This document shows positions 1-64,000 of a DNA stretch of 64,000 nucleotides, in pieces. The DNA lies in the NCBI RefSeq assembly GCF_006345805.1, contig NC_043015.1, forward strand, positions 8,742,001 to 8,806,000, written 5' to 3'. How positions within the stretch are numbered: position 1 is the first letter of the stretch; the number at the start of each line of letters is the position of its first letter. The position numbers and the translations under genes are program-made. Origin of the DNA: Octopus sinensis (taxonomy: Eukaryota). Under the pieces are notes generated by a model. That model was not told the DNA's origin. It did not search any database and saw only the letters and a program-made list of their open reading frames with translations.

Positions 1-872
1 ATAGCTTAATGTTTCCCATCTATACAAACGTATGGATGGATATTATCACCGATATTTTTTTCAATTATGTAAGATTAAATAAACTTGAAGTTTAGCTTGA
101 CAGAGAATTTAGTTCATGCCTGCATGCCGTTCTAGCAATGTTTTATGAATGATTTGCAAACGTGCATGTGTCCACAATTAATGTTGTTTTTTTAAGAAAC
201 AAGTAACAATTAATCAAAATACACCAGGAACAACAATTCGGTAAAGATGGTTCTAGGATTATCGAACTAAGGTTGTTTGAATGAGGCTTCTTAATATATT
301 AAATATATAGCAATTATACTGATGTACTATTCCATAGTATATCAGTTTGAAGACTTCTAACTTCAATTACAATCGAGGTAAATTTGAGGAAAAGTTTCTT
401 CAAAAATTCTACTTCTCACATGAATACGCTTCGAACTCTCTCAGGTTCAATAACAAATATTATGCTCATCAATTCTTAATGCAAAATATGATGTAAGAGT
501 ACCAAATGATGATGAAATACTTGGAACGAAACAGTTTTAAAGAAGTAAGGAGTAAATAATGATGCATCAGAAATTACAAATTTTGATCCCAATTCATGCG
601 ACTTAGGAGGGCAGTGACAGATTCGTTAATACCGAGAAAACAGTCTCGTAAATGTTGGCTACCAACCCACAAAAGTTCATAGATTCACGTATTGAAAAGT
701 AACAATGTAGTTTGGCATTCTTTGAATACCCTTTATTCAGTTCAATGCCGAGTTAAATGCAGCACCAAACTGTACGGTCTTGGGCATTTAGGGACGACAG
801 GAAGCTGTCAGATTTGATCGACTGAGACGCACTTTCGACGAGTTCATTGCGCTTCCACAACACCACAACATC

Positions 873-999
873 CTTCTTCTTCTTCTTCTTCTTCTTCTTC
901 TTCTTCTTCTTCTTCTTCTTCTTCTTCTTCTTCTTCTTCTTCTTCTTCTTCTTCTTCTTCTTCTTCTTCTTCTTCTTCTTCTTCTTCTTCTTCTTCTTC
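873..999 (+). repeat. (TTC)n microsatellite
   Basis: Uninterrupted TTC run; explains the poly-F and poly-R ORFs. Confidence 0.98.
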
Positions 1000-1104
1000 C
1001 TTTACACACAAACACAAACACCTTTACACGCAAACACAAACATAAGCATTCAAATACTTAGTGAAAAATATCTGAATAACGATCTTAACAAACACGTTAC
1101 AATA

Positions 1105-1200
1105 CATCTATATATATCTATCTATTTATCTATCTATCTATCTGTCTACATATATATATTTATCTATCTATGTATATCTATGTATCAATCTGTCTCTCTG

Positions 1201-1277
<77 letters not shown>

Positions 1278-1293
1278 ATATCTATCTATTTCT

Positions 1294-1343
<50 letters not shown>
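1105..1343 (+). repeat. Compound (TCTA)n/(TA)n microsatellite
   Basis: Direct reading. Confidence 0.97.
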
Positions 1344-1346
<3 letters not shown>

Positions 1347-1734
1347 AATCTGTGTATGTACGTTAGTATGTATCTACGGTGCTTTTAATCCCAACCCCGT
1401 TGTGATTCCAGTATTTTCAGAAACATGACGACGTTAGATTATACGTTTATCTCAAGTATTTCTTCTTTACCAAACACTCACTACAGAGTGGACAAACGAA
1501 AGAAAGTCACTCGATACATTTTTGAGGAGGTACATGTATTGTTAAAAACAGTTTGATACATATTCCGCGCTACTTCAAATATCGAAGCTCTTAACAGGGC
1601 CTCTCCTCACGCCGCTGGAAATTGAAATTGCCACCGAATTCCGATTCAAAATGTTTGGGATAATATTTATGTGTGTGTGTGTATGCGTGCGTGTTTGTGT
1701 ACATATATAACTTTACTTATTTCAATTTCCTTTT

Positions 1735-1845
1735 ACCAAGGCTATAGCAAAAGACATTTGCCAAGGTGTAATGGAGTAAATCTCAAACTGGAACCATGCG
1801 GTTGAGAAACTAAAATCTTACAACACAGTCACGCACGCGCCCACA
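1735..1845 (-). mobile_element. Decayed 5' fragment of CORE-type tRNA SINE (SINE-B)
   Basis: Reverse complement resembles the head of the copy at 32236 (GCTATAGCAAAAGACATTTGCCAAGG...GGAACCATGCGGTTG). Confidence 0.6.
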
Positions 1846-2384
1846 TGCATATGTAACTTAAATATGATGATCGATTAAATAGATAATATAAGAAGGAAAA
1901 TGTTTTGATAAATAGTAAATTATATAAAGAAAAGAAAACCCATAAAGGAAAGAAAACATGTATAAAGAAAAGGAAACATATTTTATGTTTCAAATTATAG
2001 GATTTCTACAGAAGTGAAGAGTAGAAAAGCTTTGAGCAGTAAGGAATCTTAAATTACCGATGGGTAAAACTGCCTATTAATGTTAGAATTCGATGTTGTG
2101 TGCCACTAATTGATGATAAATGATTGTATACAAGCAATTTCAATAGTATATCTCTGTATGGTACCATACTGACTTATGCATATCTCTGTATTTGAGAATG
2201 AGCGTCTGGAAATAATGGAAATACTTGAAGAGACTGTAATTAGTGGGAGCCGGTGAGGCTGTTGGTAGAGGGTGAATTTATTTATTTCTATTAAGGATGG
2301 ATGAAGGTTCAAGTAAGAATAACAGATGCTGCACATGGACACATATATTTGGAGGCAGAGAGATTTCTGTTTCCGTTGTGGCGA

Positions 2385-2790
2385 ATGAGATGGCATAGAG
2401 CGTATTTTGCGTAGAATATGGGCACTTCCCATGAACAGTATCTTTTGGATTTCTTCCATTTTGGGGTTTCCTGTTACCTGAGATAGGTAGCAATCAGCTC
2501 CTTTTGCTATCATTCCAAGGGCACCTATGGCACCAGGTATTGTTAATTTCTATTTCAAGATCTTTATGCATGCTCAGATTTTGGTAGGTCTTGGCAGATA
2601 CGTTTATATCGATTGGGACAGTCAAGGAGGCGGCATGATTTTTGTCTGAAGACTTTCTATATGATGTCTGGCCTATTTGCACATATCTTTCTGTCAGTTT
2701 GAATGATGAAGTTCCAGAGGAATGAGATATAATCATTTTCAAGTACTGGAGATTGGTTGTGTTCCCACAGTTTTTATCATGGGTCAAGTA
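2385..2790 (-). mobile_element. Decayed 3' fragment of R4/Dong-like non-LTR retrotransposon (restriction-like endonuclease domain)
   Basis: Across frameshifts reads WEHNQSPVLENDYISFLWNFIIQTDRKICANRPDI...TVPIDINVSAKTYQNLSMHKDLEIEINNTW...GNPKMEEIQKILFMGSAHILRK. This matches the ENxxxKILWDFxIQTD/RPDI/D..VP.D/E..KY.DL REL signature. Confidence 0.85.
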
Positions 2791-2874
2791 CAGGGTTTTG
2801 CAGATGAATATATTGTGCATTATCATTATTATTATTATTATTATTGTTTTTGTTGTTGTTGTTGTTATTGTTCA

Positions 2875-3060
2875 GGTCACTGCCTGTAATCGAACTCAAA
2901 ATCTTGGGGTTAGCAGCCACGCTCTTAACTACTACGCCATATGCCCATAAGCATATGGCGTAATGCTTTAGAGGCTGGAGTGTATATCAGCCGAAACATT
3001 GTGTTAACAACAAACAGGATGAGGACAAATATCCGCCGATTGTAAATAATGTATACTATC
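2875..3060. mobile_element. Non-autonomous repeat: antisense tRNA-like head, fold-back centre, and hammerhead-type PLE-like 3' end
   Basis: 2877-2941 reverse complement has A box TGGCGTAGTAG and B box GAGTTCGATT. Hairpin TACGCCATATGC/GCATATGGCGTA follows, then GGCTG..CAGCC-GAAAC. Homologous to 9913-10150. Confidence 0.7.
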
Positions 3061-3231
3061 TGTTATTCTGTATTGGCTCGCTCAAGAAGGACTTCAGTTT
3101 GAACACTTTTCATATCTAGATGCTTTTATTAAATTCATTCAGTTGTTGAACGTAAACATATCTTGGAATTAAAAGGTTTCGGTTTACTTTTAGGTGACTT
3201 TTGGCCAATCCTCTATACATATACACACAGC

Positions 3232-3295
3232 ACCACCGAAGTCGACTTAGCCTTTCATCCTCTCGGATCGATGAAATTGCCGGCCCAGTGCCAAA
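3232..3295 (+). mobile_element. SINE-A core fragment
   Basis: GAAGTCGACTTAGCCTTTCATCCTCTCGGATCGAT matches the SINE-A core at 21845. Confidence 0.7.
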
Positions 3296-3311
3296 TTATA
3301 TATATATATAT

Positions 3312-3377
<66 letters not shown>

Positions 3378-3666
3378 AAGTATGTATGTATATATATTTA
3401 TATGTATGTTTGTATGTATGTGAGTATGTATTCAAGCAGTGTCTGACGCCCGCTCTTCATTCAGCAGAATTTATAGGGCATTCCAAATATAATATTGGAC
3501 AGACTCAGTATAGTTTATACAAATATTTTCGCCTGGTTCTACAAATTTTAAAGATAAAATATTGATTCTGGCACCTACTTTATATCTTTTTAGGAATGGA
3601 TGTTTATACATAAACAAACACGCGTACAATGACACAAGAATACACAAACACACACACACACACACA

Positions 3667-3749
<83 letters not shown>

Positions 3750-5857
3750 GCATATACACGCATACATACATCATATTTTATTCATGAATGCGTATTTGGG
3801 TCTCTATCCTTCGTTGGTTGAACTGTTTAGTCTATATATTTTCCTTGGCTTTCTCCTATCACCTCATTAAATGATAGAATGAAATCATTTTACATTTTTA
3901 CGTGAAAATTTATTGAATATATACGCAGATATACTTGTATACGTGTACATATTTTCAGCGTATACATACACGCATGCATACGTACACACGCACAGAGACA
4001 GACAGACACACACACACATATGTATATATATACACCCGACCATGCATGCGTGCATGAATGTGCATGCGTAAATTTAGGTACATATCTGAGTGTGTAAATG
4101 TATGTGTGTTTCCGTGAGTATGTTTGGAATATGATGCAACGTTTCCTTTGTATGTCTGAAGCAAAGAATATAACAATTGCGATAAACCTTTGAAGATTTT
4201 TAATAATATACATATCTTTTGATATATTATGAAATAGATAGTTATCGTGATGTTGTATTATCGAATTTAGTCTCTTATTTCAATATTTGTAAAAAAAATA
4301 AAATTATGTAATATTTGAAATACGCTAAAATGAGCAATACAAAATCATAGCAATCTAATTTTGGTTATCTAAATGAGAAAACAATTTCAACGTCACGTAA
4401 ATCAAAGCAAACATTAATATGTTCGCATAATGCACAAAATCCTCTTGTTCCTTAGCACATTAAATTTTAATATTTAAACTTCATTTTAGAAAGATGTTTA
4501 TCATTATATTTAAAATGGTTGAGCTGAATTGCTCATTTCCTTTCTTTACTTTTTTTGCTATCATTACATAATGTTCATTATCATCAGAAATCGTTTTGTA
4601 TCTGATATATGATGTGCACATGCTTATGTTTTTAATGAATAACATGCTATAGTTACTAAAAGGATATGCTGGGAAACGATTTCTTTTGGAAAAGGATAGT
4701 GTCACTATGAGCGCTCGTTTCAATTTCTGCTCAATAGTAGATCTTCGGCACAATTAGATAGCAACGCTTTGTTTCGTATATTGCATAGAATTCTATAAAA
4801 TACAAAAATTTGATACAATCGCAAATTGATAAAAAGAAAAAAAAGACCATTGCTTTTTGACACACTAATCCCTAAGAATGCATGATGGATTTGTAGCATT
4901 ATGGTCGGAAATAATTTTATTACATTTACGTATTATATTCTTATTAACATTGATTGAAATACTTGCAGTCTATAGACACAAGCTGCAGAGAATGTTTCAT
5001 GATCCGTAGTAACGAGATAAAACGCCATATAATAATTATTTCCATTACATTCAAAGCATTTTCAAACACAATACTGATAGCATTAAATACACTACAATGC
5101 CTAGTTTTAAAAATATTTGCAGTTGTTATTTCCAACTGAAATACGATTCAATGGTCTATTTTAATAGATCCTACTCATTATAAATGCACACACACACACA
5201 CTCACACACTCACAAACACCCCCACACACACATACTCACACACACACACACATATTTATGCATGCACACATACATATATAATATAGGGTGTATACACACA
5301 TAATATACAGAATGTAGCCTATAATAAGATACTATGGTGCAAATGAAGTTGTTCCCCCACCAATTTGCTATAATCACACAAAAATTATTATCAACAATTT
5401 GCCATTTCATGTGCAGTTTCCTAATATTTGGAGACAGTCCGTTGATTAGGAACTCGTGTCACCAAAATTGAAGGTACGTATGTTTTAGTATATAGTAGTG
5501 GAAGTTATTTTCCAGCTTCCTGTTTAATAGTAGCTAGGCATTTCTTCCTGCTGAGGTCTCCTGCTTATATTCTGCATATTTTTCCTCCCCAATGCAGATC
5601 AGTTGATCGTTGTTCAGATCTGAAACTTGATTGTATCTGTATTACTCGTTTGTATATGATAACCTGAATGGCAGACACTAATATAATATTAGAATATTTT
5701 TCTTATAACAGTATGTTTGTCAAGGTTTGTTAAAAGGTTTCTTCGATATATACCTGTCTGTTATAAGTTTCTGTCTTGAGTACATGAACACTAGATGTAA
5801 ATATAATATCACTACGATAGTGCAATAACACCAAACACGCACACGCACACACACTTA

Positions 5858-6702
5858 TATGAAGGGGTGACCAGAAGTAAACGGAAATATTTCGAGTGGG
5901 ATAAGCCCGCTGTAAATCAGGCTTCCATCGCTAAAAGCCACTTGATGCAAGCCTCTGGCATAAGTCTGTCGACCGATGTCACCATGTGAGGATTTACTAT
6001 CACATGATGTTCGTGTTATGCAGCATTTCTGCCCTGTTCGTCGATTTTTGCGATGGCTGAAACGGAAGGACTGTGTTTTTCCATGAAATTCTATTTTCTG
6101 CTGTGGAAAACGTCTATCGAAACCGCTGTCATTCCTCAAACAACTTACACGGACGCTTCCATGAGCAAATCACAAATTAATGAGTGCTTTCCACGCTTAA
6201 GGAATGACCACTGGTGCATCATGTCCAATTTCGTTTAGGAAGATCATCGACCAACTAAACGAATGAAAACATCATGAAAATACACTGACTAATTTTAGAG
6301 GACAGTCACCGAACAATTGACGAAGTTGTTGATATGACAGTTGTGCCTTGGAGATCCTGCCAATACAATTAAACGAAGAATTGCCAATGAAAGGAGTTGC
6401 GACGAAATTGTGCCTCGCTTTCTCACGGAAGATTAAGAGTAGTCTCTACTGGATGCGTATCGTGAACTAAAAATAACATTTGGAGGTTGATATGTAACTT
6501 TTTTCGAAGGTCATTACTATGGATGAATGCTCTACGGTATTTGCAGATGTGAAAGAGGTGAAGAAAATGACGAAGGTGTTAAAAGGCATCACTTCGCATG
6601 AGATCTAGCACTGCTTCGAATATTTGAAAACGCGCCTGGACCGATGCATTGCTTCAAATGAAGGATACTTTGAAGGCGATAAGAATGTAAACATGTATAA
6701 CT

Positions 6703-6710
<8 letters not shown>
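5858..6710 (+). mobile_element. Internally deleted, decayed mariner-type DNA transposon
   Basis: Reads MKFYFLLWKTSIETA..YTDASMSKSQINECF (helix-turn-helix region), ILEDSHRTIDEVV, KxVPRFLTED, VITMDE (first catalytic D), then jumps to the C-terminus RLDRCIASNEGYFEGD. Left end TA-TGAAGGGGTGACCAGAAGTA is mariner TIR-like. Confidence 0.85.
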
Positions 6711-6753
<43 letters not shown>

Positions 6754-6791
6754 CATACATACATACATACATACATACATACATACATACA

Positions 6792-6822
<31 letters not shown>
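6711..6822 (+). repeat. (ATAG)n(ATAC)n microsatellite
   Basis: Direct reading. Confidence 0.97.
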
Positions 6823-9800
6823 GTTTGCATTTTTATAATCAATATTTGGCTGTTAAATTTCGTAAACCTTGTATCTCCGGATTGGAAGTTGAATCCATGC
6901 TCTTTGTACACCGTCCCAAATATACATAATATGTATTACATTTGACTATTGGATCCACATATATTGCTAACAAAATGAACCTACACGTAAATGCAAATGT
7001 ACAATTACAAAATAGGAAAACAAGAAAAGAAAATCGATCATATGAAATTTCTAAACATTTCAAATGAACTTAGATCGACTAATTTCATGATCGCAAGTTA
7101 TGCTGCAGTGAGGAGCTCATAAAAAGAATTAAATAACGTCTACAGCTACCAGGATACTGAAAGGGAGGTACAAATCGATTACATGGAAATATTATTCCAT
7201 ATATTCTCTCACTCAACAAAAATACCTGTGAGGATAATAATAAACCAAAGAAAATTATAAATCCTAAGTGGCTCTCTCTCTCTCTCTTGAAAGGAAAGCT
7301 CACCCCTTCATTTCATTTCTTATACTGTCTTTCTCAAACTCTCTCACCCCGAAAGCAAATTTATGTGGCAGTACCAGTAGTCTCCAGTCAAATTCCGCAC
7401 GTATGTGTAAGACGATGTTCGAATTCTGAATGCTATACACAAAACTGATGGCAAGGTGACGAAGGGAGATGAAATATATTGGAAATTGGTCGTAAGGGGC
7501 GACTACTTGATAAGCAACATTTAAATTCGACCAGAGATCCCACATTCGGTCCCGAGAAAAAGGCAAGTAGCTTGTAGAGAAAACCGTAATTGAAGAAAGC
7601 CGTACATGAAGAACACTCAAACGAAGCGAATAAGTACTATACTTACAATGTCATATATTTTTAATTGTAGAAAGGAAACTGATGTTTCAAATGTAACGGA
7701 ATTTTACTAAGCATAGGGTATGATTCGAAATTGTGATAAAATGTGTGAAAGGAACGACTATTCTTCAAATGAATGTTTTATACAGAAATGATATTAATTT
7801 AAATTTGAGATATTGACTGAAAATTCCAAATATATTACTGAAAATTGCGTAATAGAATTATTACTATACATATTTTCTTATAACTCACAGAAAAATTATA
7901 TACAGATATAAAGAGTTTTAATTTTTGACAGGGCCTGATATTTTTAGCATGTCATGACTGACTAACTTATGTGTAATAGGGATCTGATATTTCAGAATGG
8001 GTAAGAATGAAAATTAATTTCGACAATGCTACAGCCCTCTGATAATAAATGTACAGTTTTCTCGCTAATATGCCTCAATTATTTAGTTCGATGATCAGTG
8101 CCTTTTGCCAATCCACTATCAATAAAAACGTAATTAATAAAATGTGTACTGTCATGCAATTTCTAAGTCCCTCTTGACTTCAAACCAAAGCTGATTATCT
8201 ACAAATATAGAAAATGGAACTTCTGAAATGTAGGATAAAAAAGGAACTTTATATTCTTAATTACAACAAAAATGAAGGATTTAATTAAATATTTAATGTA
8301 CAGATTTCCACGTGAATGTTACTATATTGAGAATACTTATTGTTTGTTCGCATCAATAAGGAAACATTCATTAAAATGTTTTTGAATAAAACATGCATAG
8401 AAACATCATATTTTCATTATGTTCTATTTTCTACTCTATGAGAAATATAACCGATAGCTATAGCAAAACTTTTGGCGGCATATTCACCTTTATCCTACTT
8501 ATATACATTGCTGTTTTCAAATTATGGTCCAAAATTTAATGCATACAAACAAGAAAATGGAACGTGCATAGTGAAATGCATCAGAAACTTAAATCAAACT
8601 AAATTATATATATATATATATATAAAATAATAACGTTGTTGATGTTATGCAAAATCTCCATTTTGCCGTAAATGGTTGTTTCCCAAGAGATTTTCTATTA
8701 ATTGATAACGACAGTCGTTTGTTACATCCGGGAATGTAATCTACTTTTCCGAACGTCACCCATTTTTGCTCGCAATATCCCAGGGGATCACCAAGTAAAA
8801 CGTAGGAGATAATGCATAGAAATTTTGAAATTAATGGTAAATTGAAAAAGAATAAAAACATACAACTCGAAATGAATTAATAGCTTTTTAGTTTCCAGCA
8901 AAACGGCGATGGAAGACGTTTTACACAAGTTCATTTTTGATTTTAACATATTATTTGTGGATGAAAATTATTGCAGCAAGTAAAACCATAACATTCAGAA
9001 TAATTGTTTTAAAGTGTAGCAAACTATGTTTTAGGAGACATAAAAGAAGGACATATAACATGAATAATTTATTTGAGAATGCTGATGATATATAAGGCAA
9101 TTCTTTTTTTACATTTATTTTAAAACAGAAACATATGGCTGGTGACGTCAAATAGACAAATATATGAAAATATGATTTGATTCCATGCATGTGTTAGCGT
9201 ACAACGCTCTAATTGTGTTGTAACAATTGCATTTCCGTGCATTAATAGCTAATAGATGGAACTCAGAAATTTTGGAAATCAAAATATAAGATGCCTCTTT
9301 AGAAGGAGTAATCAGTAATCATATTTATATGTAATATCTCTTAAAAAGGCAACAATACATACGTATAGATAAAAAAAGACAAAATTCATTCTTAAACATC
9401 AAGTCATATACATTCATACAAAATCGTGTGTGTTTGTGTGTGTGTGTGCGCGCATGTGAGCGAATGCAAAACTGGAATATTAAGGCACCATTCTCAGTGT
9501 TGTTGTGCAAGATACTGATGTAGGAACATATATTCCAATCTAGTTTAAAAATCTAGGTTAAATATGGCAAGGAAGTATGTTTTACCTCAGCCGCAGTACA
9601 GAGCTTTTAGACAAAGCGCCCTTAGTTTATTCATAATGACGCTGCGATAGCTAGCAGACTGAAAGAAAATAAATTGCTATACGCCTAGCAAAGGACAGTT
9701 GAGAAGAATCTGACAAAAGAATATGTCACCTAATTCACATTGATTACGTTATTTACGTTTGAAGGATATTTGTCCTTCTCTTGTTTCTTTTTAACATAAC

Positions 9801-9879
9801 GTTTGGCTGATACAGCCTTCATTAGGTTTCTTGGGGAAATTTCAAACCTGGAAACATATTCCTAATGTACTTTTCGATG

Positions 9880-9912
<33 letters not shown>

Positions 9913-9913
<1 letters not shown>

Positions 9914-10150
9914 TAAGATCACTGCCTGGAATCAAACTCAGAATCTTGATGTTAGTAGCCCGCGCTCTTAACCACTACGCCATAAACCGTAACCACAAAA
10001 CAACATTTAAAAATACCTTAGGAATGGAAACGCTGGTTCGAAATTTCCCCAAGACACCTGATGAAACCCGGAAGGTGTATCAGCCGAAACGTTGTGTTAA
10101 CAACAAGAAGATGAGGACAAATATCCGTCAAATGTAAATAATGTAAAGAA
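9913..10150. mobile_element. Second copy of the tRNA-head/hammerhead repeat
   Basis: Antisense tRNA-like head 9915-9982. GACAC-CTGATGAA...CAGCC-GAAACGTT-GTGTT at 10053-10098. Tail homologous to 2990-3055. Confidence 0.75.
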
Positions 10151-10564
10151 TGTACATGATTCTACATCTCATAAGTATAGAACTGTATCATCTAATTCAG
10201 CCCAATTTACCGTAGAAAGGATTCAAAAAATCTTCTAAATCATAATTGATAAAAACATGCGTAATATTCGAATATACGGAAGACTTTTCGCATCAGTTCA
10301 TCATCCAAATTTTAAACTAAAGATTCACAAGAGTTTGCGTCACTTACAGATACCTCATTTACAGAAATAGGATAACTGGACGGTGCATGTTATAACGAGT
10401 ATGTAATATATGAAGATTCAATTAGATGAAAGAATTCGGATAGAAAACCTGCTTTAAGAGTCGCATACGTCCTCCAAAATGTAAAGTTAAAGGCAACACA
10501 AATATTTTAATCTACATATTAATTACCAGGCGGATTCTAACGGCCAGGAAGGTTTTAGGTGGAG

Positions 10565-10672
10565 ACTTGGCAGAATCGTTACAACCGTGGGGAAAAATGC
10601 TTAGTAACCTTTCTTCCGAGGTTGCATTTAATCTTTACGGGGTCGATAAAATAATTAACATTTGAGGACTGG
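10565..10672 (+). mobile_element. Degenerate SINE-A copy
   Basis: TTGGCAGAATCGTTA head and TTTACGGGGTCGATAAAATAA core. Confidence 0.6.
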
Positions 10673-11584
10673 GAAAGAAGCCATTCATTTACGTACGCCC
10701 TCGAAACTACTCACTTTGTGGCACAATTTGAAACCAATACAGTAACATGAAGGTCTGAATCTATGCAAAACTGGCACCATCCGTCGCAGGAATTTCCCCT
10801 TATGAATTGTGGAAGGGCGAATAAATTTAATGGGAACACTGAGACCTAGTAATTTTTGAAATTCGAAAGGCCAAAATTTTGCGGACGCGTTTCCGCAAGC
10901 AGATGTTTTGTGCAATTTATTTCAAAACCCATAAATTCAGTAAGCGATTTTATGAGACAACTTAAAATCTGTTAATATATTTATTAAATTTTTCATATCG
11001 ATGTCTCGTTTTTATTAAAATCATTAATCTTACTAAATTCAGTAGATTTATATACAAAGTACGTTGATGTACGAGTAATTGAATATACGCGTGTATCTAT
11101 GTATGTGTGTCTTATATGTGTGCAATTCCAAATGTGTGTGTGTCAATGTATTTATGCTTTTATTTTACACTATAAATTTAGGTACCAATAATTTCGAGCA
11201 AGAAGAAAATACATAAACTTCCAATAATGAAATTCAATGAATGCTATATTATGACAATATCTTCAACCGCTAACAGTTGTTCATTCAGTAAACTGCACAG
11301 TACTCATAAATGAGTAGTTGTGCCTCACTTTATACTTTTCTACTAGCGAACTATAAAATTTCTTTTCTATATTTCGACCCACGTGGAACAAAAATAGCTT
11401 ACTTCCATTAATGTATATGCATATATCCATCTGTGTGCAAGTGTGTGTACGTGTTCGCGCACGATGAGTAACAGTATTATAACCGCGACTTCTGAGCATA
11501 AAATTAGACAGTAACTGGAAAAGACAGTCCTGTACACACACAAAAAACCGACTCATAGACAGACAAACAGACAGACACACACAC

Positions 11585-11629
11585 ACATATATAATATATA
11601 TATATTTATATATAAATGTATGTATGCTG

Positions 11630-11699
<70 letters not shown>

Positions 11700-11720
11700 T
11701 ATGTATATATATATATATGT
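11585..11720 (+). repeat. (TA)n microsatellite
   Basis: Direct reading. Confidence 0.95.
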
Positions 11721-11721
11721 A

Positions 11722-11815
11722 TAACAGAACCGCTCACAAGTAGCGAATCCTACTTGGTAAAATTTATTGATTACTTCGTAATTAATTAGTTTTACCTTTT
11801 GTTATTATATATATG

Positions 11816-11898
<83 letters not shown>

Positions 11899-12494
11899 GT
11901 ACCAAATCTGTTTTTCATTTATTTCATTTGATATATATATATCCTATCACCTATGCTACTAGCTGGCATATACAGGTGCTTACATTCATCAAGTATTCAC
12001 CCTGAATTTATTTATGTATATATATATATTTATATATTGTTATATTTCGGAATGGTCATTTTGCCAGTTTAGCCAATAAAAACACACGCACTATATATTT
12101 GGTGTTACTTTGCTTCAGTGTTATTTATTTTTTACATTAATCTTAATATTATTTCGGCCAGAGTTCTTTCATCATACTCCTGTGACCGCATCAGTGGTCT
12201 TTTGTTTTTTGTTTTCTTCTTTATTATTTGTGTCTCTCCTTACTAACCGTCAGCCTTTTTGCATGTCTATTGTATGTCTTCATTTGCGCATGCTTATATC
12301 TCTATGTGCGTCTGTTTATTTAGTGTGTGTGAGGGGGATACCTGTAATATTTGTATCTTCTGTTTATATACGTTCATGTAATTTGTTTTTGTTGTTGTTG
12401 TTTTTGTCTATTCTTATTTTGTTCATGTGTTTACATCCACTTATTATTATCCTTACATATGCTTGTATGTATGTATGTATAACAATAATACTAG

Positions 12495-12525
<31 letters not shown>

Positions 12526-12750
12526 AAAAACAGAGGACCACTGATGCAGTCACAGGAGTGTGGCAAAAGAACTCTGGCCGAAATAAGATTAAGATTAAAA
12601 AATAAATAACACTGAAGCGATGTAACACAAAATATATAGTGCGTGTATTTTTAGTGGCTAAATTGACAAAATTACCATTCCGAAATATAACAATATTTGT
12701 TTCAATACACGACTTCACATAAAAAATCTTGCACAACAAATATATAAACA
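11722..12750. mobile_element. ORF-less PLE-like terminal-repeat element with inverted arms (12034-12210 and 12525-12696)
   Basis: The arms are reverse complements of about 175 bp. Each has a degenerate hammerhead-like CTGATGC-(A/G)GTCA..TGGCC-GAAA. Flanked by (TA)n. Confidence 0.6.
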
Positions 12751-12800
12751 TATATTTATATATATATATATGTAAATATATATATATATATATATATACT

Positions 12801-12833
<33 letters not shown>

Positions 12834-14000
12834 CTTTGTATTTGCATTTAACGCTTAACACAAAACCAAATGGCTAGTGATACAGAATAAGCACTATACA
12901 TAACAACTGACTTGAGGAGCACGCTTGTTTGATGAAAAAAAATTCTATGTAGTTACTAGGAAATTATTGAAATGAACGAAATGATTGAAAATAAATAACA
13001 TCTAGAAATAACGATAAACAATACACACGCACAGACACACACACGCATACACACACCGAAGCATAGGTAGATATATGCATATATCTGCATATCAATAAAA
13101 ATAATATTTATATAGGTATATACATATAGAGTACCTATAGAGTGATACATCGTTTTATATATGCATATACATATATATATATAATATATATATTATATAT
13201 ATATATATATATATATGCAGAAAGAGAGAGATGTACAGAGATATAGATATACATGCACACACACACGTGTGTGTGCATGTGTGTATCTGTATATGGTTGT
13301 TCGATTTGGATTTTGAAAGTGTGTATTTATGTGTGTGAGCATGTGTATTCTGTTGCTTCTTTGTAAAACTCAATTGCGTCTTGCGGAATATAATGTAGCG
13401 ACAAATAAAATTCCAATACCCACCAATGATTCTGTAATAAACATTGGATCATGCATGTTAATGATTGCGAAAATATATGCGCAAAATATATGTGAACGAT
13501 TTTATACTTGTAGACACGTGAAAGTGAATAACATTCACTTATTATGTGTTTACGTAGAATCAATGTGAGGCATATTTTGGAAGAATTACATTTGCTAATC
13601 TATTTAATTTTATAATGTGTGCGAGGATCACGAAATTGATTCGATTTTCATATAGTGTTTGTGGTGTAAATTGAATAGAAGTTTCCTTGTAAATATACTA
13701 AATATATTCATCAAAATATCTAAATGTGATAATGAAAAATATGACAAAAAAAAATGTATGCGAATATTGAAAAATATCGATATTCCAATTATATGATCAC
13801 CAACATTCTTTTCTAGAGATTCTGTATATTATTCACTCAGTTGTTTTTTCTACATCACTTACTTGCGTATGCATGTATGCAGGCGTACATACAGGACTAC
13901 ATGCATATGTATATATACATATATACATATATATTGATAAATAAATATATAGAATTATATGTACATATATATATATATATTATATATATATATATATAAT

Positions 14001-14035
<35 letters not shown>

Positions 14036-15302
14036 GCATATATACATATAGAAATATACATATATATGTATGTAGAGGCATATAGATGCATGTATATATA
14101 GTTATATAATTATATAAAACTGTATATTGATACATACCCACAATTATATTTATCCGTGTATGATTGTGTGGACAAACTCATGAAAGATATTTTTTTGTGT
14201 TTTAGTGTTCGGTGTAAATTTTGAACGGATCTTTGCCTTTTCTCTGTAAACTATGTCAATTTATGATCATGCACTTCTACTACATCCATTAAAGAACTGT
14301 TTGTTAAAGAAATAAAGTATAACATAGGATATATTAACCAAGAAATATTTTGGAAATCACTTAAGCAGGCACTTTAATTAATTTCTATAAATTATGCATG
14401 ACGCATAAATGAATAGTTTTTCATTGGTAAATATATACCATTTAGATAACAAGTAATAAAACAAATTCTTGAACATTACAAAATCCCATTAAGCTTTTGC
14501 ATTTGCAATCGGAATCCTTTCAGAGAAATCATTTCATTAACAAATCCAATCAGGTGTTTTAATATTCTCTACCGTTATATATCTATTCCTCTACAAGCAT
14601 ATGGTAATGACTACTGAATCCTCGTAAAATTTGTTGACGTATTTTGTCCCTGTTCTGAAAGAATGTGCAATTTATTTATAAATCCAAGTCTAAATATGTA
14701 AGAATTTGAGGTTAATAATGAATGTTCATTAGTTAACATATAATTGTATGCTTGTAAAGTACATTGTGAATGTATTTAAAGTATTTATCTGTACATTGTA
14801 TCGTGAATGTGTTTATCCGCAATTGTGCATTACTATAATTATATCTGAAGTAAACTCTCGCATTGGATTTGTACAAATACGAATTTAGTTTCATTAATTA
14901 CAATGCCTCTTGCATCCATTCTCTCTATATATATATGTGTGAGTGTGTATGTGTGCGTCTGCGTATATGTGATTGAAGGTAGGAAATGACACGTAATTAC
15001 CAACTTTTAATTGAAATATCGCAACAAGATGTTTAGTCCTTTGTATGAACTATTATTTCTATGAATTATTTCTACGCGCTTGAATGATCAAAGTCATCGG
15101 TATATATTCTGTACTTCACATATTATTTCAAAATGTCCATATGTTCCTTAATTATTGCTGCTCTTTTATTATTAGCCTCATAACCCAGAAGAAATTCATA
15201 CTCTTCAGTTTTAGAGAAGACTAGAAAACTATATTTATAATGTTTACCAGATGTGTTGACATTCTTTTCTTTTCTGCTCTAGGCATTTTTGTGGAGGTGG
15301 AG

Positions 15303-15827
15303 CAAGTCGATTAGATCGGCCCCATTACGCATATAGTACTTAATTTATCGCGCTCCAAAGGTTGAAAGGTGATGTCGACCATGGAGATATTTGAAATCAG
15401 AACGTAAAGATAGAAGAAATACCTATTTCTTTACCACCCACAAGGGGCTAAAAACACAGAGAGGACAAACATGGACAGACAAACGGATTAAGTTGATCAC
15501 ATCGACCCCAGTGCGTAGCTGGTTCTTATTTAATCGACCCCGAAAGGATAAAAGGCAAAGTCGACCGCGGAGGAATTTGAACTCAGAACGTAGCGGCAGA
15601 TGAAATAATTATTTCTTTACTACCCACAAGGGGATAAACACAGAGGACAATCAAGGACAGACACGCGGATTAAGCCGATTATATCGACCTTAGTGCGTAA
15701 TGGTACTTATTTAATTGACCCCGAAAGGATGAAAGGCAAAGTCGACCTTGGCGGGATTTTGAACGGCAGTCAAAAATACGGCTACGCATTTCGCCCGGCG
15801 TGCAAACGTTTCTGCCAGCTCGCCGCT
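15303..15827 (-). mobile_element. SINE-A with one tRNA-derived head and three tandem core units
   Basis: Head GCGGCGAGCTGGCAGAAACGTTTGCACGCCGGGCGAAATGC. Core GTCGACTTTGCCTTTCATCCTTTCGGGGTCGAT occurs three times at about 185-bp spacing. Core resembles the Meta/MESC SINE domain (recalled, not aligned). Confidence 0.85.
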
Positions 15828-16136
15828 TTACGAGGTGTGGTGATATTGCTAGTTAACTATTTCGTTTGTATTAGAACAACTATTATAGAAACACTGCTTT
15901 CCAGTGGTCTTTACATCTAGGCTTGTTATGTTTGAGTTTCAGCAAACTTTATAACATATATTACTAATGACTATTCTATGTCACTTCACAACGTGTATAC
16001 GTGTCTGTGAAAAAGAATTGAGAATACAATAATATGCGTCTGTATTTGGCGCACTTAGAATTTTTGTGCATGGGGTAGAAATCCCACCTCTTTCACATGA
16101 AGATTGGCATAAACACCGTTTAATATAAACAGGATT

Positions 16137-16224
16137 ACATACATACATACAAAATACATACATACATACATACATACATACATACATACATACATACATA
16201 CATACATACAGACACACATACATA
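16137..16224 (+). repeat. (TACA)n microsatellite
   Basis: Direct reading. Confidence 0.95.
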
Positions 16225-16350
16225 TAGTTTGCCCATGGATGTCAATATATCATATTTGTTAACGGTTGTTGTTAATACTTTTCTCTGGATTGTGTATTGC
16301 TTTCTCTTTTTGTCATCTGTGATTTTATTTTTGATCTTCTATATAAATAA

Positions 16351-16651
16351 GTGGAGGCACATAGCCTAGACGCTAGAGCAGCGGAATCGCGGTCGAGGGA
16401 TCACGAGTTCGAATCTCAGACCGGCTGATATGTGTGTTTATTAGAGAAACACCTAAGCTCCACGCGGCTCTGACAGAAGGTAATGGCGTACTTCTGCTGA
16501 CACTTCCGCCACAAATTTCTCTCACTCTTTCCGGCTGCATCTTGCAGTTCAACTGCGACAGACTGGCGTCCCGTCAAGGTGGGGAACCTATACGCCTAGG
16601 GAACCGGGAAACCGGCCCTATGAGCCAGGCATGGCTTCAGAAGGAACAAAC
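16351..16651 (+). mobile_element. tRNA-derived SINE-C
   Basis: GTGGAGGCACATAGCCTAG..GAGTTCGAATC head shared with 25329 and 34930. Contains GCGACAGACTGGCGTCCCGTC, similar to V/Meta-SINE 3' segments. Confidence 0.8.
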
Positions 16652-17362
16652 ATATAAATGAAGATATTTCCTCCGCCTGTTTGGTTTTCTTTCTACAAAA
16701 CAGGAAATTGCATTCCATAACAGTTATTTTAAAGATTTGTATATATTTATAAGCCATCGAGATAGATCTGCACCGCCGGATGCTCCTGAACAGTTGTTGA
16801 GTGTCCCACCCATGAGGAATCGATGCTAGATGTGTCGAAAGAATTGTCGTGGTTAATTATAAATTCTCGTATATTCCGTCTTCCGTGTTTCTCTTGTCAC
16901 ACACACAGAGACACAGACACACACACATAAACACATACACACACACACACACACACACTCACATATACTGTTGTGTCTAGGGGAGAGTCCTTCGCTGGTA
17001 GGGCCGTATCATTTAGTACACTCACCGGTAAAGTTTCCACTCAACTCATTTACTCATTTATTTTTCATAAAATTTTCGTTGCGTTTTGCATCATTTCTGG
17101 TAGCCATTGTGAGTCAACGACAATTGAGAAGGTTGGAAGACGTAAAGAAACTTTCTGGAGAAATAAATATGCAAATGAGTTGAAACATTACCGGTGAATG
17201 TGTTAAATAATAAGGTACTAAAAGTGAGAGACAGACAGACAGACATAACGAAAGATTAAAGGAAATGAAAGGGCAGATACAATATATATGCTTCAACACA
17301 CGAAATCACATAAAGAATCTTGCAAATCAAATCGAGTAATATATATAAATATAAATATATAT

Positions 17363-17397
<35 letters not shown>

Positions 17398-17409
17398 AAT
17401 ATATATATT

Positions 17410-19790
17410 ATGCGAGTTGATGTCCACAACTTTGTGCGCCGTGTCCGGTTGGGTGCGCATTACCACGACTCGCCACCCACACCCAACGAAGAGGACTGCT
17501 TCACTGGCCTGGGCCGCCGACCATCCCCGTGGACGCCTGCCCCTGGCCAGATCCTAGCAGTGGATCATTTCGCGGGCGCTTGTCAGCGTGCATTGGAGCG
17601 GTTCAACTTCTCCAGGCGCCAACGCCGCCTCAACATCTCCCCGGCTGAGCTCTTGGCTCTTCGTTCCCTCCAACGGCGCGCTGACATTATCATCAAACCG
17701 GCTGACAAGGGTGGAGCTGTAGTGGTGTGGCGCGCGGACCTCTATAGGGCCGAGGCTTTCCGCCAACTCAATGACAGCTCCTTCTATTCCCCTCTTCCCT
17801 CTAACCCCACACGTAGCTACGAACAGACGGTATCCTCTACTGTCCGCGACCTCATCTCGTCCTCCCGTCTCCCCCGCACCGCATCTAACCTAATTGTGCG
17901 AACCCCACGTACCCCCACCATTTACTTCCTCCCCACAATCCACAAACCCAACCACCCTGGCCGCCCCATCGTCTCCGCCTGTAACTGCCCCACGGAGCTC
18001 ATCTCTGAATACCTCGACCGTGTCCTTGCCCCTCTAGTGGCATCTCTTCCCTCCCACATCCACGATACCAACCATGCTCTCCGGCTTTTCAACTCTTTCT
18101 CCTTTCCTCCCGGCTCCTCCAAAATCCTTTTTACTATGGACATCCAAAGCCTCTATACTGTTATCTCTCACCACGAAGGACTGCAGGCCCTTCGACACTT
18201 TCTTGACCTCCGCTCTAACCCTGTACCTGACACCTCCACACTCATTCGTCTGGCCGAACTTGTCCTTACTCTGAACTGCTTCTCGTTCGCGGGCGAGTTT
18301 ACCATCAGGTCTCGGGAGTGGCCATGGGAACGCGAATGGGCCCCAACTATGCGAACCTGTTCGTTGGCTATGTTGAGGCCCAAATATTCTCTAATTTCAC
18401 TAGTCCCACTCCTGAACTATATGGTCGTTACATTGACGACATTATCGGTGCTACCTCACTCTCCCGTGAACATCTAGATTCCTTCCTCTCTTTCGTCCAA
18501 TATTTCCATCCAGCCCTCCACTTCACTTCCACTATCTCCAACACCTCTGTCTCCTTCCTCGACATTTCGGTTAGCATTCTTCACTCCACTCTTACCACCT
18601 CCATTCACTACAAACACACAGACTCACACTCATACCTCAACTTCTCTTCCTCCCACCCAGAACACACCAAGCTTTCCATCCCCTATTCCCAATTCCTCCG
18701 TCTACGTAGGCTCTGTAGTGACGACCATGACTTTGAGACTCAGTCTCAACGTATGGCTCACCACTTCACCCTACGTGGATACCCCCTCACCACTATCCAC
18801 ATCGCCCTTGCCAGAGCACGGTCCGTGGAACGTGTATCTGCTCTCACTCCCCGAACCCGCCCTGTAGTCTCCCGCCTCCCTTTTCCCCTCACTTACCACC
18901 CCACGACCCTTCGTCTCCAACGCACCATTCTTCGAGCTTTCCGTCATCTCCAGTCCGACCCGTCCACTTCACACCTCCTCCCTAACCGACCCCTCCCCTC
19001 TTTCAAACGAGCCCACAAACTTCGAGACCTTTTGGTTCATAGCTCCTTCCCTGACCCTACCTCCCAACCCGGCTCGTTCCCCTGCTCCCGCTCACGTTGC
19101 CGCACTTGCCCTTACCTCTCCAACACCACCCGCCTCACTAGCACTCACCATCGACCCTATCCCATCATCCACTCCTTCACCTGCACCTCCAGCAATATTA
19201 TCTATTGCGTCTCTTGCTCTCTCTGCAATTCCTTGTACATCGGACAAACGGGACGCCGCTTGGCTGACCGGTTCGCGGAATACCTTCGTGACATCCACCT
19301 TGCGAACGACACACCGGTCTCACGCCATTTCCGCTCCACCGGTCACTCCTTGCAACACCTATTTGTGTTCGGTTTGTCCTTACACAGAGGCCATCCGGAT
19401 TCCCGTTTGCGCCGTGAACAGGAATTAATCTTCTCTCTTCGCTCTTATACGCCATTTGGTCTCAACTCTCCCCCCTCCTCATCTAACCCCCGTCTCCCCC
19501 TCCTCACCTATCCTTCCCCCCGAACCCTACTTCTTCAGTCCTTCATCCTTTCACCCCTACTCCCCTTCCTTCTTCCCTCTTTCCTCCCGCCCTCCTTCCC
19601 TTCCATCTGCTCCCCTCCACTCCCCTTCTCTCTCTCACTCCCCCCTTTCCTCCTTTCCTCCCTCCCCCCTCATCTCTCTCCCCCTTTCCTTCCCCTCCCC
19701 TATCTCCCCCCTCTTCTCCTGACTACACACCACACGACTTTACACATCACATCATATATGATGTGCCATACTAATACATACACCAACTAA
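17410..19790 (+). pseudogene. PLE RT/GIY-YIG polyprotein with a single 1-bp frameshift at 18298-18301
   Basis: IIKPADKGGAVVVW, IHKPNHPGRPIVSAC, FTMDIQSLYT, (Y)HQVSGVAMGTRMGPNYANLF, YGRYIDD, Cys linker PCSRSRCRTCP, and GIY-YIG NIIYCVSCSLCNSLYIGQTGRRLADRFAEY...GLN (ends ~19466). The remainder is low-complexity read-through. Confidence 0.93.
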
Positions 19791-20166
19791 TACATACTAA
19801 TACGTACTAATACATACTAATACATACTAATACATACACCAACCCTATACATACACACGTCCAGACCCCTCATATACACTTATACTCTCTCATACACACA
19901 CACACACACACTTATACATACTAATACGTACTAATACATACTAATACATGCTAATACATACACCAACCCCATACATACGCCTGTCCAGACCTATCCTAGG
20001 GTCATTCAACCCTATTATCAACCCTATTATCTCCCCTTATTTCGCTCTCGCGTCTCATGTTTGATCTTTGACCTCTGGCAAAAATCAGATCGCCATGTTG
20101 ATTCGTTAGTTACTGCACGCATTTTTTTTTCTCTCCTTCTTTCTGTGTTTTTTTTCTCTCTGTGTA

Positions 20167-20204
20167 TCTTTCTGTTGAAGAGCGTAGGCTCGAAACGTTA
20201 AAGA
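20167..20204 (+). ncRNA. Minimal type I hammerhead-like motif (variant core) in the PLE 3' region
   Basis: TCTTT / CTGTTGAA / GAGC-GTAG-GCTC / GAA-ACGT-T / AAAGA. Confidence 0.5.
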
Positions 20205-20301
20205 CTTGTTTTATTTATATTTCCTGAGCGCCATACTAATACAATTGTTTGTTTGTTTTCCACCTGCCTTCGTCTTTTGTCTATTTTCATAAAGCTTCCC
20301 G

Positions 20302-20365
<64 letters not shown>

Positions 20366-20929
20366 ATATACATACACATATACTATATAAATATGCATGT
20401 ATGTGTCTGTGTTTCGTGTGACTGTCTCTCAGTGAATACATAGAAAGTGTGCTTCCAGGGCAAGGATTCGATACACGCAAATGATTATCATTTTATCCAT
20501 GAAAGAAATCACACCTCGCATCCTCTTTCCTTGTTAAGATTCTAATGTTTTTGAAATTAGGAACTTTAAGCAAATTATACGTGAATATACATGTATTTAT
20601 CTGTTCAGTTACTGAATTATTTAATCAAATATAGTTCCGGAAACATTTAAAATATACAATATTGATTACATACAGGGATATGAACACAGTAAGGTGGCAC
20701 CGTTATTCGTATATATGAAATATATTATTTCAATGAGAAAAGTTTTGAAAAATGAAGATGCTAGTTATTAACATAAATCCATAAAAATTTTAAATAGCAG
20801 ATGAAAGAACAGATTTGAAAAAAATCGAAATCATATATTAATATACTTGATTGAAAGGAAACAAGAAAACAAAATATATGATATCAGAAAATGTCCTCGA
20901 TTTCTCACTGCGTTATAATATTTTAATAT

Positions 20930-21120
20930 TGGTGTGAAATTTTGGCGTAAGGACTGCAATTTTCGAGCAGTCTTAAGACAATTACATAGAACTTAACGCA
21001 CAGCTGGTACTTAATGATCGCGAAAGTATGAAAGGCATCTTCGATCTCATCGAAATATGAACTCAGAACATAAAACTGATGAAATGCTGCTAAATATTTT
21101 GGCCGGCGTTCTAACCGTCC
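20930..21120 (-). mobile_element. Degenerate SINE-A copy
   Basis: CTGGTACTTAATGATCGCGAAAGTATGAAAGGC...GAACTCAGAAC matches the SINE-A reverse complement. Confidence 0.65.
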
Positions 21121-21199
21121 TGTTTTCTGTGCACAATCAGAATATACTAAAATTGGTTTCACATTTCGGCACAAGGCCAGACAGTATAATAATCATCCT

Positions 21200-21625
21200 T
21201 TCTACTCTAGGCACAAGGCCCGAAATTTTGGGGACGGGGGTCCAGTAGATTGGATTGACCCCAGTACGCAACTGGTACTTAATTTATCGACTCCGAGAGG
21301 ATGAAATGCAAAGTCGAACTCGGCGGAATTTGAGCTCAGAACGTAACGACAGATGAAATACCTATTTCTTTACTACCGACAAGGGGCTAAACACACAGAG
21401 GGCAGACAAACGGATTGAGTCGATTATATCGAATGCAGTGCGTAACTGGTACTTAATTTATCGACCCCGAAAGGATGAAAGGCTAAGTCAACCACAGCGG
21501 AATTTAAACCCAGAACGTAGCGGCAGACGAAATACCTATTTCTATTTCTTTACAACCTACAAGGGGCTAAACACGGAGAGGACAAACCAGCACAGATAAA
21601 CGGATTAAGTCGATTATATCGATAC
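21200..21625 (-). mobile_element. SINE-A multimer (two full core units plus a partial third, head missing)
   Basis: Repeated ACTGGTACTTAATTTATCGAC(T/C)CCGA.AGGATGAAA.GC units; 3' tail CTAGGCACAAGGCCCGAAATTTT. Confidence 0.85.
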
Positions 21626-21764
21626 GTATATCTCCACCACTTGGTTTTGACAGAGAGATTTGATATTTTCGGAAATTATCTTTGCTTCGTTTTCGCGACA
21701 AATATTCTTTCTAGATTATGTTTTATGGATTCAGTTCAACTGTACTTGTTTTTGCCGCTGCAAG

Positions 21765-22155
21765 GCGACAAACTGGCAGAATCGTTAGGACGCCGGGCGA
21801 AATGCTTAACAGTATTTCGTTCGTCTTTACGTTCTGGGTTCAAATTCCGCCGAGGTCGACTTTGCCTTTCATCCTTTCGGGGTCGATAAATTAAGTACCG
21901 GTTACGCACTGGGGTCGATATGATCGACTTAATCCGTTTGTCTGTCCTTGTTTGTCCCCCCTGTATTTAGCCCCTTGTGGGTAGTAAAGAAATAGGTATT
22001 TCGTCTGTCTTTATGTTCTGAGTTCAAATTCCGCCTAGGTCGACTTTGCCTTTCATCCTTTCTGGGTAGATGAATTAAGTACAAGTTGAGTTCTGGGGTC
22101 GATATCATCGACTGCACCCTCGTCCAAAATTTCGGATCTTGTGCCTAGATTAGAA
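21765..22155 (+). mobile_element. SINE-A dimer (head, two cores, tail)
   Basis: Head GGCGACAAACTGGCAGAATCGTTAGGACGCCGGGCG, two cores, tail AAAATTTCGGATCTTGTGCCTAGA. Confidence 0.88.
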
Positions 22156-23779
22156 AAAAATATTTCTTTTATCACCCTTAGCTTGTATGTGGTTAATTTC
22201 TCTGTGTGACTTTCTCATAGGACTTCAGAGAGGCGTGTTTTATACGTTGAGATTTTATACAATTTAGATAAATTTCCACTATTTAAGAGCAATACGAATG
22301 GTTAGTCAATAATCTTATCTCTATTTCATTTCGAGGATGAAACTCAATGAACTGGAAAAACTCGAACGCGCTGCAGTTAAGCTTCAACAACAGTAAATTA
22401 GTGTATTTGAAGTATAACAAATCTCTTTCGAATCTTTTTTTTTTTTATATAGATAAATCGCTTCTAAAGTATCTCTGAGACACAGGGTCGTTTAAACGAT
22501 AGCTGTTTTACTAGGATGAAAAAACACAACCTAGTGGCACATTTTGCAATACAAAACAGAGCGAATATGTGCAAAATAATTCTAGAAATTTGACTTCTAG
22601 ATATTGAACCTGTAACTCTATAAATATTATTTATGATTCATGTGTGCAATATATTATTGAATTACAATATTAATTCACCTCAGATTGATGTAAAGGCGTA
22701 TATGCAGTTTATATTTACACAAAGCAATGTATAAGCAGTATCTGTTAGTTCCTTTGAAATATCCATAGACATTAAAAACATGATATATTTGTATTGGATT
22801 ACTTAATATTTTATATGACTTGAATAGTTATATATAAACGCAGTAACTTTCAAATTGTATATATTCCTTTGTATAATATTCGAGTTAAAAATATTCTTTA
22901 CATATGATGAAAATATATTCGATATTTGGTATACCATGAATAACTCCAAATACGATTAATATCATTTTTATTCAATAAAGTCGCTACTACATAAATCTCA
23001 ATAAATATATATTAACACGGTACACTGTAACTAACAATAACCTCTCTAACACATACACATGTAAAAAAAACATATACGAGAATAAATCTATACACCAGCG
23101 ACACAAACGATCTTCAGTAGAATTTTGTCATAGATAATGAAGTAAAATATATTTTGGTGAGTCACATGTTTCTGATATCAACGGCGACTTTTTTCTCTTT
23201 GACAAATCTATTTTCAGAAATTCATTTAGAAAACTCTTATAATATAGAATGTGGTAATCGCTCAGTTGTTAACCATTTGTAACAGGTTTACCTAAGTACA
23301 TAGAACATTTCATTCATTTTGATGAGATTCTCCTATGATGAAGTGACATGATACCTAGTTCAGTATTCGTTTCTTCACTAGGTTACAGCACGGGCAATAC
23401 AACTTAAGAAAAGGGGTACATAAATTAGTATAATACATAAATTAGTATAATACTAGTTCAATTATTGCTTCACGTGTTGTATAAAATATGCAAAAATTAA
23501 GTATTTTGGGGTTGTGTGTGGTGTTGGGTTGGGTGGTTTTCAGTGTAGTGTTGTCTAGTTCTTTGGCGCGTTTTATTCCAAATTCTATACAAACACTATT
23601 ACAACGCCAATATCCCTCCACCCTTATACATTTCCACCCACAACCCCAAAAATATCGAAGCATACACCACAATCACAAAAAACCTCAGTCTACTGTCAAC
23701 AGACCCAAATATGAAAAACATTATAAATACACACAAAATCCTCAAATGTAAAAGACAACACAAATCTTAAAAAAAACTC

Positions 23780-24235
23780 TTGACAAATGCCAAACTTCAC
23801 ACACCACATCCACCCACAACAGTTAATAAATGTGCACGCCCAAACTGTGGAACCTGCCCCTTCCTACTTGAAGGCTCTGAATTTATCTTCAAACAAGGAA
23901 CGAAGTTTAAAATCAAGACCAACTTCTCCTGTTCCTCCGAAAACCCTATTTACGTTCTCACATGCGCCGCTTGCCAACATAATTATGTTGGACAAACGAG
24001 CCTCCCGTTCCGTAAAAGAGTAGTGGTGCATAAAGAACAAATAAATCTCCCGGATTACCGGCAAATCCCACTGAGTGACCACATAGATTCATGCGCTAAA
24101 GACAAAAATCCCAAATTCTACATATTCCCCTTCTACCAATGTAAAGACGGAATCACCACACAGGAGAAAATTAACAAGGAGAATCTCTTTATTGAAAAAT
24201 TCAAAACGCATCTCAATATGCAAACTCCTCGTTGA
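23780..24235 (+). pseudogene. PLE GIY-YIG endonuclease domain remnant
   Basis: IYVLTC-AAC-QHNYVGQT motif with upstream CxxxxCxxC linker. Confidence 0.88.
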
Positions 24236-24878
24236 TCATACTTCTTTTTCCTACCTGATTCTTCATGGATGGAGTAACACAAATATATAAGGATACCATG
24301 CAGTCATCACTTCAAACTAAAACTTATATTCTCTAAATATCATTATTATTACTGTTGTTATTATTATTATTATTATTATTATATTATTATTATTATTGTT
24401 ATTATTATTATTATTATTATTATCTTTATTATATATGACATAATCTGAATTGTAATTATAAATTGGTTTATGCAAATTTCCATAATTATAAAACAATATA
24501 AATTAAGTTAGCAAGCAATGATTAAAAAAAACTTAATGCAAATAAAATTAAAATGATAATTTTATAAGAGCTTAAAACCCATAGAGTTGTCTCCCCTTAT
24601 TCACAACACAGGAACTGGACTACCACTACCTCCTGTTATGCCATTCACTCAAGAGACACCTTTAATTATATTAAACAACACATGGATTTAATCCCATTGG
24701 ATCTCAATACTTCAAGGTAATTTTTTCGTGAACTATCATCAAAATCAAGATACACAAAGACTTTACAATGTATCGGAGTACCTAGTTTTTGATTTTTGTA
24801 TATATTATTATTTTTTTGCAAAAAACAATGTAATTTTCTTTTTCCCCCCTCCTCACATTAAAACATTTTTTTCTTTAC

Positions 24879-24920
24879 AATTCTTGAAAAGTCACATTAT
24901 GACGAAAACCGGCTTCAATT
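24879..24920 (+). ncRNA. Minimal type I hammerhead-like motif (variant core)
   Basis: AATT / CTTGAAAA / GTCA-CATTA-TGAC / GAA-AACCGGCTT-C / AATT. Confidence 0.5.
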
Positions 24921-25025
24921 AATATATATATATTTTATCAATTTTTCAAAAACTTTATCCATACACCCATTTTCATTAACATTTCTTTCAATTTAGCATT
25001 CTGCCTATTTACAATTTTTCCTTGC

Positions 25026-25066
25026 CTATATATATTATATATATATTATATAATATATATATATAT

Positions 25067-25112
<46 letters not shown>

Positions 25113-25226
25113 TATATATACATATATATATACATACATATATACGCACACATATATATGTGTATATATGTATATATACGCACACATATATGTGTATATA
25201 TATGTATATACGTATATATATATGTG

Positions 25227-25259
<33 letters not shown>

Positions 25260-25275
25260 TATATATGTATGTGTA

Positions 25276-25321
<46 letters not shown>

Positions 25322-25328
25322 ATATATA
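25026..25328 (+). repeat. (TA)n-rich compound microsatellite
   Basis: Direct reading. Confidence 0.95.
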
Positions 25329-25611
25329 GTGGAGGCGCAATGGCCCAGTGGTTAGGGCAGCGGACTTGCGGTCGCGGGTTCGCGGTTTCGATACCCAGAC
25401 CGGCCGTTTTGAGTGTTTATTGAGCGAAAACACCTAAAAGCTCCACGACGCTCCACCAGGGGAGGATCCCTGCTGTACTATTTCACCACTATTTCTCCCA
25501 CTCATCTGTTGGCTTAGCCAGTGGGGTGGCGTCATTCGAAGGCTAAAACAATGCGAACGCATCGTGACCAGCGATATGTAACAACATCTGATGGTCTGGT
25601 CGGTCACGTGT

Positions 25612-25620
<9 letters not shown>
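25329..25620 (+). mobile_element. tRNA-derived SINE-C (alternative 3' body)
   Basis: A box TGGCCCAGTGG, B box GGTTTCGATAC; shared body GAGTGTTTATTGAGCGAAAACACCTAA. Confidence 0.85.
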
Positions 25621-25649
<29 letters not shown>

Positions 25650-27795
25650 CATTAGAACATTTTAACTCCTATTACAAGAAATATAGGTGTTCTATTACCC
25701 TAGTCACATTTAGTAACACACACAAATATATGTATGTACATATATATCGAAGCATTACATAATTGATCTGACTATTAGATTTTGCTTCACACCGATTTTG
25801 ACAATGAGCTTCGCATTGATTTTAGCTTCCCAATGATGGTTCCACTGCCGACTAGGCGGACATGTCATATAATCATATTTACAGAGCTGATTCTATCGCC
25901 TGTTTCTTTGGCATGGTTATTTAGACTCTCCTATTTCACTATTAGCTTAAATTCTCTTTACAATATATTCTGTAAAGCGAGATTTTACTATTTATCACTT
26001 GTTGAATATACTAGCTTATTTAGCTGAACCGGTCAATACATTGTGTTGAAGAGGACATCTTTCAACTGGATTCTTGAAATGCTGCATTTTACTTAAATCA
26101 TTTCTAATGTAAATCCAGAATCCTATGATGATATTCCTTTAAGGAATGACATAGATAATACAACTAAATTCTCTTTAAAATCACATTTTATTCAGTCCAT
26201 GTTCCCCATAAGTTTGGATACTTATTTCATCGTTACAAGAACAACTATGTTATTATTTATAGCAGCCATTATATAATTTAAATCGAAGTAAATACGTTTA
26301 TTTCACGAAGTTTGTTCTGGCATCGTCATCTTAACGATCGGTACCTAATATCCTATATTCAAGATAGAATAATGGGTAACTATGCATTCCTAGCTACTCA
26401 GAATGTCAAAAGCGTTATGAAATATCGTCAGAACATCTAACACAGTAGTAAATCCCAAAGGATGGACTCGTACGTTTTCTTAACGGCACTTGACGCTTGA
26501 AATACAAATTTAACTTCGATAACGATGGTATCACGGAACACATGTAGTCGTAAATATATCATAAGGACTTAGCTGCTATTTTAACATATGAGTGAACATG
26601 TATACGCTCATCCCTTACTTCGTGTGACTTGTAGTAAAGGAGCGGGTTGATTAAGTTCAGTTTTTGCTGTGAAGGTATTAATCTATTATAGGTTCTGCCA
26701 GGTTATTAAGGAATGTTATTAAGATTCGATTGTTTTAAAACTGATTGATAATTACGACGTTTAATTTCCGAACGGCGTCAATGTTAGCTTTACGATTTAT
26801 TGATGAAATACTGATGGGGAGTTTGTTTCATGCCGTTGTGTTAAAGGCTTATTGACAATGTGTCATGTCAAACGTTTCAAACAATCACTTCATACTCGGA
26901 TAAACTTCACCGAATATTAAGTGCGCAAATACCTTGAGGAAAACTATGAACATCAAACATCGCATTTCTCATTCGATGAAATTAAATTTGCGGATCAGTC
27001 GTTGACCGATATTAATGATTTCAAAGAAGAGAAAATAAATTGTCTGATTACTACTATACATTGAAAGCATCAATAATATTTACATAGAACACGACTAATC
27101 AATAGATTCAGCTAATAACATTATAATGTGTGCCAAACAGTGCCTTGCAAATTTTCTTTGTAATATTCGCACTAATCAAGGTCAAGTGTGTGGAAGATAG
27201 AACAGCAGATTATATCGATGCCCCCTATATATATATTTATATTTCCTCTCCGTTGGATGTTCAACGCACACAAGGAAACATACACACACAGGCGTACACG
27301 CTGAAACACACAGATATACATTTACAAACATACTCATAGGTAATCACGCATTTAAAATAATGTATAGTAGACATATGTATGGATTTATGTACATATGTAT
27401 TACCTATGTTTATATATCTATGTATGTGTGTATGTGTGTGTATGCATGTATATATGTATTTATAAAAGTATATATGTCTGCTGAATTAAAGTTTTCATCC
27501 CACTGCCACTCCACTAATGCAACGCTGTCTTTCCTTCCCTGATATCAGCTACACTCACTGTGCCACTGCATTTCCCTCAAACTAACACTCTTTGCAAACT
27601 TCCCATTAAATGATATAGTAGTCCAAGCACACCAGGTGTCCCTTTATAGATTGTTATTGAAAACCAATTAGCCTATAATTGAACTAGATTCTTGTTTAAC
27701 TTTTATGCAAAGTTTCGTGAAGATTTGTTCATTGCTGCAGGTTTGAAGATGCTAACAATAAAACAGAAAGACAAAAATTGACAATTATGTATAGG

Positions 27796-27850
<55 letters not shown>

Positions 27851-27861
27851 CTATATATATA

Positions 27862-27899
<38 letters not shown>

Positions 27900-27940
27900 A
27901 GGCACGCGCACACACACGTGTACATACATACATACATAAA

Positions 27941-27989
<49 letters not shown>

Positions 27990-28111
27990 TATATATAATA
28001 TATATATATATAAGGCACGCGCAAGCACACGTGTACATACATACATAATATAATATATATATACAAGGCACGAGCAAGCACACGTGTACATACATACATA
28101 ATATAATATAA

Positions 28112-28143
<32 letters not shown>

Positions 28144-28521
28144 GTGTGTGTGCGCGCCTCCTTGTGTGTGTGAATAGATGAAGATATATATATATATATA
28201 TATATAATTATATAGAACATTAATATAATTAAGGGCACAGAAGCGACTATGCCTATATATTGGGAAAACACGCCAAATGCGGCCAAAAACTGCAAGATTC
28301 ACTTCAATATACACAGGCACAGGTTGAAAGCGGGAAAAGTGAATAACCCAAATGTCATAAAATATTTTGCATAATACTGAGCTGAGTATATATGAATTTT
28401 ACCTAAAATGTTTGTATACGATGGTTACTGATAAAATGCTTAAACTTTCAATGATGTTAACCTTTCATTATGTGTGTGTGTGTGTGTGTGTATTTATATG
28501 TTTGTATATAGCACATAAAAA

Positions 28522-28790
28522 GCTCTATTCGAGCATGGTCGATGCCAGACCCGCCGGATTGGCTTCCGTGCTGGCGGCATGTAAATGGCACCATTCGAGT
28601 GTGGTCGATGGCAGTACCGCCTGCCCTACCGGCCCCCATACACTCTGGGAGCGGTTGGCGTTAAGAAGGGTATCCAGATGAAGAAAACTTGCCAGATAAA
28701 ATTGGAGTCTGATACAGACTCCTGCCTTGCCAGTACGCAGTTCAACTTTCCAACCCATACCAGCGTGGAAAGCTAACTGATGATGGTGAT
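28522..28790 (+). mobile_element. SINE-D fragment with (GAT)n-type tail (possibly Ceph-domain/RTE-tail type)
   Basis: Tandem CGAG(C/T)(A/G)TGGTCGATG motifs, GGTTGGCGTTAAGAAGGGTATCCAG, and CCAACCCATACCAGCGTGGAA before GAT repeats. Domain assignment recalled, not aligned. Confidence 0.6.
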
Positions 28791-28792
28791 GA

Positions 28793-29030
28793 CGGCGAGC
28801 TGCCAGAAACGTTAGCACGACAGGCGAAATGCGAAATGCGTAGCCATATTTCGTCTGCCGTTACGTTCTGAGTTCAAATTCCGCCGAAGTCGACTTTGCC
28901 TTTCATCTTTCCGAGGTCGATTAAATAAGTACCAGTTACGCACTTGGGTCGATATAATCGACTTAATCCATTTGTCTGTCCTTGTTTGTCCTCTCTGTGT
29001 TTAGCCCCTTGTGGGTAGTAAAGAAATAGA
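28793..29030 (+). mobile_element. Monomeric SINE-A ending at the Tx1-like tail
   Basis: Head, one core, then ...TTTAGCCCCTTGTGGGTAGTAAAGAAATA. GATGATGGTGAT on both sides. Confidence 0.88.
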
Positions 29031-29957
29031 TGATGGTGATATATATATATATATATATATTTACATGCATATCTATATATGTGTGTAGATGGTTGTGTGT
29101 GCGTGCCTGTATGTACGCACGTATGTATGTATGTATATCAAGATTGAAATGATAAGAATATTATTGTCCCTAATTATCAGTGTTTTGCGCTAGGAATTCA
29201 CGGGAAGGCAATGTGACTTTATTGCGTTCAGGTATCAACAACGTGGAATGATGCCAGATTAAATATGTAATCGAATATCGTTCTTGGACAATCTTCTGGT
29301 TTTAGATGTCTCCCAGGCCACATTTGAAGTTCATATTTCGTACAGTATCAATATATAACAGATGTAAAGTGAATACTTAACAAACCAAATGTTAGATTCT
29401 CATTGTGTCGATATAACACTTCAAATAACTGAGAAGGGAATGTATCTTAAAATACATCCCTTCCATCCCTTCTCATTCATATCATCACATTCTGCTCTTT
29501 TCGATGTCTCATATATTCTACTGTTTTCAATGCTTCACGTTTACACCTCCATACTAATAAATATTTTGTTTGCAACGTTACGTTTGGTGAAAGTATAAGT
29601 AAAAATAAAGAAATATCATAGTATTTTGTGTCAATTACATAATGATGTCCTCTAATATCGATATGACGTCTATGAAGAACACAAAATTAATACTCAACAG
29701 GAAAATGTATTTTACAGCAGGCAATAGTTTTTGATGTAGGGGCAATATATATAATGACCTATAAACATCACTAGGGACTAATATCTGATGCCTAAAACAC
29801 CTGAAAGGGTTATAATCGAATAAATCAATTCAGGACCTATTTTCTAATGCCTAATACTTATTGTATAAACACTTCAACTGTGGTTGCCAAGCGGGGGTGG
29901 GCGACATGCACGGATGCAAAGACACACATATAGATATATACATACATATATATGAAT

Positions 29958-30090
29958 CTTACTCAGAAGCCTTTGGCCGGCCTGCGGTTGTAGTAAAAAG
30001 AGATTTGCCCAAGATGTCATACAATGGGACTGAACCTAGAACAATATGTTTGGAAGGTAGCTTCTTACCAAAGAACCACACCTGCTCCTA
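29958..30090 (-). mobile_element. SINE-B 5' fragment
   Basis: Reverse complement of AGGAGCAGGTGTGGTTCTTTGGTAAG...CATCTTGGGCAAAT. Confidence 0.7.
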
Positions 30091-30149
30091 TATATATATG
30101 TATATATATATATGCATATATATATATATATATATTATATATAATATAT

Positions 30150-30216
<67 letters not shown>

Positions 30217-30862
30217 TATATATAATATGTGTGTGTGTGCTTCTGTGTGTGTTATACATGTACATATACTTATATATGCGTATGTATGGATGACATCAGT
30301 TTTCTAAGGAATTCATTGTAACGCAGGTGTCGCTATGACATCATTTGACCTGGTCAGAAGAGAAAACTAATACCGCGCATTATTCACACTGTGTCACTCA
30401 TACAGACAATGGCCTATCAGTTATGGTTCAATTTTGAAATGCAAACAAATTATCTGAATTTATAACCTCTGCACTCAAGGAAAATGTGTTTTAAAAGCCC
30501 AAAAGCATTTATTTCAACGAAGGTGATATTAACATGTATGCCCATTGAACGATATTATAATTTTACAAAACGGTTAGGAGACATCATGAATGTGAAGAAC
30601 TCTGTCAGCAATATGAGGAAGACTTTTAATCAATGTTGATATACATTGAGTTTTAACACTACCTATTATGTTTATTGCACAATTCAGCTAATGTATTAAC
30701 ACCTACTTTATTTCTCTTTTAGATATAAGCTATGTGAATGTCACTGTTATATATATATCGAACGAAGCACCTAGAGCAAGAATCCAACACATTAGATGCT
30801 AATTTTCTTACACGTTGTTTAAATTATACAGCACTTTTCTATATATAAGCTTAACTACACTA

Positions 30863-30900
<38 letters not shown>

Positions 30901-31163
30901 TCACACACTCATACACACACACACAAACACACAGTGTTGCTGCAAAATTTCTGACTTTCAAGGTAGCGAAAAAAAAATGGTTGGATGTTCAAATTTCTGA
31001 ATGAGTTCGTTCGCAGAGCTTGGAAAAACCGAAGGATCGCTGCAAAAAGTGGTTGAATCTGAGTGAGGAATAGCTTAAATAAAATCATAATTAAGTAATC
31101 CTCTTATATTTTCTTTTTACTAAAGACAGGAACAGTTCAGCACACCTTCGAATGCACGCACGC

Positions 31164-31194
<31 letters not shown>

Positions 31195-31399
31195 ACACAC
31201 ACACACAAGCGCCAAAATGTTCTCCCCATCAACCTCGGTTGATGGGGAAAGCATATTGTGAATATATGCAGACTGCACAGCTGTAGCAATTAACATATAT
31301 ACATACATACACATATGCATGCATACACACATAAACATTTATATATATACATACATACATACATACATATATTCTGTTATAAAATAATGAATATAAAGG

Positions 31400-32040
31400 G
31401 ATGCTTGCTAAATCATCGCAAATGAGCTGATAACAACATTGCAATCATTTCTAAAATGTCAACAGAATTGCTCAGAGAACTATTAGAAGAAAGCAAGAAA
31501 TGTGGACTCACAGTTGACAGTAATAAAACGAAGATAATCTCCAACAATTTAAGCAGAACTAGAAATGCACTAATAGATGATGAAATAGTTGAACGTGTTA
31601 AATAAATTACTATCGAGGACTACTAACATGCTTACAAGATCAAAAGAAAACCTGACCACAGAATTCTAAGTCAGATAACATGGTGGTAAGTTATGTTGGT
31701 AAGTAGATTCACATCATGAGTAGTAACTGTTTCATAGGTTTAAAGGTTAAGGTCTGCAGTTTCTATGCAACGGAAATATGGACTACCACCATTGAAAGGA
31801 AATTATGATTAACAGAAAGAGCCATGTACTGGAGTATGTAGGAGATTAACAAAATGAATAAGCGGAGAAAGAATAGGATATGAGTAGCAACAGGTTTTAG
31901 GGATATTGTCTTAAAAAAAAAATCCTGAATTGTTTTTTTCTGAGATAAGCGTTTAAGAGAGATGTTAACAGGTGGAATAATACATTCTAAGAGTGGACAG
32001 CGGGGACAGAATAATGAAGTGGGAGTGTGGGAGAACATTC
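31400..32040 (+). mobile_element. Decayed RTE-clade LINE RT/C-terminal fragment
   Basis: ADNNIAII..ELLEESKKCGLTVDSNKTKII..IDDEIVERV, then YATEIWT..TERAM, matching RTE FADD..GL.IN..KTK and YG.ETW..QRAM motifs. Many stops. Confidence 0.7.
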
Positions 32041-32235
32041 AGAATTTTTAATACAGATTTCTGAAATTCTTTGACATCTAGATGTTGATGAGGTGACCAT
32101 CAAACCGTGGTTGATGGGGAGAACATATTGTGAACATATGCAGACAGAACAGCTGTGAACATTAACATATGCAAGGATGATGTATGCATGTATGTATGTG
32201 TAGAGAAAAAGATATATATATATATATATATATAT

Positions 32236-32650
32236 AGGCGCAGGAGTGGCTGTTTGGTAAGTAGCTTGCTAACCAACCACATGGTTCCGGGTTCAGTCCC
32301 ACTGCGTGGCATCTTGGGCAAGTGTCTTCTGCTATAGCCCCGGGCCGACCAATGCCTTGTGAGTGGATTTGGTAGACGGAAACTGAAAGAAGCCTGTCGT
32401 ATATATGTATATATATATAAGTGTGTGTGAATATGTTTGTGTGTCTGTGTTTGTTCCCCTAGCATTGCTTGACAACCGATGCTGGTGTGTTTACGTCCCT
32501 GTCACTTAGCGGTTCGGCAAAAGAGATCGATAGAATAAGTACTGGGCTTACAAAGAATAAATCCCGGGGTCGATTTGCTCGACTAAAGGTGGTGCTCCAG
32601 CATGGCCGCAGTCAAATGACTGAAACAAGTAAAAAGAGTAAAAAGAGAGT
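32236..32650 (+). mobile_element. Full-length CORE-type tRNA SINE (SINE-B, similar to octopus OR SINEs)
   Basis: tRNA-like head, CORE-like CATCTTGGGCAAGTGTCTT, internal TA/TG tract, tail GCTCCAGCATGGCCGCAGTCAAATGACTGAAACAAGTAAAAAGAG. Confidence 0.88.
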
Positions 32651-33239
32651 ATATATGTGTGTGTGTATCTGTTTGTGCATACACACATACATATACACAT
32701 ACATACACGCATGCATGCACACACAGACATATATGTACGTACTTATGCATATTTATGTGTACAAATATAAACTGCGCTGCTACACGTATTCGAGTGTTTG
32801 TGTGTCAGTGTGAGTGTATATATGCTAATGTCCAACGAACCAGGCCATCATCATTACGACCCTTTTCCGGATATCACACTATCAGAAATATAGAACAGGC
32901 AATTTAATTAATTAATACTCACAACTACCTTCTTGTGACCTTTGCAATAGTCCAAAGAAATAATTATTATTAAATAATGTTGTCGCGATTTAAATTACTA
33001 TTTCACGAAAGACAATGTGATGACACAGGAATTAGAATTTCCAATTACTCTCATAAATGCAGCTGTCGACACATGTTAATGGCAGAAAATTATATTTCTT
33101 CTCGAATATTCCTGCTGCGGCGGAAGTGGTGATCAAGATTAATACGAACTTCATCATGATAATCTCCAGGAGAAGGATATATGAAATAATAATGATGGTA
33201 GTGTTCTAAGGTGAATAATACTAATGAGAACAAGGATCA

Positions 33240-33274
33240 AAATTATTATTATTGTTATTAATATTATTATTCTC

Positions 33275-33325
<51 letters not shown>

Positions 33326-33368
33326 TAATAATATTATAATAATAATAATAAGAATAATAATAATAATA

Positions 33369-33405
<37 letters not shown>

Positions 33406-33759
33406 TAATAATAATAATATATATATAATAATAATATAATAATAATAATATAATATAATAATAATAATAATAATATTATAATAATAATAAATAATAATAA
33501 TAATAATATAATAATAATAATAATAATAATTATTATTATTATTATTATTATTATGATTCTTCTTGTTCTTGTTCTTCTTTTTCTTCTTCTTTTTTCTTCT
33601 TCTTATTATTATTATCACTATTATTATCACTATTATTATTATTATGATTATTATTATTATTATTATTATCATCATCATTATCATTATTATTTTCATCATC
33701 ATCACCATCATCATCACCAACATCATCATCATCACCATCATCCTCATCATCATCATCAA

Positions 33760-33812
<53 letters not shown>

Positions 33813-34570
33813 CATCCTCCCCCTCCTCCTCATCATCATCATTATCATCATTAATATTACTATGGTGTAGCAGATAGTAATAAAAATGAAGATGCTACGA
33901 ATGTCGACGATGCTGATCGCTATAATTTTTATTATCATAAATATTTTCTTTTTATTACTGATGTTATTGTTTTATGTCATCAACGTTGTTTTTGTTAATG
34001 GAAGTTATAAGTATTAATAGTACTATTATTAGTTGTAGCAGTAGAAACAGTTGCAACATCAATAACAGCAGCTTTAGAAGAGTTAGTAGTAATCCAGAGG
34101 AATATGTTGAAGGAAAGATGATGACGATGTCGATGATGATGATGTTGATGATGACGACGGCGATAATGGTGATGATTATGATGATGGTGGTGATGATGAT
34201 AATGATGATGAGCAGGAGGATAATGATAATGATGATGGTGATGATGATGGTGATAATGATGTTGATGAGGAGGCGGATGATGAAGATGGTGGTGATGATG
34301 ACGATGATGATGATGATAATGATGATGATGATGATGACGATGATGGTGGTGATGATGATAATGATGATGATGATGAGGATAATAATAATGATGATGGTGA
34401 TGATGGTGATGATGAGTGTGATAATGATGATGAGGAGGTGGCGGAGGATGAAGATGGTGGTGGTGGTGATGATGATTTTGATGATAATGATGATGATGAT
34501 GATGATGATGATGAGGAGGAGGAGGAGGAGGAGGAGGAGGAGGAGGTTGAGGAGGAGGTGGTGGTGGACG
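33240..34570. repeat. Compound trinucleotide array (AAT)n-(ATT)n-(CAT)n ... (GAT)n-(GAG)n
   Basis: Direct reading; source of the poly-M/I/H/D ORFs. Confidence 0.97.
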
Positions 34571-34929
34571 GAGGTGGTTAGGTCGCTGGCGATGTCATTT
34601 CGTTGTTAGAGATTTATAGTGATGAAAGAAATTTTTAACGAGAAAAATTAATATATATATTATGAAAATGGTTGCAATGCAACAGATGTTTCTAAATTGG
34701 TAGAATGGAGAATGAATTCAATTTTGATAATCGGAATGTTTCTCATGGCTTCTATGAACTTTGTCATCTCTTCTTCATCCTTTTCGCGTCGTCGCCCTTC
34801 TCTCCCTCCGCCTCTCCCTCCCCTTCTTCCTCCACCTCCTTATCCTTCACTTCCTCCTCAACATCATCATTACCACTTTCATAACAACAAGCATCACCTT
34901 CATCATCATCATGAGCAACAAAAGCAGCA

Positions 34930-35108
34930 GTGGAAGTGCAATGACCCAGTGATTAGGTCAGCGGACACGCGGCCGTAAGAACGCGGTTTCAATTCCCGGT
35001 CCGGGCATCTTGAGTGTTTATTGAGCAAAAACACCTAATCTCCTAGAGGCTCCGGCGGGGTGCGGTGGGAACCCCGCTGTATTCTTTCACCACAACTTTC
35101 TCTCACTC
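34930..35108 (+). mobile_element. SINE-C head and body
   Basis: GTGGAAGTGCAATGACCCAGTG..GGTTTCAATTC..GAGTGTTTATTGAGCAAAAACACCTAA. Confidence 0.78.
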
Positions 35109-35383
35109 TTTCTTCCTATTCCTGCCACAAACAAGAGGAATAAAGGTTCTGGTAAACGTTCAGAACCTTCTAGATTGCGAATCATCTGTATGGTTCAGCT
35201 CCCCACCCTTTAAAACCCACCGTTTACGGTATGAGAATAAGAACGTAGCTTTCGCACCCGTGCAATCGCCAGTCTATTGCGTGTGGTGAGTGGATCTTCA
35301 AGTTTCCACACGCATTCTTATTAGCTTAGAGTAGGCTTGAACTAAAGATTATTCTTTGGGGCTTATGGCGTGAGTCCTGATTG

Positions 35384-35810
35384 GAAGAAGAAGAAGAAGA
35401 AGAAGAAGAAGAAGAAGGGGAAGAAGAAGAAGAAGAAGCAGAAGAAGAAGAAGAAGAAGAAGAAAGAGAAGAAGAAAAAGTAGAAAGAAGACGAAGAAGA
35501 AAGAAGTAGAAGAAGAAGAAAGGGAAAGGTCGTGTAGTAGAAGAAGAAGAAGAAGAAGAAGAGAAGAAGGTGAAGAAGAAGGTGAATAAGAAGAAGAAGG
35601 GGAAGGAGAAGAAGAAGAAGAAGAAGAAGAAGAAGAAGAAGAAGAAGACGAAGAAGGGGAAGAAGAAGAAGAAGAAGGAAAAGAAGGGGAAGAAGAAGAA
35701 GGAGAAGAAGGGGAAGAAAAAAGGAGAAGAACAAGAAGAAGAAGAAGAAGAGGGGGAAAAACGGGAAGAAGAAGAAGAAGAGGGGGAAGAACGGGAAGAA
35801 GAAGAAGACG

Positions 35811-35875
<65 letters not shown>

Positions 35876-35900
35876 TAATAATAATAATAATAATAATAAT
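35384..35900 (+). repeat. (GAA)n purine array followed by (AAT)n
   Basis: Direct reading. Confidence 0.97.
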
Positions 35901-36681
35901 ATAAAAAAAGAAGAAGAAGATTTCAACAGCAGCAGTCTTGCTAGCATCAGTAGCAGTGGCGGCGGCAGTAGCCGCAGCGGCAAAGGAAGTAACTTAAACT
36001 ATGAAGCATATTAAAATAGCCATCGTTATCTTCCTCGACGATAACATCGTCACCTCGCTCATGCTCATCATAATGGTCAGCTTCCCAAAGCTACTGCAAT
36101 AAATACTGAGGTCTTGCAGTGGTGACTAAAAATTTAAGCAATGATACAAATGAAAGATGTGTTCTAATGATGACAGATTTGATGAGGAAACCTTCAATGA
36201 CAGTGCTAACGCTGTAATAATATATTTTTTTTACTGTATGAGGATATTTGTATTGAAGATCCATAATCTAATAAATTCATTAAAGATTAAAGTATACAAA
36301 ACACACCAACGTGTTCGGGGAAAGATATTCAGGTATTTATTACGTCAGTAAAATGGAAGCGAAAGCTTTATTAATTCAAGGACAGGAATTAGAGATTATC
36401 AGAATAATTACAAAAAAATCAACTGTTTTATTATACCATTTCATTAAGCTGGAATATATTTGTATATTGCTCTATCCAGAATTCTTACTGTTCTTTGTTC
36501 TAAATGAATTCAATTAGAGGAAATATTTTCAGAAATTTATTACTTAGGGGAGGGATTATTTACAAATGTATCTGATCGTATTTATGAATCAGAGCTTCCA
36601 TACACTATTGTATAATTGGGTTATTTGTAGTTGATTCAGGATTTACTTTCTCGCTCTGTGGAAAAAAACATATAAGCCTAA

Positions 36682-36739
<58 letters not shown>

Positions 36740-36970
36740 TATAATTATTCAATATAGGGTGGCAAAAAATTTCGTAGAATTTTTTTTGCCACCAGCGGCC
36801 TAGTGGGAAAAAATTAAGTAGTCATAGACCATTTATAAGTTCAACATCACAATCAAGGAACGGCCATAATAGGCCATTTACCCACTAGAAATAACAGCCA
36901 AAGCTTCAACCGCAAAACAACATTAATTCCGCAAACCAGGAGAAAGTTAAAAAAACATTTACCCTGTAGT

Positions 36971-37073
36971 TTCTTATACGATGCACCGTTTCATCTATTG
37001 TTTAATGGTAAACTAACCTGATTAAATTAAATCAAGCTAATCTTCCATAGGCCGATAGATTCGTCAGTAAGAA
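36971..37073 (-). ncRNA. Type I hammerhead ribozyme (minus-strand copy)
   Basis: Reverse complement of 37271-37373; neither arm mismatch falls in this interval. Confidence 0.8.
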
Positions 37074-37270
37074 CAGCCAGATCTACGAAATTTTTTGCCA
37101 CCCTATATTGATTAATTATGAATTTTCTGGTTAGTTCCGTAATGGAATCGGCGGCTTATATTTGCTGCCGATAAATTTGGCGCGAGTGCGATGATTTGAA
37201 AATTTTAGGTCAGATATTGCCGAGGCAGGGATAGAAGTGCCTCGTGCAAATATCTGCTCCGATCTGGCTG

Positions 37271-37373
37271 TTCTTACTGACGAATCTATCGGCCTATGGA
37301 AGATTAGCTTGATTTAATTTAATCAGGTTAGTTTACCATTAAACAATAGATGAAACGGTGCATCGTATAAGAA
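37271..37373 (+). ncRNA. Type I hammerhead ribozyme
   Basis: Stem I TTCTTA/TAAGAA, core CTGACGA, stem II ATCTAT/ATAGAT, GAA, stem III ACGG-TGCA-TCGT. Predicted GUA cleavage after 37367. Confidence 0.82.
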
Positions 37374-37502
37374 ACTACAGGGTAAATGTTTTTTTAATTT
37401 TCTCCTGGTTTGCGGAATTAATGTTGTTTTGCGGTTGAAGCTTTGGCTGTTATTTCTAGTGGGTGAATGGCCTATTATGGCCGTTCCTTGATTGTGATGT
37501 TG

Positions 37503-37571
<69 letters not shown>

Positions 37572-37575
<4 letters not shown>

Positions 37576-37860
37576 GAAAGAATGGAGTTGAACGACGAAT
37601 TAACAAAATTCCTTTATTCTCGACATATGTTTCGAAGGCTGCATATTCCTAATTTCGAAGGAATAAGGGGTGCATTATGCCGCCTTCTCATCAGGAAAAA
37701 GAAGGAACTTACGTCAGCATCAAGATGCACAAAAACTTTTAGATGACTGCCCACACGGAGCCCATAAAAAAAACACAAATTGCCACACGAAAGCACGTGA
37801 TCGCTGCCCTTGCCATGGAGCTTCAACCGTGTTTTTCTGACGTGAATTTGCTACCCAGGT
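37572..37860 (-). mobile_element. PLE-like 3' terminal fragment abutting (TA)n
   Basis: Contains an intact hammerhead ending about 45 nt before the (TA)n junction. Confidence 0.65.
37617..37699 (-). ncRNA. Type I hammerhead ribozyme
   Basis: Minus strand: TTTTC / CTGATGA / GAAGGC...GCCTTC / GAA / palindrome ACATATGT / C / GAGAA. Predicted GUC cleavage between 37622 and 37621. Confidence 0.82.
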
Positions 37861-37914
37861 ATCGGTTAACCGAATTATCCATAATAAGATAATTATTCAA
37901 CTACTTATATATAT

Positions 37915-37957
<43 letters not shown>

Positions 37958-37959
<2 letters not shown>

Positions 37960-38879
37960 TTCAACAATTGAGGGTAAAATTAATTAATTATTAATCAATT
38001 TCACCAAGTATTCAGTATGCAAAGGGACCATTTAAGGCGAATTCAAATTATACATTATATAAAAGGGCTTAGTAAAATAAATTACTTTGCCGCATACTGA
38101 ACTCATTAGAAATAGTAGCTAAAAAAACTTTTTTAAAACTATTTATAATACTTAAAGAAAACCTCTCTCATATAGTGTTTGCTCAATTCAACTCACGAAA
38201 GTATGGGGGTAAAGACATTAAAAAATCAAATGCAAAGGTTATTTAGAACGTACGTTTCAAGATTAGTCAACTCGACATTTCTATCATCAGCTCAGAACTC
38301 CTTGGTTTGGATTTGAAAACACTGAAAGTGGGAGCATACCCTTTCGGCTTCTTATCGCTTCTGAAGATCTGCTCGAAACTAACAGTGCCAGCAAACTCAA
38401 ATATGCAAGCGAAGAATTCTCCTCTCCGCTTTCCACCAGCGTGGGTTAAAATCAGTAAACACTATGCTTTTTCGGTAAATCCCGAGGCATTAAATAGAGA
38501 GAGATGAATGATAATTTCAACAATTGAGGGTAAAATTAATTAATTATTAATCAATTTCACCAAGTATTCAGTATGCAAAGGGACCATTTAAGGCGAATTC
38601 AAATTATTACATTATATAAAAGGGCTTAGTAAAATAAATTACTTTGCCGCATACTAAACTCATTAGAAATAGTAGCTAAAAAAACTTTTTTAAAACTATT
38701 TCTAATACTTAAAGAAAGCCTCTCTCATATAGCTTTTGCTCAATTCAACTCACGAAAGTATGGGGGTAAAGACATTAAAAAATCAAATGCAAAGGTTATT
38801 TGAGAACGTACGTTTCAAGATTAGTCAACTCGACATTTCTATCATCAGCTCAGAACTCCTTGGTTTGGATTTGAAAACA
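37958..38879. repeat. About 365-bp direct repeats (37958-38321 and 38514-38879) with a 192-bp spacer, in (TA)n; probable tandem PLE terminal repeat
   Basis: About 5 substitutions and 2 single-base indels between copies; no TG..CA ends. Confidence 0.85.
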
Positions 38880-38899
38880 TATATATATATAGACATATA

Positions 38900-38930
<31 letters not shown>

Positions 38931-39149
38931 CTATGTGTGTGTGTATGTGTGTGTGTATGTATGTGTGAGTGTGCATGGGTGTGTATGTGTGTGAAACATA
39001 AATTAATCATTATAGCTAATGAAATGCGTACGTCTGATTGTAATATATGTACATAGATATGGAAATAAGCAGGGTAAAAAAAGTACTCATCAAGATTGAC
39101 ATTGCCGAAAACTATCATGTACAGCAATTATATATTATATATATATTTT

Positions 39150-39246
39150 TCTAGATCTGCATACATAAGTGTATACACCCACATTAATACCCAAATACTT
39201 TTGCGTATGTAAATATGTATCTCTCCTCCTCTTTCTCACTCTGTCT

Positions 39247-39283
<37 letters not shown>

Positions 39284-39390
39284 ATCATATATATATATAT
39301 TTGTTGAAATAGAAAGATGAATTTTCTTTTTACAGATTATTCAAAAGGTATCGGTTAACCGAATTATCCATAATAAGTAATTCATTCAAC

Positions 39391-39463
<73 letters not shown>

Positions 39464-39631
39464 TATATATAAGTAGTTGAATGGATTTCTTATTATGGAT
39501 AATTCGGTTAACCGATAACTGGGTAGAGAGAGAGAGAGGACAGACAGAATGAGAAAGAGGAGGAGAGATACATATTTACATACGCAAATATATATATATA
39601 TATACATACATACAAAATTAGAATGCAGATC
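39150..39631. repeat. Fold-back (inverted) duplication centred on a (TA)n tract
   Basis: 39199-39279 pairs with 39526-39588; 39347-39394 pairs with 39472-39517; a third copy of the inner arm lies at 37855-37905. Confidence 0.85.
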
Positions 39632-39799
39632 TAACGCACCTCGGTTGCCGTGGAGAGGTTGTCTCTCCTCTCAGATCAAATAGAACATGAGCTTTCTGTT
39701 TGTAAATAGTGATTGACACTCCGCAATGCTTCAAGATATCTCACAAATGCGTGTCATGTTCTTGTCTTTAGAAGCATCCTCTAAGTGAATGTTAGGATT

Positions 39800-40010
39800 A
39801 ATCTTACATGCAATGCGGTTCAAACTGGTGCATGTGGTATTTTCAAGACTAGTATAGGATACAGAGGGTTTGTGATAAAGCCAGCGGTGGAAACATGGTA
39901 CAGGACCGATAAATATCAAGGAAAACCAGCCCGAAAATTTAGGGAAGCTCTGAAGAGCACCAAAATATTAAGATCGTTGAAAAGCCAGAGAGCTCCCGCA
40001 GGTCACATTT
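39800..40010 (+). mobile_element. Possible decayed RTE-like LINE 3' fragment
   Basis: Weak resemblance to the G.RP.K.W.E region (GKPARKFREALK); no clean motif. Confidence 0.25.
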
Positions 40011-40799
40011 ATGTAGGCCGTTACTCTTTGAGAATGTCACATACGCCAATGAGAATTGCATCCTTGAGTCGACTTGGCATCCTTATTTTATCCAAGCACC
40101 TGACGGACCCGACACTCAGATATGACATAAAAGATTAAACCTGGTATTAACTGTAGAAATAGAAATGTAGACTACAACAGAAGGTACATAGATGGAGATT
40201 GTAAAGACAATAACATGGCATACATCGCTGAGATATCTACAAGCATTACGGAGATTTTAAACATATTTTTGAGACAATATGACGACCAAAAGTAGTCATC
40301 CATACTCTACCAAAATGCCAAAGACCAAAGGCACGTTGGGTCATGTTGATATCCTTATTTTTTCCAAGCACCCGAAGGACCCAACACTCAGATAAATACA
40401 AGTGTACCTCTTTATAAATGAAACATACCCCTTACTAAATACGAGATACACGTAGAAGGTAGATACCTCAATGCCCACTTTTTATAAATACACAGGTAGA
40501 TTTTTAGTAGATTTTTTATATGCAGGCGTATTTCTATATATAGGTAGATACATTGATATCCAGGCAAACAGATAGATAGTTACATAGGTAATACGAACAG
40601 AGAAGCACACAAACATACATACAAAAAACGTGAGGGAAACACATGACTATATACATGTACGCACACTCCACACACACACGCACACACACACATCGACACA
40701 TAGGGGGACAGACGCACTCAGACAAACACACACACATACAAACAGAAATATAAACAACACATGAACATGCAGAATACATACATACAAAGTATAGACATG

Positions 40800-40854
<55 letters not shown>

Positions 40855-42569
40855 GATTACACAAGCATACATACATGCATACATATGTGTATACCCATTC
40901 ACACTGACGCATACATATGCGCATGAACAAGCAAAATGTACGCTGCTCCGATAACCAATAGAATCAACAACTATTTAAGAGATTGAAAGAAGCGATGAAA
41001 ATTTTAGAAAAACTAATTAAATAATTAAGTAAATGAGTGGAAATTAAACCAATCAGTGTATTACTTAAAAATGCTTTAAAACTGAATGACTCTCCCGACC
41101 CACAATATTATACATATAATCTTAATAATACTAAAATTCTAGAGATGTTTGTCTGTAACCGAAATATCTCAGAAATAATATATTTCATCTTAATGTTTTG
41201 TTGCATATTTTAATACTTACCTTCGCCAGTGCAATATAATTTTTTGTAATATTTGAACCTCTATTTAATAATGAAAATGGTTAAACAGAATTTATGTTTG
41301 TAATTTCTTGACCTAAACACACATACATACATACAGAATACACACACATATACTGAATATCATGGCGTCACCTAACAAAACACGCATCCTTTATCATGGC
41401 ATATGCACACAGGAGGTTCTGCTCTCTAAGAAAATGAAAGTCGTAGACATTTTGGCGTATACAATAGTTTAATTATTTAAAAATATTTTAACTAAATGTG
41501 ATTTCAAAAATGTAAGTTGTTTGTACTGTAAGATTTTATATTTTAGCTTACTTTGAATAGAGAATATTTTAATCTTTTTTTTCTTAATTATTTTCAAGTG
41601 AATTACGAGCCTTCGCCTGTCATCTGGAGTTCGTTACTTTGTGTAATATTTTATTTATTTATTTACTTTCGCTTTAATATGAAAGAGAGCAGAAAGTGAA
41701 AGATATACGTGTATATGAAATAGATGTGTATGTGTGAAAGAGAGAGAGAGGGAGGGAGTGAGTGTGAAGGGGTGTGTTGTCATGCATGTGTACATACATC
41801 AATACATGTGCGTACATCGTACATCAATTTTATACTTACGTGTGCATGTATGTGTATGTGAGAGAGAGAGAGAGAAAAGGATAGGGAGTGTGTTGAGTGA
41901 ACGTGCGTGTTCTCATGTATGTTTAAGTGGTACTCTCCTCCTTCTCTCTCACGCACACACACATACACACACACTGCCATTTCATATATATATTCATACA
42001 TCTTTTATTTTCTCGTCTCTTTCACTTTCAAACAAATATAACTAAAGAAATACATGCATACATACATACATAAATAAATAAATTACGGAAATTGACGAAC
42101 GAAACCAGCTGAGCTGGATGACAGTTCTGAGACTCAAAGCAACAGTTTTAAGAGGCCAAGCGAATGTTTGATCCACTGTAATACCACTACAAAATTGTTT
42201 TTGTGTTTATCCAAAGTATCTCAGCTCCAAAGATTTAGTTGCTATTTCTAGCATGCCCTGCTACCTCGTAAAAGCTATTTGCGATATAGTACCCGAAATA
42301 CCTTTTACGTGGTAGCAGTGCGTGCAAGAAATATAGCCACTAAGTGCCGTTTACGCACGATTTCGATATCACTTTCGTTGAAAGCATGCGTAATATCCTG
42401 GAAAAGGATAACAAACCCACGAAACAAAACACCATTGCCTAGAAAATCAGGCTTTCCAGTTGACCCAACGGGTCATGTGTAGTCTAGTAAGTGTATATAT
42501 ACAGATAGATTTATGAATTTGTTTCGCAAGATTTCTAATGTGAATCAGTATGTTAAAATAGAAATTCTT

Positions 42570-42870
42570 GTATTACGGGATGGTAATAAACACACACGTA
42601 CTATATATTCGTTCTTCACTTGTTTATTGCTGCTCTTATTTGTCACTCGTGTGCATTGGTCGGTAATCCTTCGTCAGCATCGCTGGCCTCTTCAGAGCAT
42701 GCACGAAGACGGAAAATGTCGCTGAAGTGGTCAGAGATGTATGATGAAAGATTTCCGGGCAATGGACATGAGTTACAACGGGAACAGTAATAAACGGGGG
42801 AACAACGAATATATAGTGCGTGTGAAAACTGTGAATGAAGGGGCATCGTCTCCGTAATCTAGGAAAGTGT
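42570..42870. mobile_element. Diverged inverted-arm element related to 12034-12696
   Basis: CACACG(T/C)ACTATATATTCGTT at 42592 and inverted at ~42805-42826. CTGAAG(A/T)GG(C/T)CAG hammerhead-like starts on both strands. Confidence 0.55.
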
Positions 42871-42875
42871 GTTTG

Positions 42876-42922
<47 letters not shown>

Positions 42923-44130
42923 TACACACATACATGCATGCATGTAAGAGAACATGTTTATATATGAAATAGAAGATACAATTATTTAGCGTAATTCAGC
43001 TAACCATGTGACACATATCGTACAACTCTCATCTGTCCTTGGGATACGATTGTTTCTCTAGTTACTCCATAGTGATATGACAACAAGTCATGTAAAATAT
43101 ATTGCGAAGTCTTAGAGTTTATGATGTTCAGAAGTAAAGATAATGAGACTTTTCACGTAGAACTAGCGACTAGGACTAGATACTACCTTAGAAATCTCTT
43201 CAATATTACCAAATATGCGATGGCATCTCTGCTTACGCATGCAGTTCTAAATATATATACTCTACACAATAATGTTTTAATTATGCTGGCTTGCCTATTT
43301 ATAGAAACGTTTCAATTTGAGTATCAAAGAAAGTTTAAAATAGTTAACGATACAACTGCATAAAAACACTGTACACACATATAGGATTATTCTGAGGAAA
43401 GTTGTCTGACATATATTCATATGAATTACTTCGGCTCTCTTACTAGTATATTCCAAGAACTTGCAGTTATATTTCTAAGAACAAATGTATACTTCAAAAT
43501 ATCGTGGTGCAACAATATTTGTTGTATGATTACCTCCTATCTGGCAACATCAGAAATTCAGGAAATGAAATACTTGGCGTCAAACCATATTGTTCATTCA
43601 GAAAGTTTAAATCAATAATTGACCTTTTAACATCATTTCTTCCACCAATGACAACAAAAGATTTCAATATACGATCCGTTCATTCGACTTTCAGTGAAAT
43701 GTACCCAATTAGGTTAAGAGGTTACATCATCTAGTGCATTTCTGTGGAGATTTGTGAAAGGTAGACCTTCAGTAGAATCGTTATTTGTGTTCAATTTATA
43801 CTGATTAAAGTAATACATGCTTTCTCTCTCCATATACCTACTTCCAGTTTTTGTACGCACGCAAACATATACTCAAGTTTACACAGGGTTATATGTATAT
43901 ATATGTACCCTACACAGGTATGTACATACACACACATATAGATCTGATTGAATGTATGTATATATGTGCGTGTATGTTTGTGTATGTCCTCACACACTTA
44001 TATAATGGTGTGAGCATGTAGATATGAATATATAGAAATATACGTTTGTATGTGTGTGTATACACACATATATATATGGAAATGTATATACACATACGCA
44101 TATCTATATACATATACATATATACACATG

Positions 44131-44169
<39 letters not shown>

Positions 44170-44200
44170 TGTGTGTGTGTGTGTGCGTGTGTGTGTGTAT

Positions 44201-44246
<46 letters not shown>

Positions 44247-45048
44247 TATCTTCTATGTAGAACTAGATTAACGATTACTACCATTAAGTCTACCAGGGGC
44301 GCTGAAACGTTGCGGGCTTTTGGTGAAAAAGAATACGACAGGATCAGTTAATTATGGTATTGCGTCTCCAAAATCCATCCCCTCCTCACCTTGGTGGGGA
44401 CGCTGGTAACAGGTAGTGTCAGAGCTATGCCGTCGGGAACTTCGATTCCTGGTATAACCACCCACGATGGATTGGTCTGACACCGAGTTGTATTAGGGCC
44501 ACAACCCAGCAGACAACCGGCTTTGGTGAAAATCCTGAGATTGTCTGTTTCGGCAACCGGCGGCTCCTCGGTCGTTCTGTCCCGGCGTCTGCGGACAATC
44601 TGCGGTAAACAGGATGTCTCTACATGCGGGGGTTGTTGGTGACCGCTTGTGAAATTCATATTCCCAGGAAACTTCTTCCACCGCTATGCTTCGAGATGAC
44701 TCGAGGTTGGCGGAAGAAACCGACTCAACCCATCCAGGGTGAATGTCGCCACAAGTACAAGTAAGTAATTATGATATTATTTATCATATTATCCTCTCAG
44801 ATTGGCACACTTATCGCCCGTAAAAGAGCTCGGAATGTTGGGTCTAAAAGAAAGCCTTCAGCGATACCTGTTAAGCGACAAACGATTCAGCACCGTCTTG
44901 TAGACTTCCATTTGTGTTATCATTCTCCATCTTGGGTACATTATAATGGTTAAGGAAATTCATTATATAATTATGTTATCAGTTATGATAAACGATAAAT
45001 CGTAGAATAAATTACCATAAATACAACTTGACATTAATTCCAACATAT

Positions 45049-45209
45049 AGGCACATATCTGGCTGTGTGGTAAATTTCTTGATTTCCAACCACATAGTTC
45101 CGGGTACAGCCTCGCTACGTGACAACCTGAGCAAGTGTCGTCTTCTATAGCCTCGGACTGACCAAAGCCTTCTGACTGGATTTGGTAGACGGGAACTGAA
45201 TGAAGCCCG

Positions 45210-45253
<44 letters not shown>

Positions 45254-45284
45254 GTATATATATATATGTATGTATATATATATA

Positions 45285-45328
<44 letters not shown>

Positions 45329-45550
45329 GGTGTTTGTGTGTTTGTGTTTGTGTCTATGTTTGTCCCCATCTCCATTGCTTTACAACCGATGCTGGTATGC
45401 TTTCGTCCCCATAATCCAGTGGTTCGGCGAAAGCGACCGATAGAATAAGTATTAGGCTTAGAAAAAAATATGTACTGCGGTCGATTTCTTCCACCAAGGG
45501 CGGAGCTCCAGCATGGCCGCAGTCAAATGAGTGAAACAAATAAATGAGTA
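45049..45550 (+). mobile_element. Full-length SINE-B (CORE-type)
   Basis: Homologous along its length to 32236-32650, with an expanded CA/TA middle. Confidence 0.85.
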
Positions 45551-46058
45551 AAGGGGAATATATTTTGCTCTTGTAATTTTTTACAACCCTATTAACATCT
45601 TTGTATTACACATTCTATCTTTTAAACTGTATTTTGACTTTATTTTCTTTATTTGACTCTCCATTTCTCTACTTTCTTTGTCGCTATTTATAATATTCTA
45701 GCAGTTGCTTTGTTTCTTCTTCCCTTTCAAACTACTTATAAAACTACTCACCATCTACCAAATTGAGCACATTAGTTTTCTGTAGTACAGTGCAATAACG
45801 ATGTTTCCTGGTGCTTCGTTTTAGTGAAAACCTCCAAATCTACTTGAGACATGAAACACAGAGTTTCAAAGAAACTGATCGAAACCTTCGGAGAAATAAC
45901 AATCACCACTTACAGCTAACATCATCACCACCACAAAACTAAAAACACAACATAATACTAATAATAATAACACCAAGTTAGGAATAAAGCCAGAAGGTAA
46001 ACAGTGATAGCTTACAATTATCAGAAGACATTTTTAGATCGCTGTTGAACCAAGATTG

Positions 46059-46100
<42 letters not shown>

Positions 46101-46249
46101 TACATATGTGTATGTATATATATATATATGTACGTATGTATACATGTATGTATATATCTATGTAAATATGTATGTATGTATTATCTTTAGGATAATGGTG
46201 GGAAATGGTGGGAAGAGCATTGAAATCAGAAACACATAGGTAAATTTCC

Positions 46250-46900
46250 TGAAATAGATGCTAGTAGAGTTATAGAACATGGTGTGAAGAACTAGAAGAC
46301 TTCTCAAAATGCACAACCAACGACATCCTAAGAGCAACAATCACGAACTGTACCTAGCAACAAAGGAAGGGGGAAGACCATTACTAAATGCAGAAGACAA
46401 TGTTAATAATGCGATACAGAGTGTGATAAGCTATGTTAAAGGGAGAAAAGCAATTTAAACAGAAAATCTCGAAAAGACCGAGCAAGTGGAAATGGGTTTG
46501 AACTTGAACGAGAGAAAGAAACGCAAATTATAACCGCCCAAGTACAAGGGCTTGGAAGAACAATGGTAAAGAAATGGTTGAAAAACTCAGTTTGACTGTA
46601 AACGCTGAATCTCCAGGAAAAGTGGCTAATTGATGAATATCGTTTAGAGTGAATGTTGTATATTATCACAGAAAGAGAATAAACCCAGACATGACTGAAT
46701 AGGCAAACGAGTGTATTGGGATATTACCAGAATGAGTAGCTTCAAATCAGGAGAACGTTGTATGAACAAACATGAGGGACCAGAGTTGATGATGATGGAA
46801 ACTGAGAATTGCAAGTTCTTGTTCAATTCTCCTATAATGACTTCTGAAGCACCAATGTCTGTCGTTGAGGATAAGATAGAGAAGAAAACCGTATTAGCAG
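46250..46900 (+). mobile_element. Heavily decayed R4/Dong-like LINE fragment
   Basis: TRRLLKMHNQRHPKSNNHELYLATKEGGRPLLNAED matches TRKLL.MH..HPKSDVDRLY..RKEGGRGL; later RHD-like region and ETENCKFLFN. Confidence 0.72.
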
Positions 46901-47067
46901 AATCGACACTGAAGGAATTGAAAAGTTCGAAAATATCATGATCTAACCAGAAAGCTGAGAAAAGTGAGGACGAGCAAGACAAACAGTTATTGCTGTAGTA
47001 ACGGATGGCATTAACATTTGGCACTAAATGTCAAGATAAAATACCTGCTATATTGATATGCATTGAC

Positions 47068-47195
47068 ATAGTAGTAGTAGTAATATTAGTAGTAGTAGTA
47101 GTAGTAGTAGTAGTCGTAGTAGTAGTAGCAGTAATAGTAGTGGTGGTGGTGGTAGTGGTAGAACTAGTAGTATTAGTAGTAGTAACTGCAGCAGC

Positions 47196-47233
<38 letters not shown>

Positions 47234-47290
47234 CATCAGCAGTAACATCAGCAGCAGTCGTAGTAGTATTAGTAGTAGTAGTTGTATTCA
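47068..47290 (+). repeat. (GTA)n microsatellite
   Basis: Direct reading. Confidence 0.95.
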
Positions 47291-47536
47291 TAGTAATACT
47301 TATACAGGGTTTGGCCAAAAGTCGCCCGACAGTAAATCTAAACCATTTAATTCCAAGATTTATTTACATTTAAACACTCAATGGATATATAAGAAGCAAC
47401 TAAATACGAAACATCATGAAAATTGCTCAAATGAAGTCCTTCTTGAACGACACCACTTTTGTGTTTGAGTCTATACAGAGTTACATATTGTATTTAGGAA
47501 ATTTGGATTTACTGTCGGGTTACTTTTGGTCAAACA

Positions 47537-47693
<157 letters not shown>

Positions 47694-49804
47694 TGTTTCT
47701 AAGAGAAAAAAAGACTACATGGAGAAAGTTAGAAGAAAAAAAGCGAAAATGCACATTGGATATAGAAAATACACGCTTTTTTTCATGAAAAGTAATGATA
47801 AATATATACAAGAATTACGAGATGGCAATTAACACGAGGTCGCATTCTGAAGAGACTTTGTTACCAGTAAAGACTTCTCCTATGTTGAAAATCTATGAAG
47901 GTAAATGGTAGAATTATTGACTGGCGATAACAAAATTTTTGTGGATTCATAAGGCGAATCGTTGCCCTCCCTCATATTGTACAAACATATTTCCAGTGTA
48001 GAAGGGATTTAAGCACAAAGAAAAACATGTGAATACTTTCATCGCATTGGTACTTTGCATTATTTAAACAGAAATAAGCGAAAAGAAATAACAATTTGAC
48101 AATAAATCTGAGGAGGAAATTCCTTCCTAGGTTGTATTAGAAAATTATTCATAATACAAGAAAGTTTACTGGGAAAGTGGGCCTGAAGAAACAAGTCCTT
48201 AGTATCTACCAAACTTTGGTTGATAAAGTGCTTTATACGGCGCCCATCGATGTTCAGTTCTCAGGAATTTAGATTCTAGATGATTTATTGAATGTGTATA
48301 GAAAGTATTCCTTGGAGGAATACGCAGGATTTAGTCGTTAAAATTAGTGTTGAAATTTCGGCTTTCATCTACTTCACGTTTCCTTTCCACTCTTGTAGAC
48401 TACATTCTGGAAATGTAATAAATGAGATTACAGCAACAAAGTTTGGCGTATCGTTTCCACAAGTTATCGAAGGAAAAGTATGGACGCTTTTATAATAATA
48501 TAAGATACACTGTAAGTGAAAAAAGATAACTAAGAATATATATATACTATGCTGTCAAGAAGTCTCCAAATGTTTACCGATATAACATGTAATCTTATTT
48601 TGAGAAATTTAACTCATACGATTCCTTACGATTTCTCGCACAACTCTTTGTCACTTATCGCAAATATAAGGATTACACAGCATTAAAACAACTTAAGAAT
48701 GAAATGACATTGTGAAATTCTCTGATCATCAGGTTAATAGATTAATGGACATAAATGAATGTAAAAATCAAAGCAATTACATAAGCAAGAAAAAATATCG
48801 ATTTCGATATAAACCTATTTTAATGTGGCGTTTAAATGAAAAAGTTGTTCTCTTTCAACATACGAAAATATTCACATCCATACACAAGCGCACGCACAAA
48901 TATACACACAAAGGAATATATGTAAGTGCCTGTAAAAGCTGTTTCAGGGAAGTATATACGTATATATGCGTACAGGTGTGTATATAAATACAGGACATCT
49001 ACAACGGTGTAATTCAACTAAAATTAATTATTACAACAACAAAAAAACATTAATTTCAAAGAGGAATAATTAAGCGATATTTATGCTGCAGAGTGATCCA
49101 CGATTTTACTTCTCACACTTAACATCGTAAGCGCACTTAAATATTTGAAAATATAAAATATACTTCACAAGAATTGTAATGTATAATAAACACGAAGATT
49201 TAAAATATTATGTTACGGTTTGTATACGATTATTGGAAACTTTTAACTAAGTGCGCTGAAAGATTTTTTCAGTGTTATTTGTTGCACAACGTCTTCGAAG
49301 GAAGTAAGTCCGAAATTATATAATTTACCTTCCAATCAGTGTTTACTGCGTCCAGGCCGAACCTACATAAACACAAACAAACACACGCATATACAACGAC
49401 ACATTTCTAAAACAAGGCAAATGTTCAACACATATGTGTATACAGTGTCTGTTGGTGGTGCGTCTGTGTATAACAGTGTGCATAACTACATAAATACATA
49501 TATGAATTTATCAATTTATGCACCTACAACAACCGGTTTCGCTTTCGCTAATCATGACATTGAAATTATTGCAATTTTGTATATCCTTAACAAGATTTTA
49601 GTCATGTTCTCATATGAAAGTTAGTGAATGATCTTCTAATCACAATATTTCATAAAAGAACATTGACTAAAATATGCTTTAGTTAATACAAAACGACAAT
49701 AATTTCCTTGTGATGTTTAGCGACAGCGGAACCGTTAGACAAACAGAATACTCTTTAATTTAAAATATATTAAATCTAGGTAAAATGTATGCATTTTTTC
49801 TCCT

Positions 49805-49826
49805 TTTATTATTGTTGTTATTATTA

Positions 49827-49874
<48 letters not shown>

Positions 49875-49958
49875 TATTATTATTATTATTATATTATTAT
49901 TATTATATTATATATATATATATATCTATATATATATATATTATATATATATATATAG

Positions 49959-49990
<32 letters not shown>

Positions 49991-50070
49991 TATATATATA
50001 TATACATATATATATATATAGATATATATATATATATATTATATATATATATATACATATATGCTCCAGC
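49805..50070 (+). repeat. (ATT)n/(TA)n compound microsatellite
   Basis: Direct reading. Confidence 0.95.
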
Positions 50071-50617
50071 GATGAAGCAGTCACTATTGTTGGGCTTTAG
50101 TAATCCTAAGCAAAACTAGAGTAGCATAGAAATCTCACTCACCACGCTTTGGGGGTGGTTATCTTCCCTGTCATTTAAGGGACTCTCTTCCTTGCGGGTA
50201 ATTGTTTTTAACTCTCATTTGTTGCAATGCCGGTCCTAATCTGCAATGTCAGTTGAAATTAGTGGCAATTGAAATTTTCCCTTTCGGTTTCGTATTGCAT
50301 ATAACCGCCTTTTCGCTTATATATACGTGTATGTGCCTGCGTTTTGTGTGTGTACGTGTGTATTTGTGTGTGTGTGTGCGCTCGTAATCCTAACGGCTAT
50401 TCACTCCCAAACATCGAAAACTGTATCTCGGCATCTACGTTCTCAGCGGAAATATCATCGTATAATGTGGTTAACCGATAGGTGAAGCACTGGCATTTGC
50501 TCCACCCCGGGTCAAACTAAACTTGTGAAAAATACTGTCTAATAATTCGTCCTGAAATCCTTAAAGCTCTTGCCCACTCTAAGTAAAACCCCATAACCGA
50601 ATCCCAGATATACATAC

Positions 50618-50840
<223 letters not shown>

Positions 50841-51188
50841 ACTTTCTTTTATTAGCCACACAGGGCTGAATACAGAGGGGACAAATACAAATGCAGAGCT
50901 TTTCTTTTCGAGGGTGGAAAAAATAAAAAATGTAAGATTGCGATCAAAAGGGATCGAGAGGAGGAAAAAAAAAGGAAAAAAAGGAAAATCGTGTATCACA
51001 GAAATAATGGTGTAAACATTGATATAACAAGATTGGGTTCATCCGTGGGAAGAAAAGCCTACAGAAAAGACCACGGGAACCCCAGTCAGGGAGGAAATAA
51101 ACACATGAGGTCAAAAATGCTCTCTTTCTTTCTTTTTTACGATCTACAGGATCATGCTCAAAATGGTTTCGCACCATCTTTGCAACAT

Positions 51189-54100
51189 TCACCCGCGAGA
51201 CAAAACTTCCCTCTCCATTCTCACCTTCCTTTTCAAGTGGTACTTGAAAAAGTTGATGAGCGACTGGCCAGAGAGGTAAGTGTTTGTCTCTAATCCTTTC
51301 GCTCGAGTCCACCACACACATTCTTTCACCATGGCCACCAGTACGATGAAAACTGCCTTGCCTTCCCGGTTGGGGGAAGGGGGCGGAGCAATTCTCACGA
51401 TAGACTCGGCCGATAGGCGGATTCGTCCCACACGTGACAGCAGCCGTTCGGCATAAGCCCACAGGTCGGAAATGGTTGGACATTGCACGAGTGCGTGCAG
51501 AACGGTTTCGTCGCTCTGACCGCATCTCGGGCAAGTCGATCCAGTGTGTCTGGAACCGTGTCTGTAGAGCTTATCCCGAACAGGTAATGCTTCTCGATAG
51601 CACTGCCAGGCCAGGGATCTTTGGTGATTGTTCATAGGTCCCGGCCCGAAAGTTGTCCTGAACAGGCGGGTCAGGTGTTCCTCGTCGACGCCCAGACTCT
51701 GCCCGAGTTCGTCGTCGCACCTCCCCTCCACTAATTCTCTATAGAATGCCTTTGTTGTGATGGAGTCGCACAAGTTCGATCCCGGACGGCAGAGTTGCTT
51801 GAGAGCGACGCGACACTCGCGGTGCCATTCGCCTAGCCTCGGTCTCTGCTTGATCCATGACTGTAGTTCGTCCAAGGAGACGAGCTGCGGGAAAGCGCGC
51901 CGCACAAAAGGCGGCCACCCCTGTTCACCGTTGTCTATGAAGCGCCGGAGATGTCGCAGTCTCAGCGCATGTCTGCGCATCATCAACCACGGCATGCCCA
52001 GCCCTCCATTTAGCGGGTGTTGGCAGCAAATGGATCGCCTAACCATCGGAACGTTTCCCTTCCACAAGAAGCGGAAGAGTATGCGTTCCAGTTTGGTGAT
52101 GATAGGGTCGGGACAAGGCACGACGGTCAGACGATACTCGATGACGGATGCGATGTACGCGTTCGCCACCTCCGCCCGACCTTTTAGGGATAGCTTTCTC
52201 TCAGTCCATTTCTGGGTGAGAGTAGCCACCCTAGTCGTTATCTCGCCCCAGTTCTTCTCCATTTGGAGGTCCGGCCGAACCAGACCCCGAGCAAATTAAC
52301 CGGTCCGTCCGTCCAGCGTCCCACGATGGAGACGCTGTTGGACGGCATGGGCTTGCTTCTCCAGGTGCCGAGCCGCAAGCCCACTGACTTTTCCCGGTTA
52401 ATTTTTGCTCCCGTTACCGCTTCGTATTCTTTCAGTGTCTCGCCGACCAGCTCGATGTGCTCGTAGCTCGACACTATGACGGTGACGTCATCCGCGTATG
52501 CAGACACGCTCCTCCCGCATCCCAGCTCTCGTGGGATGCCCCTCAGCGTCGCCAGTTTCCGCAGTAGTGGCTCAAGAGTCAGTACATACAGCAGCGATGA
52601 GAGGGGGCATCCCTGACGAACCGAACGCATGATGTTAAAAGGTCTGGATAGATGACCATTTACGCGAACTACTGAGCGGATGCCGCTGTATAAGGCAGCG
52701 ATCCAACCGCGGAAAACTGGACCGAAACCAGCCGCTTTGAGGACAGCCTCCAAGTAGTGATGGTCTACCCTATCGAAGGCTTTTGATTGATCCAAATTGA
52801 TCAGCGCCCCACCCATGCCAGGATTTTTAACTACCCTGTCTATGATGTAGCGCATCAGATGGAGGTTGTCATGAATACTTCTACCCGGCACGGCGCATGT
52901 TTGCGCCTTGTCGATTAGTTTCTTGATGACAAGCGCCAACCTCTCGGCTAACACCTTGGCCAAAATTTTCAAATCTGCGTTGAGCAGAGTGATGGGCCTG
53001 AAATTATCTATGACGTCCCCCTTGTTTGGGTCTTTCTTGATCAGTGCCACTGCTCCTCGCTTTACAAAAGCAGGAATACTCCCGTTCTGCTGCCAGTTGC
53101 AGTAGACAGCTGCCAAGACGCCTCCAAACAAGTCTGGCATATGAAAATAAAATTCGTAGGGCAGCCATCCAAGCCTGGTGACTTGTCTCTCGCGCAGCCT
53201 ACCATCGCATCCTGTACATCCGCAGCTGTGATAGGCTTTTCACAAGACTCCACCTCCCTTGCTGAGAGTCGTGGCAAGGCATGCAGGTAGGCACTAAAGT
53301 CCACTCTGCTTTCTGACTCACCACTTGTCCCAAACAGTTGGGTGAAGTGTTGTTGAAAAACCCCACACATCCTTTTAGGCTCGAGCAATTCGCGCCCCTG
53401 TTCATCTATAAGAGACTTGATGGTGGCTCTGTTGCCTCGTTGCGTCTCCACCACTCGGGCCTCTGGGCGGCTCCAACTCCTTCGTTCCTCAGAGCACGCA
53501 TCCTAGCTCTGACAACGCATCCCTCGTGTTGGTCGAGGGCCAATCTCGCCGCCAGTACGTTGGACGCGATGCCAGTTCTAAGTGCCTCTTCTAAAACCTT
53601 AACTAATTCTCCCTCTATTCTATTTCGGTCTAATGCTAGGGCTCTACTGTATCTGACTGATTCTGCTTTAATCGCTTTTTTTAGGGCATACCACCATCTG
53701 TTGTTGATGATGGTACCCGTCAAAGCTCTCTTAACTAATGTGCTGATCCGGTCCCTGTAAACCTGTCGTGCTGTAAACGACGCGTTCAGTTTCCAGTAAC
53801 CAGGACCCTGCCTATGTGTCTTATCTAAGTCAAGTGTACAAGTCACAAACTTGTGATCTGTGTAACTGACTATATGAAATTGTGGACAACCTACACTGTT
53901 TTTATCTATTGTCCTACAGAATACTCTGTCTAAGTATGATCTGGACGACCCGATGCGGTTACTCCATGTCCACATTGGCACATTCGGGTGGTCCAGTCGG
54001 TACCTGTCAGACAGTTGGAAACGTCTGAGCAGGTCTTTGAGGCATTTGCATCCCCTTCTATTGCTATCTCTGCCCACGTAGTCTAGATGCGTGTCCAGGG

Positions 54101-54533
54101 TGGCATTCCAATCCCCCACTAAAAGTAAAGGACGAGACGTTCCCATGAAAGACTCTAGACGTCGAAAGAAATCTGGTCGGCCTGTTAAGGACGGAGCATA
54201 AACTGCTATCAGTCGAAAAGCACACTCATTGCTGCCATCGACATCCAAAACGACCAGCCTACCCTCCGGGTCTAGGAAATTTGCTCTTACTTTGAGATCC
54301 AGACTCTTCCGGATAAGCACCGCGGTTCCACCTCCGCCCATTCTCGGTAGACACGGAGAAAAATAAATGTTGAAATGTGTACCGAAAATGTGCTGGAGTG
54401 CCCGCAAGCTGTGGAGTCTGGTCTCACTGATGGCTATGATATTCAGATTTAGTGACTTGATGTCATTTAACAGGTAGCCTTGTTTCCAAGGCGACCCCAA
54501 GCCACGTACATTTATACTACCTATTCTGAGCAT
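51189..54533 (-). pseudogene. A1 ORF2: AP endonuclease, reverse transcriptase and C-terminal zinc finger, disrupted
   Basis: MLRIGSINVRG, SETRL, VGDWN, SYLDR, TDHK; DKSPGLDG, NFRPITLLNAD, DQSKAFDRVDH, VRQGCPLS, YADD; CPRCGQSDETVLHALVQC. Frameshifts near 53455, 53165 and 52270; ~20-bp deletion near 51192. Confidence 0.95.
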
Positions 54534-54802
54534 GTTCCGATAAAAGTGCAAAAAAGGAAAAGGAGAGAAAAGGTTACTTGTTTTTCGAAGTTCTTTGTCT
54601 TTCACCTCACGGTCTTCTTCTATGAGGCTTTTATACAGTTTTTTTCGATGAGTACTTTTGAAATCTCCCTACGGCATCAGGTAAGAGATTTCAGGGTGCT
54701 GTATGTGTTCGTGTCACGTGTATTATTTTAATGTGTTGTGGTGGGTTTGTATGTGGGTGGTTACTTGTTTTTATGTCGTTTTCAGTATGTTAGTGTTTGA
54801 AC

Positions 54803-56720
54803 CTAATGTGTTCCATTAGGTCGTGGTTGTTTGGTGTTTATGGCTGTCAACATTTTTGGGGGGTTTGATGATGGTGTGTTTGTGTTGATGTGTGTGTTTT
54901 CTGTGGATGTTTTTGTTTCGGGAGTGGTGTATCTTCCCGCTTTGTTGTTATTTTTTCTTTTCTTTTTTTTTTTCCCCCTTTTTCTCTCCCCCCTGTGGCT
55001 ATTTGCCAATCTTCCGTGTCTTCTTCGTCTAATGACAGATCAGACGAATCGGAGTCTGGAAGAGGGAAAGATTGGGGTCTATTGTCGACTGTGTTGTTTT
55101 TGTTGTTGGTGTTGGTTGGTGAGCGTTTGGTTGTGGTGTATGCGGTTTTGGATGTGGGGTTTGGGTATTTTGTGTTTGAGTGATTGTGGGTATTGTTGTG
55201 TTGTTTAGGGTCTCAATTTGTGGGATTTGGAGTTGTAATTGTTTCTTCATTTTTGCTGGGTGTCTTTTTGGCAGATGTCCTTGGTTTGGGAGTTGGTATA
55301 TTCTTGTTGTTGTTGTTGGTGATGCTGCTTCTGTTCTTGGTGCTGCAGTTGGTGTGGTTGTTTGTTTGGTGAGTTTTGTTCCTGCAAAAAGTGGTGTGGG
55401 TAGTAAACCTTGTTTATTTGTTTTTGTTTCCGCTGCTGTTGTTGTTGCTGTTGTTTTCTTGCGGCAGATTTGCAGTCTTTTTTGAGGTGTTGCTCACTTG
55501 CCGCATATGTAGCAACGTGGTCTTCTGCCATCGACGACCACATATAACTTGTGGTCGTCTGATACACATATCTGGGTGGGTATTTTTTTATATCCTCATG
55601 ATGTATATGTAGAAGAAATTCTATTTTGTGTCCCACCCAGTTTTTATTCTCTGTGACTGTGGTTTCCAAAATAGTATAGTTTTTCGCCATTTTTACGCAT
55701 AAGGCCTTTACAAGCCATAGACTATTGGCTATTTTGGGACATTGTTTAGAGTGATCTTAGTCACTTTCTGTCCCCGATAGCTTGGTGTAAGTTGGAGTTC
55801 ATCTGAGTGAAGAGTTAGCGTTGAGAAATGTCTAGCTAACTCTTCGGTTTGTAGAAAACAACTTGTATGTGGGCAAATTTGTTCCACCAGGTTACATATT
55901 CTTTGTGATCCCAGATGGGTTTCAAGCACTTCTCTATTTTGCTTGTGTTGGCCTTCTCTGGGATTTTTGTTTTTTTGTTAACTATTTTATAAATGATTGT
56001 TCGTCTTTTTTCATTTTCCAAAATATCTTCTGGTATGTTTATTTGTACTATACCTTCTGATTCTGTTATTTTGATGTTCGTGTCCTGTATTTGTTGAGCC
56101 GTAAAGTATATTGTTGTTTTTTTTTCTTTAATCGCCTCAGCGAAATTTGTTGTTGTTTTGTTATTGTTGTTGCTTGTGGTGGTTGTTTGTTGGCTGCAGT
56201 TTGTAAAATTGGTGTGTTTGGTTCGATCGTGCTAGTAGGAAGGGGTGGAAAATTGCCTGCGTACTTTAGTCCTGCACTAGGGCAAAATTCGACATTTCGT
56301 TTGCTTGTCGTCGTTATTTTTTCACTTGTTGGGTGATGGAGTGAGCAGTGGTTGAAGGGAATTGTTGTTGTCGTCGTTGTTGTTGTTGTTATTGTCGTTT
56401 CTGTGACGGCGGTGGTGTTGGTAGTATTAGTAGCATTGACGGCACGGTCTTTGGTGGCGGTGATGGTGATGTTTTTTATGGTGGCGATATCTTTAGTAGG
56501 GATAGCAGTTTTAGTAGCAGATTCTGCCATGGTGTTGGTGGTGGTGGGTGGACTCACTGATGGTGTTGACGGTGCTTGGCCTTGCGACCTTTATTTTGTA
56601 TTTGTTGCTGTTGGTGGTGGGTGGAGTTGTCAGGTCGGCGTATGCTAACAGAGCATCCTGCTTTTCTGTTTCTGCGTCACGCTTCACTTGCAACTCAGCC
56701 TCGTGGTGGCCAGTGGCCAT
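54803..56720 (-). pseudogene. A1 ORF1 (Thr/Lys-rich, CCHC zinc knuckle), disrupted
   Basis: MATGHHEAELQ start. LYVVVDGRRPRCYICG-x-EQHLKKDC with a 1-bp insertion in the knuckle. Several stops and shifts; end position approximate. Confidence 0.8.
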
Positions 56721-56940
56721 TTTGGAAATAAAATGGCTAAATGAAACCACGAAGGCTATGAGGATTTTTTTCTTTAATTTTGCCCACAAGGGGCAAAATT
56801 TTGTGTCGATATTTATCAAAGGTTTACAGTGGATGTTGTTGTTGCACAACTTTTAAGCACAAAATGTTTGTCAATATACACTTTTAAATGGTCAAAATAA
56901 ATGATTACCTTCGGAGCTGAAACGACATCACATCCGTCAG

Positions 56941-56952
56941 AGATAGATAGAC

Positions 56953-57024
<72 letters not shown>

Positions 57025-57030
57025 TGATAC

Positions 57031-57062
<32 letters not shown>

Positions 57063-57063
57063 G

Positions 57064-57102
<39 letters not shown>

Positions 57103-57156
57103 GTAGATAGATATAGAGAGAGATAGAAAGATAGATAGGTAGATAGATAGATAGAC

Positions 57157-57197
<41 letters not shown>
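56941..57197 (+). repeat. (GATA)n tract between A1 and B2
   Basis: Direct reading. Confidence 0.97.
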
Positions 57198-57768
57198 TGT
57201 TTCTTTATTAGCCACACAGGGCTGCACACAGATAGAACAAATTACAAGGTAGAGCTTTTCTTTTGAAGGTTTAAAAAAAAAAAAAATAGTAATAAAATAA
57301 CAAATAAAATAAAATAAAAAAGGGAGGTCGATCAAAAGGGATCGTAAAAGGAGAGAAAGAGGACAAACAAAGGGGGGTTAAAAAAAAGGGGGAGAGGAAA
57401 AAAAATTGATCAATAGGGATCGTTATCACAGAAATGTCAATATGAAGTGTAAAGGGGAGGACAGGTGAGGTTTACCCGTGGAAAGAAAAGCTACGGAAAA
57501 GACCACGGTAACCTCGGTCAATGAAGTCACATGTTATATTTCTTCTTTTTTTTAGCAAATAAGCAACTCTCTGTATTAATTTTTACGGTTCATAGAATCA
57601 TAGTCAGGGTGGCTTCGTCATTCATACGTGCCATCCTTGCTACATTCACCCATCTTTTTTTTAAAACATTCACTAGACAAACTTGCCTCTCTACTACTCT
57701 CACTTTCTTCATCGATACTTGAAGAAGTGAGATGAGAGATTGACCAGAGAGGAAAGTGTTTGTCTCTA
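57198..57768 (-). mobile_element. 5'-truncated Tx1 copy, subfamily B (B2)
   Basis: 3' UTR plus ORF2 end (RWVNVARMARMNDEATLTMIL*); homologous to 58690-59250. Confidence 0.92.
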
Positions 57769-57787
57769 GATAGATAGATAGATAGAC

Positions 57788-57872
<85 letters not shown>
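57769..57872 (+). repeat. (GATA)n tract
   Basis: Direct reading. Confidence 0.97.
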
Positions 57873-57873
<1 letters not shown>

Positions 57874-58610
57874 CTTTCTTTCTTTTTTTTTTTTTTTTTT
57901 ATTAGCCACACAGGGCTGAATACAGAGGGGACAAATACAAATGCAGAGCTTTTCTTTTCGAGGGTGGAAAAAAATAAAAAATGTAAGATTGCGATCAAAA
58001 GGGATCGTGAGAAGGAAAAAAAAAGGAAAAAAAGAAAATCGTGTATCACAGAAATAATGGTGTAAACATTGATATAACAAGATTGGGTTCATCGTGGGAA
58101 GAAAACCTACAGAAAATACCACGGGAACCCCAGTCAGGGAGGAAATAAACACATGAGGTCAAAAATGCTCTCTTTCTTTCTTTTTTACGATCTACAGGAT
58201 CATGCTCAAGATGGTTTCGCACCATCTTTGCAACATTCACCCATCTTTTTTTTAATCTTTTCGCGAGACATAACTTCCCTCTCCATTCTCACCTTCCTTT
58301 TCAAGTGGTACTTGAAAAAGTTGATGAGCGATTGGCCAGAGAGGTAAGTGTTTGTCTCTAATCCTTTCGCTCGAGTCCACCACACACATTCTTTCAACAT
58401 GGCCACCAGTACGATGAAAAAAAACTGCCTTCCTTCCCGGTTGAGGGAAGGGGGCGGAGCAATTTCACGATAGACTCGGCCGATAGGCGGATTCGTCCCA
58501 CACGTGACAGCAGCCGTTCGGCATAAGCCCACAGGTCGAAATGGTTGGAAATTGCACGAGTGCGTGCAGAACGGTTTCGTCGCTCTGACCGCATCTCGGG
58601 CAAGTCGGTC
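57873..58610 (-). mobile_element. 5'-truncated Tx1 copy, subfamily A (A3)
   Basis: Near-identical to 50841-51540, with a longer A-run after AATAA. Confidence 0.93.

Positions 58611-58689
<79 letters not shown>
58611..58689 (+). repeat. (GATA)n tract
   Basis: Direct reading. Confidence 0.97.
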
Positions 58690-59084
58690 TGTTTCTTTAT
58701 TAGCCACACAGGGCTGCACACAGATAGAACAAATTACAAGGTAGAGCTTTCTTTTGAAGGTACTAAAAAAAAAAAAAAAAAAAAAGGGAAGGGGAAGGTT
58801 CGATCAAAGGGGATCGTAAAAGGAGAGAAAGAGGACAAAAATAAAGGGGGTTAAAAAAAAAAAAAAAAAAAGGGGGGGGGGGAGAAAAAAATGATCAATA
58901 GGGATCGTTATCACAGAAATGTCAATATGAAGTGTAAAGGGGAGGACAGGTGAGGTTTACCCGTGGAAAGAAAAGCCTGCGGAAAAGACCACGGTAACCT
59001 CGGTCAATGAAGTCACATTTTATATTTCTTTATTTTTTTTTTTTTTTTTTTGCAAATAAGCAACTCTCTGTTTTCGATTTCTGG

Positions 59085-62000
59085 GTTCATAGGACTATGC
59101 TCAAGGTGGCTTCGTCATTCAGTACGTGCCATTCTTGCTACATTCACCCATCTTTTTTAAAAACATTCGCTAGACAAACTTGCCTCTCTACTCTCACTTT
59201 CCTTTTCAAGTGGTACTTGAAGAAGTTGATGAGAGATTGACCAGAGAGGAAAGGATTTGTCTCCAATCCTTTCAGACGCGTCCACCAGATACATTCTTTC
59301 GCCATAGCCACAGGATGATGAAAATAGCTCTTCCTTCCCGTTTGAAGGAAGGAGGCGTGACAATATTGACGATAGACTCAGCTGATAAACCGACTCGTCC
59401 CACACGTGACAGCAGTTGTTCGACATAAGCCCACAGGTCGGAAATTGTTGGACACTGAACGAGTGCGTGCAGAACGGTTTCGTCGCTCTGACCGCATCTC
59501 GGGCAGGTCGCCCCGTGTTTCTCGAGCCGTGTCTGTAGAGCTTATCCCGAACGGGTAGCGCTTCTCGGTAGCACTGCCAGGCCAGGGATCTCTGGAAGTT
59601 GTCCCTGGGCCCTGGCCCGAAAGTCGTCCCGAACAGGCGGGTCAGGTACTCCTCGTCGACGTCCAGGTTCGCCCCGAGCTCGTCGTCGTACCTCCCCTCC
59701 ACTAAACCCCTATAGAATGCTTTGGTTGTTTGAAGTCACTTAAGGTCGACCAGGACGCAGAGTTGCTTGAGAGCAACGCGACACTCGCGGTGCCATTCGC
59801 CCTTCCTCGGCCTTTTTTTGATCCACGACTGCAGTTCGGTCATGGAGACGAGCTGCGGGAAAGCGTGCCTCACAAACGGCGACCACACCTGTTCACCGTC
59901 GTCTACATAGAGCCAGAGATGTCGCAGTCTCAGCGCGTGTCTGCGCATCATCAACCACGGCATGCCCAGCCCTCCTTTTAACGGGTGTTGACAGCAAATG
60001 ATCGCCTGACCATCGGGACGCACCATCTTTCCACAAGAAGCGAAAGAGGATGCGTTGTAGTTTGGTGATGGTAGGGTCGGGACAAGGTACGACGGTCAGG
60101 CGGTAGTAGATGACGGACGCGATGTACGTGTTCGCCACCTCCGCTCGACCTTTTAGGGACAGTTTCCTCTCGGCCCATTGCCGGGCGAGAGTGACCACCC
60201 TACTCGTTATCTCGTTCCAGTTCTTCTCCACTTGGAGGTCCGGACCAAACCAGACCCCGAGCAACTCAACCGGGCCGTCGGTCCAGCGTCCCACGACGGA
60301 GGCGCTGGTGGACGGCATGGGCTTGCTTCTCCAGGTGCCTAGTCGCAAGCCCACTGACTTTTCCCGGTTGATTTTCGCTCCTGTTCACCGCTTCGTAGTT
60401 TTTCAGTGTCTCGCCGACCAGCTCGATGTGCTCGTGGCTAGACACTATGACGGTGACGTCGTCCGCGTATGCAGACACGCTCGTCCGCATCCCAATTCTC
60501 GCGGGATGCCCCTTAGAGTCGCCAGCTTCCGCAGTAGTGGCTCAAGAGTCAATACGTATAGAAGCGCCGAGAGGGGCATCCCTGACGGACCGAACGTGCA
60601 ATGTCGAAAGGTCTCGATAGATGTCCATTTACGCGAATTACCGAACGGATGCCTCTGTACAAGGCAGCTATCCAGCCGCGGAAGACGGGACCGAACCCAG
60701 CCGCTCTCAGGACTGCCTCCAAGTATCGATGGTCTACCCTATCAAAGGCTTTTGATTGATCAAGTTGATCAGGCCCCACCCATGGCAGGTTCGTTAACTA
60801 CCCTGTCTATGATGTAGCGCATCAGATGGAGGTTGTCATGGATGGTCCGGCCTGGCACGGCGCATGTTTGCGCCTTGTCGACCAGTTTCTCGATGACAAG
60901 CGCCAACCTCTTGGCTAGCACCTTGGCCAAAATTTTCAAGTCTGCATTAAGCAGAGTGATGGGCCTAAAGTTATCTATTACATTTCCCTTGTTTAGATCT
61001 TTCTTCAGCAGTGTTACGGCTCCTCGGCTCACAAAACCAGGAATGCTCCCGTTTTGCTGCCAGTTGCAGTACACCGCCGCCAAGAGATCTCCAAACAAGT
61101 CTGGCATACAATTGTAAAGCTCGTAGGGTAGACCATCCAAACCCGGTGATTTGTCCCTCGAGCATTCTGCCATCGCTTGCCGCACTTCCGCCGCCGTGAT
61201 GGCACCTTCGCAGCACCCTGCCTTTCTTGTCGAGACTCGTGGTAGGCTATGTAGGTAGGCACTGAAGTCCACCCTACGTTCTTGCCCTCCACTCGTTCCG
61301 AACAGTCGGGCAAATGCTGCTGAAAGGCCTCACACATTTTACTTGGCTCGAGCAATTCGCGCCCCTGTTCATCTACCAGTGACCGAATGGTGGCTTTGTT
61401 GCCCTGTTGCGCCTCTGCCACCCGGGCCTCTCTCGCGGCTCCAACACCTTCGTTCCTTAGAGCACGCATCCTAGCTCTGACAGCACATCCTTCGTGTTTG
61501 GCGTTGAAGTGTTGGTCGAGGGCCAACCTCGCCGCCAAAACGTCGGATGCGATGCCGCTTCTAATTGCCTCTTCTAGCTTCTTAACTAGCTCACCCTCTA
61601 CTCTATTTCTATCTATGGCTAGTGCTTTGCTGTACCTAATCGCTTCTGCTTTTACTGCTCTCTTGAGGGCAAACCACCATTTGTTGTTGATGATGGCTCC
61701 CGTCAAAGCCCTCTTTACTAGTGTGCTAATCCGGTCTCTGAAAACTTGTCTCGATGGGAAAGACGCGTTTAGTTTCCAGTATCCGGGACCCTGCCTAAGT
61801 GTCTTACCTAAGTCTAGCGTACATGTCACAAGTTTGTGATCCGTGTAGCTGACTATGTGGAATTGTGGACATCCTATGCTATCTCTATCTACTGTCCTAC
61901 ACAGTATCCTATCTAGATACGATCTCGACGACCCGATGCGGTTGCTCCATGTCCACGTTGGCGCATTCGGGTGGTCTAGTCGAAACCTGTCAGACAGTTG

Positions 62001-62513
62001 AAAGCGTCTGAGCAGGTCTCTGAGGCATTTGCATCCCCGTCTATTCCTATCTCTACCCACGTAGTCTACATGCGTGTCCAAGGTAGCATTCCAATCCCCC
62101 ACTAAGAGTAAAGGACGAGACGTTCCCAAGAAAACTTCTAGACGTTGAAGAAATCCGCCCGACCTGTTAAGGGCGGTGCGTAAACTGATACGAGCCGAAA
62201 AGCGCACCCATTGCTGCCGTCGACATCCAGGACGACCAGTCTACCCTCCGGGTCTACGAATATTGTCCTTACATTGAGATCCAGACTCTTGTGAAAAAGT
62301 ACCGCGGTGCCACTACCGCCCATTCTCGGCAGACAGGGGGAAAAATAAATGTTGAACTGTCCGCCAACATGGTCTTTAGGGCCGCGGATTGTGGAGTCTG
62401 GTCTCGCTTATGGCTATGATTTCTAACTTATGTGACTTTATGTCATTTAAGAGGTACCCTTGTTTCCAAGGGGACCCCAAGCCACGCGCATTTACACAAC
62501 CAATCTTGATCAT
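59085..62513 (-). pseudogene. B4 ORF2 (APE-RT-zinc finger), many frameshifts
   Basis: MIKIGCVNARGLGSPWKQG, VGDWN, TDHK, DKSPGLDGLP, NFRPITLLNAD, SKAFDRVDH, SAYADDV. Confidence 0.93.
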
Positions 62514-62700
62514 AGTTCTAATGAATTAGAATACAGAGGTTACTTACTGCTCGAAAGTTTTTGTTTTTGCTTTCTCCTCCGTTGGTTTGTCCTCGAGAAG
62601 ATCCCAGTACAGTTTCTTTGTGAGATATTTTTGGCATTTACCACCACCGCACTGGGGAAAATGCCTTTGAGTGTGTGGTGCAGACTTTTGGAGATGTGTA

Positions 62701-64000
62701 TTATTTTGATGTGGTCTGGTGGTGTTGTGTATGGTGGTTGTTTGTTTTTATGTCATCTTCTGTTATGTTTGTTTTTGATTGGATGTATTCCATCAAATTT
62801 GTGTTTTTGGTGTCTATGGCTGTGAGCATGTTTGCTGTATATGTTTTTGTGGTGTTGGTGTGGCTGTTGTTTGCGTTGGGTTTTGAAATGTCTTCGGGAG
62901 ATGTATTTCCCCCTGCTTTGTTCGTGTTTGCATTTGGTTTGGTTGTGTTTCTGCTCTTTATTTTCCTTCTTTTTGTAGCTATTTGCCATTCCTCACTGGT
63001 TTCGTCTTCCGACGAAATTTCTGAGGAATCAGAAGGGGGTAGGGGTATGTTGTGGGCTTCTATGTATGTCTGTGTAAGTGGTTGTGTTGTTGTTTTCGTT
63101 GTTGTTGGTTGTTGAGTGTTTGTGTGTGTTGAGTGCGGTATAAGGGATGGGGATCAGTTTGTGTGTGTTTTTTTTGTTTTTCTGTTCCTTTGGGTTTTGC
63201 TGTTGATGGTAGTGTTGGTATTTTTCAGGTGTCGAGTGGTTTTTGGTTGATGACGGATTAGCTTGGTGTGCTTCTCTTGTCGTCTTCTGTGTTGATGGTG
63301 GTGTGGTAGTAGAGCTTTTTTCCGGAGTGCTTTGGTTGTGGTAGTGGTTGTTGTTGTTGCTCTTGGTGTGCAGTGGTTGGGCACGTCTTTTTCAAGTGTG
63401 TTTCGCTTCCACACAAATAGCAGCGTGGTCGCCTGCCCTCTACCACTATATAGAGTTTGTAGCCTCCTGGCAGTTCTATAGCGGTGGGTATCTTCTCTCT
63501 TGCTGCTTCATCCAATTGAAGCAGGAATTCGATTGATTGCCCACATAGTCTTTCTCTCCTAGAACCGCGATTTCCAGGATGTTTGTCTCTGACATTGTCT
63601 CTGACATTTCAAAGCAGATGGCAGAGACCACACCATTGTGTTTCGACATCAAATGGTATGTTTTTTATTTGGACTTTCGTGACCCTTTTGTTTAAATAGA
63701 CTGGTATCATTACCAAGTCGTCCGAATGTAGCTCCAATGTGGAAAACGTTTTGCTAAACTTTCGTTGAGGAAACGTACTTGGACTGTACCAAATTTGTTT
63801 CCCCAACTGATATATTCCTTGGAGTCCCATACAGGACGAAGGCATTTATCGATTTTTTCCCTGCGGCATTTTCTGTTCTTCTTGTTTTTTTTGTTTATTA
63901 CTTTTATAAATTATGTTTTTTTTTGCGTGTTTTCCACGATGTGTTGTGGAATATGAAGGTGCAATTGTCTCCTTCTTTGGAGAAGAGTGCCTTTGTGCGG
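62701..64000 (-). pseudogene. B4 ORF1 3' part with CX2CX4HX4C knuckle
   Basis: LYIVVEGRRPRCYLCGSETHLKKTC (knuckle 63381-63422); frameshifted. Confidence 0.85.

What the first reader, a model, noticed from the sequence alone, without database searches (positions are those of the whole stretch)
21951..21992. SINE-A unit 3' end matches the 3' terminus of the Tx1 LINE: candidate Tx1-driven SINE
Seen: SINE TTTGTCCCCCCTGTATTTAGCCCCTTGTGGGTAGTAAA-GAAA against LINE A1 sense end (reverse complement of 50843-50885) TTTGTCCCCTCTGTATTCAGCCCTGTGTGGCTAATAAAAGAAA, 36 of 43 columns identical by hand alignment. The motif recurs in SINE-A units at ~15425, 15612, 21363, 21545 and 28985, and the monomer at 28793-29030 ends exactly there. 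Known: SINEs borrow the 3' end of their partner LINE. Inference: SINE-A was mobilised by this Tx1 lineage, an uncommon partner clade for tRNA SINEs.
Basis: partly seen in the sequence, partly recalled or inferred. Interest (0 to 1): 0.8.

Follow-up and report, generated by a model that had tools for sequence, protein, structure and literature searches.

The report
Octopod SINE shares LINE 3' tail
A short repeat (SINE) in this octopod genome ends with the same roughly 50-base tail as an L1/Tx1-type LINE nearby, and the same pairing shows up more sharply in Argonauta, so the SINE most likely copies itself with that LINE's enzymes: a real but fairly ordinary SINE/LINE partnership with an unusual LINE clade.

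Summary
It is far beyond chance. The local score is 27 against 8.5 +/- 1.7 in 5000 shuffles, and the best of 8056 background windows scores 19.

The LINE has an endonuclease, a reverse transcriptase and a zf-RVT domain, and its closest solved structure is human L1 ORF2p. Four tandem copies lie on the minus strand, each followed by (TATC)n. The last ~55 nt is the only conserved part of its 3' UTR.

One SINE-A monomer (28791-29028) ends at the motif and has a perfect 12-bp target-site duplication.

The decisive support comes from an Argonauta hians locus. The orthologous LINE and the homologous SINE there share a tail at 36 of the last 38 columns (z 14-16).

A 4-bp hairpin in the tail is kept through two compensatory flips.

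Caveats:
- Tx1 rather than L1 is inferred only by elimination.
- No tool detects a tRNA in the SINE head.
- Most SINE-A units are internal parts of multimers that end in a variant tail B.
- The LINE copies sit in (TATC)n, and the SINE does not.

Verdict: a stringent-type SINE/LINE pair, and a new member of a known kind.

The parts
21951..21992 (+). SINE-A 3' tail named in the finding (TTTGTCCCCCCTGTATTTAGCCCCTTGTGGGTAGTAAAGAAA). It holds the hairpin GCCC/CTTGT/GGGT followed by AGTAAAGAAA.
21763..22160 (+). Composite SINE array 3. A nearly full SINE-A unit (21763-21996) is followed by a unit that starts at monomer position 55 (21997 onward) and switches after about position 171 to tail B (22112-22160, ...GGATCTTGTGCCTAGATTAGAAA).
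21197..21623 (-). Composite SINE array 2, 5'-truncated. It runs: unit fragment (positions 157-238), unit 55-237, then unit 55 to about 171 plus tail B (21197-21245).
15256..15826 (-). Composite SINE array 1. It runs: full SINE-A unit, unit 55-237, then unit 55 to about 178 plus a degenerate tail B and an AGAAA-rich end. The whole array is flanked by an imperfect 13-bp direct repeat, CACAYCTSGTAAA, at 15827-15839 and 15243-15255.
28791..29029 (+). SINE-A monomer ending ...GTAGTAAAGAAATA(G). It is flanked by a perfect 12-bp target-site duplication, GATGATGGTGAT, at 28779-28790 and 29029-29040 (11 bp if the G belongs to the element).
50843..56940 (-). LINE copy A1, about 6.1 kb. It has a degenerate ORF1 with a broken CCHC knuckle at 55472-55514. 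ORF2 is frameshifted at least three times, with APE at 53406-54605, RT at 52238-53140 and zf-RVT at 51189-52262. The 3' UTR is 50843-51188. The conserved tail is 50843-50897. The 5' end abuts (TATC)n.
57200..57766 (-). LINE copy F1, a 5'-truncated 3' fragment of the A2 subfamily with the same tail. (TATC)n lies on both sides.
57873..58610 (-). LINE copy F2, a 5'-truncated 3' fragment of the A1 subfamily (92.7% identical). Its tail has an expanded A-run. (TATC)n lies on both sides.
58692..64000 (-). LINE copy A2 (about 80% identical to A1 across ORF2). It runs off the window end. ORF1 carries an intact CX2CX4HX4C knuckle at 63381-63422. The tail is 58692-58745.
50610..50842 (-). (TATC)n on the LINE sense strand, directly 3' of the A1 tail. 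Equivalent arrays lie at 56941-57199, 57767-57872 and 58611-58691, each between two LINE copies.

Best explanation
SINE-A is a non-autonomous retroposon. Its last ~50-55 nt are homologous to the 3' terminus of an L1-superfamily (probably Tx1-clade) LINE lineage that lives in octopod genomes. The shared segment is the LINE's conserved 3' end: a 4-bp stem with a 4-6-nt loop, followed by an A-rich TAA(T/G)AAAGAAA(T) stretch. The most likely mechanism is the 'stringent' mode. The LINE ORF2 protein recognises this 3' element on its own RNA, the SINE RNA presents the same element, and so the SINE is reverse-transcribed at a nicked target by target-primed reverse transcription, leaving target-site duplications.

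Shown here: the homology, its terminal position in both elements, its conservation within the LINE, a TSD-flanked monomer ending at the motif, and the same SINE/LINE tail pairing in a second octopod.

Inferred: recognition by ORF2p and actual trans-mobilisation.

The four LINE copies in the window are old, frameshifted and embedded in (TATC)n. They are relatives of the driver rather than the driver itself. Tail B, which ends the multimeric arrays, looks like a second variant of the same tail family: the same hairpin with one flipped pair.
For: - Terminal match in the window: score 27 against shuffle mean 8.5, sd 1.7, 0 of 5000; best of 8056 background windows is 19. The only non-SINE hits of the SINE tail in 64 kb are the four LINE termini.
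- The SINE tail lies within the diversity of the LINE's own tails. A1 and A2 are about 80% identical over the last 55 columns. SINE vs A1 is 42 of 55 and SINE vs A2 is 39 of 50.
- The LINE tail is under constraint: 80% identity in the last 55 columns between subfamilies A1 and A2, against 35-45% in the 165 columns upstream. It is conserved to the Argonauta LINE (score 29, z 10). A related LINE in L007 ends ...CTTGTGGCCAAT.
- The monomer at 28791-29028 has a perfect 12-bp TSD and ends at the motif.
- Independent replication: Argonauta hians L005 holds the orthologous LINE (ORF2 67% identical). One of its 3' UTR copies ends TTCTGTGTCGGCCCTTGTGGCTAATAAAGAAATCTAT. The locus also holds at least 6 SINE copies with a body homologous to SINE-A (72-76% identity) that end TTCTGTGTTCGGCCCTTGTGGCTAATAGAGAAATCTAT. 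That is 36 of 38 columns at the end and 60 of 74 overall, with scores 39-42 against shuffle mean about 10 (z 14-16). One copy has the TSD CTATTTCAAGGAA.
- Hairpin: the stem is AGCC or GGCC with GGCT in the LINEs and the Argonauta SINE, GCCC with GGGT in window SINE-A, and GGGC with GCCT in tail B. These are two compensatory double changes. 85% of cells pair, 0 of 500 shuffles reach this, and slid controls reach at most 50%.
- The LINE has a full retrotransposition domain set: APE, RVT_1 and zf-RVT, with an ORF1 CCHC knuckle.
Against: - No functional test was possible. Shared tails show common origin, not mobilisation.
- In the window the extreme ends differ. The LINE ends ...AAAGAAA(GT/CA)(TATC)n in 4 of 4 copies. 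SINE-A ends ...AAAGAAATAG, has no (TATC)n and is not inserted in (TATC)n. If the endonuclease is (TATC)n-specific, these LINE subfamilies did not place the SINE.
- Window identity is only about 80%. Only this one LINE family could be compared, so a better-matching LINE may exist elsewhere in the genome.
- The hairpin is short. Predicted folding energies of the tails are not better than shuffles for the SINE (z 0.05) or for LINE A2 (z -0.9), and only modestly so for LINE A1 (z -2.2). The two compensatory changes are two events, not many.
- Only one of six SINE-A tail copies in the window is a demonstrable insertion end.
Confidence: 0.75

Rival explanations
1. The tail is homologous, but the direction or dependency is different. 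Either the LINE lineage picked up its 3' end from the SINE (for example by template switching), or both took it from a third element. SINE-A is then actually mobilised by another LINE (RTE, CR1 and Dong-R4 are abundant in octopus) that carries a similar tail.
For: - Only one LINE family was available for comparison in the window.
- Identity in the window is about 80%.
- The terminal repeats differ: (TATC)n against TAG.
- Octopus genomes hold many active LINE clades.
Against: - The tail is conserved in the LINE across two window subfamilies, two Argonauta copies and, in part, L007, and it is continuous with the LINE's 3' UTR.
- In Argonauta the SINE and LINE tails are nearly identical right to the last base, AAATCTAT. 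Co-evolving partners predict this. A one-off capture does not.
Confidence: 0.15
2. The SINE-A 'units' are mainly a tandem repeat with a 183-186-bp period that spread by unequal crossing-over or replication slippage. The tail motif is an internal repeat boundary, not a retrotransposition signal.
For: - Five of six motif copies lie at internal unit boundaries.
- The junction is constant: tail end joined to monomer position 55 (AAATAG|GTATTTCG), four times.
- Tandem Repeats Finder reports a 186-bp period at 15304-15764.
- The arrays end in tail B.
Against: - The monomer with a perfect 12-bp TSD ends exactly at the motif.
- Argonauta SINE copies end at the homologous motif, one with a TSD.
- Array 1 as a whole has flanking direct repeats.
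- The multimers are equally well explained by template switching, or by tail-directed insertion with microhomology between GAAATAG and GAAATGC(G/T)TAG (inference).
Confidence: 0.07
3. The match is chance similarity between two pyrimidine/purine-patterned, A-rich ends.
For: The segment is short (43 nt) and ends in an A-rich stretch.
Against: - 0 of 5000 shuffles and 0 of 8056 background windows reach the score.
- The match lies at the exact 3' end of both elements.
- It is reproduced independently in Argonauta with z 14-16.
Confidence: 0.01

Closest known systems
Stringent-type SINE/LINE pairs with a common 3' tail (Ohshima and Okada; eel UnaSINE1/UnaL2 is the tested example, which I cite from my own knowledge; the survey of 58 pairs is in PMC3747384)
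   Same: - The SINE's last ~50 nt are homologous to the LINE's 3' terminus.
- The tail is the conserved part of the LINE 3' UTR.
- It holds a small stem-loop with compensatory changes.
- Copies have TSDs.
   Different: - The partner clade is L1/Tx1 rather than L2, CR1 or RTE.
- In the window species the terminal short repeat is not shared: LINE (TATC)n against SINE TAG.
- No functional assay exists.
L1-clade stringent pairs: maize and sorghum ZmSINE2/ZmSINE3 with LINE1-1_ZM, and Chlamydomonas SINEX-3_CR with L1-1_CR (PMC3747384)
   Same: - An L1-superfamily LINE with a conserved ~45-50-nt 3' end forms a hairpin that is shared with SINEs.
- Compensatory mutations occur in the stem.
- The tail is much less diverged than the rest of the element.
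   Different: - Those are plants and algae; this is an animal (a cephalopod).
- The stems there are longer and more stable (-10 to -17 kcal/mol reported) than the 4-bp stem here.
- This LINE is associated with a microsatellite and with tandem arrays.
SINEU mobilised by Tx1-Mar in crocodilians (Kojima 2015, PMC4494074)
   Same: A SINE is proposed to be driven by a Tx1-clade LINE. Template switching is invoked for composite structures.
   Different: - The SINEU link rests on a shared target preference (Mariner-N4_AMi) and shared snRNA-derived 5' heads, not on a shared 3' tail.
- Here the 3' tail is shared, while a shared target preference is not seen in the window.
Microsatellite-specific Tx1 LINEs: Kibi (TC)n, Koshi (TTC)n, and crocodilian Tx1 in (TTCC)n/(TTTC)n (PMC4494074)
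   Same: All four LINE copies lie head-to-tail inside one (TATC)n tract, and the 5'-truncated copies have the repeat on both sides.
   Different: - The repeat unit (TATC) is not one of those reported.
- The Argonauta relatives end in a single ATCTAT and are not in a microsatellite. The tract may therefore be the LINE's own expanded terminal repeat rather than a target.

Membership tests
SINE/LINE pair with common 3' tail (stringent type) | The SINE 3' end is homologous to the extreme 3' end of the LINE, beyond chance. | tested here: met
   (score 27 vs 8.5 +/- 1.7; 0 of 5000). Argonauta: (z 14-16).
SINE/LINE pair with common 3' tail (stringent type) | SINE copies end at the tail and are flanked by target-site duplications. 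| tested here: met
   The monomer 28791-29028 has a perfect 12-bp TSD. An Argonauta copy has the TSD CTATTTCAAGGAA. Only one clean case exists in the window; the other tail copies are internal to arrays.
SINE/LINE pair with common 3' tail (stringent type) | The tail holds a conserved stem-loop supported by compensatory changes. | tested here: inconclusive
   A 4-bp stem is kept with two double changes. 85% of cells pair, 0 of 500 shuffles reach this, and slid controls reach at most 50%. However, the stem is very short and folding energies are not better than shuffles for the SINE or for LINE A2, and only modestly so for LINE A1.
SINE/LINE pair with common 3' tail (stringent type) | The SINE and LINE share the same terminal short repeat. 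| tested here: inconclusive
   Not met in the window: LINE (TATC)n against SINE ...GAAATAG. Met in Argonauta: both end AAATCTAT.
SINE/LINE pair with common 3' tail (stringent type) | The LINE protein mobilises the SINE RNA in trans, and this depends on the tail. | not testable with these tools
   Needs a retrotransposition assay.
Tx1 clade of non-LTR retrotransposons | L1-superfamily ORF2 architecture: APE endonuclease, reverse transcriptase and a C-terminal Cys-rich motif. | tested here: met
   PF03372, PF00078 and PF13966. The best solved relative is human L1 ORF2p at E 1e-60, against R2 at 1e-20. ORF1 has a CX2CX4HX4C knuckle at 63381-63422.
Tx1 clade of non-LTR retrotransposons | The RT groups with Tx1 references rather than with L1 proper in a phylogeny. 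| not tested
   No named Tx1 or L1 reference sequences could be retrieved (searches gave no such names). Indirect support: mollusc and octopus surveys report L1-Tx1/Tx1 as the L1-like clade.
Tx1 clade of non-LTR retrotransposons | Target-sequence preference (many members). | tested here: inconclusive
   4 of 4 copies lie in one (TATC)n tract. Related LINEs in L002, L004 and L005 are also tandem. One locus only, and the repeat may be the element's own tail.
tRNA-derived SINE (SINE2) | The 5' head is recognisably derived from a tRNA. | tested here: not met
   ARAGORN finds 0 genes in the window and in L005. Rfam gives no tRNA match at the gathering score, nor at E up to 10 on the monomer, nor at E up to 1 on L005.
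tRNA-derived SINE (SINE2) | Internal pol III A and B boxes. | tested here: inconclusive
   By reading only: TGGCAGAATCG matches TRGCNNAGTGG at 9 of 11 positions, and GGTTCAAATTCC matches GGTTCGANNCC with one extra base (arr3 and the monomer). No statistical test was done.

The most novel reading that the evidence does not exclude
An octopod-wide, long-lived partnership exists in which a Tx1-clade LINE with stringent recognition of a 3' stem-loop drives the large SINE family, in both tail A and tail B forms, behind the octopus-specific SINE expansion. The RNA 3' end also guides insertion next to earlier copies or into matching (ATCT)n tracts. That would explain both the head-to-tail LINE arrays and the SINE multimers. 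It would be the first animal tRNA-like SINE tied to Tx1 by a shared tail.
Probability: 0.3. Interest if true: 0.6.

Novelty: new member of a known kind. Interest (0 to 1): 0.4.

Why it matters
SINEs make up about 8-12% of octopus genomes, and their expansion is octopus-specific. None of the papers I could search names the LINE that drove it.

A tail shared with an L1/Tx1-type LINE, conserved between this species and Argonauta, gives a concrete and testable candidate. It would also add an animal case to the few L1-superfamily LINEs known to use stringent 3'-end recognition; the others are in maize, sorghum and Chlamydomonas. The mechanism class itself, SINEs borrowing LINE tails, is textbook. 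The value is therefore for cephalopod genome biology and repeat annotation, not a new principle.

Tried and rejected
- Protein names to place the LINE in Tx1: two homology searches and one cluster look-up gave no Tx1 or L1 names, only 'hypothetical protein' from Argonauta hians, Acanthosepion pharaonis and JGI. The clade stays unassigned by direct test.
- Looking up a window ORF (51189-52262) or P0177 in the assembly index: not on record.
- L001, L006 and L003, contigs of close or distant LINE relatives: L001 and L006 end before the tail, and L003 has an unrelated tail ending in an ATCA-type repeat at the contig end.
- tRNA detection in SINE heads with ARAGORN and Rfam: negative.
- Thermodynamic support for a tail hairpin: not significant for the SINE. 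Only the comparative pair counts support it.
- A partner LINE for tail B in the window: none. A resemblance of tail B to the 3' UTR end of a 44%-identical LINE in assembly ERZ21867824 (27 of 31, z 5.3) did not pass blastn-short at E 0.05, so I keep it only as a weak lead.
- TSDs for arrays 2 and 3: none convincing.
- Literature: no paper in the searchable library describes an octopus SINE/Tx1 tail pair. Repbase entries could not be consulted.
- Chance similarity: rejected.

Full report
**1. Observation**

The two strings are in the window as quoted. 21951-21992 (+) reads TTTGTCCCCCCTGTATTTAGCCCCTTGTGGGTAGTAAAGAAA. The reverse complement of 50843-50885 reads TTTGTCCCCTCTGTATTCAGCCCTGTGTGGCTAATAAAAGAAA. 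I count 36 identical columns of 43.

A blastn of the monomer 28793-29030 against the whole window returns the SINE copies. For monomer positions 193-234 it returns only four other places, ending at 50843, 57200, 57894 and 58692, all on the minus strand.

The local alignment of a SINE-A consensus tail (from six units) scores 27 against either LINE subfamily: 42 of 55 columns vs A1 and 39 of 50 vs A2. Dinucleotide shuffles give 8.5 +/- 1.7, and 0 of 5000 reach 27. The best of 8056 background 65-nt windows scores 19.

**2. The LINE**

The four hits are the 3' termini of four copies of one LINE, all on the minus strand.

| Copy | Coordinates | Notes |
|---|---|---|
| A1 | 50843-56940 | about 6.1 kb |
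| F1 | 57200-57766 | 5'-truncated, A2 subfamily |
| F2 | 57873-58610 | 5'-truncated, A1 subfamily, 92.7% identical |
| A2 | 58692 to beyond 64000 | about 80% identical to A1 over ORF2 |

- ORF2 is frameshifted. It carries Exo_endo_phos, RVT_1 and zf-RVT domains.
- Its best solved relative is human L1 ORF2p at E 1e-60; R2 proteins follow at 1e-20.
- ORF1 of A2 has an intact CX2CX4HX4C knuckle at 63381-63422. A1 has a broken copy at 55472-55514.
- The best named protein relatives are from Argonauta hians (67%) and Acanthosepion pharaonis (51%), so the window comes from an octopod.
- The LINE is in the L1 superfamily. Assigning it to Tx1 rests only on published surveys in which L1-Tx1/Tx1 is the L1-like clade reported for octopus and other molluscs. 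I could not obtain Tx1 reference sequences for a phylogeny.

Every LINE copy ends ...GGCTAATAAA(A)GAAA, then GT or CA, then (TATC)n. The truncated copies have the repeat on both sides, so the four copies sit head-to-tail in one microsatellite tract. A (TATC)n tract with no LINE also exists at 1111-1341.

**3. The tail is the constrained part of the LINE**

In a global alignment of the A1 and A2 3' regions, the last 55 columns are 80% identical, and 26 of the last 27 match. The 165 columns upstream are only 35-45% identical.

The tail is also conserved to the Argonauta LINE (score 29 against 10.2 +/- 1.9). A 66%-identical relative in L007 keeps part of it (...CTTGTGGCCAAT).

**4. The SINE**

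The monomer is 28791-29028. It is flanked by a perfect 12-bp direct repeat, GATGATGGTGAT, and ends ...GTAGTAAAGAAATA(G). At least one copy was therefore inserted with tail A as its 3' end.

The other tail-A copies are internal. There are three arrays: 15256-15826 (-), 21197-21623 (-) and 21763-22160 (+).
- Each has the form [unit 1-237][unit 55-237]n.
- The last unit leaves the SINE-A sequence after about position 171.
- That last unit ends in a different tail B...CCCAAAATTTCGGGCCTTGTGCCTAGAGTAGAAA.
- The junction AAATAG|GTATTTCG recurs four times.
- Array 1 as a whole is flanked by an imperfect 13-bp repeat.

Tail B keeps the same hairpin position and the ...TAGAAA end, so it looks like a second variant of the same tail family.

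ARAGORN and Rfam do not recognise a tRNA in the heads. Only approximate A-box and B-box matches can be read.

**5. Replication in a second octopod**

The Argonauta hians locus L005 (GCA_054771915.1) holds the orthologous LINE (gene at 10001-12013).
- Its 3' UTR ends at 12254-12285. A second, 5'-truncated copy made only of 3' UTR follows, ending TTCTGTGTCGGCCCTTGTGGCTAATAAAGAAATCTAT at about 12655.
- The same 22 kb holds at least six SINE copies whose body is homologous to SINE-A (72-76% identity). Their tails read TTCTGTGTTCGGCCCTTGTGGCTAATAGAGAAATCTAT.
- SINE against LINE there gives 36 of the last 38 columns and 60 of 74 overall. Scores are 39-42 against about 10 +/- 2 (z 14-16).
- One SINE copy has the TSD CTATTTCAAGGAA.
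- Two adjacent SINE copies are arranged so that the second follows the first one's tail directly.

The SINE/LINE tail sharing is therefore not peculiar to this window. In each species the SINE tail resembles that species' LINE tail, as expected for co-evolving partners.

The Argonauta tails end in a single ATCTAT. This suggests that the (TATC)n of the window LINEs is an expansion of the element's own terminal repeat. Target preference is the alternative reading.

**6. Structure**

In 21 tails (window SINE-A, tail B and LINE; Argonauta SINE and LINE) a 4-bp stem with a 4-6-nt loop sits at the same place.

| Tail group | 5' arm | 3' arm |
|---|---|---|
| LINEs and Argonauta SINE | AGCC or GGCC | GGCT |
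| Window SINE-A | GCCC | GGGT |
| Tail B | GGGC | GCCT |

- These amount to two compensatory double changes.
- On the MAFFT alignment, 85% of cells pair, 0 of 500 column shuffles reach the observed pairing or covariation score, and slid controls give at most 50%.
- The stem is short, and folding energy alone is not significant for the SINE or LINE A2 tails, and only modestly so for LINE A1. I call the hairpin likely but not proven.

**7. Mechanism**

The best explanation is a stringent-type SINE/LINE pair. The LINE ORF2 protein recognises the terminal stem-loop plus the A-rich end, and the SINE RNA carries the same element and is copied by target-primed reverse transcription. This step is inferred.

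The multimers could arise in two ways:
- by template switching of the RT from position 55 of one SINE RNA to the 3' end of another;
- by insertion next to an existing tail, with 5' joining at the microhomology between GAAATAG and GAAATGC(G/T)TAG.

Both are inferences.

The window LINE copies are old, broken and bound to (TATC)n, while SINE-A is not in (TATC)n. The direct driver was therefore probably a sister subfamily.

**8. Comparison with what is known**

- SINE/LINE tail sharing is classical.
- L1-clade stringent pairs are known in maize and sorghum (ZmSINE2/3 with LINE1-1_ZM) and in Chlamydomonas (SINEX-3_CR with L1-1_CR). Those also have a conserved ~45-50-nt hairpin-forming end.
- A Tx1-driven SINE has been proposed for crocodilian SINEU, on shared target preference rather than a shared tail.
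- The 2013 survey of 58 pairs lists no Tx1 partner and no octopus SINE.
- No searchable paper describes this pair. Repbase could not be checked.

I file it as a new member of a known kind, of moderate interest for cephalopod genome biology.

Noticed in passing
window 50610-64000 (-): Four copies of the LINE (two long, two 5'-truncated, from two subfamilies) lie head-to-tail. Each pair is separated only by (TATC)n tracts of 20-65 units. Related LINEs in other assemblies are also tandem (L002, L004 and L005). This suggests insertion directed to the element's own tail or to a microsatellite.
   Followed up: partly
window 15256-15826 (-), 21197-21623 (-), 21763-22160 (+): The SINE multimers have a constant junction (tail A end joined to monomer position 55) and a last unit that ends in a different tail B (...GGGCCTTGTGCCTAGAGTAGAAA). 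Arrays 2 and 3 face each other in inverted orientation, about 140 bp apart.
   Followed up: partly
L004 8101-8183 and 1665-1747; L002 2667-2749 and 9094-9176: A LINE with 44% ORF2 identity in assembly ERZ21867824 has a 3' UTR end, CCCCTCCCCCAAAACTTCAAGGCCTTGTGCC..., that resembles tail B (27 of 31, z 5.3). It is not significant by blastn-short. It is a weak lead to a tail-B partner.
   Followed up: partly
window 20900-21130 (-); also 3233-3277 and 10622-10663 (+): There are further degenerate relatives of the SINE body. The first has yet another 3' end (...CCTTACGCCAAAATTTCACACCAAT). A similar GGCCTTGTGCCGAAATGTGAAACCAAT fragment lies at about 21150-21185 (-).
   Followed up: no
window 23780-24235 (+): This ORF has a weak GIY-YIG nuclease domain hit (E 1e-4, just above the cut-off). 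It may be a remnant of a Penelope-like element.
   Followed up: no
window 17410-19790 (+): Two overlapping long ORFs (355 and 490 aa) have no Pfam match. Their nature is unknown.
   Followed up: no
protein P0177: A 466-aa protein that is 64% identical to this cephalopod LINE ORF2 C-terminus is deposited at NCBI as 'MAG: zinc-binding domain-containing protein [Herbaspirillum sp.]'. This is probably host-DNA contamination of a bacterial bin.
   Followed up: no
L005 14830-15310 (+): Two Argonauta SINE copies lie in direct tandem. The second is flanked by CTATAG(G/A)(C/T)CAGCAC, which includes the end of the first copy's tail. It is an example of insertion right at an earlier tail.
   Followed up: partly
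window, whole: The sequence is extremely rich in microsatellites: 74 Tandem Repeats Finder rows, many of them (TA)n, (CA)n, (GAT)n and (GAA)n. One (TATC)n tract at 1111-1341 has no LINE next to it.
   Followed up: partly

What the first reader, a model, noticed from the sequence alone, without database searches (positions are those of the whole stretch)
36741..37503. Young fold-back element carrying two intact, divergent hammerhead ribozymes
Seen: 243-bp arms with 2 mismatches, each holding a complete type I hammerhead (CTGACGA core, 6-bp stems I and II, near-palindromic stem III, GUA site), pointing outward. A 38-bp terminal motif ATAATTA(T/A)TCAATATAGGGTGGCAAAAAATTTCGTAGA is present in both orientations. 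The spacer has two more hairpins (~37148-37172 and ~37211-37256). There is no ORF, and (TA)n lies on both flanks. Inference: a non-coding, retrozyme-like PLE satellite element; a transcript from either strand would contain one ribozyme and could form long dsRNA.
Basis: partly seen in the sequence, partly recalled or inferred. Interest (0 to 1): 0.8.

Follow-up and report, generated by a model that had tools for sequence, protein, structure and literature searches.

The report
Head-to-head hammerhead retroelement copies in (TA)n
Two facing partial copies of a small non-coding retroelement, each carrying a hammerhead self-cleaving RNA motif, sit in a (TA)n microsatellite of what is probably a cephalopod genome; this layout is typical of Penelope-like retroelements, so it is a clear example of a known kind of element and not a new one.

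Summary
The arms are 243 bp with 2 mismatches (36841-37083 and 37261-37503). A 38-bp motif occurs in both orientations, the spacer has two hairpins, no ORF exceeds 26 aa, and (TA)n lies on both flanks. Each arm carries a complete type I hammerhead motif. My descriptor found none in 500 shuffles of the window. Rfam does not report the motifs, even at E<=10.

The motif has an atypical A10.1-U11.1 pair and a 56-nt insert in helix II. Cleavage activity is untested.

The whole object can be read as two head-to-head partial copies of one ~484-nt tandem or circular unit. They meet at a 2-nt overlap, and both 3' ends face outward into (TA)n. This matches published Penelope-like element (PLE) insertion architecture.

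The context supports a PLE link. A third, more canonical hammerhead lies 120 bp away in another (TA)n-bounded unit. A partial-tandem unit follows it. Two PLE copies with a CX4CxxC linker and GIY-YIG endonuclease lie at 17.4-20.3 kb and 23.8-25.0 kb, both next to (TA)n.

I found no other copy of the family and no sequence link to those PLEs. The 'fold-back element' and 'terminal motif' labels do not hold.

Verdict: new member of a known kind, moderate-to-low interest.

The parts
36686..36740 (.). Left (TA)n flank, the presumed target microsatellite
   Evidence: TRF; sequence
36741..36778 (-). 38-bp motif M. On the - strand it is the 3'-terminal 'tail' of the left copy (TCTACGAAATTTTTTGCCACCCTATATTGAATAATTAT).
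36758..36793 (.). Hairpin GGTGGCAAAAAA...TTTTTTGCCACC, 17 nt from the left outer end
   Evidence: sequence; Rfam alignment display
36779..36840 (-). Segment V (62 nt), present only in the left copy, between the arm and the tail
36841..37083 (-). Left arm (243 bp), the left copy of the shared segment. It holds a hammerhead.
36971..37073 (-). Left hammerhead motif (type I): C3 at 37067, cleavage after A17 at 36977
37079..37084 (.). AGATCT palindrome at the head-to-head junction. The two copies overlap by 2 nt (37082-37083).
   Evidence: sequence; coordinates
37082..37119 (+). Second copy of motif M, in sense orientation. It forms the 5' end of the right copy.
37120..37260 (+). Segment U2 (141 nt, the 'spacer') with two hairpins (about 37148-37173 and 37211-37256). 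It is present only in the right copy.
37261..37503 (+). Right arm (243 bp). It holds a hammerhead.
37264..37380 (+). Right hammerhead motif (type I) with its stem I extension. Core CUGACGA at 37277-37283, GAAA at 37352-37355, cleavage after A17 at 37367.
37465..37486 (+). Hairpin GAATGGCC-TATTAT-GGCCGTTC, 17 nt from the right outer end
37504..37575 (.). Right (TA)n flank
37576..37905 (-). Neighbouring ~330-bp (TA)n-bounded unit of a different family. Its more canonical type I hammerhead spans 37712->37605: CUGAUGA, G10.1-C11.1, GUC site at 37622, palindromic helix III.

Best explanation
The 763-bp object is the product of one retrotransposition event of the Penelope-like-element (PLE) type into a (TA)n microsatellite. 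It is not a fold-back transposon.

It consists of two partial cDNA copies of a single non-coding unit of about 484 nt, in the order U2-Arm-V-M, with one type I hammerhead per unit.
- The right copy (37082-37503, + sense) reads M-U2-Arm.
- The left copy (37083->36741, - sense) reads Arm-V-M.
- The two 5' ends meet head to head at a 2-nt overlap inside an AGATCT palindrome.
- The two 3' ends face outward into (TA)n, each 17 nt past a hairpin.

Both copies run through the hammerhead cleavage site, and the right copy runs through the M/U2 junction. The template must therefore have been longer than one unit or circular: an uncleaved tandem transcript or a religated circle, as in animal retrozymes and PLE pseudo-LTRs.

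Inferred mechanism: a PLE reverse transcriptase/GIY-YIG endonuclease cut both strands of the (TA)n tract and primed reverse transcription from both. In the element's RNA life cycle the hammerhead would process multimeric transcripts into monomers.

Shown: the anatomy, the motif statistics, and the PLE copies nearby.
Inferred: the unit, the template form, the dual priming, and ribozyme activity.
For: 1. Anatomy. Arms, motif M, junction and flanks are as described. Every base of 36741-37503 is accounted for by two contiguous stretches of one circularly permuted unit and a single junction.

2. Hammerheads. All invariant core positions and all three helices are present in both arms. My descriptor found no hit in 200 shuffles at (5,5,3) or in 500 at (5,5,2), against 3 observed in the window. 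The hammerhead-constrained fold lies within about 2 kcal/mol of the MFE, and the MFE itself forms helices I and II.

3. Inferred unit. The 483-nt version folded (one base shorter at the ambiguous (TA)n boundary), treated as a circle, is far more structured than shuffles (MFE -148.4 kcal/mol, z = -5.8, GC 38%). Retrozyme circles are described as highly self-paired and low in GC (PMC7229834).

4. Published PLE hallmarks match. These are 5'-truncated copies, an inverted 5'-truncated copy next to the 5' end, a 30-40-bp tail at one end, a (TA)n target preference linked to the CX2-5CxxC linker, and hammerheads in pseudo-LTRs (PMC8557442). A purified PLE protein cleaves and extends both DNA strands and starts reverse transcription internally in a stem-loop (PMC11167929).

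5. Local context.
- A second, more canonical type I hammerhead lies in the next (TA)n-bounded unit, 37576-37905.
- The unit after that, 37958-38879, is a partial tandem A-B-A, which is pseudo-LTR-like.
- A PLE lies at 17410-19790 (+). [quoted passage not shown]
- A second endonuclease remnant lies at 23780-24235. The two endonuclease domains match at E = 4e-13.

6. Host. It is an animal, probably a cephalopod. Hammerhead_1 hits are already reported in a squid genome (PMC6962438).
Against: - No second copy of the family was found anywhere: not in the window, nor in the viral, metagenome or prokaryote-genome scans. The ~484-nt unit, the V-M-U2 junction and any covariation in the ribozyme are therefore untested.
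- The unit shows no sequence similarity to the 3' regions of the two PLE copies in the window, so no autonomous partner is identified.
- The extra 3' segment of the left copy is 100 nt (V+M), not the 30-40 nt of a classical PLE tail. On this model the right copy started reverse transcription internally.
- Rfam hammerhead models give no hit.
- The 10.1-11.1 pair is A-U. G-C is described as highly conserved there (PMC4209133).
- Cleavage activity is untested.
Confidence: 0.6

Rival explanations
1. A solo copy of a hammerhead-bearing retrozyme or pseudo-LTR unit inserted in (TA)n and was later partly duplicated in inverted orientation at the DNA level. One route would be replication template switching or break repair at the AGATCT palindrome. 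The retrotransposition machinery would then not have made the inversion.
For: - The junction sits in a 6-bp palindrome with 2-nt microhomology.
- The arms are nearly identical, as expected for a recent duplication.
- Only one locus is known.
Against: - A DNA-level inverted duplication would copy contiguous DNA. Here the two copies are different windows of a circularly permuted unit: M sits at the 5' end of one copy and at the 3' end of the other.
- Both outer ends abut (TA)n.
- Head-to-head copies are a documented product of PLE insertion (PMC8557442).
Confidence: 0.15
2. A miniature inverted-repeat DNA transposon occupies 36741-37119, about 378 bp with 38-bp terminal inverted repeats and a possible TA target duplication. 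It carries a captured hammerhead and lies next to a fragment of a related copy.
For: - The 38-bp motif frames 36741-37119 in inverted orientation with one mismatch.
- TA dinucleotides can be read on both sides of a 36-bp version of the repeat.
Against: - It leaves the 243-bp right arm and its exact abutment to (TA)n unexplained.
- No transposase-related sequence or other copy was found.
- The neighbours in the same microsatellite cluster show retroelement-type architectures.
- The hammerhead plus (TA)n association is a PLE trait.
Confidence: 0.1
3. The hammerhead-like motifs in the arms are catalytically dead relics, or active only as dimers or with protein. The locus would then be an inert retroelement remnant whose main potential output is hairpin dsRNA.
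For: - The 10.1-11.1 pair is A-U, helix II has a 56-nt insert, and Rfam gives no hit.
- PLE hammerheads show low activity in vitro (PMC4209133).
- The Anolis PLE hammerhead cleaved only with protein and was not needed for insertion in vitro (PMC11167929).
- In a full-length transcript the 243-bp hairpin (whole-object MFE -518 kcal/mol) would compete with ribozyme folding.
Against: - All invariant core nucleotides are present.
- Helices I and II are 6 bp each, and helix III has 4 bp and is near-palindromic.
- The ribozyme fold is close to the MFE.
- None of the three arm/motif differences falls in the ribozyme, though there are too few differences to show selection.
Confidence: 0.3
4. The inversion is an assembly artefact, produced by a fold-back or chimeric read.
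For: Inverted repeats and PLE structures are known to trouble assemblies (PMC8557442). Reads could not be examined.
Against: - The arms differ at 2 positions.
- Unique segments (V and U2) flank the junction asymmetrically.
- The structure is internal to a 64-kb window.
- It matches a known biological architecture.
Confidence: 0.04

Closest known systems
Insertion structures of endonuclease-containing Penelope-like elements (Neptune/Nematis/Hydra/Naiad type): pseudo-LTRs with hammerheads, an inverted 5'-truncated copy, a 30-40-bp tail, (TA)n targets (Craig et al. 2021, PMC8557442; Frangieh et al. 2024, PMC11167929)
   Same: - Head-to-head partial copies with 3' ends facing outward.
- A hammerhead roughly 50-240 nt from the 3' end.
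- A 38-bp motif present at one end only.
- (TA)n on both flanks.
- Ends that lie next to stem-loops.
- PLE copies with the CX4CxxC linker in the same window.
   Different: - No RT/EN coding sequence in or next to the object.
- No detectable similarity to the untranslated regions of the PLE copies in the window.
- The one-sided extension is 100 nt, not 30-40 nt.
Animal non-LTR retrozymes (Cervera & de la Pena 2020, PMC7229834; Li, Clavereau & Pollet 2026, bioRxiv 10.64898/2026.07.22.740005)
   Same: - Non-coding, low GC (38%), with a type I hammerhead.
- The unit is a few hundred nt and predicted to be highly self-paired.
- The template was evidently longer than one unit or circular.
- PLEs co-occur in the genome.
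   Different: - There is no direct tandem array here; the two copies are inverted and each is shorter than one unit.
- The inferred unit (484 nt) is above the 150-450 bp range reported.
- Helix II carries a 56-nt extension, and 10.1-11.1 is A-U.
- circRNA is untested.
Canonical metazoan type I hammerheads (Rfam Hammerhead_1, RF00163; for example the 235 hits in the giant squid genome, PMC6962438)
   Same: Same core (CUGANGA ... GAAA ... UH), an open helix I of 6 bp followed by an internal loop, and a short near-palindromic helix III.
   Different: Not detected by the Rfam models. Helix II is 6 bp plus a long branched extension, where 4 bp plus a small loop is typical. No recognisable loop 1-loop 2 contacts.
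Foldback (FB) elements / MITEs
   Same: Long inverted repeats, no coding capacity, AT-rich target.
   Different: The inverted repeats are not terminal on the left. The 38-bp motif is missing at the right end. The two halves are permuted windows of one unit and not symmetric arms.

Membership tests
Hammerhead ribozyme, type I | Invariant core: C3 U4 G5 A6 N7 G8 A9, G12 A13 A14, A15.1-U16.1, H17 not G | tested here: met
   CUGACGA / GAAA / U16.1 / A17 in both arms; CUGAUGA / GAAA / U / C17 in the neighbouring unit
Hammerhead ribozyme, type I | Three helices around the core, with helix I open-ended | tested here: met
   Helix I 6 bp (plus 3 bp beyond a 4x4 loop), helix II 6 bp, helix III 4 bp. 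No hit in 200 shuffles at (5,5,3) or in 500 at (5,5,2).
Hammerhead ribozyme, type I | Conserved G10.1-C11.1 pair at the base of helix II | tested here: not met
   A10.1-U11.1 in both arms. The pair is met in the neighbouring hammerhead at 37694->37622. Its conservation is stated in PMC4209133.
Hammerhead ribozyme, type I | Score at or above the Rfam gathering threshold for a hammerhead covariance model | tested here: not met
   No hammerhead hit at gathering score or at E<=10. The 42-56-nt helix II inserts are the likely reason, but I could not test this.
Hammerhead ribozyme, type I | Compensatory changes in the helices among homologues | not testable with these tools
   The two arms are identical across the motif, and no other copies were found.
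Hammerhead ribozyme, type I | Site-specific self-cleavage | not testable with these tools
   Needs in vitro transcription or RNA end mapping.
Penelope-like element (insertion product or non-autonomous derivative) | RT plus GIY-YIG endonuclease ORF | tested here: not met
   No ORF over 26 aa in 36741-37503, so at most a non-autonomous derivative or a UTR-only truncation. PLE ORFs exist elsewhere in the window.
Penelope-like element (insertion product or non-autonomous derivative) | Hammerhead motif in the repeated terminal region | tested here: met
Penelope-like element (insertion product or non-autonomous derivative) | Inverted 5'-truncated copy adjoining the 5' end (head to head) | tested here: met
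   Two copies with 5' ends at 37082/37083 and 3' ends facing outward. The feature is described in PMC8557442.
Penelope-like element (insertion product or non-autonomous derivative) | Optional 30-40-bp tail at one end | tested here: inconclusive
   The 38-bp motif M is at the left end only, but the one-sided extension relative to the right copy is 100 nt (V+M).
Penelope-like element (insertion product or non-autonomous derivative) | Insertion into (TA)n or AT-rich targets | tested here: met
   (TA)n on both flanks. The same holds for the neighbouring units and the PLE at 17.4-20.3 kb.
Penelope-like element (insertion product or non-autonomous derivative) | Sequence homology to the pseudo-LTR/UTR of an autonomous PLE | tested here: inconclusive
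   No similarity to the 3' regions of the two PLE copies in the window. The rest of the genome was not available.
Animal non-LTR retrozyme | Direct tandem repeats (150-450 bp) with a type I hammerhead in each unit | tested here: not met
   The copies are inverted, each is shorter than one unit, and the inferred unit is 484 nt. A tandem or circular template is inferred only.
Animal non-LTR retrozyme | Expression as self-paired circular RNA | not testable with these tools
   Only a prediction is available: circular fold z = -5.8.
Foldback transposon / MITE | Inverted repeats at both termini plus a target-site duplication | tested here: not met
   The right terminus lacks motif M, and the left arm ends 100 bp inside the left terminus. 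No duplication can be discerned within (TA)n.

The most novel reading that the evidence does not exclude
The locus is a genomic footprint of a cephalopod retrozyme family with an unusual hammerhead (A10.1-U11.1, 56-nt helix II branch). Its ~484-nt circular or multimeric RNA was copied by a Neptune-like PLE enzyme priming on both strands of a cut (TA)n tract at once. That would be in vivo evidence for two things: the dual-strand priming so far seen only in vitro (PMC11167929), and PLE-mediated retrozyme mobilisation from a template longer than one unit.
Probability: 0.3. Interest if true: 0.5.

Novelty: new member of a known kind. Interest (0 to 1): 0.3.

Why it matters
Hammerheads in Penelope-like elements and animal retrozymes are well described, so the class is not new. 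Three points still give the locus some value.

1. It shows hammerhead variants with long helix II branches that the Rfam models miss. Rfam-based counts in cephalopod genomes, such as the 235 hits in giant squid, may therefore be underestimates.

2. The permuted, head-to-head layout is a clean single-locus record that fits two-strand priming on a template longer than one unit. The mechanism of PLE/retrozyme integration is still unresolved.

3. In 2.2 kb, three different (TA)n-bounded units show the three classic PLE architectures: inverted pair, solo copy and partial tandem. That makes this a handy natural test set.

Tried and rejected
- Rfam, whole window at gathering score and local scans at E<=10: no hammerhead hit.
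- Search for more copies. BLAST of the object against the window found only itself. Exact-pattern scans of viral contigs, metagenome contigs and prokaryote genomes found nothing. The three matches are unrelated bacterial hairpins.
- Spurious-ORF trick: a protein search with the 70-aa ORF of the neighbouring unit, meant to reach contigs of the same species, found nothing.
- Contigs fetched through LINE and PLE protein homologues (L001-L003, L007, L008) hold no copy of the family.
- Homology between the unit and the neighbouring hammerhead unit, the A-B-A unit, or the 3' regions of the two PLE copies: not above shuffles. A shared 12-mer, ATAATTATTCAA, at 36741 and 37889 is suggestive only.
- Helitron reading (hairpin near an end, AT target): rejected, because there is no CTRR 3' end and no fitting 5' TC context.
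- Bacterial promoter/terminator scan: not meaningful for an animal genome.
- PDB sequence search for the PLE ORFs: uninformative.
- Plant origin, which I first suspected from the zf-RVT domain: rejected. The best named relative of the LINE RT is from a cuttlefish, and a SINE piece is shared with contig L003.

Full report
**1. Checking the observation**

- The true arms are 36841-37083 and 37261-37503, 243 bp, with two mismatches at 37398/36946 and 37465/36879. The repeat finder's 258 nt at 97% includes 15 nt of chance extension.
- A 38-bp motif, M, occurs at 36741-36778 (+) and 37082-37119 (-) with one mismatch. It occurs nowhere else in the window.
- The 141-nt spacer holds two strong hairpins, and its fold has z = -4.4.
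- No ORF inside the object exceeds 26 aa.
- (TA)n tracts lie at 36686-36743 and 37503-37572.

**2. The hammerhead motifs**

Each arm has the full type I layout on its outward-reading strand.
- Helix I: UUCUUA/UAAGAA, extended by 3 bp beyond a 4x4 internal loop.
- Core: CUGACGA.
- Helix II: AUCUAU/AUAGAU, enclosing a 56-nt branch that forms its own long hairpin.
- GAAA.
- Helix III: A-U, C-G, G-C, G-U with a UGCA loop. The helix is near-palindromic, so a dimeric extended helix III is also possible.
- Cleavage site: GUA, after 37367 on the + strand and after 36977 on the - strand.

I wrote a descriptor that allows helix II spans up to 90 nt.
- In the real window it finds these two motifs and one more.
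- It finds none in 200 dinucleotide-preserving shuffles at the (5,5,3) setting, and none in 500 shuffles at (5,5,2).
- The window holds 28 CUGANGA heptamers.

The hammerhead-constrained fold is within about 2 kcal/mol of the MFE. For the 119-nt version the MFE already contains helices I and II. The motif is therefore real and not a chance match.

Three cautions apply.
- Rfam's hammerhead models do not report it, at gathering score or at E<=10.
- The 10.1-11.1 pair is A-U, where G-C is highly conserved (PMC4209133).
- The two arms are identical across the motif and no homologue was found, so covariation cannot be tested.

**3. What the object is**

Its second copy sits at the inner end of the left arm. 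Read in the ribozyme's sense:
- the right half (37082-37503) is M-U2-Arm;
- the left half (37083->36741) is Arm-V-M.

These are two contiguous windows of one circularly permuted unit, U2(141)-Arm(243)-V(62)-M(38), about 484 nt in total. They are joined head to head with a 2-nt overlap inside an AGATCT palindrome (37079-37084). Both 3' ends face outward into (TA)n. Each outer end lies 17 nt past a hairpin (36758-36793 and 37465-37486).

Both copies cross the cleavage site, and the right copy crosses the M/U2 junction. The template must therefore have been a multimer or a circle. The 483-nt version I folded (one base shorter at the ambiguous (TA)n boundary), treated as a circle, is much more structured than shuffles (MFE -148.4 kcal/mol, z = -5.8, GC 38%).

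**4. Fit to published knowledge**

Craig et al. 2021 (PMC8557442) describe PLE insertions as follows:
- 5'-truncated copies and partial tandems that form pseudo-LTRs;
- often an inverted 5'-truncated copy at the 5' end;
- a 30-40-bp tail at one end;
- a (TA)n preference linked to the CX2-5CxxC linker;
- hammerheads in the pseudo-LTRs.

Frangieh et al. 2024 (PMC11167929) showed three further points for a purified PLE protein.
- It cleaves and extends both DNA strands and starts reverse transcription internally in a stem-loop.
- The tail is the stretch between two start sites.
- The hammerhead needs protein and is dispensable for insertion in vitro.

Animal retrozymes are non-coding tandem units of 150-450 bp with type I hammerheads. 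They are expressed as self-paired circles and are thought to be PLE-dependent (PMC7229834; bioRxiv 10.64898/2026.07.22.740005).

The locus matches the PLE insertion architecture closely. It matches the retrozyme concept only in part, because there is no direct tandem array here.

**5. Context in the window**

- Next door, 37576-37905 is a separate (TA)n-bounded unit. Its - strand carries a more canonical type I hammerhead: CUGAUGA, G10.1-C11.1, a GUC site at 37622, palindromic ACAUAUGU as helix III, and again a long helix II branch.
- Next, 37958-38879 is a partial tandem A-B-A between (TA)n tracts. A is 364 bp at about 98% identity, and the period is about 556 bp.
- At 17410-19790 (+) two overlapping ORFs encode a PLE. 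[quoted passage not shown] Pfam matches are only weak. (TA)n lies upstream at 17339-17408 and downstream at 20303-20394.
- A second endonuclease remnant at 23780-24235 passes the Pfam GIY-YIG threshold and aligns with the first at E = 4e-13.

PLEs with the (TA)n-associated linker are therefore present in this genome. None of their 3' regions resembles the hammerhead units, so no partner is identified.

**6. Host**

- The LINE reverse transcriptase at 52238-53140 has a cuttlefish protein (Acanthosepion pharaonis, 53% identity) as its best named relative.
- A tRNA-like SINE at 32238-32395 is 92% identical to part of a JGI contig that also encodes a PLE endonuclease 58% identical to the window's.
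- From memory only, that SINE resembles the abundant Octopus SINE. I therefore take the host to be a cephalopod, possibly an octopod.
- Hammerhead_1 hits are already reported in a squid genome (PMC6962438).
- A 21-kb sample of cuttlefish DNA held a hammerhead-like motif abutting (TA)n. Its Rfam score was below threshold, at 18.9 bits.

**7. Rivals**

- *DNA-level inverted duplication of a solo copy.* This is possible, but it does not explain why the two halves are permuted windows of one unit that both end in (TA)n.
- *A 378-bp MITE with 38-bp inverted repeats.* This leaves the right arm unexplained.
- *Misassembly.* This is unlikely given the two mismatches and the asymmetric unique segments, but reads were not available.
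- *An inactive ribozyme.* Independently of the architecture, the ribozyme may be weak, may act only as a dimer, or may depend on protein.

**8. Verdict**

- The retrozyme/PLE link is the best reading.
- 'Fold-back element', 'terminal motif' and 'intact' are overstated.

This is a new member of a known kind. Two features are mildly interesting: the hammerheads escape Rfam, and the layout fits dual-strand priming on a template longer than one unit. Interest is 0.3.

Noticed in passing
window 37576-37905 (- strand; hammerhead 37712->37605): A third hammerhead, outside the finding's coordinates, in a separate ~330-bp (TA)n-bounded unit. It has CUGAUGA, G10.1-C11.1, a GUC site at 37622, palindromic helix III (ACAUAUGU), a 42-nt helix II branch, and a long helix I (5 bp + loop + 9 bp). 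Rfam does not detect it.
   Followed up: yes
window 37958-38879: A partial tandem A-B-A (A = 37958-38321 and 38514-38879, about 98% identical; B = 38322-38513) bounded by (TA)n on both sides, which is pseudo-LTR-like. The - strand of each A holds a degenerate hammerhead-like core (CUGAUGA at 38290->38284 ... GAAA-CGUACG-UU around 38258->38246) with poor helices I and II.
   Followed up: partly
window 17410-19790 (+), flanks 17339-17408 and 20303-20394: A near-complete Penelope-like element in two overlapping ORFs, implying a frameshift near 18318-18477. [quoted passage not shown] It is GC-rich (about 52%) in an AT-rich genome and sits between (TA)n tracts. Pfam matches are only weak. Its 3' region holds a hammerhead-like remnant with a mutated core, CTGTTGAAGAGCGTAGGCTCGAAACGTT, at about 20173-20200.
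   Followed up: partly
window 23780-24235 (+), extending to about 25030: A 5'-truncated PLE remnant with only the linker and GIY-YIG endonuclease (Pfam PF01541). Its 3' region ends at a long (TA)n/(TG)n tract. The only database relative is a JGI metagenome protein at 58% identity.
   Followed up: partly
window 51189-54605 (-) and about 58200-62200 (-): Two LINE copies carrying Exo_endo_phos, RVT_1 and zf-RVT domains. Each is about 77-78% identical in DNA to an ENA metagenome contig (L001).
   Followed up: partly
window 32238-32640, 45050-45480, 25330-25600: tRNA-like SINE copies, each split by or adjoining (TA)n/(TG)n microsatellites. One piece is 92% identical to the end of JGI contig L003. 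ARAGORN calls no tRNA in the window. The resemblance to the Octopus SINE is from memory only.
   Followed up: no
window 33242-35901: About 2.6 kb of back-to-back trinucleotide arrays (ATA, ATT, ATC, GAT, GAG, GAA, AAT). They produce spurious long ORFs and strong GC and AT skew.
   Followed up: no
L007 14864->14832 (- strand), Acanthosepion pharaonis contig CAHIKZ030005532.1: A compact hammerhead-like motif (CUGAUGA-GCUGU-GAU-ACAGC-GAAA..GUC) about 12 nt from a (TA)n tract in cuttlefish DNA. Rfam gives only 18.9 bits, to Hammerhead_3. It hints that (TA)n-associated hammerhead elements are common in cephalopods.
   Followed up: partly
window 36741-36752 and 37889-37900: The 12-mer ATAATTATTCAA occurs only twice in the window: at the left end of the object and near the (TA)n-proximal end of the neighbouring hammerhead unit. 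About 0.09 matches are expected by chance. It may be a shared end motif of two families.
   Followed up: partly
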